From: a bacterium
Lineage (GTDB): Bacteria; UBA8248
DNA length: 64,000 bases
Direction of reading: 5' to 3'
NCBI GenBank assembly: GCA_965204535.1
Contig: CBDBEV010000001.1
Span: 448,001 to 512,000 of the forward strand
In this document: piece after piece, positions 1 through 64,000 of the stretch
Layout of the letters: every line of letters starts with the position of its first letter
How positions within the stretch are numbered: position 1 is the first letter of the stretch
Made by a program: the position numbers and the translations under genes
The notes under the pieces: generated by a model
The model's input: only the letters and a program-made list of their open reading frames with translations
Databases searched by the model: none
What the model was told of the DNA's origin: nothing

Positions 1-511
1 ACTTCACCTTTTCAGACAGCGGCATCTGCGCATTGACGCGCCTGACGGCTTCCTCTTCATTCATGCCGTTTCGCAGGCGCAGCCGGCCGATCTGCTGGGA
101 TTCATCGCAATCGACAACCACCAGCGAGTCGAACCGCTTCCAGCTCCCCGACTCGATCATGACGGCGGCGTCCACGATCGCGACGGGCGTCCGCCCCTCC
201 CGTTCGAGGCCTTTCAACCGCCTGTCCTGCTCGGCGATGATTTCAGGATGCAGTATCCCCTCCAGAACTTTCTTTTTCGCCGGGTCTGAAAAAACAATCT
301 CCCCGAGCCGGGCGCGGTTCAGGCTCTTCTCTTCGGTAAGGACTTCTTCACCAAAAGCATCGACTATCGCCTCAAGAGCGCGAGACCCCGGAGCAACCAC
401 CTCGCGCGCAATCATGTCCGCGTCGATCACCGGAACGCCGAGATCCCGGAACATCCCGCTTACCGTGGATTTTCCGCTGGCGATTCCCCCGGTCAGGCCA
501 ACCTTGCGCAC
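1..511 (-). CDS. coaE: dephospho-CoA kinase (3' end runs off the window)
   Basis: Manual translation from GTG at 511: MRKVGLTGGIASGKSTVSGMFRDLGVPVIDADMIAREVV...ILHP, the CoaE P-loop and DAD motifs. Not in the ORF track because it is partial. Confidence 0.93.
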   Translation of the reverse strand, partial: MRKVGLTGGIASGKSTVSGMFRDLGVPVIDADMIAREVVAPGSRALEAIVDAFGEEVLTEEKSLNRARLGEIVFSDPAKKKVLEGILHPEIIAEQDRRLKGLEREGRTPVAIVDAAVMIESGSWKRFDSLVVVDCDESQQIGRLRLRNGMNEEEAVRRVNAQMPLSEKVK

Positions 512-565
512 GTCACCGCTTTCCGTTTGTGGGAGGCGTCAAGTCGAGAACATCGGTTGAGGAGA

Positions 566-841
566 TCAAATGCCGCGTCGTTTGGCCTCTTGCTCATAGT
601 GCTTGTTGAAGAGTATCTCCCAATCACGGCTCCCCTCGACCAGCCTGCTGGAATAGGTGCTCAGAATTCTCCGCACCTCTTCTTCAATCTCGTCATCAAT
701 GATCAACTCGTTGCTGATGGCGCGAAGAACATTCATGCGCAACTCTTCGGGCTCGACGAGAAAATCCACATCCTCGCACTCTTCCATATCCTTGACGACC
801 AGATTCGTCAGATGATTGATCTTCTCGCGGCTGAGTTTCAT
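566..841 (-). CDS. DUF507 family protein
   Basis: MKLSREKINHL...DDEIEEEVRRIL; tandem paralog of the next gene. Confidence 0.75.
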   Translation of the reverse strand: MKLSREKINHLTNLVVKDMEECEDVDFLVEPEELRMNVLRAISNELIIDDEIEEEVRRILSTYSSRLVEGSRDWEILFNKHYEQEAKRRGI

Positions 842-891
842 GGCCGCGCTCTCCTTGTAAAAAGAATGATCCGAAAAACTTCGCCATGCCG

Positions 892-1182
892 CTAAAGCAC
901 GAGATTCCGCTCGCGCGCCAGCTTGGTTTTCACCATCGTGAACATCCGGCTGTAGTCCACGTTGCCCCTGTCCATCTCCTCCTCGAAATCCCGCAGGATT
1001 TCCTTGACCTCGTCGTTCAAGCGGTCTTCCACCATCAGGTCTGCTTCGATGACGTGCGCTATCCGGGTCCGAAGCACTTCATGGTTCGAATCCTCGGACA
1101 TCAATTCGCGGCGAACCAGCCTCTCGACGATCCTGTGGGCGATTCGCTCGATCATCTCTTTTCGCAATCTCATACCGGGCAC
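892..1182 (-). CDS. DUF507 family protein
   Basis: MRLRKEMIERIA...EDRLNDEVKEIL...VDYSRMFTMVKTKLARERNLVL. Confidence 0.8.
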   Translation of the reverse strand: MPGMRLRKEMIERIAHRIVERLVRRELMSEDSNHEVLRTRIAHVIEADLMVEDRLNDEVKEILRDFEEEMDRGNVDYSRMFTMVKTKLARERNLVL

Positions 1183-1196
1183 TCCCCAACAATTTA

Positions 1197-2264
1197 TCAG
1201 GCCGGATTAGCTGCTTTTCTCCCGCGACGGCTCTTGCGGTACTTCTTCAAGGCGGCTTCCAGATCCTGAGCGAACGCATCTCGCAATTCGGCCGGGGCCA
1301 TCAACTCCGCCTCCTGACCGAAAGACATCAGCCATCGCCTGAAACCCCATATGTCACTTACCCGAACCGTCACGTCGCGGCTCGGTTTGCCCGATTTCTT
1401 CAAAAGCGCCACTTCACCGAACGCTTCTTTCATGAAGGCGACGACTGCATGAAGCGACACGTCCTTCCCGAACCGGACCTTCACATTCAAACCATTATTC
1501 ACCGCTTCGCGCAAGCACTCGGCCAGCAAAGCTTTCAAATCCAGGCCCAGCGGCATCTGGAAGGCCCCGGCCATGATGCGGACGCTCTCTATGCCCTCCA
1601 GGTGCCAGACGTCCAGGGCGTTTTTCTCGGATTCGCGCGCCAGCAGGTGATAGCTTCCTCCATCGAAATGCAACAGATAGGGGTCCACCTTCCACCAGCG
1701 TTTCCGAATCTCGCCCGCGCGCGCCGCCAGGATTCGCGCAGGCCTTCCCTTCTCTATCGCCTCGCTCAGGACGCCGCCTACCCTACGCTGCCGCCCGTGC
1801 TCTCTGAGCGCTCCCACGACCCCGGCGTAGCGCGGCTCCACTCCCTCCGCATAGGCGCGCAAAGCCGCAGGAATATAACTCCGCAACCGGCTGAAAACGC
1901 CGCCGACGCTGTCGCCGAGCGACTGCTCTCTCAATGGGCTGCTCGGCAAATCCCGCATCATGCACAGGGCGTAATACAATGACGCCCACTGAGAAGGTGA
2001 AAACGGCTTCGGAACCGAATCCACATATTCCCTCAACAAACGATACCGCATCTTCCGGCCCGTGCGAACCCTCTCCAGCGGAAACCCCGCCTTGGCCAAA
2101 TGCGAAATATCCCTTTGAAGCGTTCTCAAGCTCCAGGTTTGGCCGTCGCCTTCGGCCGGCTCCTCGCTCAGGACCGCCAGGAGTTCTTCATAGGACCAGC
2201 TCTCTCCGCTCTCCAGAGCTCTGAGAAGCCGCCAGCGACGAATGAATTGATCCTGAAGCGCCAT
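1197..2264 (-). CDS. HTH-WYL(-WCX) transcriptional regulator
   Basis: Start at MALQDQFIRR (GGAAGG RBS). HTH motif SLRTLQRDI, WYL-like VDPYLL...SYHLLA, C-terminal RWLMSFGQEAELMAPAELR. Confidence 0.85.
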   Translation of the reverse strand: MALQDQFIRRWRLLRALESGESWSYEELLAVLSEEPAEGDGQTWSLRTLQRDISHLAKAGFPLERVRTGRKMRYRLLREYVDSVPKPFSPSQWASLYYALCMMRDLPSSPLREQSLGDSVGGVFSRLRSYIPAALRAYAEGVEPRYAGVVGALREHGRQRRVGGVLSEAIEKGRPARILAARAGEIRKRWWKVDPYLLHFDGGSYHLLARESEKNALDVWHLEGIESVRIMAGAFQMPLGLDLKALLAECLREAVNNGLNVKVRFGKDVSLHAVVAFMKEAFGEVALLKKSGKPSRDVTVRVSDIWGFRRWLMSFGQEAELMAPAELRDAFAQDLEAALKKYRKSRRGRKAANPA

Positions 2265-2274
2265 GTGGCCTTCC

Positions 2275-3156
2275 TTATGTTGCCGCCCGGCGAGTTTTCG
2301 CCCGTTCCGACAATTCAAGCAACAAACGCAAGGGCTGTGAGAATTGCCCCAATCTATCCTGTTTGTACGGGACGCCGTGACAATCGGAGCCTCCTGTGCA
2401 CAAAAGCCCGTATTCTTCGGCCATTTTCCGGTAATGGCGCTGTGCGTCGGCGTCTTGCGAGGGATGTTCCACCTCGATGCCCGCGAGTCCCGCTTCTGCC
2501 ATGACCGGGATGAGCTCATCACACTCGCTCAACATCGGATGCGCCAGCGTGGCGGCTCCACCGGCGTCATGAATGAGCTCCAGCGCGTCAAACGGAGTCA
2601 GGGTATTCAACTCCACGTAGCAAGGCGCGCTTTCGCCGATGTATTTCCCAAAAACCTCCTCGCGCGATCTGGCGAACCCTTTTTCGAGCATGTATGCGCC
2701 CAACTGCCCCCGGGTGATGCTCGGACTGTCCGCATAGGCAGCGAAAAAATCCTCCTTGTCCAAACGCAGGCCGCAGCGGCCCAGCCTGTCGATCATCTCT
2801 CCCATTCTCTCCACCCTCGCGGAACCGCGCGTTTTGATTTGCGCCGCCAGACGGGGCGCATCCGGCCGGATGAAATGGCCGAGCAGGTGCACGCTCCGGC
2901 CGTCATGGTCGCAAGTGAACTCGATGCCCGGAATGAACTCCATCCCCAGTCTTTGCGCCTCCGCGCCCGCGCGGGACAAGCCCGCGACCGTGTCGTGATC
3001 CGTAAGCGATACGGCGCGAATGCCGGCGCGTTGCGCCCTGTGCATGAGTTTTTCGGGAGACTCCAGCCCATCGGACATATTCGAATGGGTATGAAGCTCC
3101 ACGACCTTTTCATCGGGAGAGAGGCCGTTGAAATGAAAGTCATGCGCCATCGACAC
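2275..3156 (-). CDS. PHP-domain phosphoesterase (TrpH/YciV-like)
   Basis: LHTHSNMSDG, LTDHDT, GIEF, HLLG, LAHP and GGSDCHG metal-binding motifs. Confidence 0.92.
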   Translation of the reverse strand: MSMAHDFHFNGLSPDEKVVELHTHSNMSDGLESPEKLMHRAQRAGIRAVSLTDHDTVAGLSRAGAEAQRLGMEFIPGIEFTCDHDGRSVHLLGHFIRPDAPRLAAQIKTRGSARVERMGEMIDRLGRCGLRLDKEDFFAAYADSPSITRGQLGAYMLEKGFARSREEVFGKYIGESAPCYVELNTLTPFDALELIHDAGGAATLAHPMLSECDELIPVMAEAGLAGIEVEHPSQDADAQRHYRKMAEEYGLLCTGGSDCHGVPYKQDRLGQFSQPLRLLLELSERAKTRRAAT

Positions 3157-3204
3157 GGATTCCTGGATGCGAGGGAAACGCCGGCTTCCGCCCGGCTCGA
3201 TGAA

Positions 3205-3279
<75 letters not shown>

Positions 3280-3507
3280 CTACATACGAACGATAGGGCC
3301 ATGCCGCCGACAGTGTCAAGGAAATGGAAGGTAAAATAATGCAAGCGGTAGGTAGTGTCTCACTTTGAAATTTGAAACCCCACCCTTCCCGTATTTGGCT
3401 CACTCGACTTACATGAAGTTCATTTTTCCTGATTCGCTCATCTAGTGCGCCGTTCGGAGTATGCGGCTCGCTCAGGCGGAAAGGGTGGAGTCAAAGAGCC
3501 ATCTTAC

Positions 3508-3712
3508 TTAATTCGCGGGAACCTTCCAACGCGCCGCCGCGCCGTTCTTTGCGATTTCTTTTCGGCGTTCGGGTGATAGTTTGGCGGCTCTAGCCTTACC
3601 GCCCTTGCGGGCGATTATCTGTGCTGGGGTTTGGGTTTCCGGTTATTTCACCTGTGGCGAGCTTCACAACCTTGACGGCGCAAACCACCGCGCCGCCTGG
3701 TCTTTTTTCCAT
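3508..3712 (-). pseudogene. frameshifted small basic IS-associated protein (KGGKARAAKLSPERRKEIA type)
   Basis: MEKRPGGAVVCAVKVVKLATGEI continues after a frameshift as ARKGGKARAAKLSPERRKEIAKNGAAARW*. Confidence 0.65.
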
Positions 3713-3727
3713 CAGGGCCTGTAGACA

Positions 3728-4081
3728 TTATCGCCCCTCTACTTTCTCACGAAATTCATCTAGAAATTCCACCTTCACCGAAATGCCTTCGAGCTTCCCG
3801 TCAACCAACTCGAGATGCTCTTCGATGCCATTGAAGCGTTGATCCACTGTCTCGAAATCCTCCGTCACCCCTTCCTCAAGTTTCTCGAAGCGCTGATCCA
3901 CTTTCTCGAAACCCTTCGCCACTTCCTTCTCGAGTTTCTCGAAGCGCTGATTCACTGTCTCGAAACGCTGATTCACTGTCTCGAAGCCATCCGCTACCTC
4001 ATTCTCAAGCTTCTCCAAGCGTTGATTCGTTTCTTTTGCGAGGGGGATGAGTTTTCCGATTTCTTCCTCAATATTCATCAA
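3728..4081 (-). CDS. heptad-repeat coiled-coil hypothetical protein
   Basis: Repeated FETVNQR/FEKVDQR/FEKLE units; 117 aa. Confidence 0.75.
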   Translation of the reverse strand: MMNIEEEIGKLIPLAKETNQRLEKLENEVADGFETVNQRFETVNQRFEKLEKEVAKGFEKVDQRFEKLEEGVTEDFETVDQRFNGIEEHLELVDGKLEGISVKVEFLDEFREKVEGR

Positions 4082-4457
4082 GCAGTCCTCTATCTATTGG
4101 GCGTTTCATTGTGTCAAATCACGCCATATCTCGTCAAGGCCATTTTTGAACATTTGTTCAACAATCGTCTCTTTGCCCTATTTTCATAGCAGCATCATTG
4201 AATACATCAAAATCCACCTCACAATGTATTCCTTTTCATCTTCACTGTTGTCTCTTTTCTCCCCTGTGGTTTTTGAGTTGCTCTAAATTGCACCCGTATG
4301 CAGTTTTATGCACATGAATGCACGGCATGTCAGACGCTCTCTTTGGTCAAAAAAAGGCCCGCCATTGAATGTCGGTCCCATTTGTTCGGCACAAAAAAAA
4401 TGGTGTGGTTCAAGCTAGTTTTTCAAACTGAGACAGTTCCAAGCGGCAAACGCCTCG

Positions 4458-5306
4458 TTATCTCGCCAGCGTCCATTCCCGGTTTTCATACCGAGACCGG
4501 GATATTTCCAGCGCCCTCGCATTCTCGATACTCGTCAGCGCATCCGGGAGAAAGCGAAAACCCGACACTCTCTCCAAACCCGCCCTCAAGGCTTCGGCCA
4601 CCTCATGGAACGAAATTTCCTCGCCCAGAACCTCCCATAGACCTGCCGCGTGCGCATGGCCGGAGAGCAGACGCTCGACCCCCCTCGGTTTGAGGAGACT
4701 CGCCAGCCGCTCCTCCGAGGAGCGGAGCAGGACGCTGCCGTGCTGCAACACCGCGCCGCCCTCGCGGCATTGCGCGCTGCCCACCATCTTTTTCCCGTCA
4801 ATCGCAAGCTCCCACACCGACGCCGTGGCGAAACAAGAACCCTGCGAAGCGTACGCGCTCCCGCTCGGGGGAGCCAATTCGACCTGTGCCCCCAAGGCCG
4901 CCAGCCCTTCGGCCAGCCCCAGGCTGATCCTGCGGTAGGTTTCCTCAATCGCATCACCCAAAAGAGCCTGCGGGCCGGTGACGGAATACGTCAACTCACA
5001 ATCATGGAGCACCGCGCGCCCGCCGGTGAGCCTCCGGCAGATGTCGATTCCCTCATCGGCGAGTCGTTCCAGGAAAATATCGCGCCCGGCGTTCTGACCG
5101 CGGCCCAGGGAGATGGCCGGAGGCGACCAGGCGTAGACGCGAAAAGTGAGAGGCGCCTCCTCGGGAGGACGGCCTTCTCCCAGATGAGCCCGGCAACCCT
5201 CGAACAACAATTCATCCACCGCCATGTTCCAGGCGGCGGTGGACTCGCCCGTGTTCAAGAAGCGTGCGTGGGGGATTTCCTCGAGTTCAGAATTTGCGCT
5301 TTCCAT
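4458..5306 (-). CDS. lipoate-protein ligase A / octanoyltransferase (LipM-like)
   Basis: WNMAVDE, RRLTGGRAVLH, KMVGSAQ, LQHGS. Likely start MESANS lies just after the gcvP stop. Confidence 0.9.
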   Translation of the reverse strand: MESANSELEEIPHARFLNTGESTAAWNMAVDELLFEGCRAHLGEGRPPEEAPLTFRVYAWSPPAISLGRGQNAGRDIFLERLADEGIDICRRLTGGRAVLHDCELTYSVTGPQALLGDAIEETYRRISLGLAEGLAALGAQVELAPPSGSAYASQGSCFATASVWELAIDGKKMVGSAQCREGGAVLQHGSVLLRSSEERLASLLKPRGVERLLSGHAHAAGLWEVLGEEISFHEVAEALRAGLERVSGFRFLPDALTSIENARALEISRSRYENREWTLAR

Positions 5307-5308
5307 TC

Positions 5309-8197
5309 TCAGGCATAGTTCTCGACAGGCAGGCAGGAGCAGACCAGGTTCCTGTCTCCATAGGGGTTGTTCACCCGCTTGACGGGGGGCCAGTACTTCG
5401 CCGCGCGCACCCAGGGCAGCGGGAAAACGGCTTTCTCGCGCGAATAGGGGTGCGCCCATTCATCGGACGCGATGTCCGACGCCGTATGGGGCGCGTTCTT
5501 GAGAGCGTTGTCCTCCGCGCTCATGAGTCCGTCCGCAATCTCCTGGATATCGCGCCTGATGTCGAGCATCGCGTCGCAGAAACGGTCCAGCTCTTCTCGC
5601 GACTCGCTCTCCGTCGGCTCGATCATCAGGGTTCCCGCCACCGGGAAAGACATCGTGGGCGCATGGAAGCCGTAGTCCATCAGGCGTTTTGCAATGTCTT
5701 CGTTCGTCACGCCCGAAGTTTCCTGCAAGGGCCTGATGTCGATGATGCACTCGTGCGCGACCATACCGTTCGCCCCCTTGTACAGAACCTCATAGTGGGG
5801 TTCGAGCCTTCGTGCGACGTAATTCGCGTTCAGAATGGCCACCTGCGTCGCCTTGACGAGGCCCTCCCCGCCCATCATGGCGATATACATCCAGGAGATG
5901 GGCAGAATTCCCGCGCTTCCCCAGGGCGCCGCTGAAATCGCATCCACACCCGTCTCCGGCCCGACGCCCGGAACCACCGAATGTTTCGGCATATAGGGGG
6001 ACAGATGCTTCACGACGCCGATGGGGCCCATGCCCGGTCCGCCACCGCCGTGGGGGATGCAGAACGTCTTGTGGAGGTTCATGTGGGAGACGTCGGGCCC
6101 GAATTCACCGGGCTTGCAGATTCCGACCAGCGCGTTCAGGTTCGCGCCGTCCATGTACACCTGCCCGCCGTTTTGATGGATGACCTCGCAAATCTCCACC
6201 ACGCCTTCCTCGAAAACGCCGTGCGTCGAAGGATAGGTGATCATCAAGGCGGCCAGTTTTTCCGAAAATTTCTCGGCCTTCTCCCTGAGATCCGCGATGT
6301 CCACGTTACCGTTCGAATCGCAATCGACCACCACCACCTCGAAACCGGCCATGACGGCGCTCGCGGGATTCGTCCCGTGGGCCGAACTCGGGATCAGGCA
6401 GATGTTCCGGTAACCCTCGTTTTTGCTCTCATGGTATTTGCGGATGACCAGCAGGCCGGCGTATTCGCCCTGCGCGCCCGAGTTGGGCTGCATGGAGATG
6501 GAATCGAACCCCGTGCACTCGGCCAGCATGTGTTCCAGATCGGCGATGAATTCGCGGTATCCGCGCACCTGTTCTTCCGGTGCGAAGGGGTGAATCCCGC
6601 CGAATTCCTCCCACGTCACGGGAATCATCTCGGTGGTGGCGTTCAGCTTCATCGTGCACGAACCGAGGGGGATCATCGAGCGCGTGAGCGCGATGTCTTT
6701 TTCCTGAAGGCGGTAGATGTAGCGCAGCATTTCATGTTCGGCGTGGTAGGAATTGAAAACGGGATGCGTCATGTAGGGAGAGGTTCTTCGCAAGGATTCC
6801 GGAATCCTCTCCGCCGCGTTCGCCTCGACGTCATCGAACGATAGTCCGGCCGAGCCGTCTTCGGCGAAAACCTCCCAGAGCGCTTCGACCTCTCCTCTCC
6901 CGGTGGTCTCATCCAAAGCGATACCGACGGTATCCTCATCGAGCGCTCTCAGGTTCATACGGCGCTCCGCCGCTTTTTCGACGATGCGGGCGGCGGCTCC
7001 CGCGCCGGCGCGCACCGCCACGGTGTCGAAAAAAGAATCCGACGCCAGGGCGTAGCCCATACTTTCCAGGCCATCGGCCAGCACGCCGGCCAAGCGGTGC
7101 GTTCTCCGGGCGATCCGCTTCACGCCGTCCGGTCCGTGGTAGACGCCGTACATGCTCGCGATGACGGCCAGAAGAACCTGGGCCGTACATATGTTGCTCG
7201 TGGCGCGCTCGCGGCGTATGTGCTGTTCTCTCGTCTGCAGGGACAGCCTCAGGGCGGGCTTTTCGTCCGCGTCGATCGAGACACCGACGATGCGGCCCGG
7301 CATGGCGCGCTTGTACTGCTCCCTGGTCGCCAGATAGGCCGCATGCGGCCCGCCGAAGCCGAGCGGAACGCCGAAACGCTGCGAATTGCCCACGACGACG
7401 TCCGCCCCGAATTCGCCGGGAGGCTTCAAAAGCGCCAGGGCGAGAATATCCGCAGCGACGACGACCAGGGCGTCCGTCTCGTGCGCCCTGGCCGTAAAAC
7501 CGGCGTAGTCGAATATCTCCCCGCCCGTTGCGGGATACTGAAGCAAAACGCCGAATACGTCCTCATCCAGCGCGCCGTCACGATGATCGCCCACCACGAC
7601 CTCGATATCCTGAGGCTCCGCTCTCGTGCGCACCACCTCGATGGTCTGGGGGTGACAGTCTTTCGAGATGAAAAACTTGCGCCCCTTGTTCCTGCTCGCA
7701 TTCATCACCATGGTCATGGCCTCGGCGGCGGCCGTGCCCTCATCGAGCAAGGAGGCGTTGGCGATCTCCATGCCGGTGAGGTCCATGATCATGGTCTGGA
7801 AATTGAGCAGCGCCTCCATGCGTCCCTGCGAGATCTCCGGCTGATAGGGCGTGTACGCCGTGTACCATCCCGGATTCTCCAGAATGTTGCGAAGAACCAC
7901 CGTCGGGGTGTGGCAATCCGAATACCCCATGCCGAGCATGGACTTGAAGACCTGATTTCGGGCCGCGAAAGAACCCAGATCGGCCAGGGCCCGCTGTTCG
8001 GTCCTGGGCGCGGCGAGATTCAGCTTCGTATTGGAGATGATGGATGAAGGGATGGCTTTTTCGACCAGATCGTCGAGGGAGTCCAGACCGATCACTCCCA
8101 GCATCGACGCAATGTCTTCATCGCTGGGCGCGATGTGGCGATGAATGAACTCTCCCCGATTCTCGAGATTCTCAAGAGACAAGCGAGATTCCGGCAT
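5309..8197 (-). CDS. gcvP: glycine dehydrogenase (glycine cleavage P protein, single chain)
   Basis: [30 protein letters not shown] and PLP-site [15 protein letters not shown]; 962 aa. Confidence 0.98.
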
Positions 8198-8304
8198 GAA
8201 TGCGCCCCTTCAGGTCATGGGGATTCAGGCGGACACTATATTTCCGCCCCGGCTCACGGGAGATGAAAACCCTCTTACAGAGTAAAGGGAAAGGCCGGTT
8301 CGGA

Positions 8305-8694
8305 CTAACCGCTTTCCTCCTCGACGTACGCCCGGTACGAATCGGCTTCCAGGAGATCGCTCAACTCCGACTCGTCTTTCATCTCCACGCGAATCATCCA
8401 GCCGTCTTCATAGGGCTCGGAGTTCACGAGCTCGGGCTGATCTTCGAGCGTGGTGTTCGCCTCGACGACGACGCCCGAGACCGGCGCGAAAAGGTCCGAT
8501 ACCGCCTTGACGCTCTCCACGACGCCGAACGTGTTGTTCGCCTCCACCTCCGTGCCGCCTTCGGGCAGTTCGACGTACACCACGTCTCCCAGTTCCGATT
8601 GGGCGAAATCCGTGATCCCGATCACCGCGATGTTTCCCTCTACTCTCACCCACTCATGCTCTCTGGAATATTTGAGGCCGCTCGGTAGTTCCAT
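8305..8694 (-). CDS. gcvH: glycine cleavage H protein
   Basis: HEWVR, GITDFAQ and lipoyl-Lys motif VESVKAVSD. Confidence 0.98.
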
Positions 8695-8766
8695 GCTCCT
8701 GAATGCCTCCCTTTTGGATAACGGCAGCTTCTTATGAATCGTTATGAGAAAACCGAATTCATTCCG

Positions 8767-9876
8767 TCAGCTTTTCCTGTAAAAAGGCGTCTTCACAATC
8801 TGCGCCCTTCTGGCCTTGCCGCGAATGTCGATTTCGAGCGCGGCGCCCACATCCGCATTCGTCGCAGGAACGTAGCCTATCCCGATGGCTTTGCCAAGAG
8901 AGGGGCTCATCGTCCCGCTCGTCACCTCGCCGGCCACTTCGCCCTCGATCAGGATGGGCGCTCCATGACGAGGAATACCACGATCCACCATCTCGAATCC
9001 AACCAGTTTTCGCTTTATCCCCTCGGCCTTTAAGGCCAGCAGTTTCTCGCGGCCGATGAAATCCCCCGCCTTGTACTTCACCACCCAGCCGAGGCCCGCC
9101 TCGATTGGATGCGTGGACTCATCGATGTCGTTTCCGTACAGGGCGTATTTCATCTCGGTGCGCAGGGTATCCCGCGCGCCCAGGCCGCAGGGCTTGAGGC
9201 CATCGCTCCCGCCCTCGCTCATCAGCGCATCCCAGAGCGCGGGCGCATCGGCCGATTTGCAGTAGAGCTCGAAGCCGTCCTCTCCGGTATACCCCGTGCG
9301 GGAGACGAGAACTTCACACCCCGCCACGTCCTTATACTGCGCCCCGTAATAGGAGATGGCCGCAAGGTCCCCTCCGCCCGGAATCAGCTTCCCTAAAATA
9401 GCCTCGGCTTTGGGGCCTTGCAGGGCGAGGAGGCCCGTCTCCTCGCTCACGTTTTCGAACGCGCAGTCCTCGGTATGGCGGGAAGCCATCCACTCCCAGT
9501 CCTTTTCGATGTTGGCCGCGTTCACGACGGCCATGTAGCGCTCCTCTTCGAGCCGGTAGACCGTGAGGTCGTCCACGATTCCGCCCGCCTCCCGGCACAT
9601 GGCCGCATAGAGGACGCCGCCCACATCGAGCCGCTTGACGTTGTTCGTGACCATCTTGTGGATGAAGGCGCCCGCCTCTTTTCCGCGCGCTTCGAACTCG
9701 CCCATGTGGCTCACGTCGAACAGGCCGGCGGCTTCGCGCACCGCATGGTGTTCGTCGATCACGCCCGTGTACTGGACGGGCATCTCGTAGCCCGCGAAGG
9801 GAACCATCTTGGCGCCGGCGGCCTTGTGGGCTTCATGGAGGGAGGTTCTGCGCAGTTCCTGATCGGCGTTCGTCAT
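8767..9876 (-). CDS. gcvT: glycine cleavage T protein (aminomethyltransferase)
   Basis: FAGYEMPVQY, DVSHMG, SRTGYTGEDGFE, GLGARDTLR. Confidence 0.98.
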   Translation of the reverse strand: MTNADQELRRTSLHEAHKAAGAKMVPFAGYEMPVQYTGVIDEHHAVREAAGLFDVSHMGEFEARGKEAGAFIHKMVTNNVKRLDVGGVLYAAMCREAGGIVDDLTVYRLEEERYMAVVNAANIEKDWEWMASRHTEDCAFENVSEETGLLALQGPKAEAILGKLIPGGGDLAAISYYGAQYKDVAGCEVLVSRTGYTGEDGFELYCKSADAPALWDALMSEGGSDGLKPCGLGARDTLRTEMKYALYGNDIDESTHPIEAGLGWVVKYKAGDFIGREKLLALKAEGIKRKLVGFEMVDRGIPRHGAPILIEGEVAGEVTSGTMSPSLGKAIGIGYVPATNADVGAALEIDIRGKARRAQIVKTPFYRKS

Positions 9877-10126
9877 GACGACCTCGCTCAGCGGCTGAAA
9901 TTACCGCCCTTCATGAGCCTTACCGTGTATCGGGATGAATTTCAAGAGGATTTTTCTTTACACGCAGAGTTCAATATCACCCATCATATCGACAAAAACA
10001 GGAGATCGCGAAAAATTTCCGAGCAATTTTCCTGGAAGCATCGCTCCCCGACGAATCCCACGAGGGGATTTTCAGGGGAATGATATGTTCCGTTGACGGC
10101 TTCTTTCTCTGACTGGGTTTTTCTCG

Positions 10127-11082
10127 CTCCCCCCTTGGGGGTCTGTTGAAAAACCCTGATTCAGGAGCGGGCGATATTGGGGTTACGCGGCGGTCCTCCT
10201 TCCTACCGCGCAGGTGGCCATAAAACCTCATCCTGAGTAGGCGCGAAAGCGCCGTATCGAAGGATGGGAAGCGTCTCCCAACGTGTGGGAGGGTATCCTT
10301 CGATACGCGGCTCCGCCGCTACTCAGGATGAGGCGGTGTGGTTTTGTTCGTCATTCCGGCGAAAGCCGGAATCCATTTTCGCCTTTGTCTTTGGGGCCTT
10401 TCGCCCGGACATTCTCTCTTCCGACCGGGGAAGATACGGACGCCGCCATATACATCCGCCTCATCCGTTCTGGATTCGGGCGCGGCGTTCCCTCCCGCGA
10501 GTCGGAATCAAATGCGAAAACGAAAACAAAAATCATAAAATGGATTCCGGCTTTCGCCGGAATGACGGTAGTCTTCCCACATCGAGGGACTTTTTCAACA
10601 GCCCCCTCAAGGGGGGAGTGAAATTCAAAAGCGTCGGCAAAACATAAACATCCCCCTCGCTCGGGTTTGCCCCTCCTGTAGGGACAGGCCCCCGTGCCTG
10701 TCCGTGGCCCTCGCGCCTTTCCTGTATCGGGGTGAATACGACCGACGGGCGGCCACAGGGGGCCGCCCCTACGGCCGCCATTCGAGGGGGCGCGCAGGAT
10801 TTTTCAACAACCCCTCGCGGGGGCATCGCTTTCAGCCCTCTTGTCAGGGGGGCTTTCTTTTTTTACCCCCCTGTCAAGGGGGGGGGGGTAGGGGGGGTTG
10901 GTTTTCGAGTCGAGGGCGAGCGGGTGGTATGGCGGATTACGCGGTGGTTCCCTTTTCTCCCACGCAGGCGGCCACAAAACCTCATCCCGAGTAGGCCCGA
11001 AGGGCCGTATCGAGGGAGCGCCTCTTCGACAGGCTCAGGAGAGGCCCTTCGATACGCGGCTTCGCCGCTACTCAGGGTGAGG
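10127..11082. repeat. composite cluster of nested palindromic REP/MITE-like elements
   Basis: Contains CTCCCCCCTT..AAGGGGGGAG and TGTTGAAAAA..TTTTTCAACA ends, CCTCATCCTGAGTAG..CTACTCAGGATGAGG (two copies), a GTCATTCCGGCGAAAGCCGGAATCCA inverted pair and GTAG-type REP hairpins. Confidence 0.85.
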
Positions 11083-11230
11083 GGTGTAGGGCAACGGGTT
11101 TTGGCAGGGGCGGTTCGAGAACTTCGGGGTAATCCGGGAAAGCAGGTTTGCTCCGCAGCATCACCGAACCGGTTCGCGGCCCGAATCCTGTCGCACCGCT
11201 CATGCGTCGCGAGGTCGAGCCGGCAAACGC

Positions 11231-11670
11231 CTAGCGTTGATACTTGATGAACGGCGTGAGGTTCGCCACGCGATCGTAGAGCACCCGGGCGGTCTCGTTG
11301 AAGTCCTGCGTGAGCCAGTAAACCGACGGCGCGCCCCGCTCATCGGCCGCCTCATAGACCGCTTCGATCAGCGCGCGGCCTACGCCCCCGCCGCGAAAGG
11401 CGGGATCGGTGTAGAGGTCCTGGAGATAGCATACGTCCTCAAGCCGCCAGTTGTGCGGGTGAAAATGTAGTGGATCAGACCCGCCGCCTGCCCGTCCCTG
11501 AGTGCGAGCAGTCCGTTCTGCTGCGTGCGTGCCGGATCCAGAAGGCGGGCGAAGGTAGTCCGGTAGACCTCTTCGGGTACGCTGGATTCGTAGAACTCCA
11601 GATAAGCGGTCCACAGGCGGCGCCAATCGGATTCGTCGGCGGCGGCCAGGGAGCGAATGGTCAGCGTCAT
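11231..11670 (-). pseudogene. GNAT N-acetyltransferase, frameshifted
   Basis: MTLTIRSL...GLIHYIF in one frame and HPHNW...YLQDLYTDPAFRGGGVGRALI...YWLT in another. One base is missing in the homopolymer at ~11462-11465. Confidence 0.85.
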
Positions 11671-12501
11671 GAGAACTCCTCATGCTGGCTCGGGAAGTAT
11701 AGCGGCAGGGAATTGTACGTTCGGGGTTCTGTCAGTCAAGCCGATTCTTTCGGGATCGTCCGCTCCGTTTGACACGACACGGACGCAAGACGCTACGCCG
11801 AGGCGCAGTTGACGAAGCGAAGCGTTTTCGATGATGCGGGAGGGCTGCCGGCAGGGCGCATCTCCCCGCAATTGCCGTCACGGGACCCGAGGAGAACTCA
11901 CCTAGAATATCGAAGCGGCCAGGCGCGTTCGACGAACCCGAATTTCTGAAAAATTCGATAAATTCCGATAAATTCACGGGGTTTTTCGATAAATCAGCCT
12001 CATCGGATATTCCGGGCCGTTCTCATCGGCGATGGAATCCGTATAACCCATTGATATCATGTCGGATATATGTCTCGTCCATATCTGCCGGAATTCGCCT
12101 TCCCCAACCCGTAATCAAGCCGAAAGCGGACTCGTTCAAACTCCAGCGCATCACGGCGGGCAATCGTCCGTGAGCGCTCGGGCCAATCATTCAGCCAGGC
12201 CGTAACAGCAGTTCCAGAACAGCGGCAGTTCGAGATACCGTTCACCACCAATCGCCGGGCATTCGCAGGGACGACTCGCGAAACAGGGCGCCGCGGCGTG
12301 AGCGGCATTGTTCCTTTTTTTCCGCAGCGCCTCGCTGCACGTTCTCCGGCGACCCTCGTTTTCCGGAAAACGCCCGTGATTTCAGGCTGAACCGATGAGC
12401 GACCCGCTCGCGGGAGCGGTCGCGGACTCTTCCCGGGTGTACCTTCCGCGCTAGAAACAACGATTGAACGGGCGCTCGTCCTTTCCTTATGTTCGCGCGC
12501 C

Positions 12502-13221
12502 ATGACCGCGTTCGACGACGATACCGGGGTTCCGCTGGACGAGCGGCTGCGCTGGAGCATTGCGCTCTGGCGCGCGCGCCGCGGGATGAGCGCGAGGCGC
12601 TTCGGGGTGGGCGCGCTGGGGGTTCCCGGCTTCGTGGGTCTGCAGGCCCGGGGGCGGCCCCTGCGGGTCGACACGGCGGACCGGGTGCTCGCGTTCATGG
12701 GGTATCCGCCCCTGGGACCGCTCCTTGTGGCCGAGGTCGAGGCGTTCCTCGCGGTGAGCGGGACCAAGGTCTCGATCCTGGGCGAGGAGACCGTGGGGAA
12801 TCCCTCCTTCGTGGGGAGGCTGCGCCGGGGCGCCTCGCCGTATCTCAAGACCTTCGACCGGGTGCGCGCCTGGATGGCGGCGGGCGCGACGGGAGAGGAG
12901 ATCCGCGCCATACGCGAGAGGCTCGCGGACTTGCCCGATCCGTTCGACGGGACGTGGGACGCCGCCGGGGAACCCGGCGCCGCGGGAGACGTCGATGAGC
13001 GCACGGAGGAGAACCACCTGAACACGCGGGAGGCGGCCGCCTGGCTCGGCCTCTCGCCCAAGACGCTGGAGCGCTACCGCGTGAGCGGAGAGGGGCCGGA
13101 TTTTCTTCGCACCGGATACCGGGTGCGCTACCTGCTCGAAGATCTCGAGAAGTGGGCCTCCGCCCGGAGGTGGACTTCCACGTCCGAGGAGAGAGCCGCC
13201 CGCAGAAAGAAGAGGCGGTAG
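12502..13221 (+). CDS. phage/ICE-type DNA-binding protein: duplicated HTH-like domain plus C-terminal excisionase/AlpA-like HTH
   Basis: Two related N-terminal units (…PGFVGLQARGRPLRVDTADRV / …PSFVGRLRRGASPYLKTFDRV) followed by LNTREAAAWLGLSPKTLERYRVSGEGPDF. Confidence 0.75.
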   Translation: MTAFDDDTGVPLDERLRWSIALWRARRGMSARRFGVGALGVPGFVGLQARGRPLRVDTADRVLAFMGYPPLGPLLVAEVEAFLAVSGTKVSILGEETVGNPSFVGRLRRGASPYLKTFDRVRAWMAAGATGEEIRAIRERLADLPDPFDGTWDAAGEPGAAGDVDERTEENHLNTREAAAWLGLSPKTLERYRVSGEGPDFLRTGYRVRYLLEDLEKWASARRWTSTSEERAARRKKRR

Positions 13222-13250
13222 AGAGATATTCGGGAGAAGACGGACGGACT

Positions 13251-14231
13251 TCACAGGCCGTAGCGCAGCCTCGCCATCGCGCCCTGTTTCGCGAGCTGTC
13301 CCTGCGCGTAGCGCCCCGGCATGACCGGCGACTGCCAGCGCCCGGCAATCTGCATCTCGACCAGCGACGCCCCCGCCGTGGCCAGGCTCTGCGCGCCCCC
13401 CACGCGCAGGCTGTGTCCGCTGATGCGTCCCTCCACGCCCGCGGCCTTCCCCCACCGCGCGATGATGCTCCGGATGCTCCTCTCCGTCAGGCGCGCCGGC
13501 CGAAGCCGTCCCCCCTTGTACACGCCCCGGAAGAGCGCCCCCTCCTCGATACCCGCGCGCGCCAGCCAGGCCCCGACGCGCGCCACCGTCGGCTCGCCCA
13601 GAAACTGCACGACGCCCTCGCCCTCCTGGTCCGTCTTCGAGCGGCGGATCAGCACCGTCTGCTCCTCCAGGTCCACGTCCTCGATGTCGAGCGCCTCGAC
13701 CTCCGACACCCGGAGCAGGGCGTCGCTCGCCACCGCCACGATCGCCGCGTCGCGCAGACCGCCCAGGGTCCCCGTCCCCTCGGCCAGCGCCGCCGCGCGG
13801 TCCGCCTGCTCCCAGCGCACCCCCACCACCTGGCCCCGGCCGCGCTCTGCGGCCAGGCGCCGGAAGCCGGCCAGCACCCGCTCCGAGGCCGCCCCCGCCG
13901 GGGAGGGCCGGCCGTTCAGCTTCGCCCGGAAGCGAAGCGCCGCGACCGCCATCGCGGCCACGGCCGCCGAGTGCCCCTGCTCGTAGAGATCCCCCAGGTA
14001 CGCCGCTATCCCGGCGTCGGTCTCGGGGTTTCCCGAGCGCTCGAACCTCCTGAGCGCAGTCTCGTACACTCGCCGCGTGTTCTCAGACATCGACGCCTTC
14101 GCCAGGTAGGCGGCCGCACGGGCCGGTCGGGCCGGCCTCCTCGTCAAAGCGATGTCCTGTTCCGGGTCGGGCGGTGTTGCCCCAGTCGTCATGGCGAGAA
14201 GCCAACCTTCCGGGTCAGCGGCCGTTTCCAT
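13251..14231 (-). CDS. Cre/TnpS-like tyrosine recombinase
   Basis: SENTRRVY, LRDAAI, LRVSE, RSKTDQEG, SGHSLRVG, GRWQS..MPGRY give the R-K-H-R-W-Y catalytic set. Start codon uncertain. Confidence 0.92.
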   Translation of the reverse strand: METAADPEGWLLAMTTGATPPDPEQDIALTRRPARPARAAAYLAKASMSENTRRVYETALRRFERSGNPETDAGIAAYLGDLYEQGHSAAVAAMAVAALRFRAKLNGRPSPAGAASERVLAGFRRLAAERGRGQVVGVRWEQADRAAALAEGTGTLGGLRDAAIVAVASDALLRVSEVEALDIEDVDLEEQTVLIRRSKTDQEGEGVVQFLGEPTVARVGAWLARAGIEEGALFRGVYKGGRLRPARLTERSIRSIIARWGKAAGVEGRISGHSLRVGGAQSLATAGASLVEMQIAGRWQSPVMPGRYAQGQLAKQGAMARLRYGL

Positions 14232-14347
14232 TCCCTGAGGCCGTTCCAGGGCCTCGTCGATTGCCGAGTATAGACGACGGCGGGGAATTTCCAATAAAAA
14301 AAACCGTTTCGCAGGGGAATACCGGCGAAACGGCGGGTTTCTGGAGT

Positions 14348-14535
14348 CCGTTAATCGTTATTATCAGAAAATATAACACCTCTCAAGGCCATGTCAAGCG
14401 CAATTCCGGGGTCCCCGGAGAGGTTTCGGGCGCCGTTTTGCGTCTTTTCCCGCTCATTTACGGCCCGGATGCGCCCCGAAACGCCTCTCCCGGCGGAAAA
14501 CGGGGCTTATGGCATCCGATAATAACGATTATCGG
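14348..14535. promoter_or_regulatory. putative recombinase res/crossover region
   Basis: Palindrome CCGATAATAACGATTATCGG (14516-14535), an inverted imperfect copy at 14348-14368 and an inner inverted pair, directly upstream of the recombinase. Confidence 0.6.
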
Positions 14536-14786
14536 CGGGCAGGCCGGGTGGCAGGCGGCTCGCCTCTGGAGGCAGTGAAAGGCGGGCGCATGCCGCAGGA
14601 ACCCGCCTCTCGCGGAACCACCGGCCCGGAGCATGAAAGGGTTCAAGCCCGCCGTATTTCAGGCGGCCCGGAATACGAATCACCAGTTTGTGAAGGCCCG
14701 AAATAAAAGCTGAAGGGAGGCATCGCTTGGAGAGGCTTGCGACCGGAGTCGCATCGGCTACAGTCCGTCATCCAAAAGGGGCCGGC

Positions 14787-16406
14787 ATGAGCCCCGGACG
14801 GCTGCTCGGGCACCCGCAAGCGCGCCACTGTCTCACCGCCGCCCTGGTGCTCGCCGTGTTCTGTGCGCTCGCCGCGTCGCCCGCCGTGGCGGCGGAGAAG
14901 CCACAGGATCCACGGCAGGAGCGGACAGGCACGAACGGCCCTGACGACCTGCCGGGCACTGACGGCAACGATCTGCTCAACGGCAAGAAGGGCAAGGACG
15001 TGCTGCGCGGCTTGGGCGGCAACGACGTGCTGCGTGGCGGCAGGGGTGCCGATAAACTCCTGGGTGGCCGCGGCAATGACAAGTTGCACGGCGGGAGGGG
15101 CGACGACACCTTGACCGGTGGGTCGGGTGCCGACCTCTTTGTGTTTTCGCGCCGGAAGCCGGGTGACGACATCATCACCGACTTCGAGGCCGGTGACGCC
15201 ATCGTGTTGGTCAAGGACCCGAAGGCCGACCCCTGGCCTTCGGTTGCCGACATCCTGGCCAGCGTGGTGGAGCAGGACGACCGCTACACATATACCCTGT
15301 TTCCCGGCCTGACGGTGCAGACGAGCACAGCTCTGCGGGCCGGGGATTTCGTGTTCTCCACCGCCGCGCCGAGTCTGGCGGCTGTCACGGCGCACGGAAT
15401 CGCCGGCGCGATCGCCAGTCTCGAAAAGCACGCCCTGGGTTCCCCGTTTCTTAGCTGGACCAACATCGACCGCACGCTCACGTTCGGGGTTCCGTACCAC
15501 GTGTTGCCGGTCTCCCTGCACAAGCCGAGCAAGGGCATCCTCGGCGGCGCGCTCGACAACGATGAAGATCCGTCGAACGGCACCGCGTTCGTCGATGCGG
15601 ACGCCCCTCCGGCGATCTCCGGATGGGCGGGAAGCGCGAAGGAGTGGAGCCGCACGGCCGGTGCCGGCGTCACGCTCACCGACACCGTGGCCCTGTACTC
15701 GAAAGCAAGTTCCGGGGAGACGTATCTCTCCTTCGGGTGGTGGGCGAGAGTTCCCGACTCCAGCGCCGTTGGTCTCGGGACATTCGGGAATGACCCGATC
15801 CTCTCCACCGCAACTGTTGGCCGGAAGAACAGCAACGGCCTCAACGCCGCGTGGCCGCGCGGTGCCAACGCCTTCGTGGCGGGCCGGCACAAGTGGTGGC
15901 CCGGCTGGGATCAACTCGATGCGCTGTCCGGCGCCGCGACCTATGTCGGCGCCTCCGCCGGGCTATGGTCGGAACGCGCGGCCGGCGAGCGCGACGGCGC
16001 GTCCGGCGCGTTCACGGCGGACGCCGTCCTCACGGCGGATTTCGACCATGACACGCAGTACGTGGCCCTCTCGGGCAGCATCGACAACTTCAGGGACGCC
16101 TCGGGCACCCCGCTCGGAAGCTGGACGGCAACGCTCGCCAACGAGAGCGGCGGGCAGTTCGGGGGCCAGATTCACGGTGGAGCCATGGCATACAACGGCA
16201 ACGCCGCCGGTGATGCCGACGGCCGCAACTGGACCGGCGGGTGGGTCGCCCAGTTCTTCCGCCGTGCCGCCACCGATGCCCAGAGCGCGCATCCCACCGC
16301 GGTCGGCGGTGTGTTCCAGGCGCATCACGGCACGCCGGCAATGGCGGCGTCGAACGACCAGGGCTTCCTCGGCGTGGTCGGCGCCTTCGGAGCCGAGAAG
16401 CAATAG
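14787..16406 (+). CDS. secreted protein: signal peptide, RTX Ca-binding repeats, C-terminal TbpB-like beta-barrel
   Basis: Signal ending AVA-AEK; ~7 GGxGxDxL-type nonapeptides; GAATYVG..G.W, FTADAVLTADF, SGSIDNF; ends GAFGAEKQ. Confidence 0.8.
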   Translation: MSPGRLLGHPQARHCLTAALVLAVFCALAASPAVAAEKPQDPRQERTGTNGPDDLPGTDGNDLLNGKKGKDVLRGLGGNDVLRGGRGADKLLGGRGNDKLHGGRGDDTLTGGSGADLFVFSRRKPGDDIITDFEAGDAIVLVKDPKADPWPSVADILASVVEQDDRYTYTLFPGLTVQTSTALRAGDFVFSTAAPSLAAVTAHGIAGAIASLEKHALGSPFLSWTNIDRTLTFGVPYHVLPVSLHKPSKGILGGALDNDEDPSNGTAFVDADAPPAISGWAGSAKEWSRTAGAGVTLTDTVALYSKASSGETYLSFGWWARVPDSSAVGLGTFGNDPILSTATVGRKNSNGLNAAWPRGANAFVAGRHKWWPGWDQLDALSGAATYVGASAGLWSERAAGERDGASGAFTADAVLTADFDHDTQYVALSGSIDNFRDASGTPLGSWTATLANESGGQFGGQIHGGAMAYNGNAAGDADGRNWTGGWVAQFFRRAATDAQSAHPTAVGGVFQAHHGTPAMAASNDQGFLGVVGAFGAEKQ

Positions 16407-16411
16407 CGCCG

Positions 16412-17093
16412 GGCCGTCCCCCTCCAGGCGGGCGCTGCCGGGCGCGCTTGTGCAAGCGTCAGGCGCATCGACATCCATCACGTCGCCGCTCTCCCCGCCG
16501 CTTGTCCCGCGACCTCGCGAACCATGCGCACGGTGCGCCGCACCGCTGCGCGGCGGCCATCAAGGTGGGCCTCGAAGCCATCAGCGACTAACTACCTCGC
16601 GTAAGATCTCCCGGACGTTTCCAGAAAGATAACGAACTGCAACGCAGATCAAGGGGAGTTGTTAAAAAAGTTCTCATCACTCGAAATTCACTCCCACCAG
16701 TGCAGTTGCGGATTTCACCCTTGAACATCATCGTCAACAAACGAGAGAGAAGAGAACCACTCCCCCCTTGAGGGGTTTGTTGAAAAACCCTGTTTCGGGG
16801 CCGGCGGTATGGAGGTTCACGCGGCGCAGGCGCGATGGTTTTGTAGGGACAGGCACGGAGGCCTCGGACAGGCGCAGGGGCCTGTCCCTGCTACGGTGAA
16901 CAATTCGATGATCGGGATTCCCTCCCTTCAGGCGGGCGCTGCCGGTCGCGCCTGTGCAAGCGTCAGGCGCATCGGCATCCATCCATGTCGCCGCTCTCCC
17001 CGCCGCCGCGGGGAGGGTGAAGGTGAAGCGCGCGCCGGGGCCTGTTCCCGCGCTCTCGTCCCGGATGCGCCCCGCCTCGTCGCTTCCGTTCAT
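16412..17093 (-). pseudogene. collapsed sensor-kinase remnant plus an ~85-bp direct duplication
   Basis: ATG at 17093 gives MNGSDEAGRI fused directly to RDESAGTGPGARFTFTLP (HATPase G2 end). 16420-16501 is duplicated at about 16925-17005, with REP-like repeats between (16760-16895). Confidence 0.65.
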
Positions 17094-17094
17094 C

Positions 17095-17245
17095 TCTCCC
17101 CTTCCCGGGACTGGAAAATACGGGGGAAAATGCATGCGCGATACAGACATGAAATCAAAGAATCCGAATGCGAACAAGACATACAACTTTTGGTAGAATG
17201 GGACGATAAACCGGAACAGATGTCCCGTCGTGAGGAAAGCCGGGC
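17095..17245 (+). promoter_or_regulatory. shared island promoter cassette, copy A
   Basis: Phased boxes (GCGCGATAC / ACATGAAAT / ATGCGAACA), TTTTGGTAGAAT extended -10, then GATAAACCGGAACAGATGT. Confidence 0.6.
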
Positions 17246-17464
17246 CGCTCCGACGCTGTGGACGGCGCCCCCGGCGAAGACCATGCGGGGCTGTTGAAGA
17301 ACCGGGTTTCGGAACGGTCCGTTTCAGGTTCAGGCGGCTTGTGTCACCCCGAGCCGGACCTCCCGTTTGTTCGGCTGCTGCGCGTGGAGGTTGCCCGAGA
17401 GAAAGAGGAAACCGGAGATTCACTGAAAGATAGTCGTTCTCGCTTACCATGGGGGATTCACTAA

Positions 17465-19090
17465 ATGAATTTCAGGGATAAATCGATTGGCGGGTTGTAC
17501 GCTCTCGCGCCGGCGGCGGTGTTCGCGCTGACGCTGGCGGGCTGCGGCGGTGGCGGCGGTACTGCGACGCCGACCACGATGCCCGGTCCGCAGATGGCGT
17601 GCGAGGACGCGGGCGGGCGGTGGCATGATGACGATACGTGCACCTCGGCCGCGGATCTGGCGGCAGAGCGAATGGCTGCGCAGCGCGAGGCCATAAGTGA
17701 CGCCATCATGGAGGCGATCACCGCGGTCGACGCCGTGGACAACGACTCCACCGACGCCGAGGTGAGCGCCGCCGACATGGCGGTCGCGGACGCGAGGAGC
17801 GCCATCGCGGCCGCGGCCAACGTTCCGGACGAAGAGAAAGCCGCGAACACCGGGACGGTCGACCTGCTCGCAAGCCAGCTTGCCGACGCCAAGGCGGACC
17901 GCATGGCCCACATGGACGACGCCAGGAAGGCTGCGGCCGCGGCCATGATGGCAACGGCCATGAAGCTCCATGCCGGCATCGGCAGCGATCCCCTGGCGGA
18001 CTCCGGAGCCGGACGGCGGATCGCCGCATATAGCGGGACCAACGACGCCGACATCACGGTGACCATAGGCGCCAATGCACAGGCACTGAAGGAAAACAAG
18101 GATGCGACGGTCCCCGCCAACCACGGCTGGGAGGGCAGGAAGTACACGGGCGGCACGTCCGAGGCGATCGTCTTCTCGAACGTCGGCGAGCCGACGGAGG
18201 GGGCGAAGTTCAACGCCCGGCACACCTTGGCTACCGCGGACACCGCCACCGACGCCACCAAGGCGGGTGAGTTGACCATTGCCACGGCCGGCGACACTGA
18301 CGTCCAGTCGAGAGTCGCCAGCCCGCGCTTCGACCAGTCCGCCGGGACCAAGACGTTCAAGTTGCCGGCCAATATGGTCCGGGTGGTGATTCCCGGCAGC
18401 TATCACGGAGTGTCCGGCACGTACTACTGCACGCCCGGTAGCGGTCAGACGTGCTCCGCTGCCGTAGCCGCAAAAGGGTTCACCCTTGCGGGCGGGAGCT
18501 GGGCGTTCAAGCCCACCGACCCGGAGACCCGGCTCATGGATGTGCCGGACGCAGACTACGCTTCCTACGGCGGGTGGCTCCACATAGCCGCGAACGGAAC
18601 CTGGGCCGCGAGCGCATTCGCAGACTACAAAGGTGGTGACGGTTCAGCCGAGAACGCCAGCGGCATCGATACGTTGCACGGAACGGCGAGGTACATGGGC
18701 GGCGCGGCCGGCATGTACGCTCTCTACAGCGCCACCGGGGGGACGAACGACGCCGGCACCTTCACCGCGAGGGCGACGCTCGAGGCCGACTTCAGCGACA
18801 ATTCGATCACGGGCGCCATCGACCGGTTCATGGGCGCGGACGGTCAGTCGCGGAACTGGTCCGTCGAGTTGAAGGAGGCCGCGGTCGCCGCTACGGGTGG
18901 CATTAGCCGCACTGCAGATAACGATACGGTGTGGACCATCGACGGCACGGCCGCCGCCGCCTCCGGCGAGTGGTCCGGCCGGTTTTACGAAAATGGCGAC
19001 GACGGTGTTCCGAAGGTCGCGACCGGAACGTTCCACTCGATGTTCAGCACGGACGGCCGGATGGTCGGCGGCTTCGGCGTGAACCGCTAA
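17465..19090 (+). CDS. surface lipoprotein with C-terminal TbpB-like beta-barrel
   Basis: Lipobox LAGC followed by a poly-Gly linker, an Ala-rich helical region, GTARYMGGAAGMY, FTARATLEADF, and the ending MVGGFGVNR. Confidence 0.85.
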   Translation: MNFRDKSIGGLYALAPAAVFALTLAGCGGGGGTATPTTMPGPQMACEDAGGRWHDDDTCTSAADLAAERMAAQREAISDAIMEAITAVDAVDNDSTDAEVSAADMAVADARSAIAAAANVPDEEKAANTGTVDLLASQLADAKADRMAHMDDARKAAAAAMMATAMKLHAGIGSDPLADSGAGRRIAAYSGTNDADITVTIGANAQALKENKDATVPANHGWEGRKYTGGTSEAIVFSNVGEPTEGAKFNARHTLATADTATDATKAGELTIATAGDTDVQSRVASPRFDQSAGTKTFKLPANMVRVVIPGSYHGVSGTYYCTPGSGQTCSAAVAAKGFTLAGGSWAFKPTDPETRLMDVPDADYASYGGWLHIAANGTWAASAFADYKGGDGSAENASGIDTLHGTARYMGGAAGMYALYSATGGTNDAGTFTARATLEADFSDNSITGAIDRFMGADGQSRNWSVELKEAAVAATGGISRTADNDTVWTIDGTAAAASGEWSGRFYENGDDGVPKVATGTFHSMFSTDGRMVGGFGVNR

Positions 19091-20100
19091 GAGGAGTAGC
19101 GGCGAAGCAGGTGCCCGAAGCCGTGGGCGCGCGCATCGAGGGGAGCGCCGCCCCGACGCGGCCGACGCTCGGGGGCCATGAAGTGGCGCTCTTCGTTCAG
19201 CGGCACAGAGGGCGTGCTCTCTCGATGGCGGCGTGACGGCGGGCGTGATGGGCGCCGATTACGAGTCGGGGGGGGGGTCCTCGCGGGCGTCGCGTTCGCC
19301 AGCACCCGGGCTCTGCGCCCTCCGGGGCCTGTGAGCTCGACCTCCGCGCCTCGCAGCGTCTCGGCGTCCTTCAGATCCGCGAGCGTGACCTCGCGCCCGT
19401 CGGGGAGACGGGAGGTGACCTCGCCTAGCACCTCCGCCCCGGAGCTTCCCGGCAGGCCCAGCGCCTCGATGATGCGACGCGCCTCGCGGTTGATGCTCGC
19501 GGGCTCGGCCGTACGCGCGTCGAACACCGCCATCCCCACCGGCGAGGTTTCCACCAGGGCCTCGAGACCCGCCCGCGCGCGGCGCTCCTCGCGGTGCGCC
19601 CTCGCGTTCGCGACCGCCCCCGCCGCCTGGGAGGCGAACAGCACCAGCAGCTCCTCGTCCTCCTCGGTAAAACCCTCTCCGCCCTCCTTGTCACCAACGA
19701 AAAAATTCCCCATGTGCGCGCCCTGGTGGCGTATCGGCGTGCCCTGGAAGGTCCGGCACAGGCCCAGCTCGGGCGATAGCCCCAGCGAGCGGATGTGAGC
19801 GGGAAAATCGTCCACCCTCAGTGGCGTCTCCTGATCGCGAAGGTACTCGAACAGCACGAGCCCGTCGGGCAGGCAGTTCGTCAGGCGATGGACTTCTTCT
19901 GCGCTCAGCCCGGAGGTGACGAACTCCCTGAGCCCTCCCGATTCGTCCACCGTGGTGATCATGGAGTAGCGCGCGCCGATGAGCGCGCGGGCGCCCTCCA
20001 CGATATCCGTGAGCACGGTCTCAGGCTCCAGGCTCGTGGTGATCCGCGCAAGCGCCGCGCACAGCCGCGAGATGCGCCCCGATTCGTCGTTTCCCTTCAT
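19087..20100 (-). pseudogene. GAF-PAS sensor kinase, truncated after the first PAS domain
   Basis: MKGNDESGRISRL...GAF (FTEEDEELLVLFASQAAGAVANAR), PAS (LEALVETSPVGMAVFDA). Similarity stops at a G10 tract near 19268-19277; no kinase domain. Confidence 0.8.
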
Positions 20101-20215
20101 CGTCAGTGCCTCCCGGGCAGGGAAAAGAAGAAAAACGCAATAATACACGATAAATACATGAATACAAAGAGATTAAATATGAAACAGATAGAATGTTTTT
20201 GTAAAATGAAAGATG
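20101..20215 (+). promoter_or_regulatory. shared island promoter cassette, copy B
   Basis: ACACGATAA / ACATGAATA / ATATGAAAC boxes at 11- and 21-bp spacing, then TTTTGTAAAAT. Confidence 0.6.
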
Positions 20216-20393
20216 AATTTGGTGGCCGGGTTTGCATTGTCCAGGGAGGCGGCAAACCGGATCGGGAGGAGTTGTTCGCCTTCTACGCCTGCTCGCCAGA
20301 GAGCACGCGTCGAGCGGCTACCATCGTAACGTCGCCTTCCAGACGAACGTTTGTGGAAAATGGTAATAAAAACTATCAAAAGGAGAGAAGGAA

Positions 20394-20723
20394 ATGAGAA
20401 AAATCAAGATGGTTTTTGTCGTGATGTTCATCGTTTGCGGGGCGCTCGCTCCTGTTCAGGTTTTTGCTACGACTGAACCTGCTCAGCCAAGTACCGATAC
20501 AAGAGAAACTGAATGCAGAAACGGTTGGAATTCGAGTTCGGCATCCCAAACTTGCACCGCCAGCAGATTTTCCTCACCCTCAGACCGGCCTGACACCTGT
20601 TATATTTACGCTATCTGTCAAGGCTTGAACAAGACGGTTTCTGGTGGAATCACGGTTAGTCCGAGGAGTGCTGCCAGTAACATTAACAACTGTAACGGCA
20701 CTATGCAGACGAGTGCTTGTTGA
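20394..20723 (+). CDS. small secreted 6-Cys protein, family A (cyanovirin-repeat-like)
   Basis: Signal peptide; CRNGWNSSSASQTC..CYIYAIC..NNCNGTMQTSAC; AGGAG/AAGGA RBS. Confidence 0.85.
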   Translation: MRKIKMVFVVMFIVCGALAPVQVFATTEPAQPSTDTRETECRNGWNSSSASQTCTASRFSSPSDRPDTCYIYAICQGLNKTVSGGITVSPRSAASNINNCNGTMQTSAC

Positions 20724-20994
20724 ATAAGCACCAAGATGAAATTGTTTGAATGGATGAGGAAAACAGGAGCGTCAAGAACAGGGCGGCTAATTCATGAATT
20801 TTCGGCCAAATCCGTCGTGGATTGCGCGCAGGCGTCGAACGATTGTCCATAAGATTCGAACTCCCCGTCCGCCCCGAATTTCGGTCGGGGTCGATCATGT
20901 CATTTTCGCCGAAAAATCGGAAACTTCATTCTGCATACCAGGGGGTGAACGTCCCTGGGGTTCCTCTCGCATTTTGGGGAAAAAGAGCTTCGCC

Positions 20995-21430
20995 ATGTGG
21001 AGAAAATGGACACGGATCCTGCCGGTAATCGACACGCTCGCGCTCACCAGCGCCGCGCCCGCCGCTGACAAGGTCATTCTCACCCAGCCGGTGGACAGCC
21101 TGAGCTTCTTCCCCATCTACGTGGGACGGATAAAAGGATTCTTCAAGGAAGAGGGGCTCACCCTGGACGTGAAGGCCACCGCAGGCGGCGGACCGCACCT
21201 GACGGCCGTCCTCGCGGATAAGGCCGAGTTCACCGCCAGCCCGGGCACCTACCAGTTGAACGCACTGAACTCCGGCAAGCGGGCCATCGGCTTCGTGGAC
21301 CTCCTGCGGCGCAACATCATCGGGATGGTCATCCACAAGGACGCGGCCAAGAAAGCGGGCATCAAGGATGGCATACCCCTCATGGACAAGGTCAAACGCG
21401 CGAAGGGCCTCAAGATCGGCATGATGTGGC
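20995..21430 (+). pseudogene. NitT/TauT-type ABC substrate-binding protein, 5' fragment
   Basis: SFFPIYVGRIKGFFKEEGL..GGGP..KGLKIG, after which similarity is lost. Confidence 0.7.
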
Positions 21431-21692
21431 CGGGCGAGAAGAGAGACCGCGCGCGAGACGGCATCCGAAACGGCATATCATCGCCGGAACAATTCGCGCG
21501 GAAAAGAACTCTCTGTTCGAAGAGGCGTTTGGGAACGATACTCAGGCTCGAAACGCAACATTTGACCTTTATCGGGAAATATCGGGTCCGCTTCATGCCA
21601 TTTCACGTGGATAGGCCACCGCAGGGAGTAGTTCCGCTCAGGTTCCGCCACGAGGACGAGGACGTCCCCGTCGATGCGCGCCGGGTCCGCCG

Positions 21693-23312
21693 GTGAGCGG
21701 CTCACGGATTGATGCCGCGATGGATGCGCTACGCCGGTGCGTGGCTCGCGACCGGCGCCGCCCGGCGGCGGCGGCCGTTCTGGGCGCCCTGGGCGTGGCG
21801 GCGCTGCCGCCGGTCCACGCCGTGCCGCTGCTGGTCGTCTCCTTCACGGGTTTCGTCCGGCTGATCCATTCCGTCTCCTCGCCGTGGCGTGCCGCCGCCG
21901 TGGGCTGGTGGTTCGGTTTCGCCCATTTCATCATGGGCGTGTACTGGATCGCTCCGGCTGCGCTCCTGCTGACCGAATCCACGCCGGCGGCCGTGATCGG
22001 GCTGCTCGGCCTCTCGGCGATCCTCGCCATTTTTCCGGCACTCGCCGCCTTCGCTGCGCGGTTGCTTCCGCTGGCCATCGCCGGCCGCGTGCTCGCTTTC
22101 GCCATCGCCTGGAGCGCCTCGGAGTGGCTGCGCGGCAACGTCCTGAGCGGTTTCCCGATGAACATCATGGGCACGGTCTGGGCGCCCTCGCTCGCCATGA
22201 TCCAGTTCACCGCGCTTGCCGGGGCCTATGGCTTGGGGTTCGTGACCGTTCTCGCCGCAGCCGCCCCCGCGGCGCTGTCCCTCCCTCCCCGGAGCGGACG
22301 TTCCTGGGCGCTGCCTGCGGCGGCGTTCGGACTGCTGACGGCGGTCTGGGCGGGCGGAGCCGTCCGCCTCGCGTTCGCGCCCGAGCCGCCGCCCACCGGC
22401 GTCAGCCTGCGCCTCGTACAGGCCAATATCCATCAAAGGTTCAAGTGGCGCGAGAAGAGGCGCAAGGCGGTACTGGATCAACACGTGCGCCTCTCGCGCC
22501 GGCCGGGCTTCGAGGCGGTCGACCTGGTGATCTGGCCGGAGATGACGGTGACCTTCAATCTAGCCGGGAATGCGCCGTTGCGCGCCCGCCTCTCCCGGGC
22601 AGCGCCCCCGGACGGCCACCTCCTGACGGGCTCGTTGCGCCGCACTCGAAAGGCGGGACGCGCGACCGCCGTCTGGAACAGCCTTCACGCGCTGACGCCC
22701 GGAGGCGCCATCGCGGCGACCTACAACAAACACCATCTGGTGCCTTTCGGGGAATACATGCCCCTTCGCGAGGCACACTCCTTCCGTGTCGTCCCCTACG
22801 AATCGGACGACTATTCCGCCGGGCCGGGGCCGCGTACCCTGAGCCTGCCCGGCGTGGCACCCTTCAGCCCCCTGATCTGCTACGAGGCGATCTTCCCAGG
22901 CGAGGTGGTGGCCAGCGGAGAGCGTCCGCGCTGGCTGCTAAACATCACCAACGACGCCTGGTTCGAGGGCACGTCCGGCCCCTGGCAGCACTTCGAGGCG
23001 GCCCGCCTGCGGGCGGTCGAGGAGGGCCTGCCGCTGGTGCGCGCAACGAACACCGGCATCTCCGCCGTCGTCGACGCCTGGGGCCGCGTGACGGGGCGGC
23101 TCGGGCCGGGCGAGGAAGGCGTGCTCGACGTCCCCCTGCCGCCGCCGACGAGAGCGCCGACGCCTCACGCGCGGTTCGGCGGCTGGACGTTCGCCGCCTT
23201 GCTGCTTCTCGCCGCCTCGGCCCTGCCCGCATTCGGGCTGCGGGGGAGAACCAAAGAGGGCGGGCCGACGGCGACGAAAAAAATTGTGTCTCCCCCACGG
23301 GCATTGGTATGA
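21693..23312 (+). CDS. lnt: apolipoprotein N-acyltransferase
   Basis: EWLRG..GFP, VQANI, IWPE, YNKHHLVPFGEY, LICYEAIF, NITNDAWF, RAVEEG, RATNTGIS. Confidence 0.95.
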   Translation: MSGSRIDAAMDALRRCVARDRRRPAAAAVLGALGVAALPPVHAVPLLVVSFTGFVRLIHSVSSPWRAAAVGWWFGFAHFIMGVYWIAPAALLLTESTPAAVIGLLGLSAILAIFPALAAFAARLLPLAIAGRVLAFAIAWSASEWLRGNVLSGFPMNIMGTVWAPSLAMIQFTALAGAYGLGFVTVLAAAAPAALSLPPRSGRSWALPAAAFGLLTAVWAGGAVRLAFAPEPPPTGVSLRLVQANIHQRFKWREKRRKAVLDQHVRLSRRPGFEAVDLVIWPEMTVTFNLAGNAPLRARLSRAAPPDGHLLTGSLRRTRKAGRATAVWNSLHALTPGGAIAATYNKHHLVPFGEYMPLREAHSFRVVPYESDDYSAGPGPRTLSLPGVAPFSPLICYEAIFPGEVVASGERPRWLLNITNDAWFEGTSGPWQHFEAARLRAVEEGLPLVRATNTGISAVVDAWGRVTGRLGPGEEGVLDVPLPPPTRAPTPHARFGGWTFAALLLLAASALPAFGLRGRTKEGGPTATKKIVSPPRALV

Positions 23313-23391
23313 TGCGCTATCGAGAGAGAGTGTTCCGTTGCGAAGTCGAATATGCGACTTCCAGTCGAAACCAACAGAGGAGGAAGGTGAA

Positions 23392-23708
23392 ATGACGGCT
23401 AGCATCCTGGTATCGGCGGTGTTTTTAGTTTCCATCGCGATGGCGCCCGCCGCAGCGCGTGCGTCCAGTGACCCCCCCCGCCGCCCAAGACCGTGGTCGA
23501 AGCCTGCACCGAGAGCTGGCAGAACAGCGCTGCGGACTCGACCTGCTCGAACGAGCAATTCACGAAAGTGCTGAACTACAGATGCCGGGTCACGGCGTAT
23601 TGCCAGACGAACAGCGGCGGCACGAACAAGACATGGAAGACGGTGGAGCGCGACGACGCCGACAGGCTGGTGAACTGCAACGGCATCCTCAGGCTCGACA
23701 CCTGCTGA
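23392..23708 (+). pseudogene. family A 6-Cys secreted protein, frameshifted at a C8 tract
   Basis: Signal peptide MTASILVS..ARA-SSD. C8 at 23472-23479; C9 would restore DPPPPPKTVVEACTESWQNSAADSTC..CRVTAYC..VNCNGILRLDTC. Confidence 0.85.
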
Positions 23709-23857
23709 CGCAGCGGGTAGCGGTGCGAAGGGGAGTGGTCGAAGCCTCGGCCTTCCTTTCCTTTCCCGTATATCGCCCTGAGGCGCGCAAAACGCGCATC
23801 GGCTCGATTTCCGGTTGTGCCCGCGAACGATGCGCTGATGAGGAGTGCGCCGCCCGA

Positions 23858-25057
23858 CTATGACCCGCGCAGGGCCGCGACGGGATCGAGCCTGGCCGCC
23901 TGCAATGCGGGATAGAACCCGAAGAACACGCCGGCGGCGCCGGCCACGCCCACCCCGAGACCCATGGCCGCCGCCGAGATCAGGAATGTCCAGCCCGTGA
24001 ACTGGCAGATCGCCCAGGTCGCCCCGATCCCCGCAGCGGTACCGACCATGCCGCCGGCCAGTGACAGCATGAGCGATTCGATCAGGAACTGGCTCTGGAT
24101 GTCCGTGCGGCGCGCACCGAGAGCGCGCCGGATGCCGATCTCCTGGCGCCGCTCGGCCACCGACACGAGCATGACGTTCATGACCCCTATCCCTCCTACG
24201 AGGAGCGAGATACCGCCCACCGAGCCGAGCATCAGCGCGAACAGCCGCATCTGCTTGTGCATCTGCTCGATCAATTGCTCGGCGCTTCGCACGCGGACTT
24301 CGAGGCCGGGCGCTTTGCGCCGGAAATATCCTTCGACCTCCCTCGTCGCCGCCACATGGTGCGCTCCGGGACTCATGCGCGCCGTGACATAGCGGATCCC
24401 GGGGGAGCGAAACACTCGCTGCGCCGTCGAGACGGGGATGATGATCGAGCGGTTCGCATCGAAACGGCGCTTGCCTTGCGGAGTGCGCTTCAGCACGCCC
24501 ACGACGGTATAGGCGGCGGCACCCGCCTTCACGGTCTCGCCGACGATACGCTCGAAGTCGGTTTCGCGCATGTCCGAGGCGACCTGCGCCCCGACCACGC
24601 AGAAATACCGGCGGTGGTCAAGATCGGAAATGTGCCTGCCCGCCTCGACCCGAAGCTTGTTGAGGTCGGCGAGGGCGGCGGTGGCGCCGATGAGCGTCAC
24701 GTCCTTGATCGTCCTTCCGGCGAAAATGATCTCTTCGTAGGAGGTGGCGTAGGGCGCCGCCGCTGCGATGGCGGGAAGCGCCGTGAGTCCGAGGGCTTTC
24801 TTCGGGGAGACGGCAATCGGGCCTGTTCCGGCGGCGCTCTGCTGGAGGCGGATGTTCAGAATGTCCGTGCCCAGTTCCCGGAAGTGCTTCAGGGCTTCGT
24901 CCCTGGCGGTCATCCCCACCGAAACCATCGCGATCACCGAACCGACGCCGATCACGATGCCGAGCAGGGCGAGCAGGCTGCGCTGGCGGGCGGTGGCCAG
25001 GCTGCTCGCCGCCTCCTTCAGATTGGCCTTGAGGAGAACAATCATCCAGCTCACCAA
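23858..25057 (-). CDS. MacB/FtsX-type ABC permease
   Basis: RSLLALLGIVIGVGSVI, periplasmic domain, GGIGVMNVMLVSVAERRQEIGIRRALGA, PALQAARLDPVAALR. Confidence 0.95.
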   Translation of the reverse strand: MVSWMIVLLKANLKEAASSLATARQRSLLALLGIVIGVGSVIAMVSVGMTARDEALKHFRELGTDILNIRLQQSAAGTGPIAVSPKKALGLTALPAIAAAAPYATSYEEIIFAGRTIKDVTLIGATAALADLNKLRVEAGRHISDLDHRRYFCVVGAQVASDMRETDFERIVGETVKAGAAAYTVVGVLKRTPQGKRRFDANRSIIIPVSTAQRVFRSPGIRYVTARMSPGAHHVAATREVEGYFRRKAPGLEVRVRSAEQLIEQMHKQMRLFALMLGSVGGISLLVGGIGVMNVMLVSVAERRQEIGIRRALGARRTDIQSQFLIESLMLSLAGGMVGTAAGIGATWAICQFTGWTFLISAAAMGLGVGVAGAAGVFFGFYPALQAARLDPVAALRGS

Positions 25058-25801
25058 TCACGGCGCGCCGGGGACGGAGGCCCGCTCCGCCGGAAGCGCC
25101 GCTTCGCTCAGGACGCCGTCGAGAATCCGGGTGCGCCTCGCGCACTGGCGGGCAACATCCCGGTCATGGGTGATGATAATGGCGGTGAGCCCCTCTTCGG
25201 CGTTCAATCCGGCGAACAGCCCCATGATCTCGCCGCCTGTATCCGCGTCCAGGGCGCCGGTGGGTTCGTCGGCCAACAGGATATCCGGTTCGCCCACCAG
25301 CGCCCGCGCGATGGCGACGCGCTGCCGCTGGCCTCCGGAAAGCTCGGCGGGCCGATGGCCTGCGCGGTCCCCCATGCCCACCTTCTCGAGCATTTCGCGG
25401 GCCCGGCGCCGCATGATCGCCGCGCCTGCGCCCCGATACACCAGCGGAACGGCGACGTTCTCCCAGGCCGTCAGGCGCGGAAGCAGATGGAACGACTGGA
25501 AAACGAAGCCGATGCTGGCGTTGCGCAGGGCGGACAGTTCGGCGTCGCTCATCGCGCCGATCTCGCGCCCCTTGAGGAAGTAGGAGCCGGAGGTCGGCCG
25601 GTCGAGAAGGCCGATGATGTTCATCAGCGTTGATTTGCCGCAGCCCGACGGCCCCATGATCGACAAAAGATCGCCCTTGTACACGTCAAGCCTGATTTCC
25701 CGGAGTATCTCCGTCTCGATTGGCCCCGTGGCGTAGCTCTTGCGGATATCGACCAGGCTCAGCATGATCTCCGGGTGCGCTTCGCCGTTTCCTTCGTTCA
25801 T
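25058..25801 (-). CDS. MacB/LolD-type ABC ATP-binding protein
   Basis: GPSGCGKST, IGFVFQSFHL, LSGGQRQRVAIARAL, LADEPTGALD, ITHD. Confidence 0.96.
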   Translation of the reverse strand: MNEGNGEAHPEIMLSLVDIRKSYATGPIETEILREIRLDVYKGDLLSIMGPSGCGKSTLMNIIGLLDRPTSGSYFLKGREIGAMSDAELSALRNASIGFVFQSFHLLPRLTAWENVAVPLVYRGAGAAIMRRRAREMLEKVGMGDRAGHRPAELSGGQRQRVAIARALVGEPDILLADEPTGALDADTGGEIMGLFAGLNAEEGLTAIIITHDRDVARQCARRTRILDGVLSEAALPAERASVPGAP

Positions 25802-25804
25802 CGC

Positions 25805-27649
25805 TTATCGACCTCCGATCAGGATTTCATCGCCGGGAGATATCCCGTCGATGATCTCGACCGAGTCCACGGTGGTCATGCCGGTGACCACCTCGACCGC
25901 CCTGGCCTCGCCGGAGCCGCGGTCCCTGACCCACAGCCAGGGCCGGCCGTCCTGCAACTCCACCGCCCCGACGGGAATCAGCAATGCGTTCTCCTTTTCG
26001 TAGACGACCACCTCGACCCTGGCGGACATGCCCAGGCGCAGCAGCCGGCGCACCTCCTCCGTCAGGGACTCCACGACGGCGGCGACCTCGAAAGTCGGCA
26101 GTCCCCTGCGGCCGGCGGCGGGGAGGATGGCTTGCGAAGAAACGCGGTTGACCTCGCCGCGCAGCACGACGCCGGGAAAGGCGTCGCCCACGACCCTGGC
26201 CGATTGGCCCGGGCGGATGCGCGTTACGTCCACCTCGTCCACATGGCCGATGACCGTCAGGCCCTCGAGGTCGCCGATCGTCAGCAGCAGGTCTCCCCGC
26301 TCGACGAACGCGCCTCTCGCCAGCTTGTCGCTCTCCTCGCCTGGACGCGCCGCCGACTTTTCTCCCTTCGAATGCAGGATTACCCCGGACACCGGTGCGG
26401 TCACCCTCGCCTTGCTCAGGATTCCCTCCAGGCGTTTCAGCCGGGCGCGCGCGTTGGCCAGTTCCAGCCGCGCCACGTCGAGTTCGGCGGCGCCCCTTGC
26501 CAGGACCGCCTCGAGGTCCATCTCCGCCGCCTGGAGGTCCAGCAACTGGTTGCGGTGCTCCCGCTCGGCCGCCTCGTGCTCCGACGCCGGGATGATGCCC
26601 CGCTTCAGCAGGAAGGCGGTTTCCGAGAGCCGGTTCTTCAGAGACTCCAGCGCGATCCTCCTCTTGCTCACGGCCCTCCGGGCGCGTGATACTTCGGTGT
26701 GATTGGACCAGTCCTTCAGCTCCTCGACCCGGTCGCGCGCCTTGATATGGGCGACCTGCGCCTCGCGATGGCTGATCCGAACCTCGGCAACGTCCATGTC
26801 CAGCAGTCGCTGGCCCTTGGCCACTCGTTGGCCCGGCCGGACGTGCACCGCATCCACCTTGCCCTGCATCGGGCTGACGACCTCGACCTCCCGTCTCGGC
26901 GCGAGCCGCCCGAGAATGGTGACGGTCGAGGAAATGCGCCGCGGCTCGACCACCAGAAGCCGGAGATCTTCCGGGGCGGGCGGAGCCGGGACGGCGGCTC
27001 CGCTTCCGGCCGGCGGGCCGGCGCCCGTGCCGACGTCCCAGAAGTACAGGCCGATCGCGGCGAACAGCATCACCAACGCCAGCACCGCGCCCGTCCTGAC
27101 GACACGGATATTCTTCGAGGCTACGCCCAGTTTCCGGCTCGTCTCCTCCAGCTTCAGATATGCTTCCCGGAGTTCGGCGTGCTTCGCCTCCATCTCCCTG
27201 GCCAGACGAAGTTCGGTTTCCCGCAGCTCCCTGATCTCGGTGATGTCGCTGAACAACGAGATCACGCCAATCCTGGCGGTCTCGCCGCTGCGCTCATCCC
27301 TCAAATACGTCGTCGCCATGGACAGGGAGCGTGTCTTGCCGCCGAGGGTCGCCTCCACCACGCGCTGATGGACCATGGACGAGTCGTAGACGGCGTCGAA
27401 GATCACGTCGGTGAATTCGTCCAGGCCTTCTTTTTGCGAGAAAACCTCGAAGAAGTTGCGGCCGATCACCGCCTCGCCCGTCATGTTGCAGATCTCAGCG
27501 GCCGCCGCGTTGAAACTCGTGATGACTCCGTCGGCGTCGATCGACATGACCCCGCTCGCCACGTTGTCCAGGACATTCTTGTAGATGAGATCAGCGGACG
27601 ACCGGTCGCCGCTCCCGGGCGCTCGCCTCCTGTCCTCCTCGCCGCTCAC
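25805..27649 (-). CDS. membrane-fusion (periplasmic adaptor) protein with N-terminal cytoplasmic PAS domain
   Basis: GTG start overlaps the TolC stop (GTGA). PAS (VLDNVASGVMSIDADGVITSFNAAA..IGR..FSDITE), coiled coil, one TM, then SPMQGKV..PGQRV.KGQ, APVSGV, VDEVDV..I.PGQ, LGMSA, LLIP. Confidence 0.88.
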   Translation of the reverse strand: MSGEEDRRRAPGSGDRSSADLIYKNVLDNVASGVMSIDADGVITSFNAAAAEICNMTGEAVIGRNFFEVFSQKEGLDEFTDVIFDAVYDSSMVHQRVVEATLGGKTRSLSMATTYLRDERSGETARIGVISLFSDITEIRELRETELRLAREMEAKHAELREAYLKLEETSRKLGVASKNIRVVRTGAVLALVMLFAAIGLYFWDVGTGAGPPAGSGAAVPAPPAPEDLRLLVVEPRRISSTVTILGRLAPRREVEVVSPMQGKVDAVHVRPGQRVAKGQRLLDMDVAEVRISHREAQVAHIKARDRVEELKDWSNHTEVSRARRAVSKRRIALESLKNRLSETAFLLKRGIIPASEHEAAEREHRNQLLDLQAAEMDLEAVLARGAAELDVARLELANARARLKRLEGILSKARVTAPVSGVILHSKGEKSAARPGEESDKLARGAFVERGDLLLTIGDLEGLTVIGHVDEVDVTRIRPGQSARVVGDAFPGVVLRGEVNRVSSQAILPAAGRRGLPTFEVAAVVESLTEEVRRLLRLGMSARVEVVVYEKENALLIPVGAVELQDGRPWLWVRDRGSGEARAVEVVTGMTTVDSVEIIDGISPGDEILIGGR

Positions 27650-29145
27650 CGGGCGCCCTCCCGGTCCACCTTGCCGACCTCGATGTTCCAGCGCTTGAGC
27701 GTGGTGCCCAGGGTGCGGTCCAGCGCCGTCAGGGCGGCCCGATGGGCTATGATCGAGTCCAGCTCGCTGTTCTGGGCCGACACCAGATCGTCCTCGAAGG
27801 CGACCAGGCGGAAGTTCGACGACAACCCCAGGCGCAGCTTTTCCTTTTCGATCTCCGTCTTCTGCTCCACGAGTTCGCGGGCGGAGCGCGCCAGTTCCAC
27901 CTGCCGGCCCGACAGTTCCACTTCCCGGATGGCGTTGCTCACCTCGATGTCGATTCGCTGGCGCAGGTTCGCAAGGACGTTGCGGGACTTCTCGAGTGCG
28001 ACGGCCGCCTTCACGTGTTCGTATTTCCCGGGATCCGTCGCCGCCCGGCCTATCGGGACGCCGAGATACAGCCGGGCGCCGTAGTCGGTGTCGTCGAGAC
28101 GGCCCGCGGCGGCGCCCGGGGTCCTGCCCGTACCGGAGAATTTCGTCGACAACTCCACCGAGAGATCCCACAGGCGTTCGTTGGCGGCCACCTTCGCCCG
28201 GATTTCGGCGATCCTGACGAGCACAAGCGCCCGCAGGTAATCCGGGCGATGCAGACGGGCCGTCTCGATGCCGTCCGCCGCGTCGGTTCGCGGCGGCTCC
28301 TCCTCAAGGGCGCCGGCGAGGGCGTCCGTAAGCCGGAGCCGGGTCCGGCTGTCGATGTCGAGGATGTCCGCCAGCGCCAGGCGGGCGGCGTCGAGGCTGT
28401 TCCGCGCCGAGAGCAGACGCAACTCGCGGCTGGCGATATCGGCTTGCGTCTCCACGATGTCGCGCTCGGCCATCCGGCCGGTCTGCACGAGCAGCTCGTT
28501 CACCCTCAGGAGATCACGGGCGCGCTCGAGGGACTTGGCCCGGATTTCCACGCGTCGCTCGGCCTGCATGTAATCGCGATAGCTCTCGACGACCGAGGAA
28601 ACGACTTCGATGATCGTCTGCCTGAGGGCCAGAATATTGATCTCCTCCGCAAGCCGGGCGGTTTTGACCGAGGCCGTGTTGACCCCGGCGCCCGCTCCGC
28701 GCAGCAGGGGCTGCGTGAACGTGAACTCCAGCGCGCTCGAATACCGCGGCTGCGATGAAGCGCCTCCGCTCCTGCGGCCGCCGCTCCAGGTGACCCTGAA
28801 TGTCCCGCCGGCGGGCAGGCGCACCGTGGCCCTCGACGACACGCCCGCCGCGCCGGTGTCCGTGGACGGCGCGGTGCGGCTTTTTTCGATATAGGGGCCG
28901 ATGGTCACGTGCGGACGGAACTTGTTCTCCGCCACCCGGAGAGAGAAGCGTTCCGCGACGCGATCGAGCCGCGCGTTGATCAGTTCGCGGTTGTTGCGCA
29001 TGGCCAGGGAAACGGCCTCCCCGAGGGAAAGGTGGAGATGCTCCGTCATATCGCCTTCGGGCTCTTTTCCGAACCCCGGGGCCGCACAGCAGAACAGGCT
29101 GGCCGCGGCGATGCAGGAAGCCGCCTTTGCCGAGAAAGTCGTCAC
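27646..29145 (-). CDS. TolC-family outer membrane channel
   Basis: LSLGEAVSLAMRNN, FTQPLLRGAG, V..Y, RPDY, EKEKLRLGLSS, LDRTLGT. Start codon uncertain. Confidence 0.9.
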   Translation of the reverse strand: MTTFSAKAASCIAAASLFCCAAPGFGKEPEGDMTEHLHLSLGEAVSLAMRNNRELINARLDRVAERFSLRVAENKFRPHVTIGPYIEKSRTAPSTDTGAAGVSSRATVRLPAGGTFRVTWSGGRRSGGASSQPRYSSALEFTFTQPLLRGAGAGVNTASVKTARLAEEINILALRQTIIEVVSSVVESYRDYMQAERRVEIRAKSLERARDLLRVNELLVQTGRMAERDIVETQADIASRELRLLSARNSLDAARLALADILDIDSRTRLRLTDALAGALEEEPPRTDAADGIETARLHRPDYLRALVLVRIAEIRAKVAANERLWDLSVELSTKFSGTGRTPGAAAGRLDDTDYGARLYLGVPIGRAATDPGKYEHVKAAVALEKSRNVLANLRQRIDIEVSNAIREVELSGRQVELARSARELVEQKTEIEKEKLRLGLSSNFRLVAFEDDLVSAQNSELDSIIAHRAALTALDRTLGTTLKRWNIEVGKVDREGAR

Positions 29146-29325
29146 GACCGTGTTTCTCCGGATTCGACAGCAACTCGCCGGGATGCGCAGGAGTTGTACG
29201 CAGGATTCGCGGACCCCCAACTAACGCCTTCCTGCACCGGACGGCTCTCATGGTTCGTTGCCCGGCCCCGCAGGGATTTCGCGCCCGGCCCGCCATCCCC
29301 GCCCATATGATCGCCGGCCCGCGGT

Positions 29326-29457
29326 TCAGCAACTACCGACCTTCAGCCAGCCGCTGCAGTTGAGCAGCCGCGCGGCATCCTCCGGGTCCATCACTTTCCA
29401 GGAGCGTCTCGTACCGCCTCCCACCCGGCACCTTGAGTACAAGTACCTGGTGGCTTG
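29326..29457 (-). pseudogene. orphan 3' fragment of a family A gene
   Basis: Manual translation: ...YLYSRCRVGGGTRRSWKVMDPEDAARLLNCSGWLKVGSC*; no start codon or signal peptide. Confidence 0.75.
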
Positions 29458-29476
29458 ATCGGCTTGGGATCGTCCC

Positions 29477-29788
29477 TCAGCAGCTCAGCTTGAGCCTGCC
29501 GTTGCAGTTCACCACCGAACCTGCATTGTCCGGGTCGAGATCAATCGTGGTATACACGTTTACGTATTCCGACTTGCGGCAGTTTGCCCCGATTCTGCAC
29601 TCGCCGTAATTCACCTCCCGGAACCCCTCATTCCAGCAGGTCGAATTCGCGGAACTTGTCTCATAATTATCCTCGCAAGTTTCAGCCACGGACTTTGGCG
29701 GCGGCGGGGAAGTGCCAGATATTGCCGGGTTTGTGGATGAGGTCAGCAAAACAACCAAGGTAAACACAAGCACAAGTTTGGGCATCAT
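29477..29788 (-). CDS. small secreted 6-Cys protein, family A
   Basis: Signal peptide; SPPPPKSVAETCEDNYETSSANSTC..CRIGANC..TTIDL..VNCNGRLKLSC. Confidence 0.88.
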   Translation of the reverse strand: MMPKLVLVFTLVVLLTSSTNPAISGTSPPPPKSVAETCEDNYETSSANSTCWNEGFREVNYGECRIGANCRKSEYVNVYTTIDLDPDNAGSVVNCNGRLKLSC

Positions 29789-29838
29789 GTTCTTTTCTCC
29801 GCATCCTCAATAAGTCCGTTCGGGCTTGCAGCGCCTTG

Positions 29839-30030
29839 TCAGCAACTCCCGACCTGCAGCACCAATCGATTGCAGTGATGTATCTTGCCGGCATCCCCTT
29901 CCGACACACCAGTGATGATCGCATCCCCCCTGTCGTCGCCGGTAGTGGTCTGGTATGTACATCGGGCACCGAAATTGCACTTGTTGTCAGTCACCCACGT
30001 ATTTCTCCGTTGGCAGGTCTGGCTGGCAGG
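29839..30030 (-). pseudogene. orphan 3' fragment of a family A gene (close paralog of 33217-33540)
   Basis: Manual translation: PASQTCQRRNTWVTDNKCNFGARCTYQTTTGDD..GDAGKIHHCNRLVLQVGSC*. Confidence 0.8.
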
Positions 30031-30055
30031 CGGTTCAATGAGCGGTTCAATTTAT

Positions 30056-30415
30056 CTAGCACGCTACCGTTTGCATGGTTTTTTTATCGATACAGTTTTG
30101 GCACGCCCCTTCGACATAATCTCTGTTGCAATTACTCAAGTTCCCCGCATTGTTGGCATCCACAACAATACTCGTACTCTTGAACTCATTTGCGGTGTTG
30201 GTCTCACAGCTCGCGCTTACGCGACAATTGTTTTCGTCAACCTTGGTAAACGTCTCCCCATTGCAGGTATGACGCGCAGACGATGCGTTATTATAGTTTT
30301 GCTGGCAAAAGAACACCGTATCCCGAACTGGCTGTGGATCCCCCGCCGCATTCGCTGTTGAAAAAGACCCTGCCGTCACCGTTGCCAAAATCACCATCAT
30401 GACTAGACTTTTCAT
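30056..30415 (-). CDS. small secreted 8-Cys protein, family A (long subtype)
   Basis: AAGGAG RBS; MKSLVMM signal; FCQQNYNNASSARHTC..CRVSASC..LSNCN..GACQNCIDKKTMQTVAC. Confidence 0.88.
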   Translation of the reverse strand: MKSLVMMVILATVTAGSFSTANAAGDPQPVRDTVFFCQQNYNNASSARHTCNGETFTKVDENNCRVSASCETNTANEFKSTSIVVDANNAGNLSNCNRDYVEGACQNCIDKKTMQTVAC

Positions 30416-30675
30416 GTGATATCTCCTTATATTCATCCGATAACTGCCTGCATCGCGCGCTGATGCCGGCCTCTTCTTCGGATGACGGGCTGTAGCCGAT
30501 GCCGCCGCCGTGCGCAAGCCCCGGCGGGCTCCCCTCGGGCAATGTCTCATTTTCGGATATCCCTCCCCAAGAAACATCTGTTCGTTTATTACTCAAATTT
30601 TACCAAAGTGGTATATCTTTTTCGTATTGCTTATCCCTGATTTCATATATTTTTCGTGTAAAATGCATTTTTTCT
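30416..30675 (-). promoter_or_regulatory. shared island promoter cassette, copy C, with leader (duplicated at 33601-33895)
   Basis: ACACGAAAA / ATATGAAAT / ATACGAAAA boxes, TTTGGTAAAAT, AATAAACGAACAGATGT. Confidence 0.65.
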
Positions 30676-31339
30676 TGCAAAAACAGCGGCTGGGACCGAA
30701 TGGCGCATGAACTTTAGCCGATTCCTCAATGACTTGACCGCGACCCCTGACTGACCGGCCGCCGTGGCGTTTCTCTCCCGGTTCTGCGGTTGTTGCTCCC
30801 CAGATTGAAGACAGTGTCCGGCCAGCCGGCTGCGAGCGTAAGCGAGCCCCGTTCCTGTTCTTTGAAGGTCGATACTTTCACAGTCTCATACGCGCCCGGC
30901 TCCGGGGGGCGCGGCCTCTCGCTGCGGGCGGGCTCCTCCTGGGGCGCCTCCGCCGGCGGTGCGAAGCGGCGGGAGCGGGGGACGGCGCCGGGAAGGCCGG
31001 ATAAGCGATGCGGCACATATTTGCGACTCTGGCGGCAATCGTCATCGGGGGGGATACGCGACGCGCTGCTGAGACGCACCGGAAGGGAAAAGGACTGGGG
31101 GAAAAGCATGACGGATCCCCGGAGGCTCGGGTCAAGGTTCTTGTGACGATATGCGCTGTTCTCACAGCAGAGCGCCCGAACGGCAAGACAATACATGAGG
31201 TGGTTTCTCGAACCCGGCGGGAGGCGGGCCTGAAGCGACCGGCTGAATACAGAACAGGCGCCGCTGAGGCCCTGCAGCCGATTTTTCGGGAACGTTGCGA
31301 AATTCCTGCAGGAGCAGACGGACAAGCGATATCCAGAAG

Positions 31340-31460
31340 TACACGATAAAAACATTAAATAAAAGAATATAACACGATTAAGATATATAAAAGATGTACA
31401 GCTTTTGGTAAGATGAGGACGATAAACTGGAACAGATGTCCCATCGTGAGAAGTAGCCGG
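31340..31460 (+). promoter_or_regulatory. shared island promoter cassette, copy D
   Basis: ACACGATAA boxes, TTTTGGTAAGAT and GACGATAAACTGGAACAGATGTCCC; nearly the same as copy A. Confidence 0.6.
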
Positions 31461-31522
31461 GATGAGCGCACCGCCCGGCTCTTTTTCGGGAAATCGCAAT
31501 AGCGGGAAGGGAGGATGAAACG

Positions 31523-32161
31523 ATGGCTCACATGAGGATTGCGGCTGCGATGGTTCTGGTTTCGATGCTGTGCGCCGCGGAGTCTCAAGCGCAGTGGTAT
31601 GTCTCGATGAACGGCGGCGTGTCCTCTCAAACCGGTGTCCAGGCGGTGGGAGATTACACCCATCGTGTCACCGGCCAGTCCTTGACGGACATCAAGGTGG
31701 ATGTAGATACCGGATTCAGGATAGGCGGCGCGGTGGGTCACTCCATGGGGGCTGTCAGGGTGGAGGGGGAGGCATTTTACGACAAAGCCGACTATGAGGC
31801 GTCTTTGGTTGCAGGAACGTCAGGAAGAGTCGAAGCCTCCAATGACCGCAAGCAGTGGGGCATCCTGCTGAACATGTGGTACGATTTTGCATGGCAAGAC
31901 GGGATGACACCCTACGTGGGAGGTGGTTTGGGGTATCATCGGAGCGTGAACGGAACCCCAGCCGGTGATGTCGTGAATGACGGCGCCATGTGGCAAATCG
32001 GCGCGGGGATGAGTTTCGAAATTGGCGAAACAGTGACGATCGATGCGGGCTACAGGTTCATGCGGGGTTTCTCGAAACTGGAGGATGAGTTGCAAGGCTT
32101 CAGGTACGACAAGCCGCACGAATCGCATGGGTTTGTTCTGGGATTGCGGTGGAGTCTTTAA
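31523..32161 (+). CDS. outer membrane beta-barrel protein (8-stranded OmpA/opacity-like)
   Basis: Signal peptide; WYVS..GG, G..IGGAVG, VRVEGE, NMWYDF, TPYVGGGLG, WQIGAG, IDAGYRF, LGLRWSL. Confidence 0.88.
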   Translation: MAHMRIAAAMVLVSMLCAAESQAQWYVSMNGGVSSQTGVQAVGDYTHRVTGQSLTDIKVDVDTGFRIGGAVGHSMGAVRVEGEAFYDKADYEASLVAGTSGRVEASNDRKQWGILLNMWYDFAWQDGMTPYVGGGLGYHRSVNGTPAGDVVNDGAMWQIGAGMSFEIGETVTIDAGYRFMRGFSKLEDELQGFRYDKPHESHGFVLGLRWSL

Positions 32162-32564
32162 GCTGCACTCGGGCCCGAAATCTGTAGTCTGCTCCCCGCC
32201 GAACGTGTGCTCTGGAATATACGCCTTGATGGGCTGATATTCCGCCGCAACAGCCTTGTCCGGATGATGGACGACCTCTTTGGCGTTCGGGGGAACACCG
32301 CAAGGCGACGATTTCAGCTGATCGATGCCTGCCCGCAAACCACAATACTCTGGATTACACTCCCAGACTGTCAGATGGCTTTGTATGAACTGTCTGACAA
32401 AGCTGTTGAGTTCCGCCTCCGTGAAAATCCATGATTTTCAACTTCACCTTTCCTGGAAATTTTGCCACCAAGCTCGCCTGAGGGGAATGCGAGAGGCAGT
32501 GGAGTTGAGTTATGAGTTCTTCACTGGAAACGCGCCAGCCAATGTGTATGGACGTACATGGACG

Positions 32565-32890
32565 CCCACTGGAATGCAAGTGTTTTCTATGGAGGGTTCG
32601 GTGCAATGCGGTCAGGCTCTGTCGTACATTCGGCCTCTCGATTGCGGCGTTTCATTCTTGCCGCGGGCCCGTATGGAGATGCGAGATGGGGTAATCGGGT
32701 TGGCCCTCGAACTGCCGCGTGTAGCGGATGTTCCTCTGTCATATGATCGAGGCGAGGCCGGGATGTCTCCGGTGTCTCTCGCCCGCAGGAGGAGCAGCCA
32801 TGAACTACTTTGCAGGACTCGACGTGTCGTTGGAGTGGACGAGTGTGTGCGTGGTGGACATGGACGGCGGGATCGCCCGGGAGGCGAAGA
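32565..32890 (+). mobile_element. IS110/IS1111-family remnant (left end and first ~30 codons)
   Basis: ATGGACGCCCA..ATGCAAG end motif, RBS GGAGGAG, and ATG at 32800 giving MNYFAGLDVSLEWTSVCVVDMDGGIARE. Confidence 0.75.
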
Positions 32891-33078
32891 GCACCAGCAG
32901 CTCCTCGCCCTCATCCGTGAAGCCCCCTCCCCCCTCCTTGTCTCCCACGAAGAAGTTCCCCATGTGCGCGCCCCGGTGGCGCATTGGCGTGCCCTGTAAG
33001 GTCCGGCAAAGGCCCAGCTCCTCGGAGAGCCCCGGTGAGCGGATGTGAGCGGGAAAATCCTCGAGCCTCAGCGGCGCC
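32881..33078 (-). pseudogene. internal GAF fragment of the same sensor-kinase family
   Basis: PLRLEDFPAHIRSPGLSEELGLCRTLQGTPMRHRGAHMGNFFVGDKEGG; near-copy of ~19630-19830. Confidence 0.8.
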
Positions 33079-33188
33079 TCTGCCTGCGAGATGATCACCC
33101 GCAAATGGCGGGTGGCCAGGCGTTTGCTCGAACGGTTTCCCGAAAAACCGCGTGCCCGCTCGGCGCAGGCGGATATACGCAAAAGATG

Positions 33189-33210
33189 AATTTCAAGCTG
33201 AGACACTGCC
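33189..33210. mobile_element. isolated IS1-like terminal repeat
   Basis: AATTTCAAGCTGAGACACTGCC resembles the ends at 3351 and 4440. Confidence 0.5.
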
Positions 33211-33216
33211 GGATAG

Positions 33217-33540
33217 TCAGCAACTTCCGACCTGCAGCACCAATTTCTGGCAGTGATATATCTTGCTGGCATCACCTTTCGACACACCAAGGATGTACGT
33301 AGTCCCCGCGTCATCGCCGGTAGTGGTCTGGTATGTACATCTGGCCCAGAAATTGCACTTGTTGTCAGTCACCGAACGACCGTTCAATGTGCAGGTCTGG
33401 CTGGCAGGCGAATTGTTCCATCCCGAATTGCAGTCACTTGTCGTGGTTGGGGGGGGCGACGGCTCCCCACCGGCCATTGCCGGGCTGGGAGCCAGGCATA
33501 CTGCTAATAACAATGCGCTTGCAATAAACAGTTTATACAT
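33217..33540 (-). CDS. small secreted 6-Cys protein, family A
   Basis: GGAGG RBS; MYKLFIAS signal; DCNSGWNNSPASQTC..CNFWARC..YHCQKLVLQVGSC. Confidence 0.88.
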   Translation of the reverse strand: MYKLFIASALLLAVCLAPSPAMAGGEPSPPPTTTSDCNSGWNNSPASQTCTLNGRSVTDNKCNFWARCTYQTTTGDDAGTTYILGVSKGDASKIYHCQKLVLQVGSC

Positions 33541-33600
33541 GATGTTCCTCCAGTCAGGTTTTCCGGCAAGATGATTATAGTACGGTCTTAGACTTTTCAT

Positions 33601-33912
33601 GTGATATCTCCTTATACTCACCCGATAACTGCCTGCGTCGCGCGGGTCAGGCCTGCGCGGCAACCCGGCCGAGGGAACCGGCCGGCGCTGCGCGCTGATG
33701 CCGGCCTCTTCTTCGGATGACGGGCTGTAGCCGATGCCGCCGGCGGGCTCCCCTCGGTCAATGTCTCATTTTCGGATATCCCTCCCCAAGAAACATCTGT
33801 TCGTTTATTACTCGAATTTTACCAAAGCGATATATCTTTTTCATATTGCTTGTCCCTATTTTCATATATTTTTCGTGTAAAATGTATTTTTTCTGCCCGG
33901 GAGGCACTGACG
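33601..33912 (-). promoter_or_regulatory. shared island promoter cassette, copy E, with leader
   Basis: Near-identical to 30416-30675; ACACGAAAA / ATATGAAAA / ATATGAAAA at 11- and 21-bp spacing; TGGTAAAAT. Confidence 0.65.
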
Positions 33913-34253
33913 ATGAATGGAAGCGACGAGGCTTCGGAAGATCGCATCTCGCGGCTGTGCGCGTCGCTCGCGCGGACCACTTCGAGCCTGGACTTAGAGA
34001 CCGAGCAGGACGAGGAGATGGCGGTGTTGTTCGCCTCCCAAGCGGCGGTGGCGATCGCGAACGCCCGCGCGAAGAGCGGTGCATCGTCGAGGCGCAGGGC
34101 CTGCCGGTAAGCTGCGATGCGAACATGCTCGGGGAACTTGCTATCGACTACGAGCGGCGCCGGGTCATGGTGGCCAGGTGCGAGGCGGGGCTCACCCCCA
34201 CCGGGTACGAACTGCTGCGCGTCCTCTCTGCAAACGCCGGATGGGTGACGACC
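33913..34253 (+). pseudogene. collapsed GAF...winged-helix regulator remnant
   Basis: MNGSDEASEDRISRLCA..DEEMAVLFASQAAVAIANAR, then OmpR-type wHTH LGELAIDYERRRV..LTPTGYELLRVLSANAG. Confidence 0.75.
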
Positions 34254-34255
34254 CT

Positions 34256-34284
34256 GTGTTCCCCGCCAGTGCGGGGATGAGCCG
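34256..34284 (+). CRISPR. solitary type I-E-like CRISPR repeat (no array, no cas genes)
   Basis: GTGTTCCCCGCCAGTGCGGGGATGAGCCG, 29 bp, with a CCCCGC/GCGGGG stem; no second copy one spacer away. Confidence 0.6.
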
Positions 34285-34666
34285 GGGAAGCCAGACGATT
34301 CACCCGGAAACCACCCCAAAAGAGCAGATAAAGGCCGCTTTCATCGAAACACAACAGCGCATCCGGCATTCCCGCCCCTGGCATCCGGTTTCGAGGGAAG
34401 ACGCTCGACCCTCATCACACGCCGGCGCGTGCCTGTCGTAAAACCGTTGATATTCCGCTTGTTGTCCGGTTGAAACCCTCATGTTTTCGTATTGCATTCG
34501 GCACCGAAAGACCGACGGGAGCCTTGGCGGGAAACCCCCGGCAAGGATTATGCGCTTCGCGTTTCGTACCTGACTGCGGATGCGCGGCGGCGCTCCCGCG
34601 CGACACGCAGGGCCGGGAGAGCGCCTCTTTGAAAAACCGCGCACGAGACGGAAGCCGCACCGGCTG

Positions 34667-34947
34667 GGGTTGTTGAAAAAGCCCTGCAATGACGGCAATA
34701 GGATTCCGCCTTGCCGAAGGTAGTGTAGGTCGGACATATATGTCCGACATACATGCGGCCCGTGTTCCAACGGCAAAAAAGCAGGGACGCATATATGCGT
34801 CCCCTACAACAGACCTTCCGTTTACCGCTTGAGGGCGATTGGGAGGACACATAGTCAGACATATATGTCTGACCCCTACAATTCCATCGCGTTATGTAGG
34901 GGCGGACCTGCGTGTCCGTATATGGACGCCCACGAGAATGCAAGCGT
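34667..34947. repeat. GTAG-type REP cluster ending in an IS1111-like end
   Basis: TGTTGAAAAA end; hairpins GTCGGACATATATGTCCGAC, GGGACGCATATATGCGTCCC and GTCAGACATATATGTCTGAC; then TATGGACGCCCA..ATGCAAG. Confidence 0.75.
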
Positions 34948-35034
34948 TTTCTTCGGACGGGTTCGGCGCTGGCCTGCGCCGTGGGGCTTGCGCGCGGCCC
35001 GGGGGGCGGACCTCACCGGCATCCGTCGCGGACG

Positions 35035-35225
35035 GAGCCTGCGAAGGAGGCCGTCGAGTGGGCGCTCGCCCATCTCGCCGAGCGCGATGCGGTATTCGCG
35101 AGGACGGATCTTCTCGCCGCGGCACTCGCTCACGGCCCGGGCGCCGCGTCCATCGGAGCCGTCGAGCGGGCCGTCTATGGTCTCAAGCGCGAGGGCCGCG
35201 TACACGAAGCGCCGGCGCTCCAGGG
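35035..35225 (+). pseudogene. MobF/TrwC-type relaxase-helicase internal fragment
   Basis: AKEAVEWALAHLAERDAVFARTDLLAAAL..IGAVERAV..L.REG. Confidence 0.6.
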
Positions 35226-35346
35226 CTTCCATCACGAACTCGACCACCAGTCGGTTGGGCGACATTTCGCGCTTTTCGGCCTCATTTTCGATACGTTTCC
35301 ACTGTTCGGGCGTGACCCTGATGTTCTTCTGTATCGTCTGAACCAT
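35205..35346 (-). pseudogene. ribbon-helix-helix protein, N-terminal fragment
   Basis: MVQTIQKNIRVTPEQWKRIENEAEKREMSPNRLVVEFVMEALERR; runs into the relaxase fragment. Confidence 0.55.
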
Positions 35347-35516
35347 CCGTTTCGCATATTACGCATCCATCCGCATTTTCTCATGAAAATAACACGCCTG
35401 AAACCCGAAACCTCACGTTAAATACATATCACAGTTGTACAATTTTATTTATGCAGGTGCAGGCAGATATATCGGGTGATTAATACCTCAAGGCCATCTT
35501 GGAGAAAGGAGCTGAC

Positions 35517-35972
35517 ATGCAAACTTTCGCAGCAGTAGTGCTTGCGCTGGCTCTGATGGTCGCGGTTAGCGTGCAAGCGCACGACAATCCGACCAACCCG
35601 ACACACAAGCACGGCCTGGAAATCAAGCGCATTGACTGCGGTGGAGACGTCGAAACGGCCATTGTGGCGTTCCAGGAAAGTACCAGAGAGTGTCTGAGTG
35701 ACTGGAACTGGCGTACGGGAAAAAAGACGCCACGATGCAGCTATACGTGCTTGTGGCGCACTTGGGCTACATGGAACGGCAGTCGCCACTACGAGCCTAG
35801 TGCCTCGTACAACAAGTGCCATATCGAAAACAGCCATACACCTACTAGGGCTAAAGCAATGTTCCATCCGAGTGAGCCAAGTTGGAACCAAGGCGTCTGG
35901 GGCGTCGTCGTGCGGGACGGTTGGGGGCAAGAGGAGGTTCGCGGTGTGGGCCATGACCAGACACTACGTTGA
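35517..35972 (+). CDS. small secreted Cys-rich protein, family B
   Basis: AAGGAG RBS; signal peptide; CLWRTW, KCHI and WGVVVRDG shared with 36531-36914. Confidence 0.78.
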   Translation: MQTFAAVVLALALMVAVSVQAHDNPTNPTHKHGLEIKRIDCGGDVETAIVAFQESTRECLSDWNWRTGKKTPRCSYTCLWRTWATWNGSRHYEPSASYNKCHIENSHTPTRAKAMFHPSEPSWNQGVWGVVVRDGWGQEEVRGVGHDQTLR

Positions 35973-36081
35973 ACGCTTCAAAGACGATGCCGCCCGAATC
36001 AAAAAAACAGGAAAGAAAGTAAAAGCCGTAACCACGAAAGAAATTCCGTTAGCCCGAACACCTAAAAAAAGGAGATGTCAC

Positions 36082-36447
36082 ATGAAAAGTCTAATTATGA
36101 TAGCGGTTTTGGTAATGACGATTGCAGGGTCTTTCGCCGCGGCGAATGCCGGGGCAGACAAACCCGTTGATACGGACCCTACGTTCTTTTGTAGGAACAC
36201 CTTTCAGAACGGTTCCGCAGCGAGGCATACCTGCAAAAACATATCCTTCGCCAAGATCGGAGCCGACTCGTATAGGGTGAGCGGTCGATGTGAAATGGCG
36301 CGTCGGCCAAACGAGTACAGGGATACGACCATCAATGTTGTTGACTCCCGCCGTTGCGGCGATCTGTCGAACTGCGACGGAAACTTGGTCTTGGGGGCTT
36401 GCCTGGACTGTGTCGATAAAAAAACCATGCGGAAGATAGCGTGCTAG
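36082..36447 (+). CDS. small secreted 8-Cys protein, family A (long subtype)
   Basis: AAGGAG RBS; MKSLIMI signal; FCRNTFQNGSAARHTC..SGRC..RRCGDLSNCDGNLVLGACLDCVDKKTMRKIAC. Confidence 0.88.
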   Translation: MKSLIMIAVLVMTIAGSFAAANAGADKPVDTDPTFFCRNTFQNGSAARHTCKNISFAKIGADSYRVSGRCEMARRPNEYRDTTINVVDSRRCGDLSNCDGNLVLGACLDCVDKKTMRKIAC

Positions 36448-36530
36448 ATAAAAAACTGCGGCGGCAACCTTGGGCTCGGAGCTTGCCGATGGCAAGGCTG
36501 CCGCACTTCCCAAACGGAAGGAAGCCGGAA

Positions 36531-36914
36531 ATGTTCTTGACCCTTGCCACGATGGGACTCGCCGTCGCCCTTGTGACAGGGACCGCGGCGCAGGCGCAGA
36601 AGCCGCTGAAGATCGACACGGCGCTCTGCGAATCCCGCGCGGTCAAGCTGTCGTTCCATCGCGGGGGCGAGTGCCCGTGGTATGGGTGCTCGTCCGACGC
36701 CAACGCCTGCCTGTGGAGGCCGTGGCGGTACACCGCGAACGACGATCGCCTGGAGCTTGGCGGGGCGCTGCACAGCTGCCACATCCGCAGGGAGGGAAGC
36801 GACTACGTGGCCCGGTTCCGGGTGCCCCGCCCGCAGGGCGCAATCTACGGGTGGGGCGTGGTCGTGCGCGACGGATACAGCACGAAGTGGCTGCTCTGCG
36901 AAGGGGAGGAGTAA
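36531..36914 (+). CDS. small secreted Cys-rich protein, family B
   Basis: Signal ending AQA-QKP; CLWRPW, SCHI, WGVVVRDG; 6 Cys. Confidence 0.78.
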   Translation: MFLTLATMGLAVALVTGTAAQAQKPLKIDTALCESRAVKLSFHRGGECPWYGCSSDANACLWRPWRYTANDDRLELGGALHSCHIRREGSDYVARFRVPRPQGAIYGWGVVVRDGYSTKWLLCEGEE

Positions 36915-37075
36915 CAGCGACCCCACCGGCTATCTGTGCTGACCGGAAGCCGAAGGATTACGCGGGCGAACAGCCCGCGTAATCCTTTGTCTGGCATCGT
37001 ATATAAGCCCCCTAAATTGACAAAGCGGGCTCGTTTATTGACATCGGTGATACATCCGCAATGGAGGGAGAATTC

Positions 37076-37384
37076 ATGAACATTCGAGGTATGCTCGCGC
37101 TCTTTTTTCTGGTCGCCCTGAGCGCGACTCCTGCCCTGGCGATGAGTGAGAAACCGAACTCGGAGGAAGCGTGCAGGAATGCGTTCAACAAATCCAGCGC
37201 CAACCGGACCTGCGACCTCGACTCCGCGGGACCGTCCGGCGGCTCCAAGTGCTATATCGATGCCCTGTGCCAGTACCGGGACGGGAACATCGTCAGGAAG
37301 CGACGCACCACCCTCTCGGTACCGCCGACAGACGTCGGCTCCCTCAACAACTGCAACGGATGGTTGCAGATCGGGAGCTGCTGA
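37076..37384 (+). CDS. small secreted 6-Cys protein, family A
   Basis: Signal ending ALA; ACRNAFNKSSANRTC..CYIDALC..NNCNGWLQIGSC. Confidence 0.88.
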   Translation: MNIRGMLALFFLVALSATPALAMSEKPNSEEACRNAFNKSSANRTCDLDSAGPSGGSKCYIDALCQYRDGNIVRKRRTTLSVPPTDVGSLNNCNGWLQIGSC

Positions 37385-37559
37385 GGCGGCAGGCGGGAGG
37401 AGAGCCGTCACAGCCCTGGTGCAGAACGGGGAGGGGCAGTGATGCTTCTGTGACGCCCGTTCGCATGGTGTCCGTGGAACGTAAAAAGCCCGTGTTCGTC
37501 GTGTGTCCGGGACGATAATCGATCGCTCCTGAATGGCGGAGGGTCGCGTGCGGCGCTTC

Positions 37560-37713
37560 CCCTCTCAAGGCAGGATTCGCACATGCTTCGCCCGGGCGCG
37601 GGAGGACTCTTTCCGCACCGGGGGCACAGACCCGGCGCGAGTCGGTCGGCGGTGCGCCGCCTGTGGCGTTCGCGACCGAACTTGCGCCTCATCTCCGGGT
37701 CCTTGTGGGGCAT
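37560..37713 (-). pseudogene. truncated CxxC zinc-ribbon protein
   Basis: MPHKDPEMRR..GLCPRCGKSPPAPGRSMCESC. Confidence 0.5.
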
Positions 37714-37807
37714 CCCGTCTCCCTCCCCGGGGTGGATGGAATCGTGCGGCCGGCACCCGGCCGGCGAGACGTCTTGCGGGCGGAAGTCCTCCCCGAGGGG
37801 GAGTTCC

Positions 37808-38104
37808 TCACCGGCACAGCATCCGGGTCCAGGCGAGGTGTTCGCCCCACAGCTGCAGGCCGCTGCCGGGGACCTTGAGCCCCGTGCAGACGATGAGTTC
37901 GTCGCGCGCGGGCCGCATCTCGCGTACGGCTTTCCGCGAAGCCGTAGCTCTCTTCTTCTTGCGCCTCCCGCTCTCCCTGTCGGGCACGGGCCTGATGTCG
38001 CCGTCGGCGAACCTGTAGCGTTTCACTTCGTAGCGCTCGTCCTCGAGGCCTCTGCCGAACAGGTGGGTGAGGAAAGTACTCGCTTCGGGTTTGGGTTTCC
38101 GCAT
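37808..38104 (-). CDS. hypothetical protein (mobile-element backbone)
   Basis: AAGGAGG RBS before MRKPKPE; no recognised motif. Confidence 0.45.
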   Translation of the reverse strand: MRKPKPEASTFLTHLFGRGLEDERYEVKRYRFADGDIRPVPDRESGRRKKKRATASRKAVREMRPARDELIVCTGLKVPGSGLQLWGEHLAWTRMLCR

Positions 38105-38574
38105 CGCGCGCCTCCTTGCAAAGAGTGGATGATGGCGGCGGAGAACGCCCTCTCCCGGACGCCCCGCCGACGCCCCCTCCCGGCCCGCCTCTGCCTCCCG
38201 GCGGCGCAGAGCCACCGTCGGCGGAGCACGGTGGAGGCTGCCGACTCTGAAAAAAACGCATCCAGACGCGTATTTACATGAAAGAAATATGGATTGAACC
38301 TGAAAGAATACGCTAAATTCACACTGCTTCGTTTATACTTCGAAGCGATGCTGAAAAGAGTTCTGGATTCCGCCGCTTCAGGTTGTTTTTTTCATAGTGC
38401 GGTGAAGGACTGCCCTGGGGAATGTGGCGGGCCGCCTCTCCCGCCAGGCTGTCTCCTTTCGGGCGGGAGGGGAGATTCCCTTCGGAAAACGCGAGCGGGG
38501 GCCGGGTGGTCCGGCGCGACGGGAGCCGTGAGGCGCTCTTCCTCGACCCCGCCGGTACGAATATCGAGGTATGC

Positions 38575-39615
38575 ATGATTACCCATTTCTGCAAAAAATT
38601 ATCCGTACTGTTCCTGCTTATCGCAATTTCACTGACGACGGGCTGTATGGGCGGTGGCGGTTCTCCTCCGCCTCCGGTCCCGACACCCACGCTTACGCCC
38701 GTTCCCCAGCCGTTTCGCACAGGGACGACCTTCGTTGACAACGTCCTCAGCGTCGACGTGCGCTACCACGACGGCCGAACCCGTACCCTCGATACCGTCC
38801 GGCACCGGGACGGGTCGTGGGCGCGTTTCCTCCCCCGACCCTTGCAACCCGGCCATTCCAGCCGCGAATGGCTGCTCACGGAAAACCACTACGACGGCAG
38901 GATTCTGCTCTACGCCGTCGTCTCGTGGAACGACGCCGACCCTGCCGATTACCTGGCGGCCGGATGGTGGCTCGTATACCCGCCAGACGTGCCCTTTTGG
39001 GAATTCGAATCCGCCACGCGCGGCGTCTTTATCGATGGGCCGGAACTCGACCCTTCTAATCCGCCTGACCTCCCCCTGACCGGCACGGCCACCTACGTCG
39101 GCGGCGCCGGCGGCGCGTACACGTATAACTACGGCCGCAACTGGGGCGAGTTGGCCGGTTCCTCCGAGTACACGGAATTCGTGGGGTCTATCTCGTTGAC
39201 CGCCGACTTCGGCAGCAAGCGCCTCACCGGTTGCATGGGGTGCCTCGAGCCGACCGGGATCGATCCCGGCCGCCACCTCTATCCGATCGTGACCTGGTGG
39301 AACCCCGATCCTGAGGCGTCGCCGGCCGACTACGATCTGCACTTTTCCGCATCTTTCGACGCGAAGGGCGCATTCAAGGATACCGAGATCACCGTCACGC
39401 ATCCCGAACGCACAATCACGCAAGCCGCCGGGACGTGGCGCGGCCAGTTCTCGAACGTGCCGGACGCCGACGGCAACCCACGCCGCCTGGTCGGATCGAG
39501 CGATGTTCACTTCGCCGAAGAAGACGGCTCGAGCGGCCGCTTTACGGGCATCTTCGATGCGCTTACGCCCGCAACTCTCAAGCCCGGTGACGACAACACG
39601 CCCGACGCGAACTGA
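38575..39615 (+). CDS. surface lipoprotein with TbpB-like beta-barrel
   Basis: Lipobox LTTGC with Gly/Pro linker; DYLAAGWW, LP.TGTATYVGGAGG.Y, LTADF, GTWRGQF. Confidence 0.85.
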   Translation: MITHFCKKLSVLFLLIAISLTTGCMGGGGSPPPPVPTPTLTPVPQPFRTGTTFVDNVLSVDVRYHDGRTRTLDTVRHRDGSWARFLPRPLQPGHSSREWLLTENHYDGRILLYAVVSWNDADPADYLAAGWWLVYPPDVPFWEFESATRGVFIDGPELDPSNPPDLPLTGTATYVGGAGGAYTYNYGRNWGELAGSSEYTEFVGSISLTADFGSKRLTGCMGCLEPTGIDPGRHLYPIVTWWNPDPEASPADYDLHFSASFDAKGAFKDTEITVTHPERTITQAAGTWRGQFSNVPDADGNPRRLVGSSDVHFAEEDGSSGRFTGIFDALTPATLKPGDDNTPDAN

Positions 39616-39776
39616 TATACGCCCTGAAAGATACCTTCAGGGCTTCGGGGGACAACCGGGGGCGCCGGAGAAAGTTCCGACATCGTGATTCGGTTCGACG
39701 GATGTGAAAGTGTGTAGGGGTCACATATTTGCGACCCACACGAAGACCGCATCCCATCGAAGAGAATTCCAAATCA

Positions 39777-40101
39777 ACTCCCCCCTTGAGGGGGCTGTTG
39801 AAAAAGCCCCTGAGGGACCTGCAAACAGAGGGTTCGTAGGGACAGGCCCCTGTGCCTGTCCGAGGTCCCTGCGGAGCGTAGCCACGGGGATGAACATATA
39901 CGATGCGGGCGGCCCCATGGGGGTCAGGGCGGCCACAGGGGGCCGCCCCTACGGGAACATTGCGGATCGAGGTGAAAGGACGACCAGACCCTCCCCGGCT
40001 GTATTCGTCCGTAGGGACAGGTCGCGACCTGTCCCTACACCCCCCTCACGTCGAACACTCACTCATCGGGCTTTTTCAACAGACCCTCAAGGGGGGAGTG
40101 A
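39777..40101. repeat. composite palindromic MITE with internal GTAG REPs
   Basis: Long terminal inverted repeat ACTCCCCCCTTGAGGGGGCTGTTGAAAAAGCCC..GGGCTTTTTCAACAGACCCTCAAGGGGGGAGT. Confidence 0.85.
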
Positions 40102-40155
40102 ATCTTCTCTGCTGAATTGGGTGGAGCACGGCGCGCTGCAAACGACGCCCGTCCT

Positions 40156-41160
40156 TCAGCCTTCTCCCGGCCCCTGGCCGAGGAAACGGCTGGGCGCCTT
40201 GGAGAGCGCGTCGATCGCTTCGCGGGCGATCCGCTCGACCAGTTCGCCAGCATTCGGGCGGTCGGCGATCAGGTCCAGCCCCTCGCCGGCGAAGGTGACC
40301 GCCGTATCCGTATCCCCCTCGCGCAGGGCCGCGAAGAAGCGCTCGCGCATCGAGGGGTTCCGCTCTCGCAGTTCGTCGTCGCGGCCATGCCAGGTTTCGG
40401 CGAATGCGTTGCGGATGGCGCGCCCGGTGTAGGGTTCCGGCCAGGCGATGCCCCGGGCCGTGTCGAAGACCTTGGTGCGCAGCGTGTGGTCGCCGCCGGT
40501 TCGCTCGATCAGCGCTTTCTGGTTCGGGTGGCCCAGCGCCTCCTCGGCGGCGAAGAAGCGGGTGCCGATCAGCGCGGCCTCAGCACCCAGCATCAGGGCG
40601 GCGGCCAGGCCGCGCCCGTCACCGATGCCGCCCGCGGCGGCGACCGGAACCGGCGCCACCGCGTCCACGACCGCCGGAACGAGCGGCAGCGTGGAGCGCT
40701 TCGCCCCGTGGCCCCCGGCCTCCGTTCCCTGGGCGACGATGATTTGGGCGCCCTTCGCCGCCGCCTCCCGGGCGTCTTTCAAGGTCTGGACCTGGCAGAT
40801 CAGCGCCGCGCCGGCTTCGCGTATCTTCCCGGCGTAGGGTCCGATATCGCCGAAGGAGAGCATGACGGCCCTGGGCTGGCAATCGAGTGCCGCGTCGAGC
40901 GCGCCGGGCCGCTCGGCCAGCGCCCAGGTGATGAAGCCGATTCCGACCGGGTGCTCGCCCGCCTCCTCGAACTCCCCGCGAATCCACTCGTCCGATCCGT
41001 AGCCGAACGAAGGGTCGGCGTAGCCCGCGCCGATGAGGCCCAGCCCGCCGGCGGCGGAGACCTCGCGGGCCAGCGCGCCGCCCGCGACGCCGCCCATCGG
41101 GGCGAGCAAAATGGGATGTTCGATGTCCAGCAGCCGGGTGATCGCGGTGGAGAGTTTCAT
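40156..41160 (-). CDS. nitronate monooxygenase family flavoprotein
   Basis: PILLAPMGG, AGGLG, AQGTEAGGH, AAGGIGDGRG, GTRF. Confidence 0.93.
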   Translation of the reverse strand: MKLSTAITRLLDIEHPILLAPMGGVAGGALAREVSAAGGLGLIGAGYADPSFGYGSDEWIRGEFEEAGEHPVGIGFITWALAERPGALDAALDCQPRAVMLSFGDIGPYAGKIREAGAALICQVQTLKDAREAAAKGAQIIVAQGTEAGGHGAKRSTLPLVPAVVDAVAPVPVAAAGGIGDGRGLAAALMLGAEAALIGTRFFAAEEALGHPNQKALIERTGGDHTLRTKVFDTARGIAWPEPYTGRAIRNAFAETWHGRDDELRERNPSMRERFFAALREGDTDTAVTFAGEGLDLIADRPNAGELVERIAREAIDALSKAPSRFLGQGPGEG

Positions 41161-41255
41161 GGGCGATAACATAGCGGCCCCGCCGGGGGTTGTAAACGAG
41201 GCGCCTGACCTTGAGAGATGTTCCGTTCGAGACGTTCACAGGGGGCCTTATTTTC

Positions 41256-41636
41256 ACTCTCCCTTGAGGGGGTTGTTGAAAAAGCCTTTGTCAAAGGAGC
41301 AACCCCCTTGACGGGGGACAAAACCAACCCCCCCTACCCCCCCTTGTCAGGGGTCAAAACCGACCGAAGAGGGAGGTTTTGCAAGACGATGTGTTTCTCG
41401 TCAGTGGCTCATGCAAACGCTCGTTCATCACTCGCGTTTGACCCCTGACAAGGGGGGGTAGGGGGGGTTGGTTTTCCCGTAGGGGCGGCCCCCCGTGGCC
41501 GCCCGTATCGAAGATATCCATTCCCGTGGTTGTCCTTCGTCAGGACAGGCACGGGGGTCTCGGACAGGCACGGGGGCCTGTCCCTACGGATGCGATTCGG
41601 TTTTGTTCGTCATTCCGTCTTTCGCCGGAATGACGG
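41256..41636. repeat. composite REP/MITE cluster
   Basis: Same repeat families as 10127-11082; AACCAACCCCCCCTACCCCCCTTGTCAGGGG inverted pair. Confidence 0.85.
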
Positions 41637-42139
41637 GTGTTGTGATCTCTCCGGAAGGGTGTCGTAGGGGAGGCTTTCAGGCCGGGGGCGCATTTCCCCG
41701 CATTTGGCGTTACCGGGCTTGCGCCCGCGCGGGGCAGAATCGGGCGCGCGAACGGGAGGAGTTCCGATGGACCTGGAAAAAGCGGAAAAAGCGAAGCGAA
41801 CGGACTCGGCGGCCCGGGTTCGGCCGGCGAACGGACCCGGCGTTTTCCGCGCGACGGGAATTCCTGAAAAATACGATAAATTAACGGGGTTTTTCGATAA
41901 ATTGCTGAAAAATAACGTCCAGATAAATGACTGTAATCAAAAGGGTTATCATTTAAATCTTAGCGCCGCGCACTCAGATCCAGCGCAAAAAAAAGTTTTT
42001 CGGGCGCCCGCGCATTTGCCCGCAACCGCCCGCATCTGCGCGCCACCGCCACGCCGAGTGAGGGGCGAAGCCCGCAACCGCGCTGCTTTAAGTGGAGTCA
42101 AGGAGGAAAAAGAGAAGGGGAGGCGAAGCCCCCGCCCGC

Positions 42140-42577
42140 TCAACTGTCTTCTTGCGCGGGCGTTCCTGACGTGCGGCGGATGAGTTCCATCATCGCCGTT
42201 TGTTGATTGTCCAGGGCCTTGTTCTGGCCTTCCAGCACCTTCATGGTTTCTTGATGCGCCGCCATGGTTTCCTGGTGTTGTTCTTTTTGCGCCTCTCGCT
42301 GGGCGTTAATCGCCGCCATGGTCTCCCGATGCTGCGCCATGTTTTCCCGGTGCTGGGCGTCGCGTTGCTTCGAGGCCTGTCGCATGATGTAGAGCCCGAC
42401 TCCGATGAGGCTGCATTGCGCGGCCCCGACGAGGGCGGCGACCCATACGGAAGCTCGTTGCACGGCGAGCGATGCTTGTTGAAGGGCTAGAGTGGCCTGC
42501 TGCAGTGCGAGCGTGTCTTTTTGCAGCGCAAGGGCGGCTTGCTGCACGGTGAGGCTTGCGGCTTCGTATTCCGTCAT
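42140..42577 (-). CDS. coiled-coil hypothetical protein with one hydrophobic segment
   Basis: AGGAG RBS; LALQ heptads, hydrophobic WVAALVGAAQCSLIGVGLYIM, H.E.M repeats. Confidence 0.7.
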   Translation of the reverse strand: MTEYEAASLTVQQAALALQKDTLALQQATLALQQASLAVQRASVWVAALVGAAQCSLIGVGLYIMRQASKQRDAQHRENMAQHRETMAAINAQREAQKEQHQETMAAHQETMKVLEGQNKALDNQQTAMMELIRRTSGTPAQEDS

Positions 42578-42793
42578 TTCGGTTCTCTCCTGTCTGTCCT
42601 CGTGGAGCAGCCAGTCCGGCCAGTCTCGCCCAAAGAGGGGGATAAGTCAAAGCGAAGGCGCGTTCGGCTCCTCGTCGCCTCGTTCCTCTAAATCCACCGC
42701 GAGGCGCCGGAGTAACCGTGCGCAAGCTTTTGCGGGCCGGACCATGATAGAGTCGACACGGATTCAAACGGCAACGAGACCCCGGGAGGAAAA

Positions 42794-44029
42794 ATGAGCA
42801 AGACGTCCACCGTACCCGCCCTTCGTCCCGGCGAATTCGTTCCCCTCGTCGCCCTTCTGATGGCGCTCGTCGCACTCTCTATCGACGCGATACTGCCGGC
42901 GCTGCCCGTGATAGGCCGCGACCTCGGGGCGCCGCGCCGAAACGACGTTCAGTTCGTCGTCACGGCCGTGCTCCTGGGGCTCGGCCTCGGGCAGATCGTT
43001 TTCGGCCCCCTCTCCGACAGGATCGGGCGCAAGCCCTCCATCAATACCGGCCTCGTTCTGTTCATGTCGGGATGCGTCATGAGCACCATCGCATCCACCT
43101 TCGAGGTGATGATTGCGGGCCGCGTGCTGCAGGGCGTCGGAATCGCGGGACCGCGCATCGTGACCGTCGCCCTGGTGCGCGACCAGTACGAAGGACGCCA
43201 GATGGCTCGTCTCATGTCCTTTGCGATGGCCGTGTTCATTCTCGTTCCCACCGTCGCGCCTGCCCTCGGGCTGGGGATACTGTGGCTGGGCGGCTGGCGC
43301 GCGATATTCGCCGCCTTCTTCATCATCGCCATGATCACGCTCGCGTGGTTTTCACTTCGCCAGCCGGAAACCCTGCCCCCGGCCCGTCGGCGGCCCCTCT
43401 CCCCGCGCGCCATCGGCGGAGCCGTCCTGGAGGTGCTGCGGATCCGGGCCGCGCTCGGATATACCGTGGCCACCGGATGCGTGTTCGCGCCGTTCGTGGC
43501 CTACTTGAGCTCCGCCCAGCAAATCTTTCAGGAGGCCTACAGGACCGGCGCGCTCTTCCCGGCCTATTTCGGCGTGCTGGCGCTCGCTTTCGGAGGCGCC
43601 TCGCTCGTGAACGGGTGGCTCGTCATGAAATACGGGATGCGCCGGCTCTCGCGGAGGGCGACGGCCTCCATGACGCTGGTCTCGGTCGTCGCCCTGGCGC
43701 CGGTCTTCGCCTTCGAGGGACTTCCTCCGCTCTGGCTGTTCATGACCTACCTGCTCCTCGTATTTCTCTGCATCGGGCTCCTCTTCGGAAATCTCAATGC
43801 GCTCGCCATGGAACCCATCGGTCACATCGCCGGCGTGGGAGCGGGCGTGGTTGCTACGCTCTCCACCTTGATCTCGGTGCCGTTCGGCGCGCTCGTGGGC
43901 CACAGTTTCGATGGCACCATGTACGCGCTGATCACCGCTTTCGGGGTCTTCGGGGCAGGGACCTACGCCGCCATGAGATGGGCCGAGGGAGGCGCAGGGC
44001 GCAGCCGGGATGCCGCCGCTCGATCGTGA
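42794..44029 (+). CDS. Bcr/CflA-family MFS efflux transporter
   Basis: SIDAILPALP, GPLSDRIGRK, GRVLQG, PETL; ~12 TM segments. Confidence 0.92.
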   Translation: MSKTSTVPALRPGEFVPLVALLMALVALSIDAILPALPVIGRDLGAPRRNDVQFVVTAVLLGLGLGQIVFGPLSDRIGRKPSINTGLVLFMSGCVMSTIASTFEVMIAGRVLQGVGIAGPRIVTVALVRDQYEGRQMARLMSFAMAVFILVPTVAPALGLGILWLGGWRAIFAAFFIIAMITLAWFSLRQPETLPPARRRPLSPRAIGGAVLEVLRIRAALGYTVATGCVFAPFVAYLSSAQQIFQEAYRTGALFPAYFGVLALAFGGASLVNGWLVMKYGMRRLSRRATASMTLVSVVALAPVFAFEGLPPLWLFMTYLLLVFLCIGLLFGNLNALAMEPIGHIAGVGAGVVATLSTLISVPFGALVGHSFDGTMYALITAFGVFGAGTYAAMRWAEGGAGRSRDAAARS

Positions 44030-44127
44030 TCGTCCGTCGTCCGCCGGATGTCTAAAGACATCCCGGGAGCCGCATGAAACGGCTGTCAAACACGAGGAGG
44101 TTATACGGAGCCTGCCAGTATTCAAAG

Positions 44128-44219
44128 TGGCGGAGAGGGAGGGATTCGAACCCCCGGTGCAGTTGCCTGCACAACAGATTTCGAGTCTGCCGCCTTAAAC
44201 CGGACTCGGCCACCTCTCC
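44128..44219 (-). tRNA. tRNA-Ser (anticodon CGA)
   Basis: GGAGAGGTGGCCGAGTCCGGTTTAAGGCGGCAGACTCGAAATCTGT, a long variable arm, and GGTTCGAATCCCTCCCTCTCCGCCA. Confidence 0.97.
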
Positions 44220-44234
44220 GTAAGAATCGTCACG

Positions 44235-44735
44235 TCAGCGCGCGGCCTGCCTCGCCTCGCGGGCGATGCGTCGGCGCTCCTCGAAAAAGGCGCGCAGCAT
44301 CGCGGCGCTCTCCTCGGCCAATACGCCCGAGGTTATCGGCACGCGGTGGTTCATGCGCGGGTCCGAGGGAATGTCGAACAAAGAGCCGCAGGCCCCGCCC
44401 TTGGGGTCCGTGGCCCCGAAGACGAGCCGCGCGATCCGCGAGTTGACGACCGCCCCCGCACACATGGGGCACGGCTCGAGCGTGACATATAAGGTTGCGC
44501 CGTCGAGCCGCCAGATGCCGTCTGTCTCGGCGGCTTCTCTCAGCGCCAGGACTTCCGCGTGCGCGGTGGGGTCGCAAGCGGCCTCGCGCCTGTTGAAGCC
44601 CCGGCCCAGCACCCGGCCCTCGCGCACCACCAGCGCGCCCACGGGCACGTCGCCCGCCTCTTCGGCCATCCCGGCCAGCGCCAGCGCCTCCGCCATCCAG
44701 CGCTCGTCTTCTCTCATCTGATCGGTCGAATACAC
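44235..44735 (-). CDS. tadA: tRNA adenosine(34) deaminase
   Basis: DPTAHAE, YVTLEPCPMCAGA, DPKGG, FF..RR. Confidence 0.93.
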   Translation of the reverse strand: MYSTDQMREDERWMAEALALAGMAEEAGDVPVGALVVREGRVLGRGFNRREAACDPTAHAEVLALREAAETDGIWRLDGATLYVTLEPCPMCAGAVVNSRIARLVFGATDPKGGACGSLFDIPSDPRMNHRVPITSGVLAEESAAMLRAFFEERRRIAREARQAAR

Positions 44736-44908
44736 TTGTCTCTCTCCATCCGGTTGTTCCCGCGGCCCCTAAAAGACCACGAATCGAAACCGCTGGCAAG
44801 CGGGGGAGGCGTTTCCCGCGCATGAGGCATCGCTCTTGCCGGATGCGGAAAAACCTGAGAGGCTTGGGGCCTTACCCATCACTCACACTATTTTTGAAGG
44901 ATGCCCCT

Positions 44909-45664
44909 ATGCTTTGGGAAGAACTCAGCTGGCCGCAGCACAAGGAAATGGCCCAGAACGGGGCCGTGGTCGTCATCCCCTTCGCCTCGATGGAACAGCA
45001 CGGGCCGCACAGCCCCGTGGTGGTGGATACGCTGCTTTGCGAGAGCGTCTGCCGCAAGGCGGTGGATGGACTCGAGAACGTGCTGCTGACCCGCACGATG
45101 TGGACGGGTACGTCGCACCACCATTTCGAGTACCCGGGAACTATTTCCTTGAGGCTCGAAACCTACGTGGCCCTCGTCAAGGACATCATCCGCTCCGTCG
45201 CTCATCACGGCTACAAAAAGATATTCGTCGTGAACGGACACGGCGGCAACGTGCAGCCGCTCCAGGCCACGCTGAACGACATCGGCTACGACATCGAACT
45301 CACCATCTGGATGATCACCTACTTCCATCTGGGGAACGAAATTTCCGCGCAGATCCGGAAAACGCCCGTCGGCGGCATGGCCCACAGCGGGGAGTTCGAA
45401 ACCGCCATGATGCTCCACCTGCGCCCCGACCTGGTGAACATGGACGAGGCGGTGGATCAGGTCAACGAGAATCCCCATCCCCTGGGGACGAAGGACATGC
45501 ACCACCGCGGAATGCTCTTCCGCCCCGTGGACTTCAACAGGCACCGCGCGCCCTCGGGCGTAGCGGGCATGCCCACGGCGGCCACAGCGGAAAACGGGGC
45601 GCAATACTTCGAGGCCGTATCCGCCCGCCTGCGCGGGCTGATTGAAGAACTGGCTGCGCTCTAG
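44909..45664 (+). CDS. creatininase family amidohydrolase
   Basis: EQHGPH..D, S.HH..PGT, NGHGGN, HSGEFET. Confidence 0.92.
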   Translation: MLWEELSWPQHKEMAQNGAVVVIPFASMEQHGPHSPVVVDTLLCESVCRKAVDGLENVLLTRTMWTGTSHHHFEYPGTISLRLETYVALVKDIIRSVAHHGYKKIFVVNGHGGNVQPLQATLNDIGYDIELTIWMITYFHLGNEISAQIRKTPVGGMAHSGEFETAMMLHLRPDLVNMDEAVDQVNENPHPLGTKDMHHRGMLFRPVDFNRHRAPSGVAGMPTAATAENGAQYFEAVSARLRGLIEELAAL

Positions 45665-45666
45665 GC

Positions 45667-46548
45667 ATGGTCCGGGTCGCAGGCGAGTCCTCCCGAACGG
45701 CCAGATACCTGAACCTGAGCCGCGCGGGGGCGAACGACCCCGTCATCATCTGCTATGAGGCTGCCGGCGACGGCACGCCGATCCTCTGCGTGCCGGGGCT
45801 GGGCGATACGGTATGGGTGTGGCGGGAGATCGCCCCCACGCTCACGAGCATGCACCGCGTGGTCGCGGTGGAGCCGAGGGGGCACGGGCGTTCCTCAAGC
45901 CCACCGGGGAAATACACGCTCGAAGATATGGCGGGCGATATCGGGGCCGTCGCCGCCCGCCTGGGCCTGAACCGGCCCGTCATCATCGGGCATGGCCTGG
46001 GGGCGAGGGCGGCGCTCTTGCTCGCCATCGAGCAGCCCCGGCTGCCGGGCGCGCTCATTCTCATCGCGACGGGCGCTGCGCCCGCCGCCAAGAGCGTGCG
46101 CAGAGGCGTCGCCGAGAGAATCCATCTGGCCGAGGCGGGCGACATGCAGGAGGCCTACCGGAACAGGAAAAGCGAGGGCAAAGAACCTCGGGGGATGACC
46201 CCCCGGGAGCGCGCGGAGCATCACCGCCTGTTTCTGCGGGGCGACCCTTCGGGATACGCCTCGGCGGGATACGCCGAGCTTCTCGCGCCCGACCTCACGG
46301 AGCGCCTCGGCGAAGTCGCTTGTCCCGTGCTCGCCCTCACCGGCGAGGAAGACCCCGAATACCACGAGGACGCTCAGGTCCTCTCGGCGGGGATTCCCCG
46401 CTGCGAGTCCATTCTCATCGAGGGGGCGGGCCGCTACGCGCAACTCGACAGGCCCGAGGCCGTGCTCGCCCTCATCCATGATTTTTTCAGGAAACACCAT
46501 CTTTCAGTCGCCAAATCGACGGAGGAAACCCATGAGCCGATTAGTTGA
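45667..46548 (+). CDS. alpha/beta-hydrolase fold protein, probably non-catalytic
   Basis: RGHGRS and P.L...GE.D are present, but the nucleophile elbow is GHGLG (no Ser) and the His site reads GAGRY. Confidence 0.85.
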   Translation: MVRVAGESSRTARYLNLSRAGANDPVIICYEAAGDGTPILCVPGLGDTVWVWREIAPTLTSMHRVVAVEPRGHGRSSSPPGKYTLEDMAGDIGAVAARLGLNRPVIIGHGLGARAALLLAIEQPRLPGALILIATGAAPAAKSVRRGVAERIHLAEAGDMQEAYRNRKSEGKEPRGMTPRERAEHHRLFLRGDPSGYASAGYAELLAPDLTERLGEVACPVLALTGEEDPEYHEDAQVLSAGIPRCESILIEGAGRYAQLDRPEAVLALIHDFFRKHHLSVAKSTEETHEPIS

Positions 46549-47212
46549 CCTCACAGCCCCCCTGGGACATCCCGACCTTTGCGAGGTGCCGACGTTTCCG
46601 CCTGTGGAATACTGGCGGTTTCACGAACATCCCACGCACGGCCGCCAGAACAGCGCGGTCCGGATGGCGATCCACCAGGGAACGCACCTGGACGCGCCCA
46701 GCCATTTCTTTCCCGACGGCGCCAACATCGACGAGATGCCGCTCGAGACCTTCTGCGGCCGCGCCGTGAAGATCGACTTGAGGGAAACCGTGCAGGAGGC
46801 AGGCCCCATCACCCGGGCTATGATCGAAGCAAGCCCCGGCTTCGAACCCGGACGCCTTGACGGGGCCATCGCCGTCACGTGGACGGGCTGGGCGAAGGAG
46901 AAGCTCTTCACGCCCGGTTACTTCGCCACCAACCCTTACCTGGACACGGAGGCGTGCCACTTCCTGTGCGATTGCGGCATGAAGGCCCTTTGCATGGACC
47001 ACGGGATCGACCCGGGCATGCAGGACGACTTCGTCGCCCACCACGAGGACTCCCCCGGCCACCGCGCCGTGCTGGGCCGGGGCGTTCCGCTCATCGAGCA
47101 CGTCATCAACCTGGAAACTTTCGAGGAGAGCGAATTCGAGATGTTCGCCTTTCCGGTGAAACTCTACAGAATCGAGGGCGCGCCCGCGCGCGTGGTCGCG
47201 CGTCTCGATTGA
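46532..47212 (+). CDS. cyclase / kynurenine formamidase family protein
   Basis: HQGTHLDAPSHF, H..L....IE, GAPARV. Confidence 0.92.
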   Translation: MSRLVDLTAPLGHPDLCEVPTFPPVEYWRFHEHPTHGRQNSAVRMAIHQGTHLDAPSHFFPDGANIDEMPLETFCGRAVKIDLRETVQEAGPITRAMIEASPGFEPGRLDGAIAVTWTGWAKEKLFTPGYFATNPYLDTEACHFLCDCGMKALCMDHGIDPGMQDDFVAHHEDSPGHRAVLGRGVPLIEHVINLETFEESEFEMFAFPVKLYRIEGAPARVVARLD

Positions 47213-47229
47213 AAGGGAGGAACTCAAGC

Positions 47230-47622
47230 TTGCCGTTTTACCGAATATCCGAGATGGAAACGAAGCACATCGACATGGGCAAGGCGCAGACGCAAAGCGT
47301 CGCCGGGGAACTCATGAAGGCGGGCATGATCACCTATCCCGAAGACGGCGGCCCGCCGCCTCATTACCACCCGAACGAGGAGCAGTTCCTCCTGGTGATG
47401 GAGGGAAAGGCGAACGTGATCCTGGGGGACGAGACACGCGTCGTCGAGCCCGGCGATCTGGTGCACATCCGCCGCAACGAGCGCCACGGCCTCCGCATCA
47501 CCGAAGGGCCGTTCGCCTTCTTCACCGTGAAGAGCCCCGCGGGCGACGGCGACCTCTACCAGGACTACAACAAGGCCGAAGACGCCGAAGCGGCGCGGGA
47601 AAAACTGGAATCCACATTATAG
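47230..47622 (+). CDS. cupin domain protein
   Basis: TTG start after GGAGG; HYHPNEEQ..GD..HI..N.RH. Confidence 0.88.
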   Translation: MPFYRISEMETKHIDMGKAQTQSVAGELMKAGMITYPEDGGPPPHYHPNEEQFLLVMEGKANVILGDETRVVEPGDLVHIRRNERHGLRITEGPFAFFTVKSPAGDGDLYQDYNKAEDAEAAREKLESTL

Positions 47623-47651
47623 GATCACTTTTCTGACCAAGGAGATTTTGA

Positions 47652-48038
47652 ATGCCGTTTTATAAAATGGAAGACCTTCCCCAGGGTTCATCTTCGGTAG
47701 GCCCCGCCGTGAGCCACGCGACGGCGGGCGAGTTGATGAAGGTGGGCTGGGTGATCTATCCGCAGGGAGACGGCCCGCCGCCGCACTTTCATCCCAACGA
47801 GGAGCAGTACATCCTGATGCTCGAGGGCAGGATGAACATGATCTGCGGCGAGGAGACGCGCGAGATCGGCCCAGGCGAGTTGGTGCACATCCCCAGAAAC
47901 ACGCGCCACGGCATCTATATCACCGAAGGCCCGGCGAAATTCTTCGCGGTGAAAAGCCCCGCGGGTGACGGCACGCTGGATCAGGACTACAACAAGGCGT
48001 CCGATGCCGACGAGGTGGCCGAACAGCTGAAGAACTAG
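47652..48038 (+). CDS. cupin domain protein (tandem paralog)
   Basis: HFHPNEEQ..GE..HIP.NTRH; shares KSPAGDG..QDYNKA with the previous gene. Confidence 0.9.
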   Translation: MPFYKMEDLPQGSSSVGPAVSHATAGELMKVGWVIYPQGDGPPPHFHPNEEQYILMLEGRMNMICGEETREIGPGELVHIPRNTRHGIYITEGPAKFFAVKSPAGDGTLDQDYNKASDADEVAEQLKN

Positions 48039-48054
48039 AGAGCAGAACGAGAAG

Positions 48055-48352
48055 GGGTTGTTGTAAAAGTCCTTGTGGGTCGGGCCAAATCACTCCCCCC
48101 TTGAGGGGGAGTCGAAGAGCTAAGGGCGTAAGCCCGCAAGCGATTCGGTGGGGGGTATAATTCGGAATGGCGATAAAACGCGACTTACCCTCCACCGATT
48201 CAGCCTTCGCACAAACCGCTCGGCTTCATCGTCTGGCTTTCCCCTCGGGAAGCCAGACCCTCAAGGGGGGAGTGAATCTTGCTCTTCCATTGGTCGCGCC
48301 AAATCCTAGTTAATCGGGGTTTTCTCTTGGCAAAGGTTTTTTCAACAACCCC
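48055..48352. repeat. composite palindromic MITE
   Basis: GGGGTTGTTGTAAAA..TTTTTCAACAACCCC enclosing TCACTCCCCCCTTGAGGG..CCCTCAAGGGGGGAGTGA. Confidence 0.82.
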
Positions 48353-48353
48353 G

Positions 48354-48388
48354 AAAAAAGCCGGTGGGACGCCCCACCGGCTTTCTTT
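48354..48388. terminator. bidirectional intrinsic terminator
   Basis: A6-GCCGGTGGG-ACGC-CCCACCGGC-TTTCTTT between convergent genes. Confidence 0.75.
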
Positions 48389-48394
48389 GTGTTT

Positions 48395-48928
48395 TTATTG
48401 CTGCGACTGCTGGGCCGCCTGGGCCATCCGCTTTTTTCGGAACTGCACGGCCTGGATGACGTCCTGCCAGACGAGACGCCCGAGGGGGCCCGAACTGTAG
48501 AGCGAGATGTTCACCTTGCCGTCGGGTGAGAGCAGAAAGTTGGTGGCGTGGAGAAACGTCCTCGGCTTATCGCCCGCCTCGGGTGCGTAAAAAGCGCCCG
48601 TCGCCTCTGATATCCGTGCCGGATCGAGGCTGTGGCCGACCGGAAAGTTCACCTTGCCGGCTTCGATGGACTGCAATGCTTCCTCTTCGGGGTCGGTGGA
48701 CGCCGCGACGACCTTGATGCCCTCTGCTTCGAGTCTTTCTCCCGCCCGGGAGAATCCCGCCATCTGGGCGATGCAGTAGGGTCACCAATGGCTGCGGTAG
48801 AAAATGACGACGCCCCACGAACCCAGCAAGTCGCCGGGCAGGGAGATTTTTCCGCCGCCCGCCCTGGCGATTTCGAGACTCGGAAAATCATCTCCGGTGT
48901 CGAGGAACAACTGGCTCACTTTCGGCAT
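48395..48928 (-). CDS. peroxiredoxin-like (AhpC/TSA) selenoprotein, UxxC motif
   Basis: One frame: MPKVSQ..FYRSHW-TGA(48782-48784)-PYCIAQM..YSSGPLGRL. Confidence 0.85.
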
Positions 48929-49033
48929 GACGAACTCCACTGTTGTTCAGAAAAATGAATTCGGCTGAATCGAGTGCGCTCGATGTTACATCTCCCACAA
49001 AACAAAGAAAACCGGCCCGACGGATTTTCGCGC

Positions 49034-49072
49034 AAAAAAACACCCCCTCGAAGCCTTAAGCCGAGGGGGTGT
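49034..49072 (-). terminator. intrinsic terminator
   Basis: A7 next to the ACACCCCCTCG..CGAGGGGGTGT hairpin, downstream of the 49089 stop. Confidence 0.7.
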
Positions 49073-49088
49073 CCGAAAAAGATGCGCG

Positions 49089-49589
49089 CTAGTTTTGGGA
49101 CGCCATCATCTTCTTCTGGAACTGAACCAGACCCACCACGTCCTGCCACACGAGCCGGCCGATGGGGCCCGTGCTGTAGACGGCGACAGTCACCGTTCCG
49201 TCGGGCTTTAAGACATAGCCCGTGCTGTGGATGATCTGGCGTTTTTCCTCATAGAAACAGCCGGTGAGTTCGGAAATATGCTTGTTGTCCAGGCCATAGC
49301 CCACGGGGAAATTGAGTCCGCATTCCTCAATCGTTCCCTTCGCGTTCTCCTCCGTGTCCACGGAGGCTGCAACAACCTTGACGCCTTCTTCGGCGAGTTT
49401 CGCCGATCTGTCGAAGGCCGTAAGCTGCTGCTTGCAGTACGGTCACCAGTGTCCCCGGTAGAGCAGAACCACTCCCCAGTCGCCCGCGAGGTCACCGGGC
49501 AGGGAGATTTTGCCACCTCCCACCTGGTCCACCTCAAGGCTCGGGAAGGGATCGCCCGAGTCGATCATCTTGTCCGTCATACGTGGCAT
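49089..49589 (-). CDS. peroxiredoxin-like (AhpC/TSA) selenoprotein, UxxC motif
   Basis: One frame: MPRMTDK..LYRGHW-TGA(49443-49445)-PYCKQQL..YSTGPIGRL. Confidence 0.87.
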
Positions 49590-49819
49590 CAATGCGCCCT
49601 CCAGAAATGAATGAAGAAAAAACCTGAGACGAAGCGTTCCGAAACCCGACCATTTATACCCCTGCGGGAGAGACAATTCAAACCGAATCGCACATCACAC
49701 GCTCCATCGCGCCGATGATCATTGCGTTTTTTATCCCCGGCGGTCTTGACAGGCCGAAGCCTCCTTTTTAGCATATGCCCACTTTTCAGAAGGCTCTCAA
49801 TGAGCACAGGAGACCCTCG

Positions 49820-50098
49820 ATGAGCAACGCGATTTCTTGTGAATGCAAGACCATCAAGCTGCAGGGTGAATTCGAAACGGCGGCCGGCGCCTGCAACACT
49901 GAGGTTCACCTGTCCGATGAGGACGCGGAGCGCTATCTCCCCCGAGATGAATCCCAGGAAAACCTGGTCATCTCGAAAGATTGCCGGATTCCCCCTCTCA
50001 CCAGCGTCATCCGCTACGGCGAGGGTTATTACGTACTCAAGAAAGGCCGGGTCATGCGGGAGGGTTTCAGCAGAACGCTTCCCGAATACAAGCAGTAA
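49820..50098 (+). CDS. hypothetical protein
   Basis: AGGAG RBS, 92 aa, upstream TTGACA; no recognised motif. Confidence 0.6.
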   Translation: MSNAISCECKTIKLQGEFETAAGACNTEVHLSDEDAERYLPRDESQENLVISKDCRIPPLTSVIRYGEGYYVLKKGRVMREGFSRTLPEYKQ

Positions 50099-50162
50099 AT
50101 GCGCCGGCGGGTTTCGCCGCCTTCCAGAAACCAATCGTCACCCAACCCCGAGGAGATGACCC

Positions 50163-50525
50163 ATGCGCGCCCAAAAATACAGTTGGGATGAGATGCCCGA
50201 GGAGGTCCTGAACGATACCTTATCGCGGAAGATGGTGGTGGGCGAAAAAGAGATGCTTTGCTGGCTCAAGCTCAAGCCCGGCTGCGTTGTGCCCCTGCAC
50301 AGCCACGAAAACGAGCAGATATCCCATGTTTTACAGGGTAAGCTCCGGTTCCACATCGACGATGAGACCGTGGATGTCGGGCCGGGCGAAACGCTCCTCA
50401 TCCCCCCGCACGTCCCCCACTCCGTGGAAGTCGTGGGCGATGAAACGGCGATTGACTACGACATCTTCAGCCCCATCCGAGAAGACTGGGTCGACGGGAC
50501 AGATAATTATCTGAGAGACGGCTAG
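50163..50525 (+). CDS. cupin domain protein
   Basis: PLHSHENEQ..G.L.F..PGE...IPP.VPH..DIFSPIRED. Confidence 0.92.
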   Translation: MRAQKYSWDEMPEEVLNDTLSRKMVVGEKEMLCWLKLKPGCVVPLHSHENEQISHVLQGKLRFHIDDETVDVGPGETLLIPPHVPHSVEVVGDETAIDYDIFSPIREDWVDGTDNYLRDG

Positions 50526-50676
50526 CGGGAAATTTCCGCAGGGCGGCCGGGAGGACAAAGGGTGCAGGGCGCAGGAGTGGCTCGGACTCGCACCCGGATG
50601 CTCCCCGCCCCCGATTTGCCGCCTGGCCAGGCAAACACGAATCAAAGAAAAACCCCAAAACGGCACTTTCTTTCAA

Positions 50677-50883
50677 TCCCAAGATATTGTATCCACAATT
50701 CATCGCAACACTATATATAGAATCTACGTAAATGATTGCTTTATTTGCGCTAATGCGGTTATCCCCATCTGGATAACCTGTGGGTAAAATCACCTTTTTA
50801 ACCCAATATATTGTGCAGTTATACGAAAATATACTATATTTTGTATCAAATTTCTTGACAGATCCAAGGAATCGGCTTACATT
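50677..50883 (+). promoter_or_regulatory. two pairs of NrdR-like boxes, four DnaA-like boxes and a sigma70 promoter
   Basis: NrdR-like 16-mers at 50677, 50708, 50801 and 50831. DnaA-like 9-mers (one mismatch each) at 50689, 50759, 50768 and 50779. TTGACA(50855)-17 bp-TACATT(50878). Confidence 0.65.
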
Positions 50884-50886
50884 GTT

Positions 50887-51190
50887 GGAGAAGGGTAGCA
50901 GAGCAAAGTCACTTCAGCACGAGTTCAGGTAGGCGCGTCCGCCCCTCATCTTCGCTGGAAAAGCAATTTTTGCAGGCAAGTCGTCGACGTTTTGCGTGAT
51001 GATTGGCGGAAGAGTGATCCCTCCGGGCATCGCCTGCCCTTTCCTTCCAGAGGATGCCCCTATCCTACCCAGGGGCCCCCACGGGGCCCCATAAATATGA
51101 AAAGCCGGGAAACGAGACCCTGCGCCGGACGCTTGCATGCGCCGTTCAGGACAAAAAAGCCCCCCTCGCCGTGAGGGGGGCATTCTTGTT
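50887..51190 (+). ncRNA. candidate structured non-coding RNA
   Basis: Lies downstream of the promoter with no credible ORF. 5' GGAGAAGGGUAG can pair with CUGCCCUUUCC (~51035-51045); further hairpins follow. Confidence 0.35.
51153..51190. terminator. intrinsic terminator of hflKC (possibly bidirectional)
   Basis: A6-GCCCCCCTC-GCCGT-GAGGGGGGC-ATTCTT. Confidence 0.75.
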
Positions 51191-51200
51191 CGTCGCGTAA

Positions 51201-52112
51201 TTACTCGGGTTTCTTCACGTCTTTGTTTACGGAGCCTTGCAGGAAGCGCAGGAAGTCACTGCTTGCGGGCAGCACGAGAGTCGTCTTGTCCTTGAGCGAG
51301 CCCTCATACACCTCCAGGCTCTTCAGGAAGGCGTAGAATTCCTCATCCTGCCCGAACGCCTTGGCGTTGATGTCGATGCTCTTGGCGTCGCCCTCACCCT
51401 TGATGGTCTGCTCTTTCTCATACGCTTCCGCGAGGAGCACGTCGCGCTCGCGGTTGGTTTCCGCCCGTATCTTCTCGGCCTGTTCTTTTCCCTCCGAGCG
51501 GTACTGGCGGGCGATTCTCTGCCGCTCGGCCCGCATGCGTCCGTAAATGGCCTTCAGGTTCTCGGCGGGCAAATCGGCGCGCTTCAAGCGAACGTCCACT
51601 ATCTGGATGCCGTAGGCGCGCGCTTTCTTGTCGCTTTCTTCTCTGACCTTGGCCATCAACTGCGCGCGTTCTTTCGCCACGATGTCGATCAAGTCCTTGC
51701 GCCCGAGTTCCAGGCGCAGTTCACTGTAGATAATGTCGTCGAGGCGGGCCTGCGCCCCCGTCTCGTTGCGCACGGTGCGCAAAAACTGCAGCGGATCAAT
51801 AATCCGCCAGCGCGAGAAGTTGTCCACCACCAGGGATTTCTTGTCCTGCGTGATGATCTCCGTCGGGTTGGAGTCGTATTCAAGCAGGCGGCGGTCGAAG
51901 AACGTGAGCTGTTCCACGAACGGCAGCCGGTAGTGGAGGCCTGCGTCCCGCAAGACGCGGACGGGCTTGCCGAACCGGGTGACGACCACCTGCCTGTCTT
52001 CACGAATCGTGAACAGAAGCGAATTGAGGGCGAATACAACTATCAGGATCAAGACGAACAAGGCGATCGTCTTTTTGGGCAATTTTCTGGCTCCGGCTTC
52101 TTCGGCGCTCAT
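51201..52112 (-). CDS. hflC: FtsH protease modulator HflC
   Basis: N-terminal TM, TQDKKSLVVD, DVRLKRADLP, RM.AER.R.A..RSEG, EFY.F.KSL. Confidence 0.96.
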   Translation of the reverse strand: MSAEEAGARKLPKKTIALFVLILIVVFALNSLLFTIREDRQVVVTRFGKPVRVLRDAGLHYRLPFVEQLTFFDRRLLEYDSNPTEIITQDKKSLVVDNFSRWRIIDPLQFLRTVRNETGAQARLDDIIYSELRLELGRKDLIDIVAKERAQLMAKVREESDKKARAYGIQIVDVRLKRADLPAENLKAIYGRMRAERQRIARQYRSEGKEQAEKIRAETNRERDVLLAEAYEKEQTIKGEGDAKSIDINAKAFGQDEEFYAFLKSLEVYEGSLKDKTTLVLPASSDFLRFLQGSVNKDVKKPE

Positions 52113-53155
52113 CGTTTCGTCACTCCTTCGATTCCATTGCCCCGAAGCGGGAGGATGGGCAGCACGCCGGATTTACCCTGATCGAGAATCACTTTGTCCA
52201 CGGTCGGCATCACCTCTTTCATCATCTCCAAGTAGAGCCGCTCGCGCGTAATGGCCGGCGCTTTTTTGTATTCCTTGAGCGTCGCCAGGAAGCGATTCGC
52301 ATCGCCTCGCGCGTGGCGGATCTTGGTCTCGCGGTAGGCTTCCGATTTCCGGATGATGGCGGCCACCTTGCCCCGCGTCTCCGGTATCACCTGGTTCTGG
52401 TAGCCCTGCGCCTCGTTCACGAGGCGGTTCCTGTCCTCACGGGCGCTGGCTACGTCCTTGAAGGCGTCGATGACTTCTTTGGGCGGCGTCACGTCCTGAA
52501 GCTGCACCGCCACCACGCGCAATCCGGTTTCGTAGCGATCCAGTATCTTCTGAAGCTCCACGAGCGTCTCTTGCTGAATCGCGCCCTTTCCGGTGGTGAG
52601 CGCCTCGTCGATGGGCTTGCTGCCCACCACCTGCCGGATGGCGGCCTCGGCCGCGTGCACCACCGTCTCCCTGGGATTGCGCACCTTGAAGAGATATTTG
52701 TCCGCCTCCACGATGAGATACTGGACGATCATGTCCACGTCGACCATGTTCTCGTCCCCGGTCAGCATTCTCGACTCGTGGGGTTTGTCCGAATATCTGG
52801 CGGGAGGACCCGGGTCGATGGTGCGGAAGCCGATCTCCACGCGCTTCACTTCCGTCACCTTCGGCGTGTAGGCGGTCTCTATCGGAAACGGCATATGGTA
52901 GTTCAAACCCGAGGACACCACCCGTTCGATGCGCCCGAACCGGAGAACGATCCCCTGTTCGTCCGGACCCACGCTGAAAATGCCCGATGCCAGCCAGATC
53001 AGGGCCACCACCACGAAAATGGCGGCAGAGGGAAGTTTGAAATTCGGCAGGCGGAACTGCGGTATCTTGATCTGCGGCGGTATGCCGCCGCCACCGCCTC
53101 CTCCTCCGCTGCCCCCTTGTCTTCTCGATTTGAACTCATCCCAATCCATTGGCAT
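52109..53155 (-). CDS. hflK: FtsH protease modulator HflK
   Basis: MLTGDEN, PPKEVIDAFKDV..ARED, A.G.A.RF, AP.ITRERLYLE. Confidence 0.96.
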   Translation of the reverse strand: MPMDWDEFKSRRQGGSGGGGGGGGIPPQIKIPQFRLPNFKLPSAAIFVVVALIWLASGIFSVGPDEQGIVLRFGRIERVVSSGLNYHMPFPIETAYTPKVTEVKRVEIGFRTIDPGPPARYSDKPHESRMLTGDENMVDVDMIVQYLIVEADKYLFKVRNPRETVVHAAEAAIRQVVGSKPIDEALTTGKGAIQQETLVELQKILDRYETGLRVVAVQLQDVTPPKEVIDAFKDVASAREDRNRLVNEAQGYQNQVIPETRGKVAAIIRKSEAYRETKIRHARGDANRFLATLKEYKKAPAITRERLYLEMMKEVMPTVDKVILDQGKSGVLPILPLRGNGIEGVTKR

Positions 53156-53261
53156 GAGCGTCTCTCCTATTGGCGACGTGTGATGTTTGGTCGGGAAGAG
53201 CGCGAAATGTCACCTCATCAAGCGCCCATCCGCCTCACCCTATGCGGGTTATGGATTGAAG

Positions 53262-54230
53262 TCAACCAACCCGAATTCGTTTTTGGCGCACTTGGCGCCG
53301 GTTTTCCAGGATTTGCCTGCGCGAGGGCAACCCGCCCTGCGCGCCGCGCTTTCTCACCGAACACGATCCGGCGCTGACGGCGAAGCGCACCGCTTCTCCA
53401 AACGCCGCACCCTCGGCCAGTTTCACCGCCAGCGCGCCGCAAAACGCATCGCCCGCGCCTGTCGTATCCACCGCCTCGACCTCGGGAGGAGGCCTCATCC
53501 AGGAGGCTCCTTCCTCATCCAGGAGAAATGCCCCTTTTTCGCCCGCGGTAATGACGACCTGCGAAGGCCCCAAATCCCGTAAAGCGCGCGCCGCGCGCAA
53601 GGACTCCGCATCGGTTTCGGGTATTTCCCCGAGTCCGGCCAGATGCGCCGCCTCGGTTTCGTTGGGTGCGAGCACGTCGGTCAGGCGGAGCAATTCATCG
53701 GGCAATTCCCCCGCCGCCGGAGCCGGGTTCAGGACATTGCAGGCGCCGCGCCTTCTTCCTCTTTCGAATGCGGCCATGACCGACGCGATCGGAACCTCGA
53801 GCTGCGCCAGAACGACGTCGCCGTAATCCAGAAGCCCTTGTCTTCTTCTCATTCGCCCGGGCGTGAGAAGCGCGTTTGAACCTGGGGCCACGGCGATTTG
53901 GTTCTCGCCTTTCGCGTCCACCACGATCAGCGCGGCTCCCGAGCTCGCCTTGCAACGCAGTATTCCACCGGACGATATCCCGCTCTCCGCCAGGTAGCGG
54001 CCATAGGCGTCTCCGCCCGCGTCGTTTCCCAGCATGGTGACGAAGCGAACCTCGGCGCCGGCGCGGACGGCCGCCAAGGCCTGATTCGCCCCTTTTCCTC
54101 CCCAGAACTCACGCCGCTCATCCCCCATGACGGTCTCGCCGGCGGAGGGGAGCCTGTCCACGCGAACGACGATGTCGATGTTCGAACTCCCCAGCACCAA
54201 AACGGCGCTCTTTTTATTTTTCATCGTCAT
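53262..54230 (-). CDS. rbsK: ribokinase
   Basis: GSSNID, GGKGANQA, LNPAPA, PNETEA, VDTTGAGDAF. Confidence 0.92.
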   Translation of the reverse strand: MTMKNKKSAVLVLGSSNIDIVVRVDRLPSAGETVMGDERREFWGGKGANQALAAVRAGAEVRFVTMLGNDAGGDAYGRYLAESGISSGGILRCKASSGAALIVVDAKGENQIAVAPGSNALLTPGRMRRRQGLLDYGDVVLAQLEVPIASVMAAFERGRRRGACNVLNPAPAAGELPDELLRLTDVLAPNETEAAHLAGLGEIPETDAESLRAARALRDLGPSQVVITAGEKGAFLLDEEGASWMRPPPEVEAVDTTGAGDAFCGALAVKLAEGAAFGEAVRFAVSAGSCSVRKRGAQGGLPSRRQILENRRQVRQKRIRVG

Positions 54231-55227
54231 CCCATCCGTGATACCTGCGCAGATGCGAGGTGAAAAACGCCAGAAAACCCTCCACATCCAGGTCCAGGGC
54301 CACGTCGACGGGGTTCTTGACCCGTGCGCCCCTGTATTCGCGCAGATCCACCACCGTCATTCCGCGCGCAATGCCTTTGCTTGCGTCCACGTCCACGCGG
54401 CAGGGGACGGTCTCCACCAAATCCGGCTTCATCGCGACGGCCAGCGCCAGGGGATCGTGTAAGGTGATGTCGTCGGCACCCCGCCGTTTCCGGGAGAACC
54501 GCGCGTAGACTTTGATGAGGTCTCTCAGCGCAGCGCGGAACGACCCGCCGCCCCCAAATTCATCGACGCTCATGAGCGCGCGCCTCGTCACGTCCAGACC
54601 CACCATGGTGACGGGCAGACCGGATGAGAACACCTCCTTCGCCGCCAGAGGGTCGCAATAGATGTTGAACTCGGCCGCAGGCGTTACGTTCCCGGGCATC
54701 CGGGCGGCTCCTCCCATGACCACAATCCGCTTCACGCGGGAGAAGACCCCGGGTGCGCGCCGGAGCGCCAGGGCCAGATTCGTGAGCGGCCCCAGCGTGA
54801 TGATGGTCAACGCCGAACCCCGCCTTGCGGCCTCCTCGACGATTACCTCCCAGGCCGGTTTCGAACCCCCCCCGCCCAGGCGGCGCAAGCGCTTTTTGTC
54901 GTCGAACATCGCTCCCATGCCCTCGGCCCCGTGAATCATTCGTGATTCGCTCCGGTTCAGGCGGCTCCCGTCCAGGGCCAGTGAGGCGCCCGGATAAACG
55001 GGAACTTCCGGAGCGTGAGGTTCGAGATGATCGCGCAGGAACGAGACGAGCCTCCTCGCGTTCCGGTAGGCCAGACGCGCGGAAACGTTGCCGTGCACGG
55101 TCGTCACGGCGTCATACCGGAAAAAAGGCGATGCGAAACCCATTGCCAGAGCCAGCGCGTCGTCCACGCCCGGGTCGCAATCCACCAAGGCGTAGGGGCC
55201 GTGAGATTCCCTTTTGTTATCCGCCAT
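54214..55227 (-). CDS. inosine-uridine preferring nucleoside hydrolase
   Basis: DCDPGVDDA, HG..G, GPLTN, MGG, AEFNIYCDP, LHDP. Confidence 0.94.
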   Translation of the reverse strand: MADNKRESHGPYALVDCDPGVDDALALAMGFASPFFRYDAVTTVHGNVSARLAYRNARRLVSFLRDHLEPHAPEVPVYPGASLALDGSRLNRSESRMIHGAEGMGAMFDDKKRLRRLGGGGSKPAWEVIVEEAARRGSALTIITLGPLTNLALALRRAPGVFSRVKRIVVMGGAARMPGNVTPAAEFNIYCDPLAAKEVFSSGLPVTMVGLDVTRRALMSVDEFGGGGSFRAALRDLIKVYARFSRKRRGADDITLHDPLALAVAMKPDLVETVPCRVDVDASKGIARGMTVVDLREYRGARVKNPVDVALDLDVEGFLAFFTSHLRRYHGWDDDEK

Positions 55228-55645
55228 CACACCTGACCTCATTCTCGTATGCGAAAACACGCCCCCCAACCGTCCGGATATCCGACTTGTATCTGCAAAC
55301 AACAAGGATTTGCCCAGTGATGCAACGTTTCTCACCTCTCAAGATTCGGCCGAGCAAGGCGAGACGAGAGCTTATCATTCAATAACAATAAATATATCAA
55401 TGAGTTAATCTTAATCGCCTATTATGTTTCATAATTTATATTATTGTCCCTTCTTTCATAAAATCAGATAATTCATTAAATTTCAATATGTTAGCTGGAA
55501 TTGCCCCTGCCGATAATTGACAAAGCGCCTGTTTTCATATACTTATGTCTGGTTTATAGAATTTGAGTTGCGCAGAATTACCCTTAATTACATGGTGCCG
55601 CAAATCTTTTGATCTCCACTCGAGAGGCTTCCCCATAGCTTAGAA

Positions 55646-57745
55646 ATGGCCAAATCCGCATCGTCTTCCACGACAAGAAGAAGAATTGTAGCCGCAATCG
55701 ACATTGGTGGCACGTTTACCGACATCGCGATTTACAATCCATCGAACGGAAAAACCGCTGTGGGCAAGTATCTCACGACGCCCAACGATCCTTCCATCGG
55801 CGCGCTTGCGGGTCTTCGAACGCTGCTCGACGAGGAAAGCCTGCGGTTCCGTGATCTCGGTCAGGCGATTCATGCGACCACCCTCGCCACCAACGCGATC
55901 ATCGAGAAAAAAGGAGCGGCCACCGGTCTTCTCGCAACGAAGGGATTCGCCGACATCTTGTTGATGGGCCGTGAATCCAGATATGACATCTACGATCTCG
56001 TGCCTGAATTCCCGGAACCTCTGGTCTCCGGGCCTTATCGCCGCGAGTTGACCGAGCGGATTTCCGCGACCGGGGAGATCCTCCAGCCCCTCAGCACCCA
56101 GGAGGTGAAGGTAACGATTCAGGAACTCGTGGAAAAAGGGGCGAAATCCATAGCGGTCTGTCTCTTGCACTCCTACGCCAACCCGGCCCATGAGACCGAA
56201 GTCGGCGAAGCGATAGCGCAATCGTTTCCCGATGTGAGCTTCAGCCTCTCTTCACAGGTTTGCCCGGAGATCAGGGAATACGAAAGGACTTCCACCACGG
56301 TAGCCAACGCCTACATACAGCCCATCGTCTCGAAGTATCTCGAAGATCTGGAAGTCAACCTCGAAAACGTCTCGCTCTACATCATGCTGTCGAACGGCGG
56401 CATCGCCACGGCGCAATCCGCCGGACGCAGTCCCATACGCATGTTCGAATCGGGACCTGCGGCGGGAGCGCTCTCCTCGGCCTATTTCGGGAAACTCGGC
56501 GGATTCGAGAATCTCATCGCCTTCGACATGGGCGGCACCACCGCCAAATCCTGCATCATCGAGAACGGCGAACCCCACCTGTCCGTCCAATTCGAGATTG
56601 CGCGCGTCAAGCGCTTCACCAAGGGCAGTGGAATGCCCATCCAGGTGCCGTGCATCGATCTCATCGAAGTCGGCGCCGGAGGAGGCAGCATCGCGCGAAT
56701 CGACGATCTGGGGCTGCTCAAGGTCGGTCCCGAGAGCCAGGGCGCATCCCCCGGACCCGCCTGCTACGGCCTGGGCGGAGAGGAGCCCACGGTGACCGAC
56801 GCCAACCTGCTTCTCGGCTACATCAATCCCGATTATTTCCTGGGTGGCGAGATGCCGGTTTTCCCCGAGGCGGCATCCGAAGCCATTCGCACCAAGATCG
56901 CCGAGCCGATGAAGATCGAGGAGATCCAGGCGGCTTGGGGCATTCATGAACTTGTGAATGAAACAATGGCCGCCGCCGCGCGCATCAAGCTCTCGGAGCG
57001 CGGAAAAGACCCCCGCAACTTCACCCTCATGGCCACCGGCGGCGCGGGACCCGTTCACGCCTTCCGGCTTGCGCGCAAGGTGGGGCTCAAGCGCATCGTC
57101 TGCCCGCCGGGCGCGGGATTGGCTTCCAGCCTGGGGCTCCACACCGTCCCCTTCAAGGTGGACACCGTGGACAGCCAGGTGATGCCGCTCGAAGACGTGA
57201 ACCTCACCAAACTGAACGACACGTTCAACCGTCGGGAAAAGCGGCTTCGCCAGGTCCTCACCGACGCTGGTGTGAGGGAACGCGAAATCCGGATTCAGCG
57301 TATGGCGGACATCAGCTTCGAGGGGCAGGGCTTCCCGCTGACCATTCCCATACCGAGCGGAAAACTGACGCGAAACCATTTTGGAGAAATCAGCGAAACC
57401 TATCGCGAACACTACGCCTCGGCACATGGGCGCGCCATCGACGAAGTGCCGCTTCAGGTGTTCGGCTGGCGAATCTTCGGTATGGGGCCGGAACCCAACG
57501 TGCGTTTTGATTTCTCGAATCTACCCGAAACGGAAGTGAAAAACGCCCTGAAGGGCAACCGGCGCATCTACATGCCGGAAAACAAGGGATTCCGGAAAGT
57601 GAATATCTTCGACCGCTATCTGTTGAAACCGGGACAGAAGACCAAGGGGCCGGCGTTGGTGGAAGAGAAAATGACGACGACCGTCATCGGGCCGCGCTCG
57701 AACTTCCAGGTCGATAAATTCCAGAACCTGATCATCGAACTCTAG
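55646..57745 (+). CDS. hydantoinase A / 5-oxoprolinase ATP-binding subunit
   Basis: DIGGTFTD, HATTLATN, ESGPAAG, DMGGTT, GAGGGSIA, PTVTDAN, GGAG. Confidence 0.95.
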   Translation: MAKSASSSTTRRRIVAAIDIGGTFTDIAIYNPSNGKTAVGKYLTTPNDPSIGALAGLRTLLDEESLRFRDLGQAIHATTLATNAIIEKKGAATGLLATKGFADILLMGRESRYDIYDLVPEFPEPLVSGPYRRELTERISATGEILQPLSTQEVKVTIQELVEKGAKSIAVCLLHSYANPAHETEVGEAIAQSFPDVSFSLSSQVCPEIREYERTSTTVANAYIQPIVSKYLEDLEVNLENVSLYIMLSNGGIATAQSAGRSPIRMFESGPAAGALSSAYFGKLGGFENLIAFDMGGTTAKSCIIENGEPHLSVQFEIARVKRFTKGSGMPIQVPCIDLIEVGAGGGSIARIDDLGLLKVGPESQGASPGPACYGLGGEEPTVTDANLLLGYINPDYFLGGEMPVFPEAASEAIRTKIAEPMKIEEIQAAWGIHELVNETMAAAARIKLSERGKDPRNFTLMATGGAGPVHAFRLARKVGLKRIVCPPGAGLASSLGLHTVPFKVDTVDSQVMPLEDVNLTKLNDTFNRREKRLRQVLTDAGVREREIRIQRMADISFEGQGFPLTIPIPSGKLTRNHFGEISETYREHYASAHGRAIDEVPLQVFGWRIFGMGPEPNVRFDFSNLPETEVKNALKGNRRIYMPENKGFRKVNIFDRYLLKPGQKTKGPALVEEKMTTTVIGPRSNFQVDKFQNLIIEL

Positions 57746-57758
57746 GAGAGATTCCAAC

Positions 57759-59420
57759 ATGGCCCGCAAGGGTATCGATTCCATTACCCTGGAAGTCCTC
57801 TGGAACCGCTTCATCGCCATCGCCGAGGAAGCGGCCACCGAGATCGTCCGCACCGCTTTTTCGACCACGATACGCGAATCGAGAAATTTCTCCGTCATCA
57901 TATTGAACCCCAATGGACAGTCCATCGCCCAGGCCAGGTCCACCATGCCCAGCTTCGTGGGCGCGTTGCCGATTACAGCCAAAAAACTTCTTCAGATTTT
58001 CCCGCAGGACACGTTTGAACCCGACGATCTCATACTCACGAACGACCCGTGGATGGGAACCGGTCACCTCCAGGATCTCACTTCGCTCACGCCGGTGTTC
58101 TACAAATCGAAGCTTGTCGCTCTCATCGGCATCACCACCCAGGTGACGGACATGGGGGGAAAACTGCGTTCCCCCGAGGTGCGCGAGATTTACGAAGAAG
58201 GCCTCCAGCTCCCGCCCTGCAAGTACATGTCGGCGGGCCAGATCAACGAAGATATTCTGCGCATCATCAGAAAAAACGTGCGCGTGCCGAACCAGGTGGA
58301 GGGAGACATGATCTCCCACATGTCCGCCGGGAGGCTCGCCGCCCGGCGCATCGGCGAGATGCTCGAAGAATACAAACTCGCCGACCTCGAGGCGCCGGCC
58401 ACCACGATCTTCCAGCGTTCCGAAAACGCCATGCGCGAGGCCATCAAGAAAGTGGAGGACGGGGAATACCGCTTCCAGGTATCCACCGACGGATACGACG
58501 AGCCGCTCGTCATCCGCGTGGAGGTCAAGGTGCGCGGCAGCAGCATTCTGGTGGACTATACGGGGTCATCCCCTCAGGTCGACCGCGGCCTGAACGCCGT
58601 TTTGAGCTACGTCTATTCCTATTCCGCCTATTCGCTCAAGTGTCTGTTCTGTCCGCAGATTCCCAACAACGAGGGCAACTTCCGGCCCGTGACGGTATCG
58701 GCGCCCGAGGGCAGCATCCTGAATCCGCGTTATCCGGCCCCCGTGAACGGCCGCTCCATGGTGGGGCACTTCATTCCCTCGGCCATTTTCGGCGCGCTGT
58801 GCAAGGCGGTTCCCAATCTCGTGCAGGCGGCCAGCGGCAGCCCCACGTGGGCCATCAACGCGGCGGGCATCACCAAGGAGAGCAGGCGCTTCGCCGGCAA
58901 TTTCTTTCTCCACGGAGGACAGGGCGCGACGGACAGACACGATGGGCGCGTATGTCTCGATTTCCCCTCGAACACGTCGAACACGCCCATCGAAATCCTG
59001 GAGCACCTCGTGCCCCTGCTGGTGGAGCGAAAGGCGTCCATCAGGGACAGCGGCGGCTCGGGCAAGTACGCCGGCGGGAACGGCCAGCAGGTCATCGTGA
59101 AATCGCTCTCCGACGGACCGATTCTCCTCACCTTCATGAGCGAGCGCACACGGCATCCCGCCTACGGACTGTTCGGCGGAAAAAACGGGCGCGTCGGCAA
59201 GGTGACCCTGAACGGCCGCCCCATCAACCCCAAGCGCCAATGGGTGATGAACCAAAGCGACAGGCTCGTGCTCGAAGTGCCGAGCGGGGGTGGTTACGGC
59301 GACCCGAAGGACCGCTCCTTCTACTCCATCGAACGCGACCTGCAGGAAGGGCTGCTCTCCGTACAAAAAGCCAGAGCCGAATACAACTACGACGGCGATT
59401 TCACCGCCGTCGACATGTAG
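57759..59420 (+). CDS. hydantoinase B / 5-oxoprolinase subunit
   Basis: RTAFS..IRE, NDPW.G.GH..D, EG...P, N.R, DSGG.G..GG.G, GGGYGDP. Confidence 0.95.
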   Translation: MARKGIDSITLEVLWNRFIAIAEEAATEIVRTAFSTTIRESRNFSVIILNPNGQSIAQARSTMPSFVGALPITAKKLLQIFPQDTFEPDDLILTNDPWMGTGHLQDLTSLTPVFYKSKLVALIGITTQVTDMGGKLRSPEVREIYEEGLQLPPCKYMSAGQINEDILRIIRKNVRVPNQVEGDMISHMSAGRLAARRIGEMLEEYKLADLEAPATTIFQRSENAMREAIKKVEDGEYRFQVSTDGYDEPLVIRVEVKVRGSSILVDYTGSSPQVDRGLNAVLSYVYSYSAYSLKCLFCPQIPNNEGNFRPVTVSAPEGSILNPRYPAPVNGRSMVGHFIPSAIFGALCKAVPNLVQAASGSPTWAINAAGITKESRRFAGNFFLHGGQGATDRHDGRVCLDFPSNTSNTPIEILEHLVPLLVERKASIRDSGGSGKYAGGNGQQVIVKSLSDGPILLTFMSERTRHPAYGLFGGKNGRVGKVTLNGRPINPKRQWVMNQSDRLVLEVPSGGGYGDPKDRSFYSIERDLQEGLLSVQKARAEYNYDGDFTAVDM

Positions 59421-59428
59421 TTCTCCCG

Positions 59429-60433
59429 ATGCCTTCGAAAAAACGGTGGGCCGCCGTCACCTCCACACCCGATTTGCCGGTCGCCATGGCGCCCGTGAAA
59501 AGGGCGATGGCGGGCGTCGCGCCCGTCCGCGCCGTGGCGCTGCCATTCAGACCCCTGGACAAGGCGGAAGAAAACGCCTTCGCCGGGAAGCTGCGAGGCG
59601 CGGAGGGGATTCTGCTGCGCCCGGGCTACATCACCGCCTCCTTGCTTGACCTGCTGCCGGACCTGCGGGTCGTGGCGGTGCACGGCGCGGGCGTGGACCA
59701 GGTTGACGTGGCGGCCTGCACGGAGCGCGGCGTACTCGTCACCAACACGCCGGGGGCCAACGCGAACGCCGTGGCCGAACTGACGATTGCGTTGATCCTT
59801 TCTCTGGCCAGACGCATTCCACAGGCGGCCGCCCGGGTGGAAGCGGAGCGGGTATGGGGCGAGGCGCGCCACACGGGTTTGGAACTCAAGGGAAAAACGC
59901 TGGGGCTCATCGGGGCCGGACAAATCGGGAGCCGGCTCGCGAAAATGGCGCTTGGGATGGGCATGAAGGTCCTCGCCCATGACCCGGGCGTGAGGAGCGA
60001 GGACATCAGGGCGCGCGGCGCAAGACCCGCGCGATTCGAGACCCTCCTGGGACGTGCCGATTTCATCTCGCTTCACGCGCCGCTCACGCCCGAGACCCAT
60101 CACCTGATCGACAGGCGGGCGATCTCGAAAATGAAAAAAGGCGCGTTTCTCGTGAACGCCGCGAGGGGCCCGCTGGTGGATGAGGCGGCGCTGGCGCGCG
60201 CGCTGGGGAGCGGCAAAATCGGCGGAGCGGCCCTCGACGTGCTCGAAGGCGAACCGCCCGATCCCGAAAGCCCCATCTTCGATGCGCCCAACCTCATCCT
60301 CACGCCGCACATGGCGGGTTCCACGCACGAGTGTCTCGAAGCCATCGCCGCGTGGGCCGGGGAGGACATCGCCCGCGTCCTGAGCGGCAAGAAGCCGAAA
60401 TATCCGGTGAACGAACCCGGGAAACCCGCCTGA
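59429..60433 (+). CDS. D-isomer-specific 2-hydroxyacid dehydrogenase (SerA-like)
   Basis: G.GVD, NTPGAN..VAE, GAGQIG, LHAPLT, VNAARG, ALDV..EP, TPHMAGST. The true start is probably MPSKK. Confidence 0.92.
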   Translation: MPSKKRWAAVTSTPDLPVAMAPVKRAMAGVAPVRAVALPFRPLDKAEENAFAGKLRGAEGILLRPGYITASLLDLLPDLRVVAVHGAGVDQVDVAACTERGVLVTNTPGANANAVAELTIALILSLARRIPQAAARVEAERVWGEARHTGLELKGKTLGLIGAGQIGSRLAKMALGMGMKVLAHDPGVRSEDIRARGARPARFETLLGRADFISLHAPLTPETHHLIDRRAISKMKKGAFLVNAARGPLVDEAALARALGSGKIGGAALDVLEGEPPDPESPIFDAPNLILTPHMAGSTHECLEAIAAWAGEDIARVLSGKKPKYPVNEPGKPA

Positions 60434-60713
60434 CCCCCGTTCGTCCCGTTTCGGCCGAAAACCACGTAAGTCATTAAATATCAAATATATAAATTACCAT
60501 TTATTTATCGAAAAACCCGGGAATTATATACTTAAATCCGCATTAGAAATTCAAGAAGTCCGCAGTATCCACAGCATAAATAAAAGAAACACATTCTTAT
60601 TTTTTAGAAAGGAGAAGATATGCGCCCAAAGAAATTATCCAGCATCTTCAGGACTTGACCGTCGAAGGATTACTTACAAGGAATTGACTGAATAACATGG
60701 GATATTAAATGAA

Positions 60714-60884
60714 ATGACGGACAACATCGAACACAGGAAAATAACCAAAGACGAATTTGAAGATGCCGTCAAGCAGATATTATTGTCTCGTCCTGAAAAG
60801 AGAGAATTGCTTGAAAAACGTATGCCGACTCGTGAAGAACTTAAAAAGAAATGGAAGTTGGAAAAGAAAAACAAAAATTCCTAA
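60714..60884 (+). CDS. small hypothetical passenger protein (56 aa)
   Basis: Manual translation: MTDNIEHRKITKDEFEDAVKQILL..PTREELKKKWKL. Confidence 0.55.
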   Translation: MTDNIEHRKITKDEFEDAVKQILLSRPEKRELLEKRMPTREELKKKWKLEKKNKNS

Positions 60885-61144
60885 TTTAATCTATTGTCGT
60901 TTGCACTTCTTGCCGTTTGAATTGAAATTCCTCCCCTTGACACCTTCTAATACCACAATCAAAATACTCCTCGCCAGATAATCCGCAGATCGACCTGTTT
61001 TCGGGTCGCCTGCGAAATAAAAAACCGCACCCTTGCGGGAATACGCGGGAACCCACCGTTAAATCTGTGGATTGTCTGGCAACCGACCCGATCTTGGGAT
61101 CGGGAAAGGTCGGGAATGTGTTTGTTTGCTTGGGGAGAAACAAA

Positions 61145-61534
61145 ATGACAGACGATTTTCTTGATGATGATACAGGTGCTGATATAGTTCCGGCGGAATC
61201 ACAAAAAATGAAAAAACCAAAAAGAAGGGTTGCGACGGCTGAATGTCCTGATTGCCATTATCGTTTTCCGAAACCTGAAATGCACGAATATACCGAATAT
61301 GTAGAATCCGGGCGTTCATCTGGATTTAGTTTTAGTCCACCTAAAAAGGGGAAAGTAAATCCAAGATTTAGTTCTCGTACTTACAGACGGAAAAAGACAT
61401 TTTGGGTTTGTGAGGAATGCCATCAAAAAAGATTGGCAAAGAAAGGGACAGGTTGTTTTGGTTCAGCGACGGCAATAATGCTTGTTTTTTTGGTTGTAGT
61501 TGCGATTGTTATTACTTTAGTTTCATCGGGTTAA
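61145..61534 (+). CDS. zinc-finger (CxxC..CxxC) protein with C-terminal membrane anchor
   Basis: CPDC..CEEC and a hydrophobic C-terminus; GGAG RBS. Confidence 0.7.
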   Translation: MTDDFLDDDTGADIVPAESQKMKKPKRRVATAECPDCHYRFPKPEMHEYTEYVESGRSSGFSFSPPKKGKVNPRFSSRTYRRKKTFWVCEECHQKRLAKKGTGCFGSATAIMLVFLVVVAIVITLVSSG

Positions 61535-61938
61535 AAAAAGTAAAAATTCACTTCATTTATACTGCGGATTTTTGCAGGTTATGATGCGGATTTAAGCATA
61601 TAATTCCCAAATTTATGGGAATTATTTTTTACATTTTTCGGGTTCTGCGCCTCGCCGGAGCGACCACCCGGATCCTTCGATCCGCGCCGCCTCCGCCGCC
61701 TGAAAAACCCCAGGGGCGCATCTTGGGAAACTCGATGACGGCCCGTGCGGCCGTCCGCGCGCGGGCCTTCACGGCGCCCGCATCAAAGGCAAGCGGCATC
61801 CCGCCGCCATCATGGGACGGGATGCCCGGAAAGTCGAATTTCGAGTGAAGCCGCCCCGGCTCGCAGATTTCTCCGGGGGCGCCCGGCTTGTTCCGCTCCC
61901 CGGCGGGAGGGGCGGTTCCCGCTTCTTGCGGGGACGCG

Positions 61939-63261
61939 TCAGCGCACGATGGTCCCGGCGACATCCGGCTTTCGTATCTCGAGGCGATCCTTCATGCAGA
62001 TGTCATGGGCGGCGTTAACGAACACGTGGGTGCCTTTGGTGAGATCATGGACCGATGCGTGCTCTCCCTCCTTCGGGTAGTAGCCCGTGCCGCCGCCGCT
62101 GGCGCGGCCCTGCGGGCCGTAGCAGATCGCCGGAATTCCGGCGCGGGTCAGCGGTGCAGTGTCCGCGTACCAGCCGTCCCAGGTGATCTCGGGGCGCTCG
62201 CCCCAGATGAGGTCGTGCGAGGCGGAGATGCTGCGCACGACGTATTCCTCGGGCGATATTTCGGCCGCGTGCGCCGTCTGGATGACCTGCAGCTCGATCT
62301 CCATGGCGGGGTCCTTATCCCGCAACTGCCGGATCACTTGGCCCACTTCGGCGATGATATCGCCGTGCATCTGGCCAGGCATGATCCCGACTTCCAGATA
62401 GAGCCGACAGAAGCACGGCAGCTTGCTCGCCCGGAACGGATGCCCCCCTTCGATGGCGATGATGTTGACGTTTCCGGCCTGCTCCCCCTTGTAGCGGGTC
62501 CTGCCCAGATAGTCCTCGCCCCAACTCTTGAGGGCGGGTATGGTGTTCAGCATCTTCTCGATGGCGTCTTCGCCGGGCTTGATCTGCACCGTGGAGCCGC
62601 CACGGCTGTAGGTGGCGGCCGGGTTGCCCCGGGTCATGAGTTCCATGAACACGTATCCGCCCGAGGCCACCGAAATCCGGTTGGACGTCGGCTCGGGTAT
62701 GACCACCATGTCGGCGGTGATGCCGTTGTTGACCATGAAGCGGGCGCCGATTCCGCAGCCCCGGTAGCGGGCGCCCTGGTAACGCCCCACCGGCGTGTGG
62801 CAAGTTTCCCCGACGACGCCGGCGATCATCAGGTTGCCGCGCAGCTTCGCCTTGGAGCGGGCCATGGCCTCCACGGCGAGGATGGCCGACGCGTGACCGC
62901 TCTTCATGTTGTAGGTGCCCATGCCGTAGATCCACTCGCCCTCGCGCCAGGATTTCGGCTGGTACCCCGGCCCGAGATCGCGGATGCCCTCTTCGTCGCC
63001 GCCGTAGGTCGTGTCCAGGTGGCCGCAGTACATCAGGGTCGGGCCGTCGCCCGTTCCATCGAGCTGGCCGTAGACGTTGTATCGTTCCGGCTCGACCTCC
63101 TGCATCCAGGTCCGCAGGCCCGCCGCCCGGAAGCGGTCGGCGAGATATTCGGCGAGCGGCTTCTCGCCGCCCTCGGGGCTCGGGATGTCGACCATCTCCA
63201 TGGTCAGCTGGGCGACAGCTTCCTCGTCGACGTATGCCAGTGCGTCTTCGACCATGCTCAT
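61939..63261 (-). CDS. M20 family metallopeptidase/deacylase with atypical metal ligands
   Basis: IPSPEGGE, GHLDT, G.GTYNMKSG, VGET, IPEPT, H. Confidence 0.9.
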   Translation of the reverse strand: MSMVEDALAYVDEEAVAQLTMEMVDIPSPEGGEKPLAEYLADRFRAAGLRTWMQEVEPERYNVYGQLDGTGDGPTLMYCGHLDTTYGGDEEGIRDLGPGYQPKSWREGEWIYGMGTYNMKSGHASAILAVEAMARSKAKLRGNLMIAGVVGETCHTPVGRYQGARYRGCGIGARFMVNNGITADMVVIPEPTSNRISVASGGYVFMELMTRGNPAATYSRGGSTVQIKPGEDAIEKMLNTIPALKSWGEDYLGRTRYKGEQAGNVNIIAIEGGHPFRASKLPCFCRLYLEVGIMPGQMHGDIIAEVGQVIRQLRDKDPAMEIELQVIQTAHAAEISPEEYVVRSISASHDLIWGERPEITWDGWYADTAPLTRAGIPAICYGPQGRASGGGTGYYPKEGEHASVHDLTKGTHVFVNAAHDICMKDRLEIRKPDVAGTIVR

Positions 63262-63362
63262 CGTTCGTCCCTCCTCGGTTCGCGCGATCCATGGCTACAC
63301 GGACGCCCTGGCCTCTCGCGGCGGGCGCCCCGATGGCTATATGCCAGGAAACAATTGTCAGA

Positions 63363-64000
63363 CTACATGCCAAGGTACATCTGGCGAATGTTCGGGTCAA
63401 GCAAAAGCTCCGCCGAGTCTCCCTCGCGACGGTTCCGGCCCATGTCCAGCACGTATCCCCGGTCGGAATTCTCCAGGGCCTTGGCCGAGTTCTGCTCCAC
63501 GACCAGGATGGATACGCCGTCGCGGTGAATCCGCTCGATGCTCTCGAAGATGGTTTCCATCACCGTGGGCGCAAGCCCGATCGTCGGCTCATCGAGCAGA
63601 ATGAGGGTCGGCCTGGTAACCATGGCCATCCCGAAGCTGAGCATTTGCCGCTGGCCGCCGCTGAGGGTCCGGGCCTTGCTGCGCTCTTTTTCCTTCAGGA
63701 CGGGGAACAGGCCGAATACCCCTTCGCGAGAGCGGCGCCGTTCCTCGGCGTCTGTCACCGTCCAGGCGCCGAGGTTGAGATGTTCGCTCACCGTCATCTG
63801 GGGAAAGATATTGCGCCCCTGGGGGCAATACGCGACCCCGTGCTGGATGATCAGGTGCGGCTCGATCCCGGTGATGTCCTCTCCCTCGAGAACGACCTTT
63901 CCGTCCGTCGGCTTCAGATATCCCAGGATGGTCAGCAGAACGGTCGACTTGCCGGCGCCGTTCGGCCCGATGAGGGCGATAGTCTCGCCGCGGCCGACTT
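63363..64000 (-). CDS. branched-chain amino acid ABC transporter ATP-binding protein (LivF-like), 5' partial
   Basis: GPNGAGKST (manual, near 63950), LSGGQRQML, LLDEPTIGLAP, VEQN. Confidence 0.92.
   Translation of the reverse strand, partial: VGRGETIALIGPNGAGKSTVLLTILGYLKPTDGKVVLEGEDITGIEPHLIIQHGVAYCPQGRNIFPQMTVSEHLNLGAWTVTDAEERRRSREGVFGLFPVLKEKERSKARTLSGGQRQMLSFGMAMVTRPTLILLDEPTIGLAPTVMETIFESIERIHRDGVSILVVEQNSAKALENSDRGYVLDMGRNRREGDSAELLLDPNIRQMYLGM

Follow-up and report, generated by a model that had tools for sequence, protein, structure and literature searches.

The window analysed here, a stretch of 64,000 nucleotides of a bacterial contig (GCA_965204535.1, CBDBEV010000001.1, positions 448,001 to 512,000), carries on its minus strand an exporter operon with the order tolC, adaptor, ATPase and MacB-type permease (Table 1). 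The adaptor gene, read from 27649 to 25805, is a single stop-free frame of 614 aa, while the opposite (plus) strand is interrupted by a stop. Its GTG start overlaps the tolC stop (GTGA, 27649-27646) with a GGAGG 7 bases upstream, and such an overlap was seen in 19 of the 27 plus-strand loci tabulated. These data, together with profile matches and an AlphaFold model, bear out the initial annotation, which had described an uninterrupted frame coupled to tolC and running from a PAS domain through a coiled coil and a transmembrane segment to a periplasmic adaptor; the coiled-coil sequence quoted there, FSDITEIRELRETE, corresponds to residues 133-146. A second exporter copy is present elsewhere in the same genome, with an adaptor 94% identical, and a GAF-kinase-receiver-DNA-binding hybrid adjoins both copies. 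The two permeases differ at 57 positions, mostly periplasmic, compared to one difference in TolC and three in the ATPase.

Table 1. Features of the exporter locus in the window, with the evidence used to assign them.
Feature	Position	Strand	Evidence
Six-Cys secreted protein, candidate cargo	20394..20723	+	six-Cys family search
Extra Lnt-like N-acyltransferase; paralogue at each exporter copy, distinct from housekeeping Lnt	21741..23312	+	profile; motifs WPE, YNK..FGE, ICYE
Six-Cys secreted protein, frame broken at C run 23472-23479	23392..23708	+	six-Cys family search
MacB-type permease (MacB_PCD + FtsX)	23858..25057	-	PF12704 E 5.6e-31, PF02687 E 3.4e-20
MacB/LolD-type ATPase, Gly-Pro hairpin G26-P27	25058..25801	-	PRK10535 and LolD models, E about 2e-70
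PAS - coiled coil - TM - MacA-type periplasmic adaptor, 614 aa	25805..27649	-	profiles, AlphaFold, fold search
MacA-type adaptor body (membrane-proximal, beta-barrel, lipoyl, long hairpin)	25805..26962	-	profiles, fold search
Periplasmic linker, variable, Pro/Gly/Ala; residues 205-229	26963..27037	-	column identity, pLDDT, length
Lone membrane helix, residues about 186-204, preceded by basic residues	27038..27094	-	hydrophobicity, AlphaFold
Coiled coil / cytoplasmic helix, length-locked; residues 137-182	27104..27241	-	AlphaFold, alignments
PAS domain, cytoplasmic; residues 20-136, C-terminal F-x-D-I-[ST]-E	27242..27592	-	PF00989 E 4e-10; fold matches
TolC-family outer-membrane channel; stop overlaps adaptor start	27646..29145	-	PF02321 E 3.9e-31; start by codon model, longest ORF from 29220
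Six-Cys secreted protein directly upstream of tolC; fragment follows, 29326-29484	29477..29788	-	six-Cys family search
Six-Cys secreted protein; fragment follows, 29839-30051	30056..30415	-	six-Cys family search
Six-Cys secreted protein	33217..33540	-	six-Cys family search
Six-Cys secreted protein	36082..36447	+	six-Cys family search
Six-Cys secreted protein	37061..37384	+	six-Cys family search

In the AlphaFold model of the adaptor, built from 101 sequences with a mean pLDDT of 84, the PAS domain is followed by one continuous helix over residues 137-180 that leads into the membrane helix at 182-202; a segment predicted to be disordered (204-224, pLDDT under 50) then precedes a MacA-like body. 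Of 101 relatives in the alignment, 97 show a single hydrophobic segment between residues 150 and 200, preceded by 3.5 K/R on average and followed by 0.6, which by the positive-inside rule places the PAS domain in the cytoplasm, as had been annotated, and gives the adaptor about 180 cytoplasmic residues. From about residue 241 onward the protein matches the adaptor profile TIGR01730 (E 1.9e-33). MacA is the closest match of the body by sequence and by fold: residues 227-614 align with MacA in 5NIK (Z 18.8, rmsd 10.9, 327 aligned), and 9QGY is also among the best solved matches. The score against the MacA equivalog model PRK11578 is 60.8 bits, below its cut-off of 342, and the 180 cytoplasmic residues differ from the short N-terminal anchor of MacA, so the protein is of MacA type without being a member of that equivalog. 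At the position of MacA Gln209, of the lipoyl gate ring, a Gln aligns, but in a loop that is gapped in the profile alignment.

The neighbouring genes complete a MacAB-TolC-type (type VII ABC) exporter, with a MacB/LolD ATPase, a permease with MacB core and FtsX domains, a four-domain anchored adaptor and a TolC channel. Among 47 other loci, an ATPase was found in 46, TolC in 44 and the permease in 43, several loci ending at contig edges; these neighbourhood counts exclude L077, L078 and L080-L133, which are generic adaptors or fragments and 16 of which served as ATPase controls. With this split MacB-type motor the pump is not a type I channel, which corrects the initial annotation. Type I secretion (HlyB-HlyD-TolC) was rejected for that reason and also by the score against TIGR01843 (40.5 bits, cut-off 208.65). 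MacB-type motors take their cargo from the periplasm, according to excerpts of PMC5985334, and the pump described here would drive ATP-dependent export of periplasmic cargo. The Gly-Pro hairpin of the ATPase, found in 37/41 PAS-type and 3/3 GAF-type but in 0/16 other MacB-type ATPases compared, may be a lineage mark only and was not counted as a docking site.

The PAS assignment is supported by PF00989 on residues 23-121 (E 4e-10, 40.2 bits, cut-off 22.6), and by TIGR00229 on residues 22-144, and an Atlas search with this part returned generic PAS clusters. Aromatic and acidic positions of the domain are conserved (F46, F66, E68, F70, D77, F79, A86, T113). The nearest folds are the cytoplasmic PAS of CitA (PASc, Z 14.4; 5FQ1, rmsd 3.4, 109 aligned) and the PAS domains of NtrB and ThkA (Z 12.9 both), for which we know of no established small ligand. 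The initial annotation had considered a ligand or a redox signal as input, and its redox part found no support: no Cys or His column is conserved in the PAS domain, H94 being present in 32% and any Cys being missing from 41 of 75 PAS domains. Heme, flavin or thiol redox types, as judged by a conserved His, Met or Cys ligand or a LOV motif, are not supported. Non-covalent binding of a flavin or binding of a lipid is compatible with this motif test.

Conservation of the fusion was evaluated in several ways, and all of them bear on whether the PAS part could be an untranslated relic or an assembly chimera. In the search with the whole protein (the best 120 of 336 matches listed), 116 of 119 non-self matches align over both parts, the other three being N-terminally cut, and mean identity among those 116 relatives is 61.7% for PAS plus helix and 61.9% for the adaptor; these figures indicate that the fusion is more than chance. 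At least 268 distinct full-length sequences with the PAS-helix-TM-adaptor order were collected. Among the 150 matches listed when 1.84 billion representatives were searched with a profile, 83 are multi-PAS proteins scoring by their repeats; all of the other 67 run on into the same helix, with 54 reaching the adaptor and 13 being short (149-355 aa). When the adaptor body of a distant member was used as query, 111 of the 120 matches listed had a full PAS, six were fragments and three were without PAS. Furthermore, dN/dS could be computed for 13 pairs and for the PAS domain was 0.06-0.47 in 12 of them; only the pair of copies within this genome, with few changes, departs from this (PAS 1.23, adaptor body 1.68). 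All 16 splits of the PAS-helix tree recur in the adaptor tree. A start just before the membrane helix is not conserved, since Met occurs in at most 17/101 sequences at any column between 137 and 190, and a contig assembled in a different study (X5, record 29; 26603-27366) spans PAS, helix, membrane segment and adaptor with 26 differences and no gap. Broken copies do exist, one with a stop after the helix (L058) and one with an extra truncated PAS gene (L021), and would suit a relic; against at least 268 intact proteins, purifying selection, the lack of a conserved internal start and the independent contig across the junction, the chance that the PAS part is a relic or chimera is negligible. 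The PAS part is neither, and two outcomes that the initial annotation had named as fatal to its proposal, homologs lacking the PAS region and a real start next to the membrane segment, did not occur.

The distribution of the fusion is patchy. Within this phylum, 4 of the 51 genomes have it, and all four belong to this genus; it was also found in 21 of 243 genomes of the order of L001 (Candidatus Poriferihabitaceae, Arenicellales), and further relatives are named Deltaproteobacteria, Syntrophales, Nitrospirae and Desulfuromonadales, these host names being the ones given in the match listings. A sequencing run labelled sponge metagenome contains 0.70 of the locus. A metagenome scan with the single protein gave no match and a scan with the alignment did (19 of 64 parts), while a plasmid search with the PAS-helix part gave none.

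The cytoplasmic helix, about 70 A long, is locked in length across the family. Sensor-kinase linkers are known to change length in heptads. In our alignments, the distance from D135, the DIT aspartate, to L174 is 39 residues in 101/101 sequences (alignment A1) and in 39/41 (A4), and the remaining two are shorter by exactly 7 residues, one heptad. L174 and G200 are separated by 26 residues or by a distance that differs by 4. In contrast, 10 (A1) and 13 (A4) different spacings, in a range of 40-65, occur between G200 and G247 on either side of the periplasmic linker. Column conservation follows the same pattern, with 0.69 for PAS, 0.70 for the helix and 0.69 for the adaptor compared to 0.33 for the linker, and within the helix L142, E146, H157, L160, A163, Y164, E168, N171 and L174 are conserved. 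A fixed helix and a free linker imply that phase is kept from the PAS domain to the membrane and not from the membrane to the periplasmic body, and therefore that the MacB motor, rather than the mouth of the channel, is the more likely point of action of a signal. This weakens the original idea of a signal-gated channel, because the linker that would transmit the signal is unconserved, variable in length and predicted to be disordered; gating of the channel via the membrane helix is improbable, which leaves the motor as the more plausible target. The arrangement resembles the S-helix linkers of kinases and cyclases, as excerpted from PMC1592074, in having a sensor, then DIT, then a length-locked helix of about 40 residues. 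It differs in that the output is a membrane anchor rather than an enzyme, and S-helix identity was rejected: A-[KQ]-H stands where the ERT signature would be, and a profile made from only 19 segments gave a mean of 0.6 for the helix vs 0.7 for the hairpin, the helix scoring better in only 44/101. In addition, two heptad registers fit the lower helix nearly equally (0.69 and 0.57).

Some relatives carry a different sensor, or none, on this helix. At L070, L076 and L079 a GAF domain takes the place of the PAS, on the same helix and upstream of the same ATPase type. A search with the helix-TM-adaptor part of one of these GAF forms gave a top tier (216 bits or more, the next tier falling to 80) of 24 proteins with the same helix, 20 with GAF and four with PAS, and the end of the GAF lies 26 residues from the H-x-E-L motif in 20/20 scored (21 aligned). 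GAF forms sit in two places on adaptor-only trees, and their monophyly was rejected with AU p-values of 0.017 and 0.024, which are soft because the group was tested after seeing a tree and the GAF rows are of unusual composition. The trees suggest that PAS and GAF were apparently swapped more than once; since the GAF domains of the two groups are alike (39% overall), a single GAF module passed from one adaptor lineage to another would explain this as well as two separate fusion events. The GAF form keeps N-K-x-F-x-D, a motif known from cyclic-nucleotide-binding GAFs. Three relatives (P0454, P0455, P0459) lack any sensor: what remains of them starts in the lower helix, at about K156/H157, and continues with the membrane helix and the adaptor. 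The PAS can therefore be dispensed with while the lower helix to which it is added is conserved, as expected of a regulator. From these comparisons the lower helix looks like the core element, with PAS or GAF as a module set on top.

The genes around the exporter point to its probable cargo. The 4.56-Mb genome has 13 six-Cys genes or gene fragments, none of them farther than about 8.5 kb from one of the two exporter copies (9 + 4), and these candidates carry Sec-type signal peptides and paired cysteines. The four top folds for a six-Cys model (pLDDT 95) belong to the cyanovirin-N family (Z 6.0-6.7, the next unrelated fold having 3.9). The relation to CVNH, a moderate lead given by the model, has a Foldseek E of 0.03, an Atlas value of 0.88 and a single repeat, and the CVNH Pfam model PF08881 was unmatched in 14/14. 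We consider that the cargo is likely to be these small secreted, cyanovirin-like six-Cys proteins clustered at both copies. Among the 47 other loci, Calx-beta proteins were neighbours in 11, six-Cys proteins in nine and Dsb proteins in four; at L019 at least eight secreted paralogues stand in tandem, and L074 has a true CVNH gene. A crude screen for small ORFs with a signal peptide was positive in the neighbourhood of 23 of 38 loci vs 18 of 60 control windows, all controls being from this one genome, and found no candidate cargo at the remaining 15 loci.

An additional feature of this genome is the Lnt-like acyltransferase at each exporter copy, the two paralogues being 72% alike and 35% alike to the third Lnt of the genome. 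A dedicated acyltransferase with the E-K-C triad, as in the Aat system (AatPABCD), is present at both copies. Aat, as described in excerpts of PMC7943197, exports the glycine-acylated lipoproteins CexE/Aap, and shares with our locus a TolC, an adaptor, a split MacB-type ATPase and permease, the dedicated acyltransferase and small Sec-secreted cargo. However, no sensor is described on AatB in those excerpts, and the Gly that is invariant in CexE/Aap follows the signal peptide in only 6 of 11 candidate cargo proteins here (by eye), which moreover are cyanovirin-like in predicted fold. The candidate cargo beside the Lnt of L056 starts with Phe, and Aat membership was rejected on the N-terminal residue. 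Besides the window, an extra Lnt occurs in only 2 of the 47 loci, and it is absent from five other genomes searched, which have one Lnt each. We kept the Aat-like add-on as a local feature of this genome.

MacAB-TolC of E. coli (type VII ABC; PDB 5NIK, 9QGY, 3FPP), which exports the Sec- and Dsb-dependent STII from the periplasm (excerpts of PMC5985334), is similar in its TolC channel, its anchored four-domain adaptor and its MacB-type ATPase and permease. It differs in having ATPase and permease on one gene and a shorter hairpin, and in that MacA is described in the available portions of PMC13328181 as lacking a cytoplasmic domain and being tuned by transcription. A sensor-type domain on an adaptor is already in print, namely the GAF-HlyD of a secondary SecA_DEAD / M50 locus, for which a regulatory role was proposed (Kamneva, Poudel and Ward 2015, excerpts of PMC4452313). 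That locus has no ABC transporter according to the excerpts, whereas a MacB-type ATPase is present at 46/47 of ours and a single PAS is the common sensor. A sensor carried by an adaptor is thus not without precedent.

Taken together, we propose that the PAS domain senses an internal signal and, via the helix and the anchor, switches the MacB ATPase, which would eject small periplasmically folded proteins through TolC, and we give this reading a probability of about 0.5. Tripartite-pump adaptors of the MacA family are hexamers. On the observed architecture and operon, and with the topology given by the positive-inside rule, the coiled coil would bring PAS domains together in twos, giving three pairs in each hexamer, at some 70 A beneath the membrane and beside or under the ATPase dimer. 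Binding of a ligand or partner would shift the coiled-coil register and alter the contact of the lower helix and anchor with MacB, and the cargo would be Sec-exported, disulfide-bonded proteins encoded nearby, here the putative cyanovirin-like six-Cys proteins. As points in favour of switching the motor we count purifying selection on the PAS, the agreement of the PAS-helix and adaptor trees, the phase lock, sensor exchange, the sensor-less forms, the clustered cargo, the small secreted ORFs and Dsb genes near other loci, and the divergence of the permeases. The strongest outside support comes from MacA, where removing the cytoplasmic part or the membrane helix impaired both the stimulation of ATPase activity and resistance (Tikhonova 2007, as cited in excerpts of PMC5985334 and PMC10094684). 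On the other side, the MacA membrane helix is reported not to be essential for assembly (Lin 2009), and stimulation by MacA is reported to require the periplasmic domain of MacB (both from excerpts of PMC10094684). We also count against control of the motor the PAS without conserved Cys or His, the failed S-helix profile test, the two nearly equivalent registers, the dN/dS values of the copies within this genome, the loci without candidate cargo, and a PAS-ATPase distance correlation that vanishes once common ancestry is accounted for (partial r 0.08). The first proposal, that a signal in the cytoplasm controls the exporter directly, remains the best reading because the helix is phase-locked and PAS and GAF are exchanged. 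The fusion, its topology and its conservation are supported as well, whereas the redox part has no support and channel gating is unlikely. A broader version, more tentative, would see a widespread, so far undescribed class of two-step protein secretion machines with an exchangeable PAS or GAF sensor (the GAF perhaps binding cyclic nucleotides), a phase-locked coiled coil and a MacB motor switched allosterically from inside, with which sponge symbionts would release lectin- or adhesin-like proteins on cue, and where, in this genome, the added Lnt would lipidate the Gly-starting cargo as in Aat.

Other functions for the cytoplasmic part have to be considered. PAS and GAF could be ligand-less modules for dimerisation or docking, pre-pairing adaptors or recruiting, for example, the Sec machinery or a chaperone for assembly. 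The PAS domain without cofactor residues, its nearest folds in CitA, NtrB and ThkA and a helix that is not an S-helix would suit such a role, which needs a fixed helix phase as well; however, the exchange of two unrelated sensor folds at least twice and the loss in three relatives are more than a scaffold needs, and the motif retained in the GAF form also argues for ligand binding, so that we regard this possibility as unlikely, though deserving attention. The direction of signalling could also be inverse, the adaptor reporting assembly or cargo load and the PAS acting as an output surface for anti-sigma partner-switching proteins or for the hybrid kinase that lies beside both copies. This is improbable in our opinion: STAS proteins in 6/47 loci and RsbW-like proteins in 4/47, often just upstream of tolC and with PP2C and sigma-54 activators, would suit such a scheme, but STAS is missing from 41/47 and such neighbours are absent at most loci, the loose periplasmic linker hinders inward transmission as well, and a PAS or GAF ahead of a helix is in the input position according to excerpts of PMC1592074. 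Lastly, recognition of cargo in the cytoplasm, by analogy with the small cytoplasmic domain of HlyD that binds substrate in type I secretion (excerpts of PMC13328181), seems very improbable, as excerpts of PMC5985334 report the MacB-type transporter to be without a path across the inner membrane and the candidate cargo proteins have Sec-type signal peptides and paired cysteines.

A main-text literature search found no publication on a PAS-bearing adaptor of a MacB pump, and large supplementary domain-architecture tables could list the fusion. The terms PAS domain and GAF are absent from the portions of the reviews PMC8277102, PMC13328181 and PMC10094684 that were available as text, as is GAF from those of PMC4446572. 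A 2018 review names as a key open question how the unresolved N-terminus of MacA controls the MacB ATPase (excerpts of PMC5985334), and one of June 2026 describes MacA as being without a cytoplasmic domain and tuned by transcription only (excerpts of PMC13328181). In the family described here a large, folded and length-locked extension sits on exactly that N-terminal element, and its natural PAS, GAF and sensor-less versions provide built-in controls. Cryo-EM should be able to show the extension, and variation of the helix length should allow its role to be probed. If it does regulate the motor, this would represent a new control mode for tripartite exporters and offer a means of making secretion switchable by a ligand, and the family suggests a route by which sponge symbionts may export lectin-like and Calx-beta proteins.

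Extra Lnt-like acyltransferase (N-acyltransferase) genes adjoin the exporter at three loci (see table), and their products show 63-72% mutual likeness and about 35% likeness to a third Lnt, which is probably the housekeeping enzyme. Furthermore, six of the 11 candidate cargo proteins near the exporter start with Gly. The extra Lnt and the Gly-starting candidate cargo together may constitute a glycine-acylation add-on in a sponge symbiont that resembles the glycine-acylated lipoprotein secretion system Aat. One six-Cys candidate cargo gene of the window is out of frame at a run of eight C, as it is in runs X1 and X3, and in run X4, from a different study, a single contig has nine C and the gene is in frame; the two forms could represent a slipped-strand on/off allele. 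Secreted proteins are also encoded in arrays beside the pump at other loci; in the arrays of L071, L061 and L074, all from non-sponge relatives, the proteins are small, carry a signal peptide and 6-14 cysteines, and have no Pfam match. In L019, tolC-adaptor and ATPase-permease lie on opposite strands, facing each other. About a dozen long paralogues of the 541-aa lipoprotein-like protein of the window were found genome-wide.

Features of the window and of other pump loci (L017, second pump copy of the same genome; other loci and P numbers, relatives)
Feature	Location	Strand	Remarks
Phage-type integrase	window 13251-14294	-	pump island
RTX-repeat secreted protein	window 14727-16406	+	pump island
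541-aa lipoprotein-like protein	window 17465-19090	+	no Pfam match
Two Cys-rich secreted proteins	window 35499-35972, 36441-36914	+	pump island; family other than six-Cys
Six-Cys candidate cargo	window 23392-23708	+	C run at 23472-23479
Extra Lnt-like acyltransferase	window 21741-23312; L017:16322-17926; L056:2160-3590		adjoins exporter
Permease	window 23858-25057; L017:14506-15702
ATPase	window 25058-25801
GAF-kinase-receiver-DNA-binding one-protein regulator	L017:6237-8576		intact; beside second pump copy
Same regulator, decayed pieces	window 19087-20148, 32805-33314, 33850-34110		beside first pump copy
GAF-helix-TM-adaptor	L070:36-1847; L076:5477-7264; L079:7648-9459		same pump type
GAF-helix-TM-adaptor proteins	P0272-P0293
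Tandem array, at least 8 near-identical secreted proteins	L019:12798-17724		160-170 aa; upstream side of tolC; no Pfam match
Further arrays	L071:4207-7626; L061:6410-7810; L074:2407-3660		beside pump

STAS anti-anti-sigma and RsbW-like genes were recurrent at the pump (upstream of tolC in L061, L062, L064, L065 and L067; also in L059), accompanied at some loci by Cache-HAMP-PP2C and an NMT1 binding protein, and the sigma-54 activators encoded at L064 and L067 have an N-terminus of unusual type. In the adaptor itself, the GAF domain of the GAF variants keeps an N-K-x-F-x-D motif, which is known from cyclic-nucleotide-binding GAFs, and three proteins (P0454, P0455 and P0459) have no sensor and retain the lower coiled coil.

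The window ATPase carries a Gly-Pro hairpin (residues 26-27), a feature present in 40 of 44 sensor-adaptor systems and in none of the 16 other MacB-type ATPases compared. Between the two pump copies, TolC differs at one position, the ATPase at three, the PAS domain at 13 and the permease at 57, nearly all of the latter periplasmic. Such a pattern could mean that the two copies have acquired different specificities for cargo and signal since they were duplicated.
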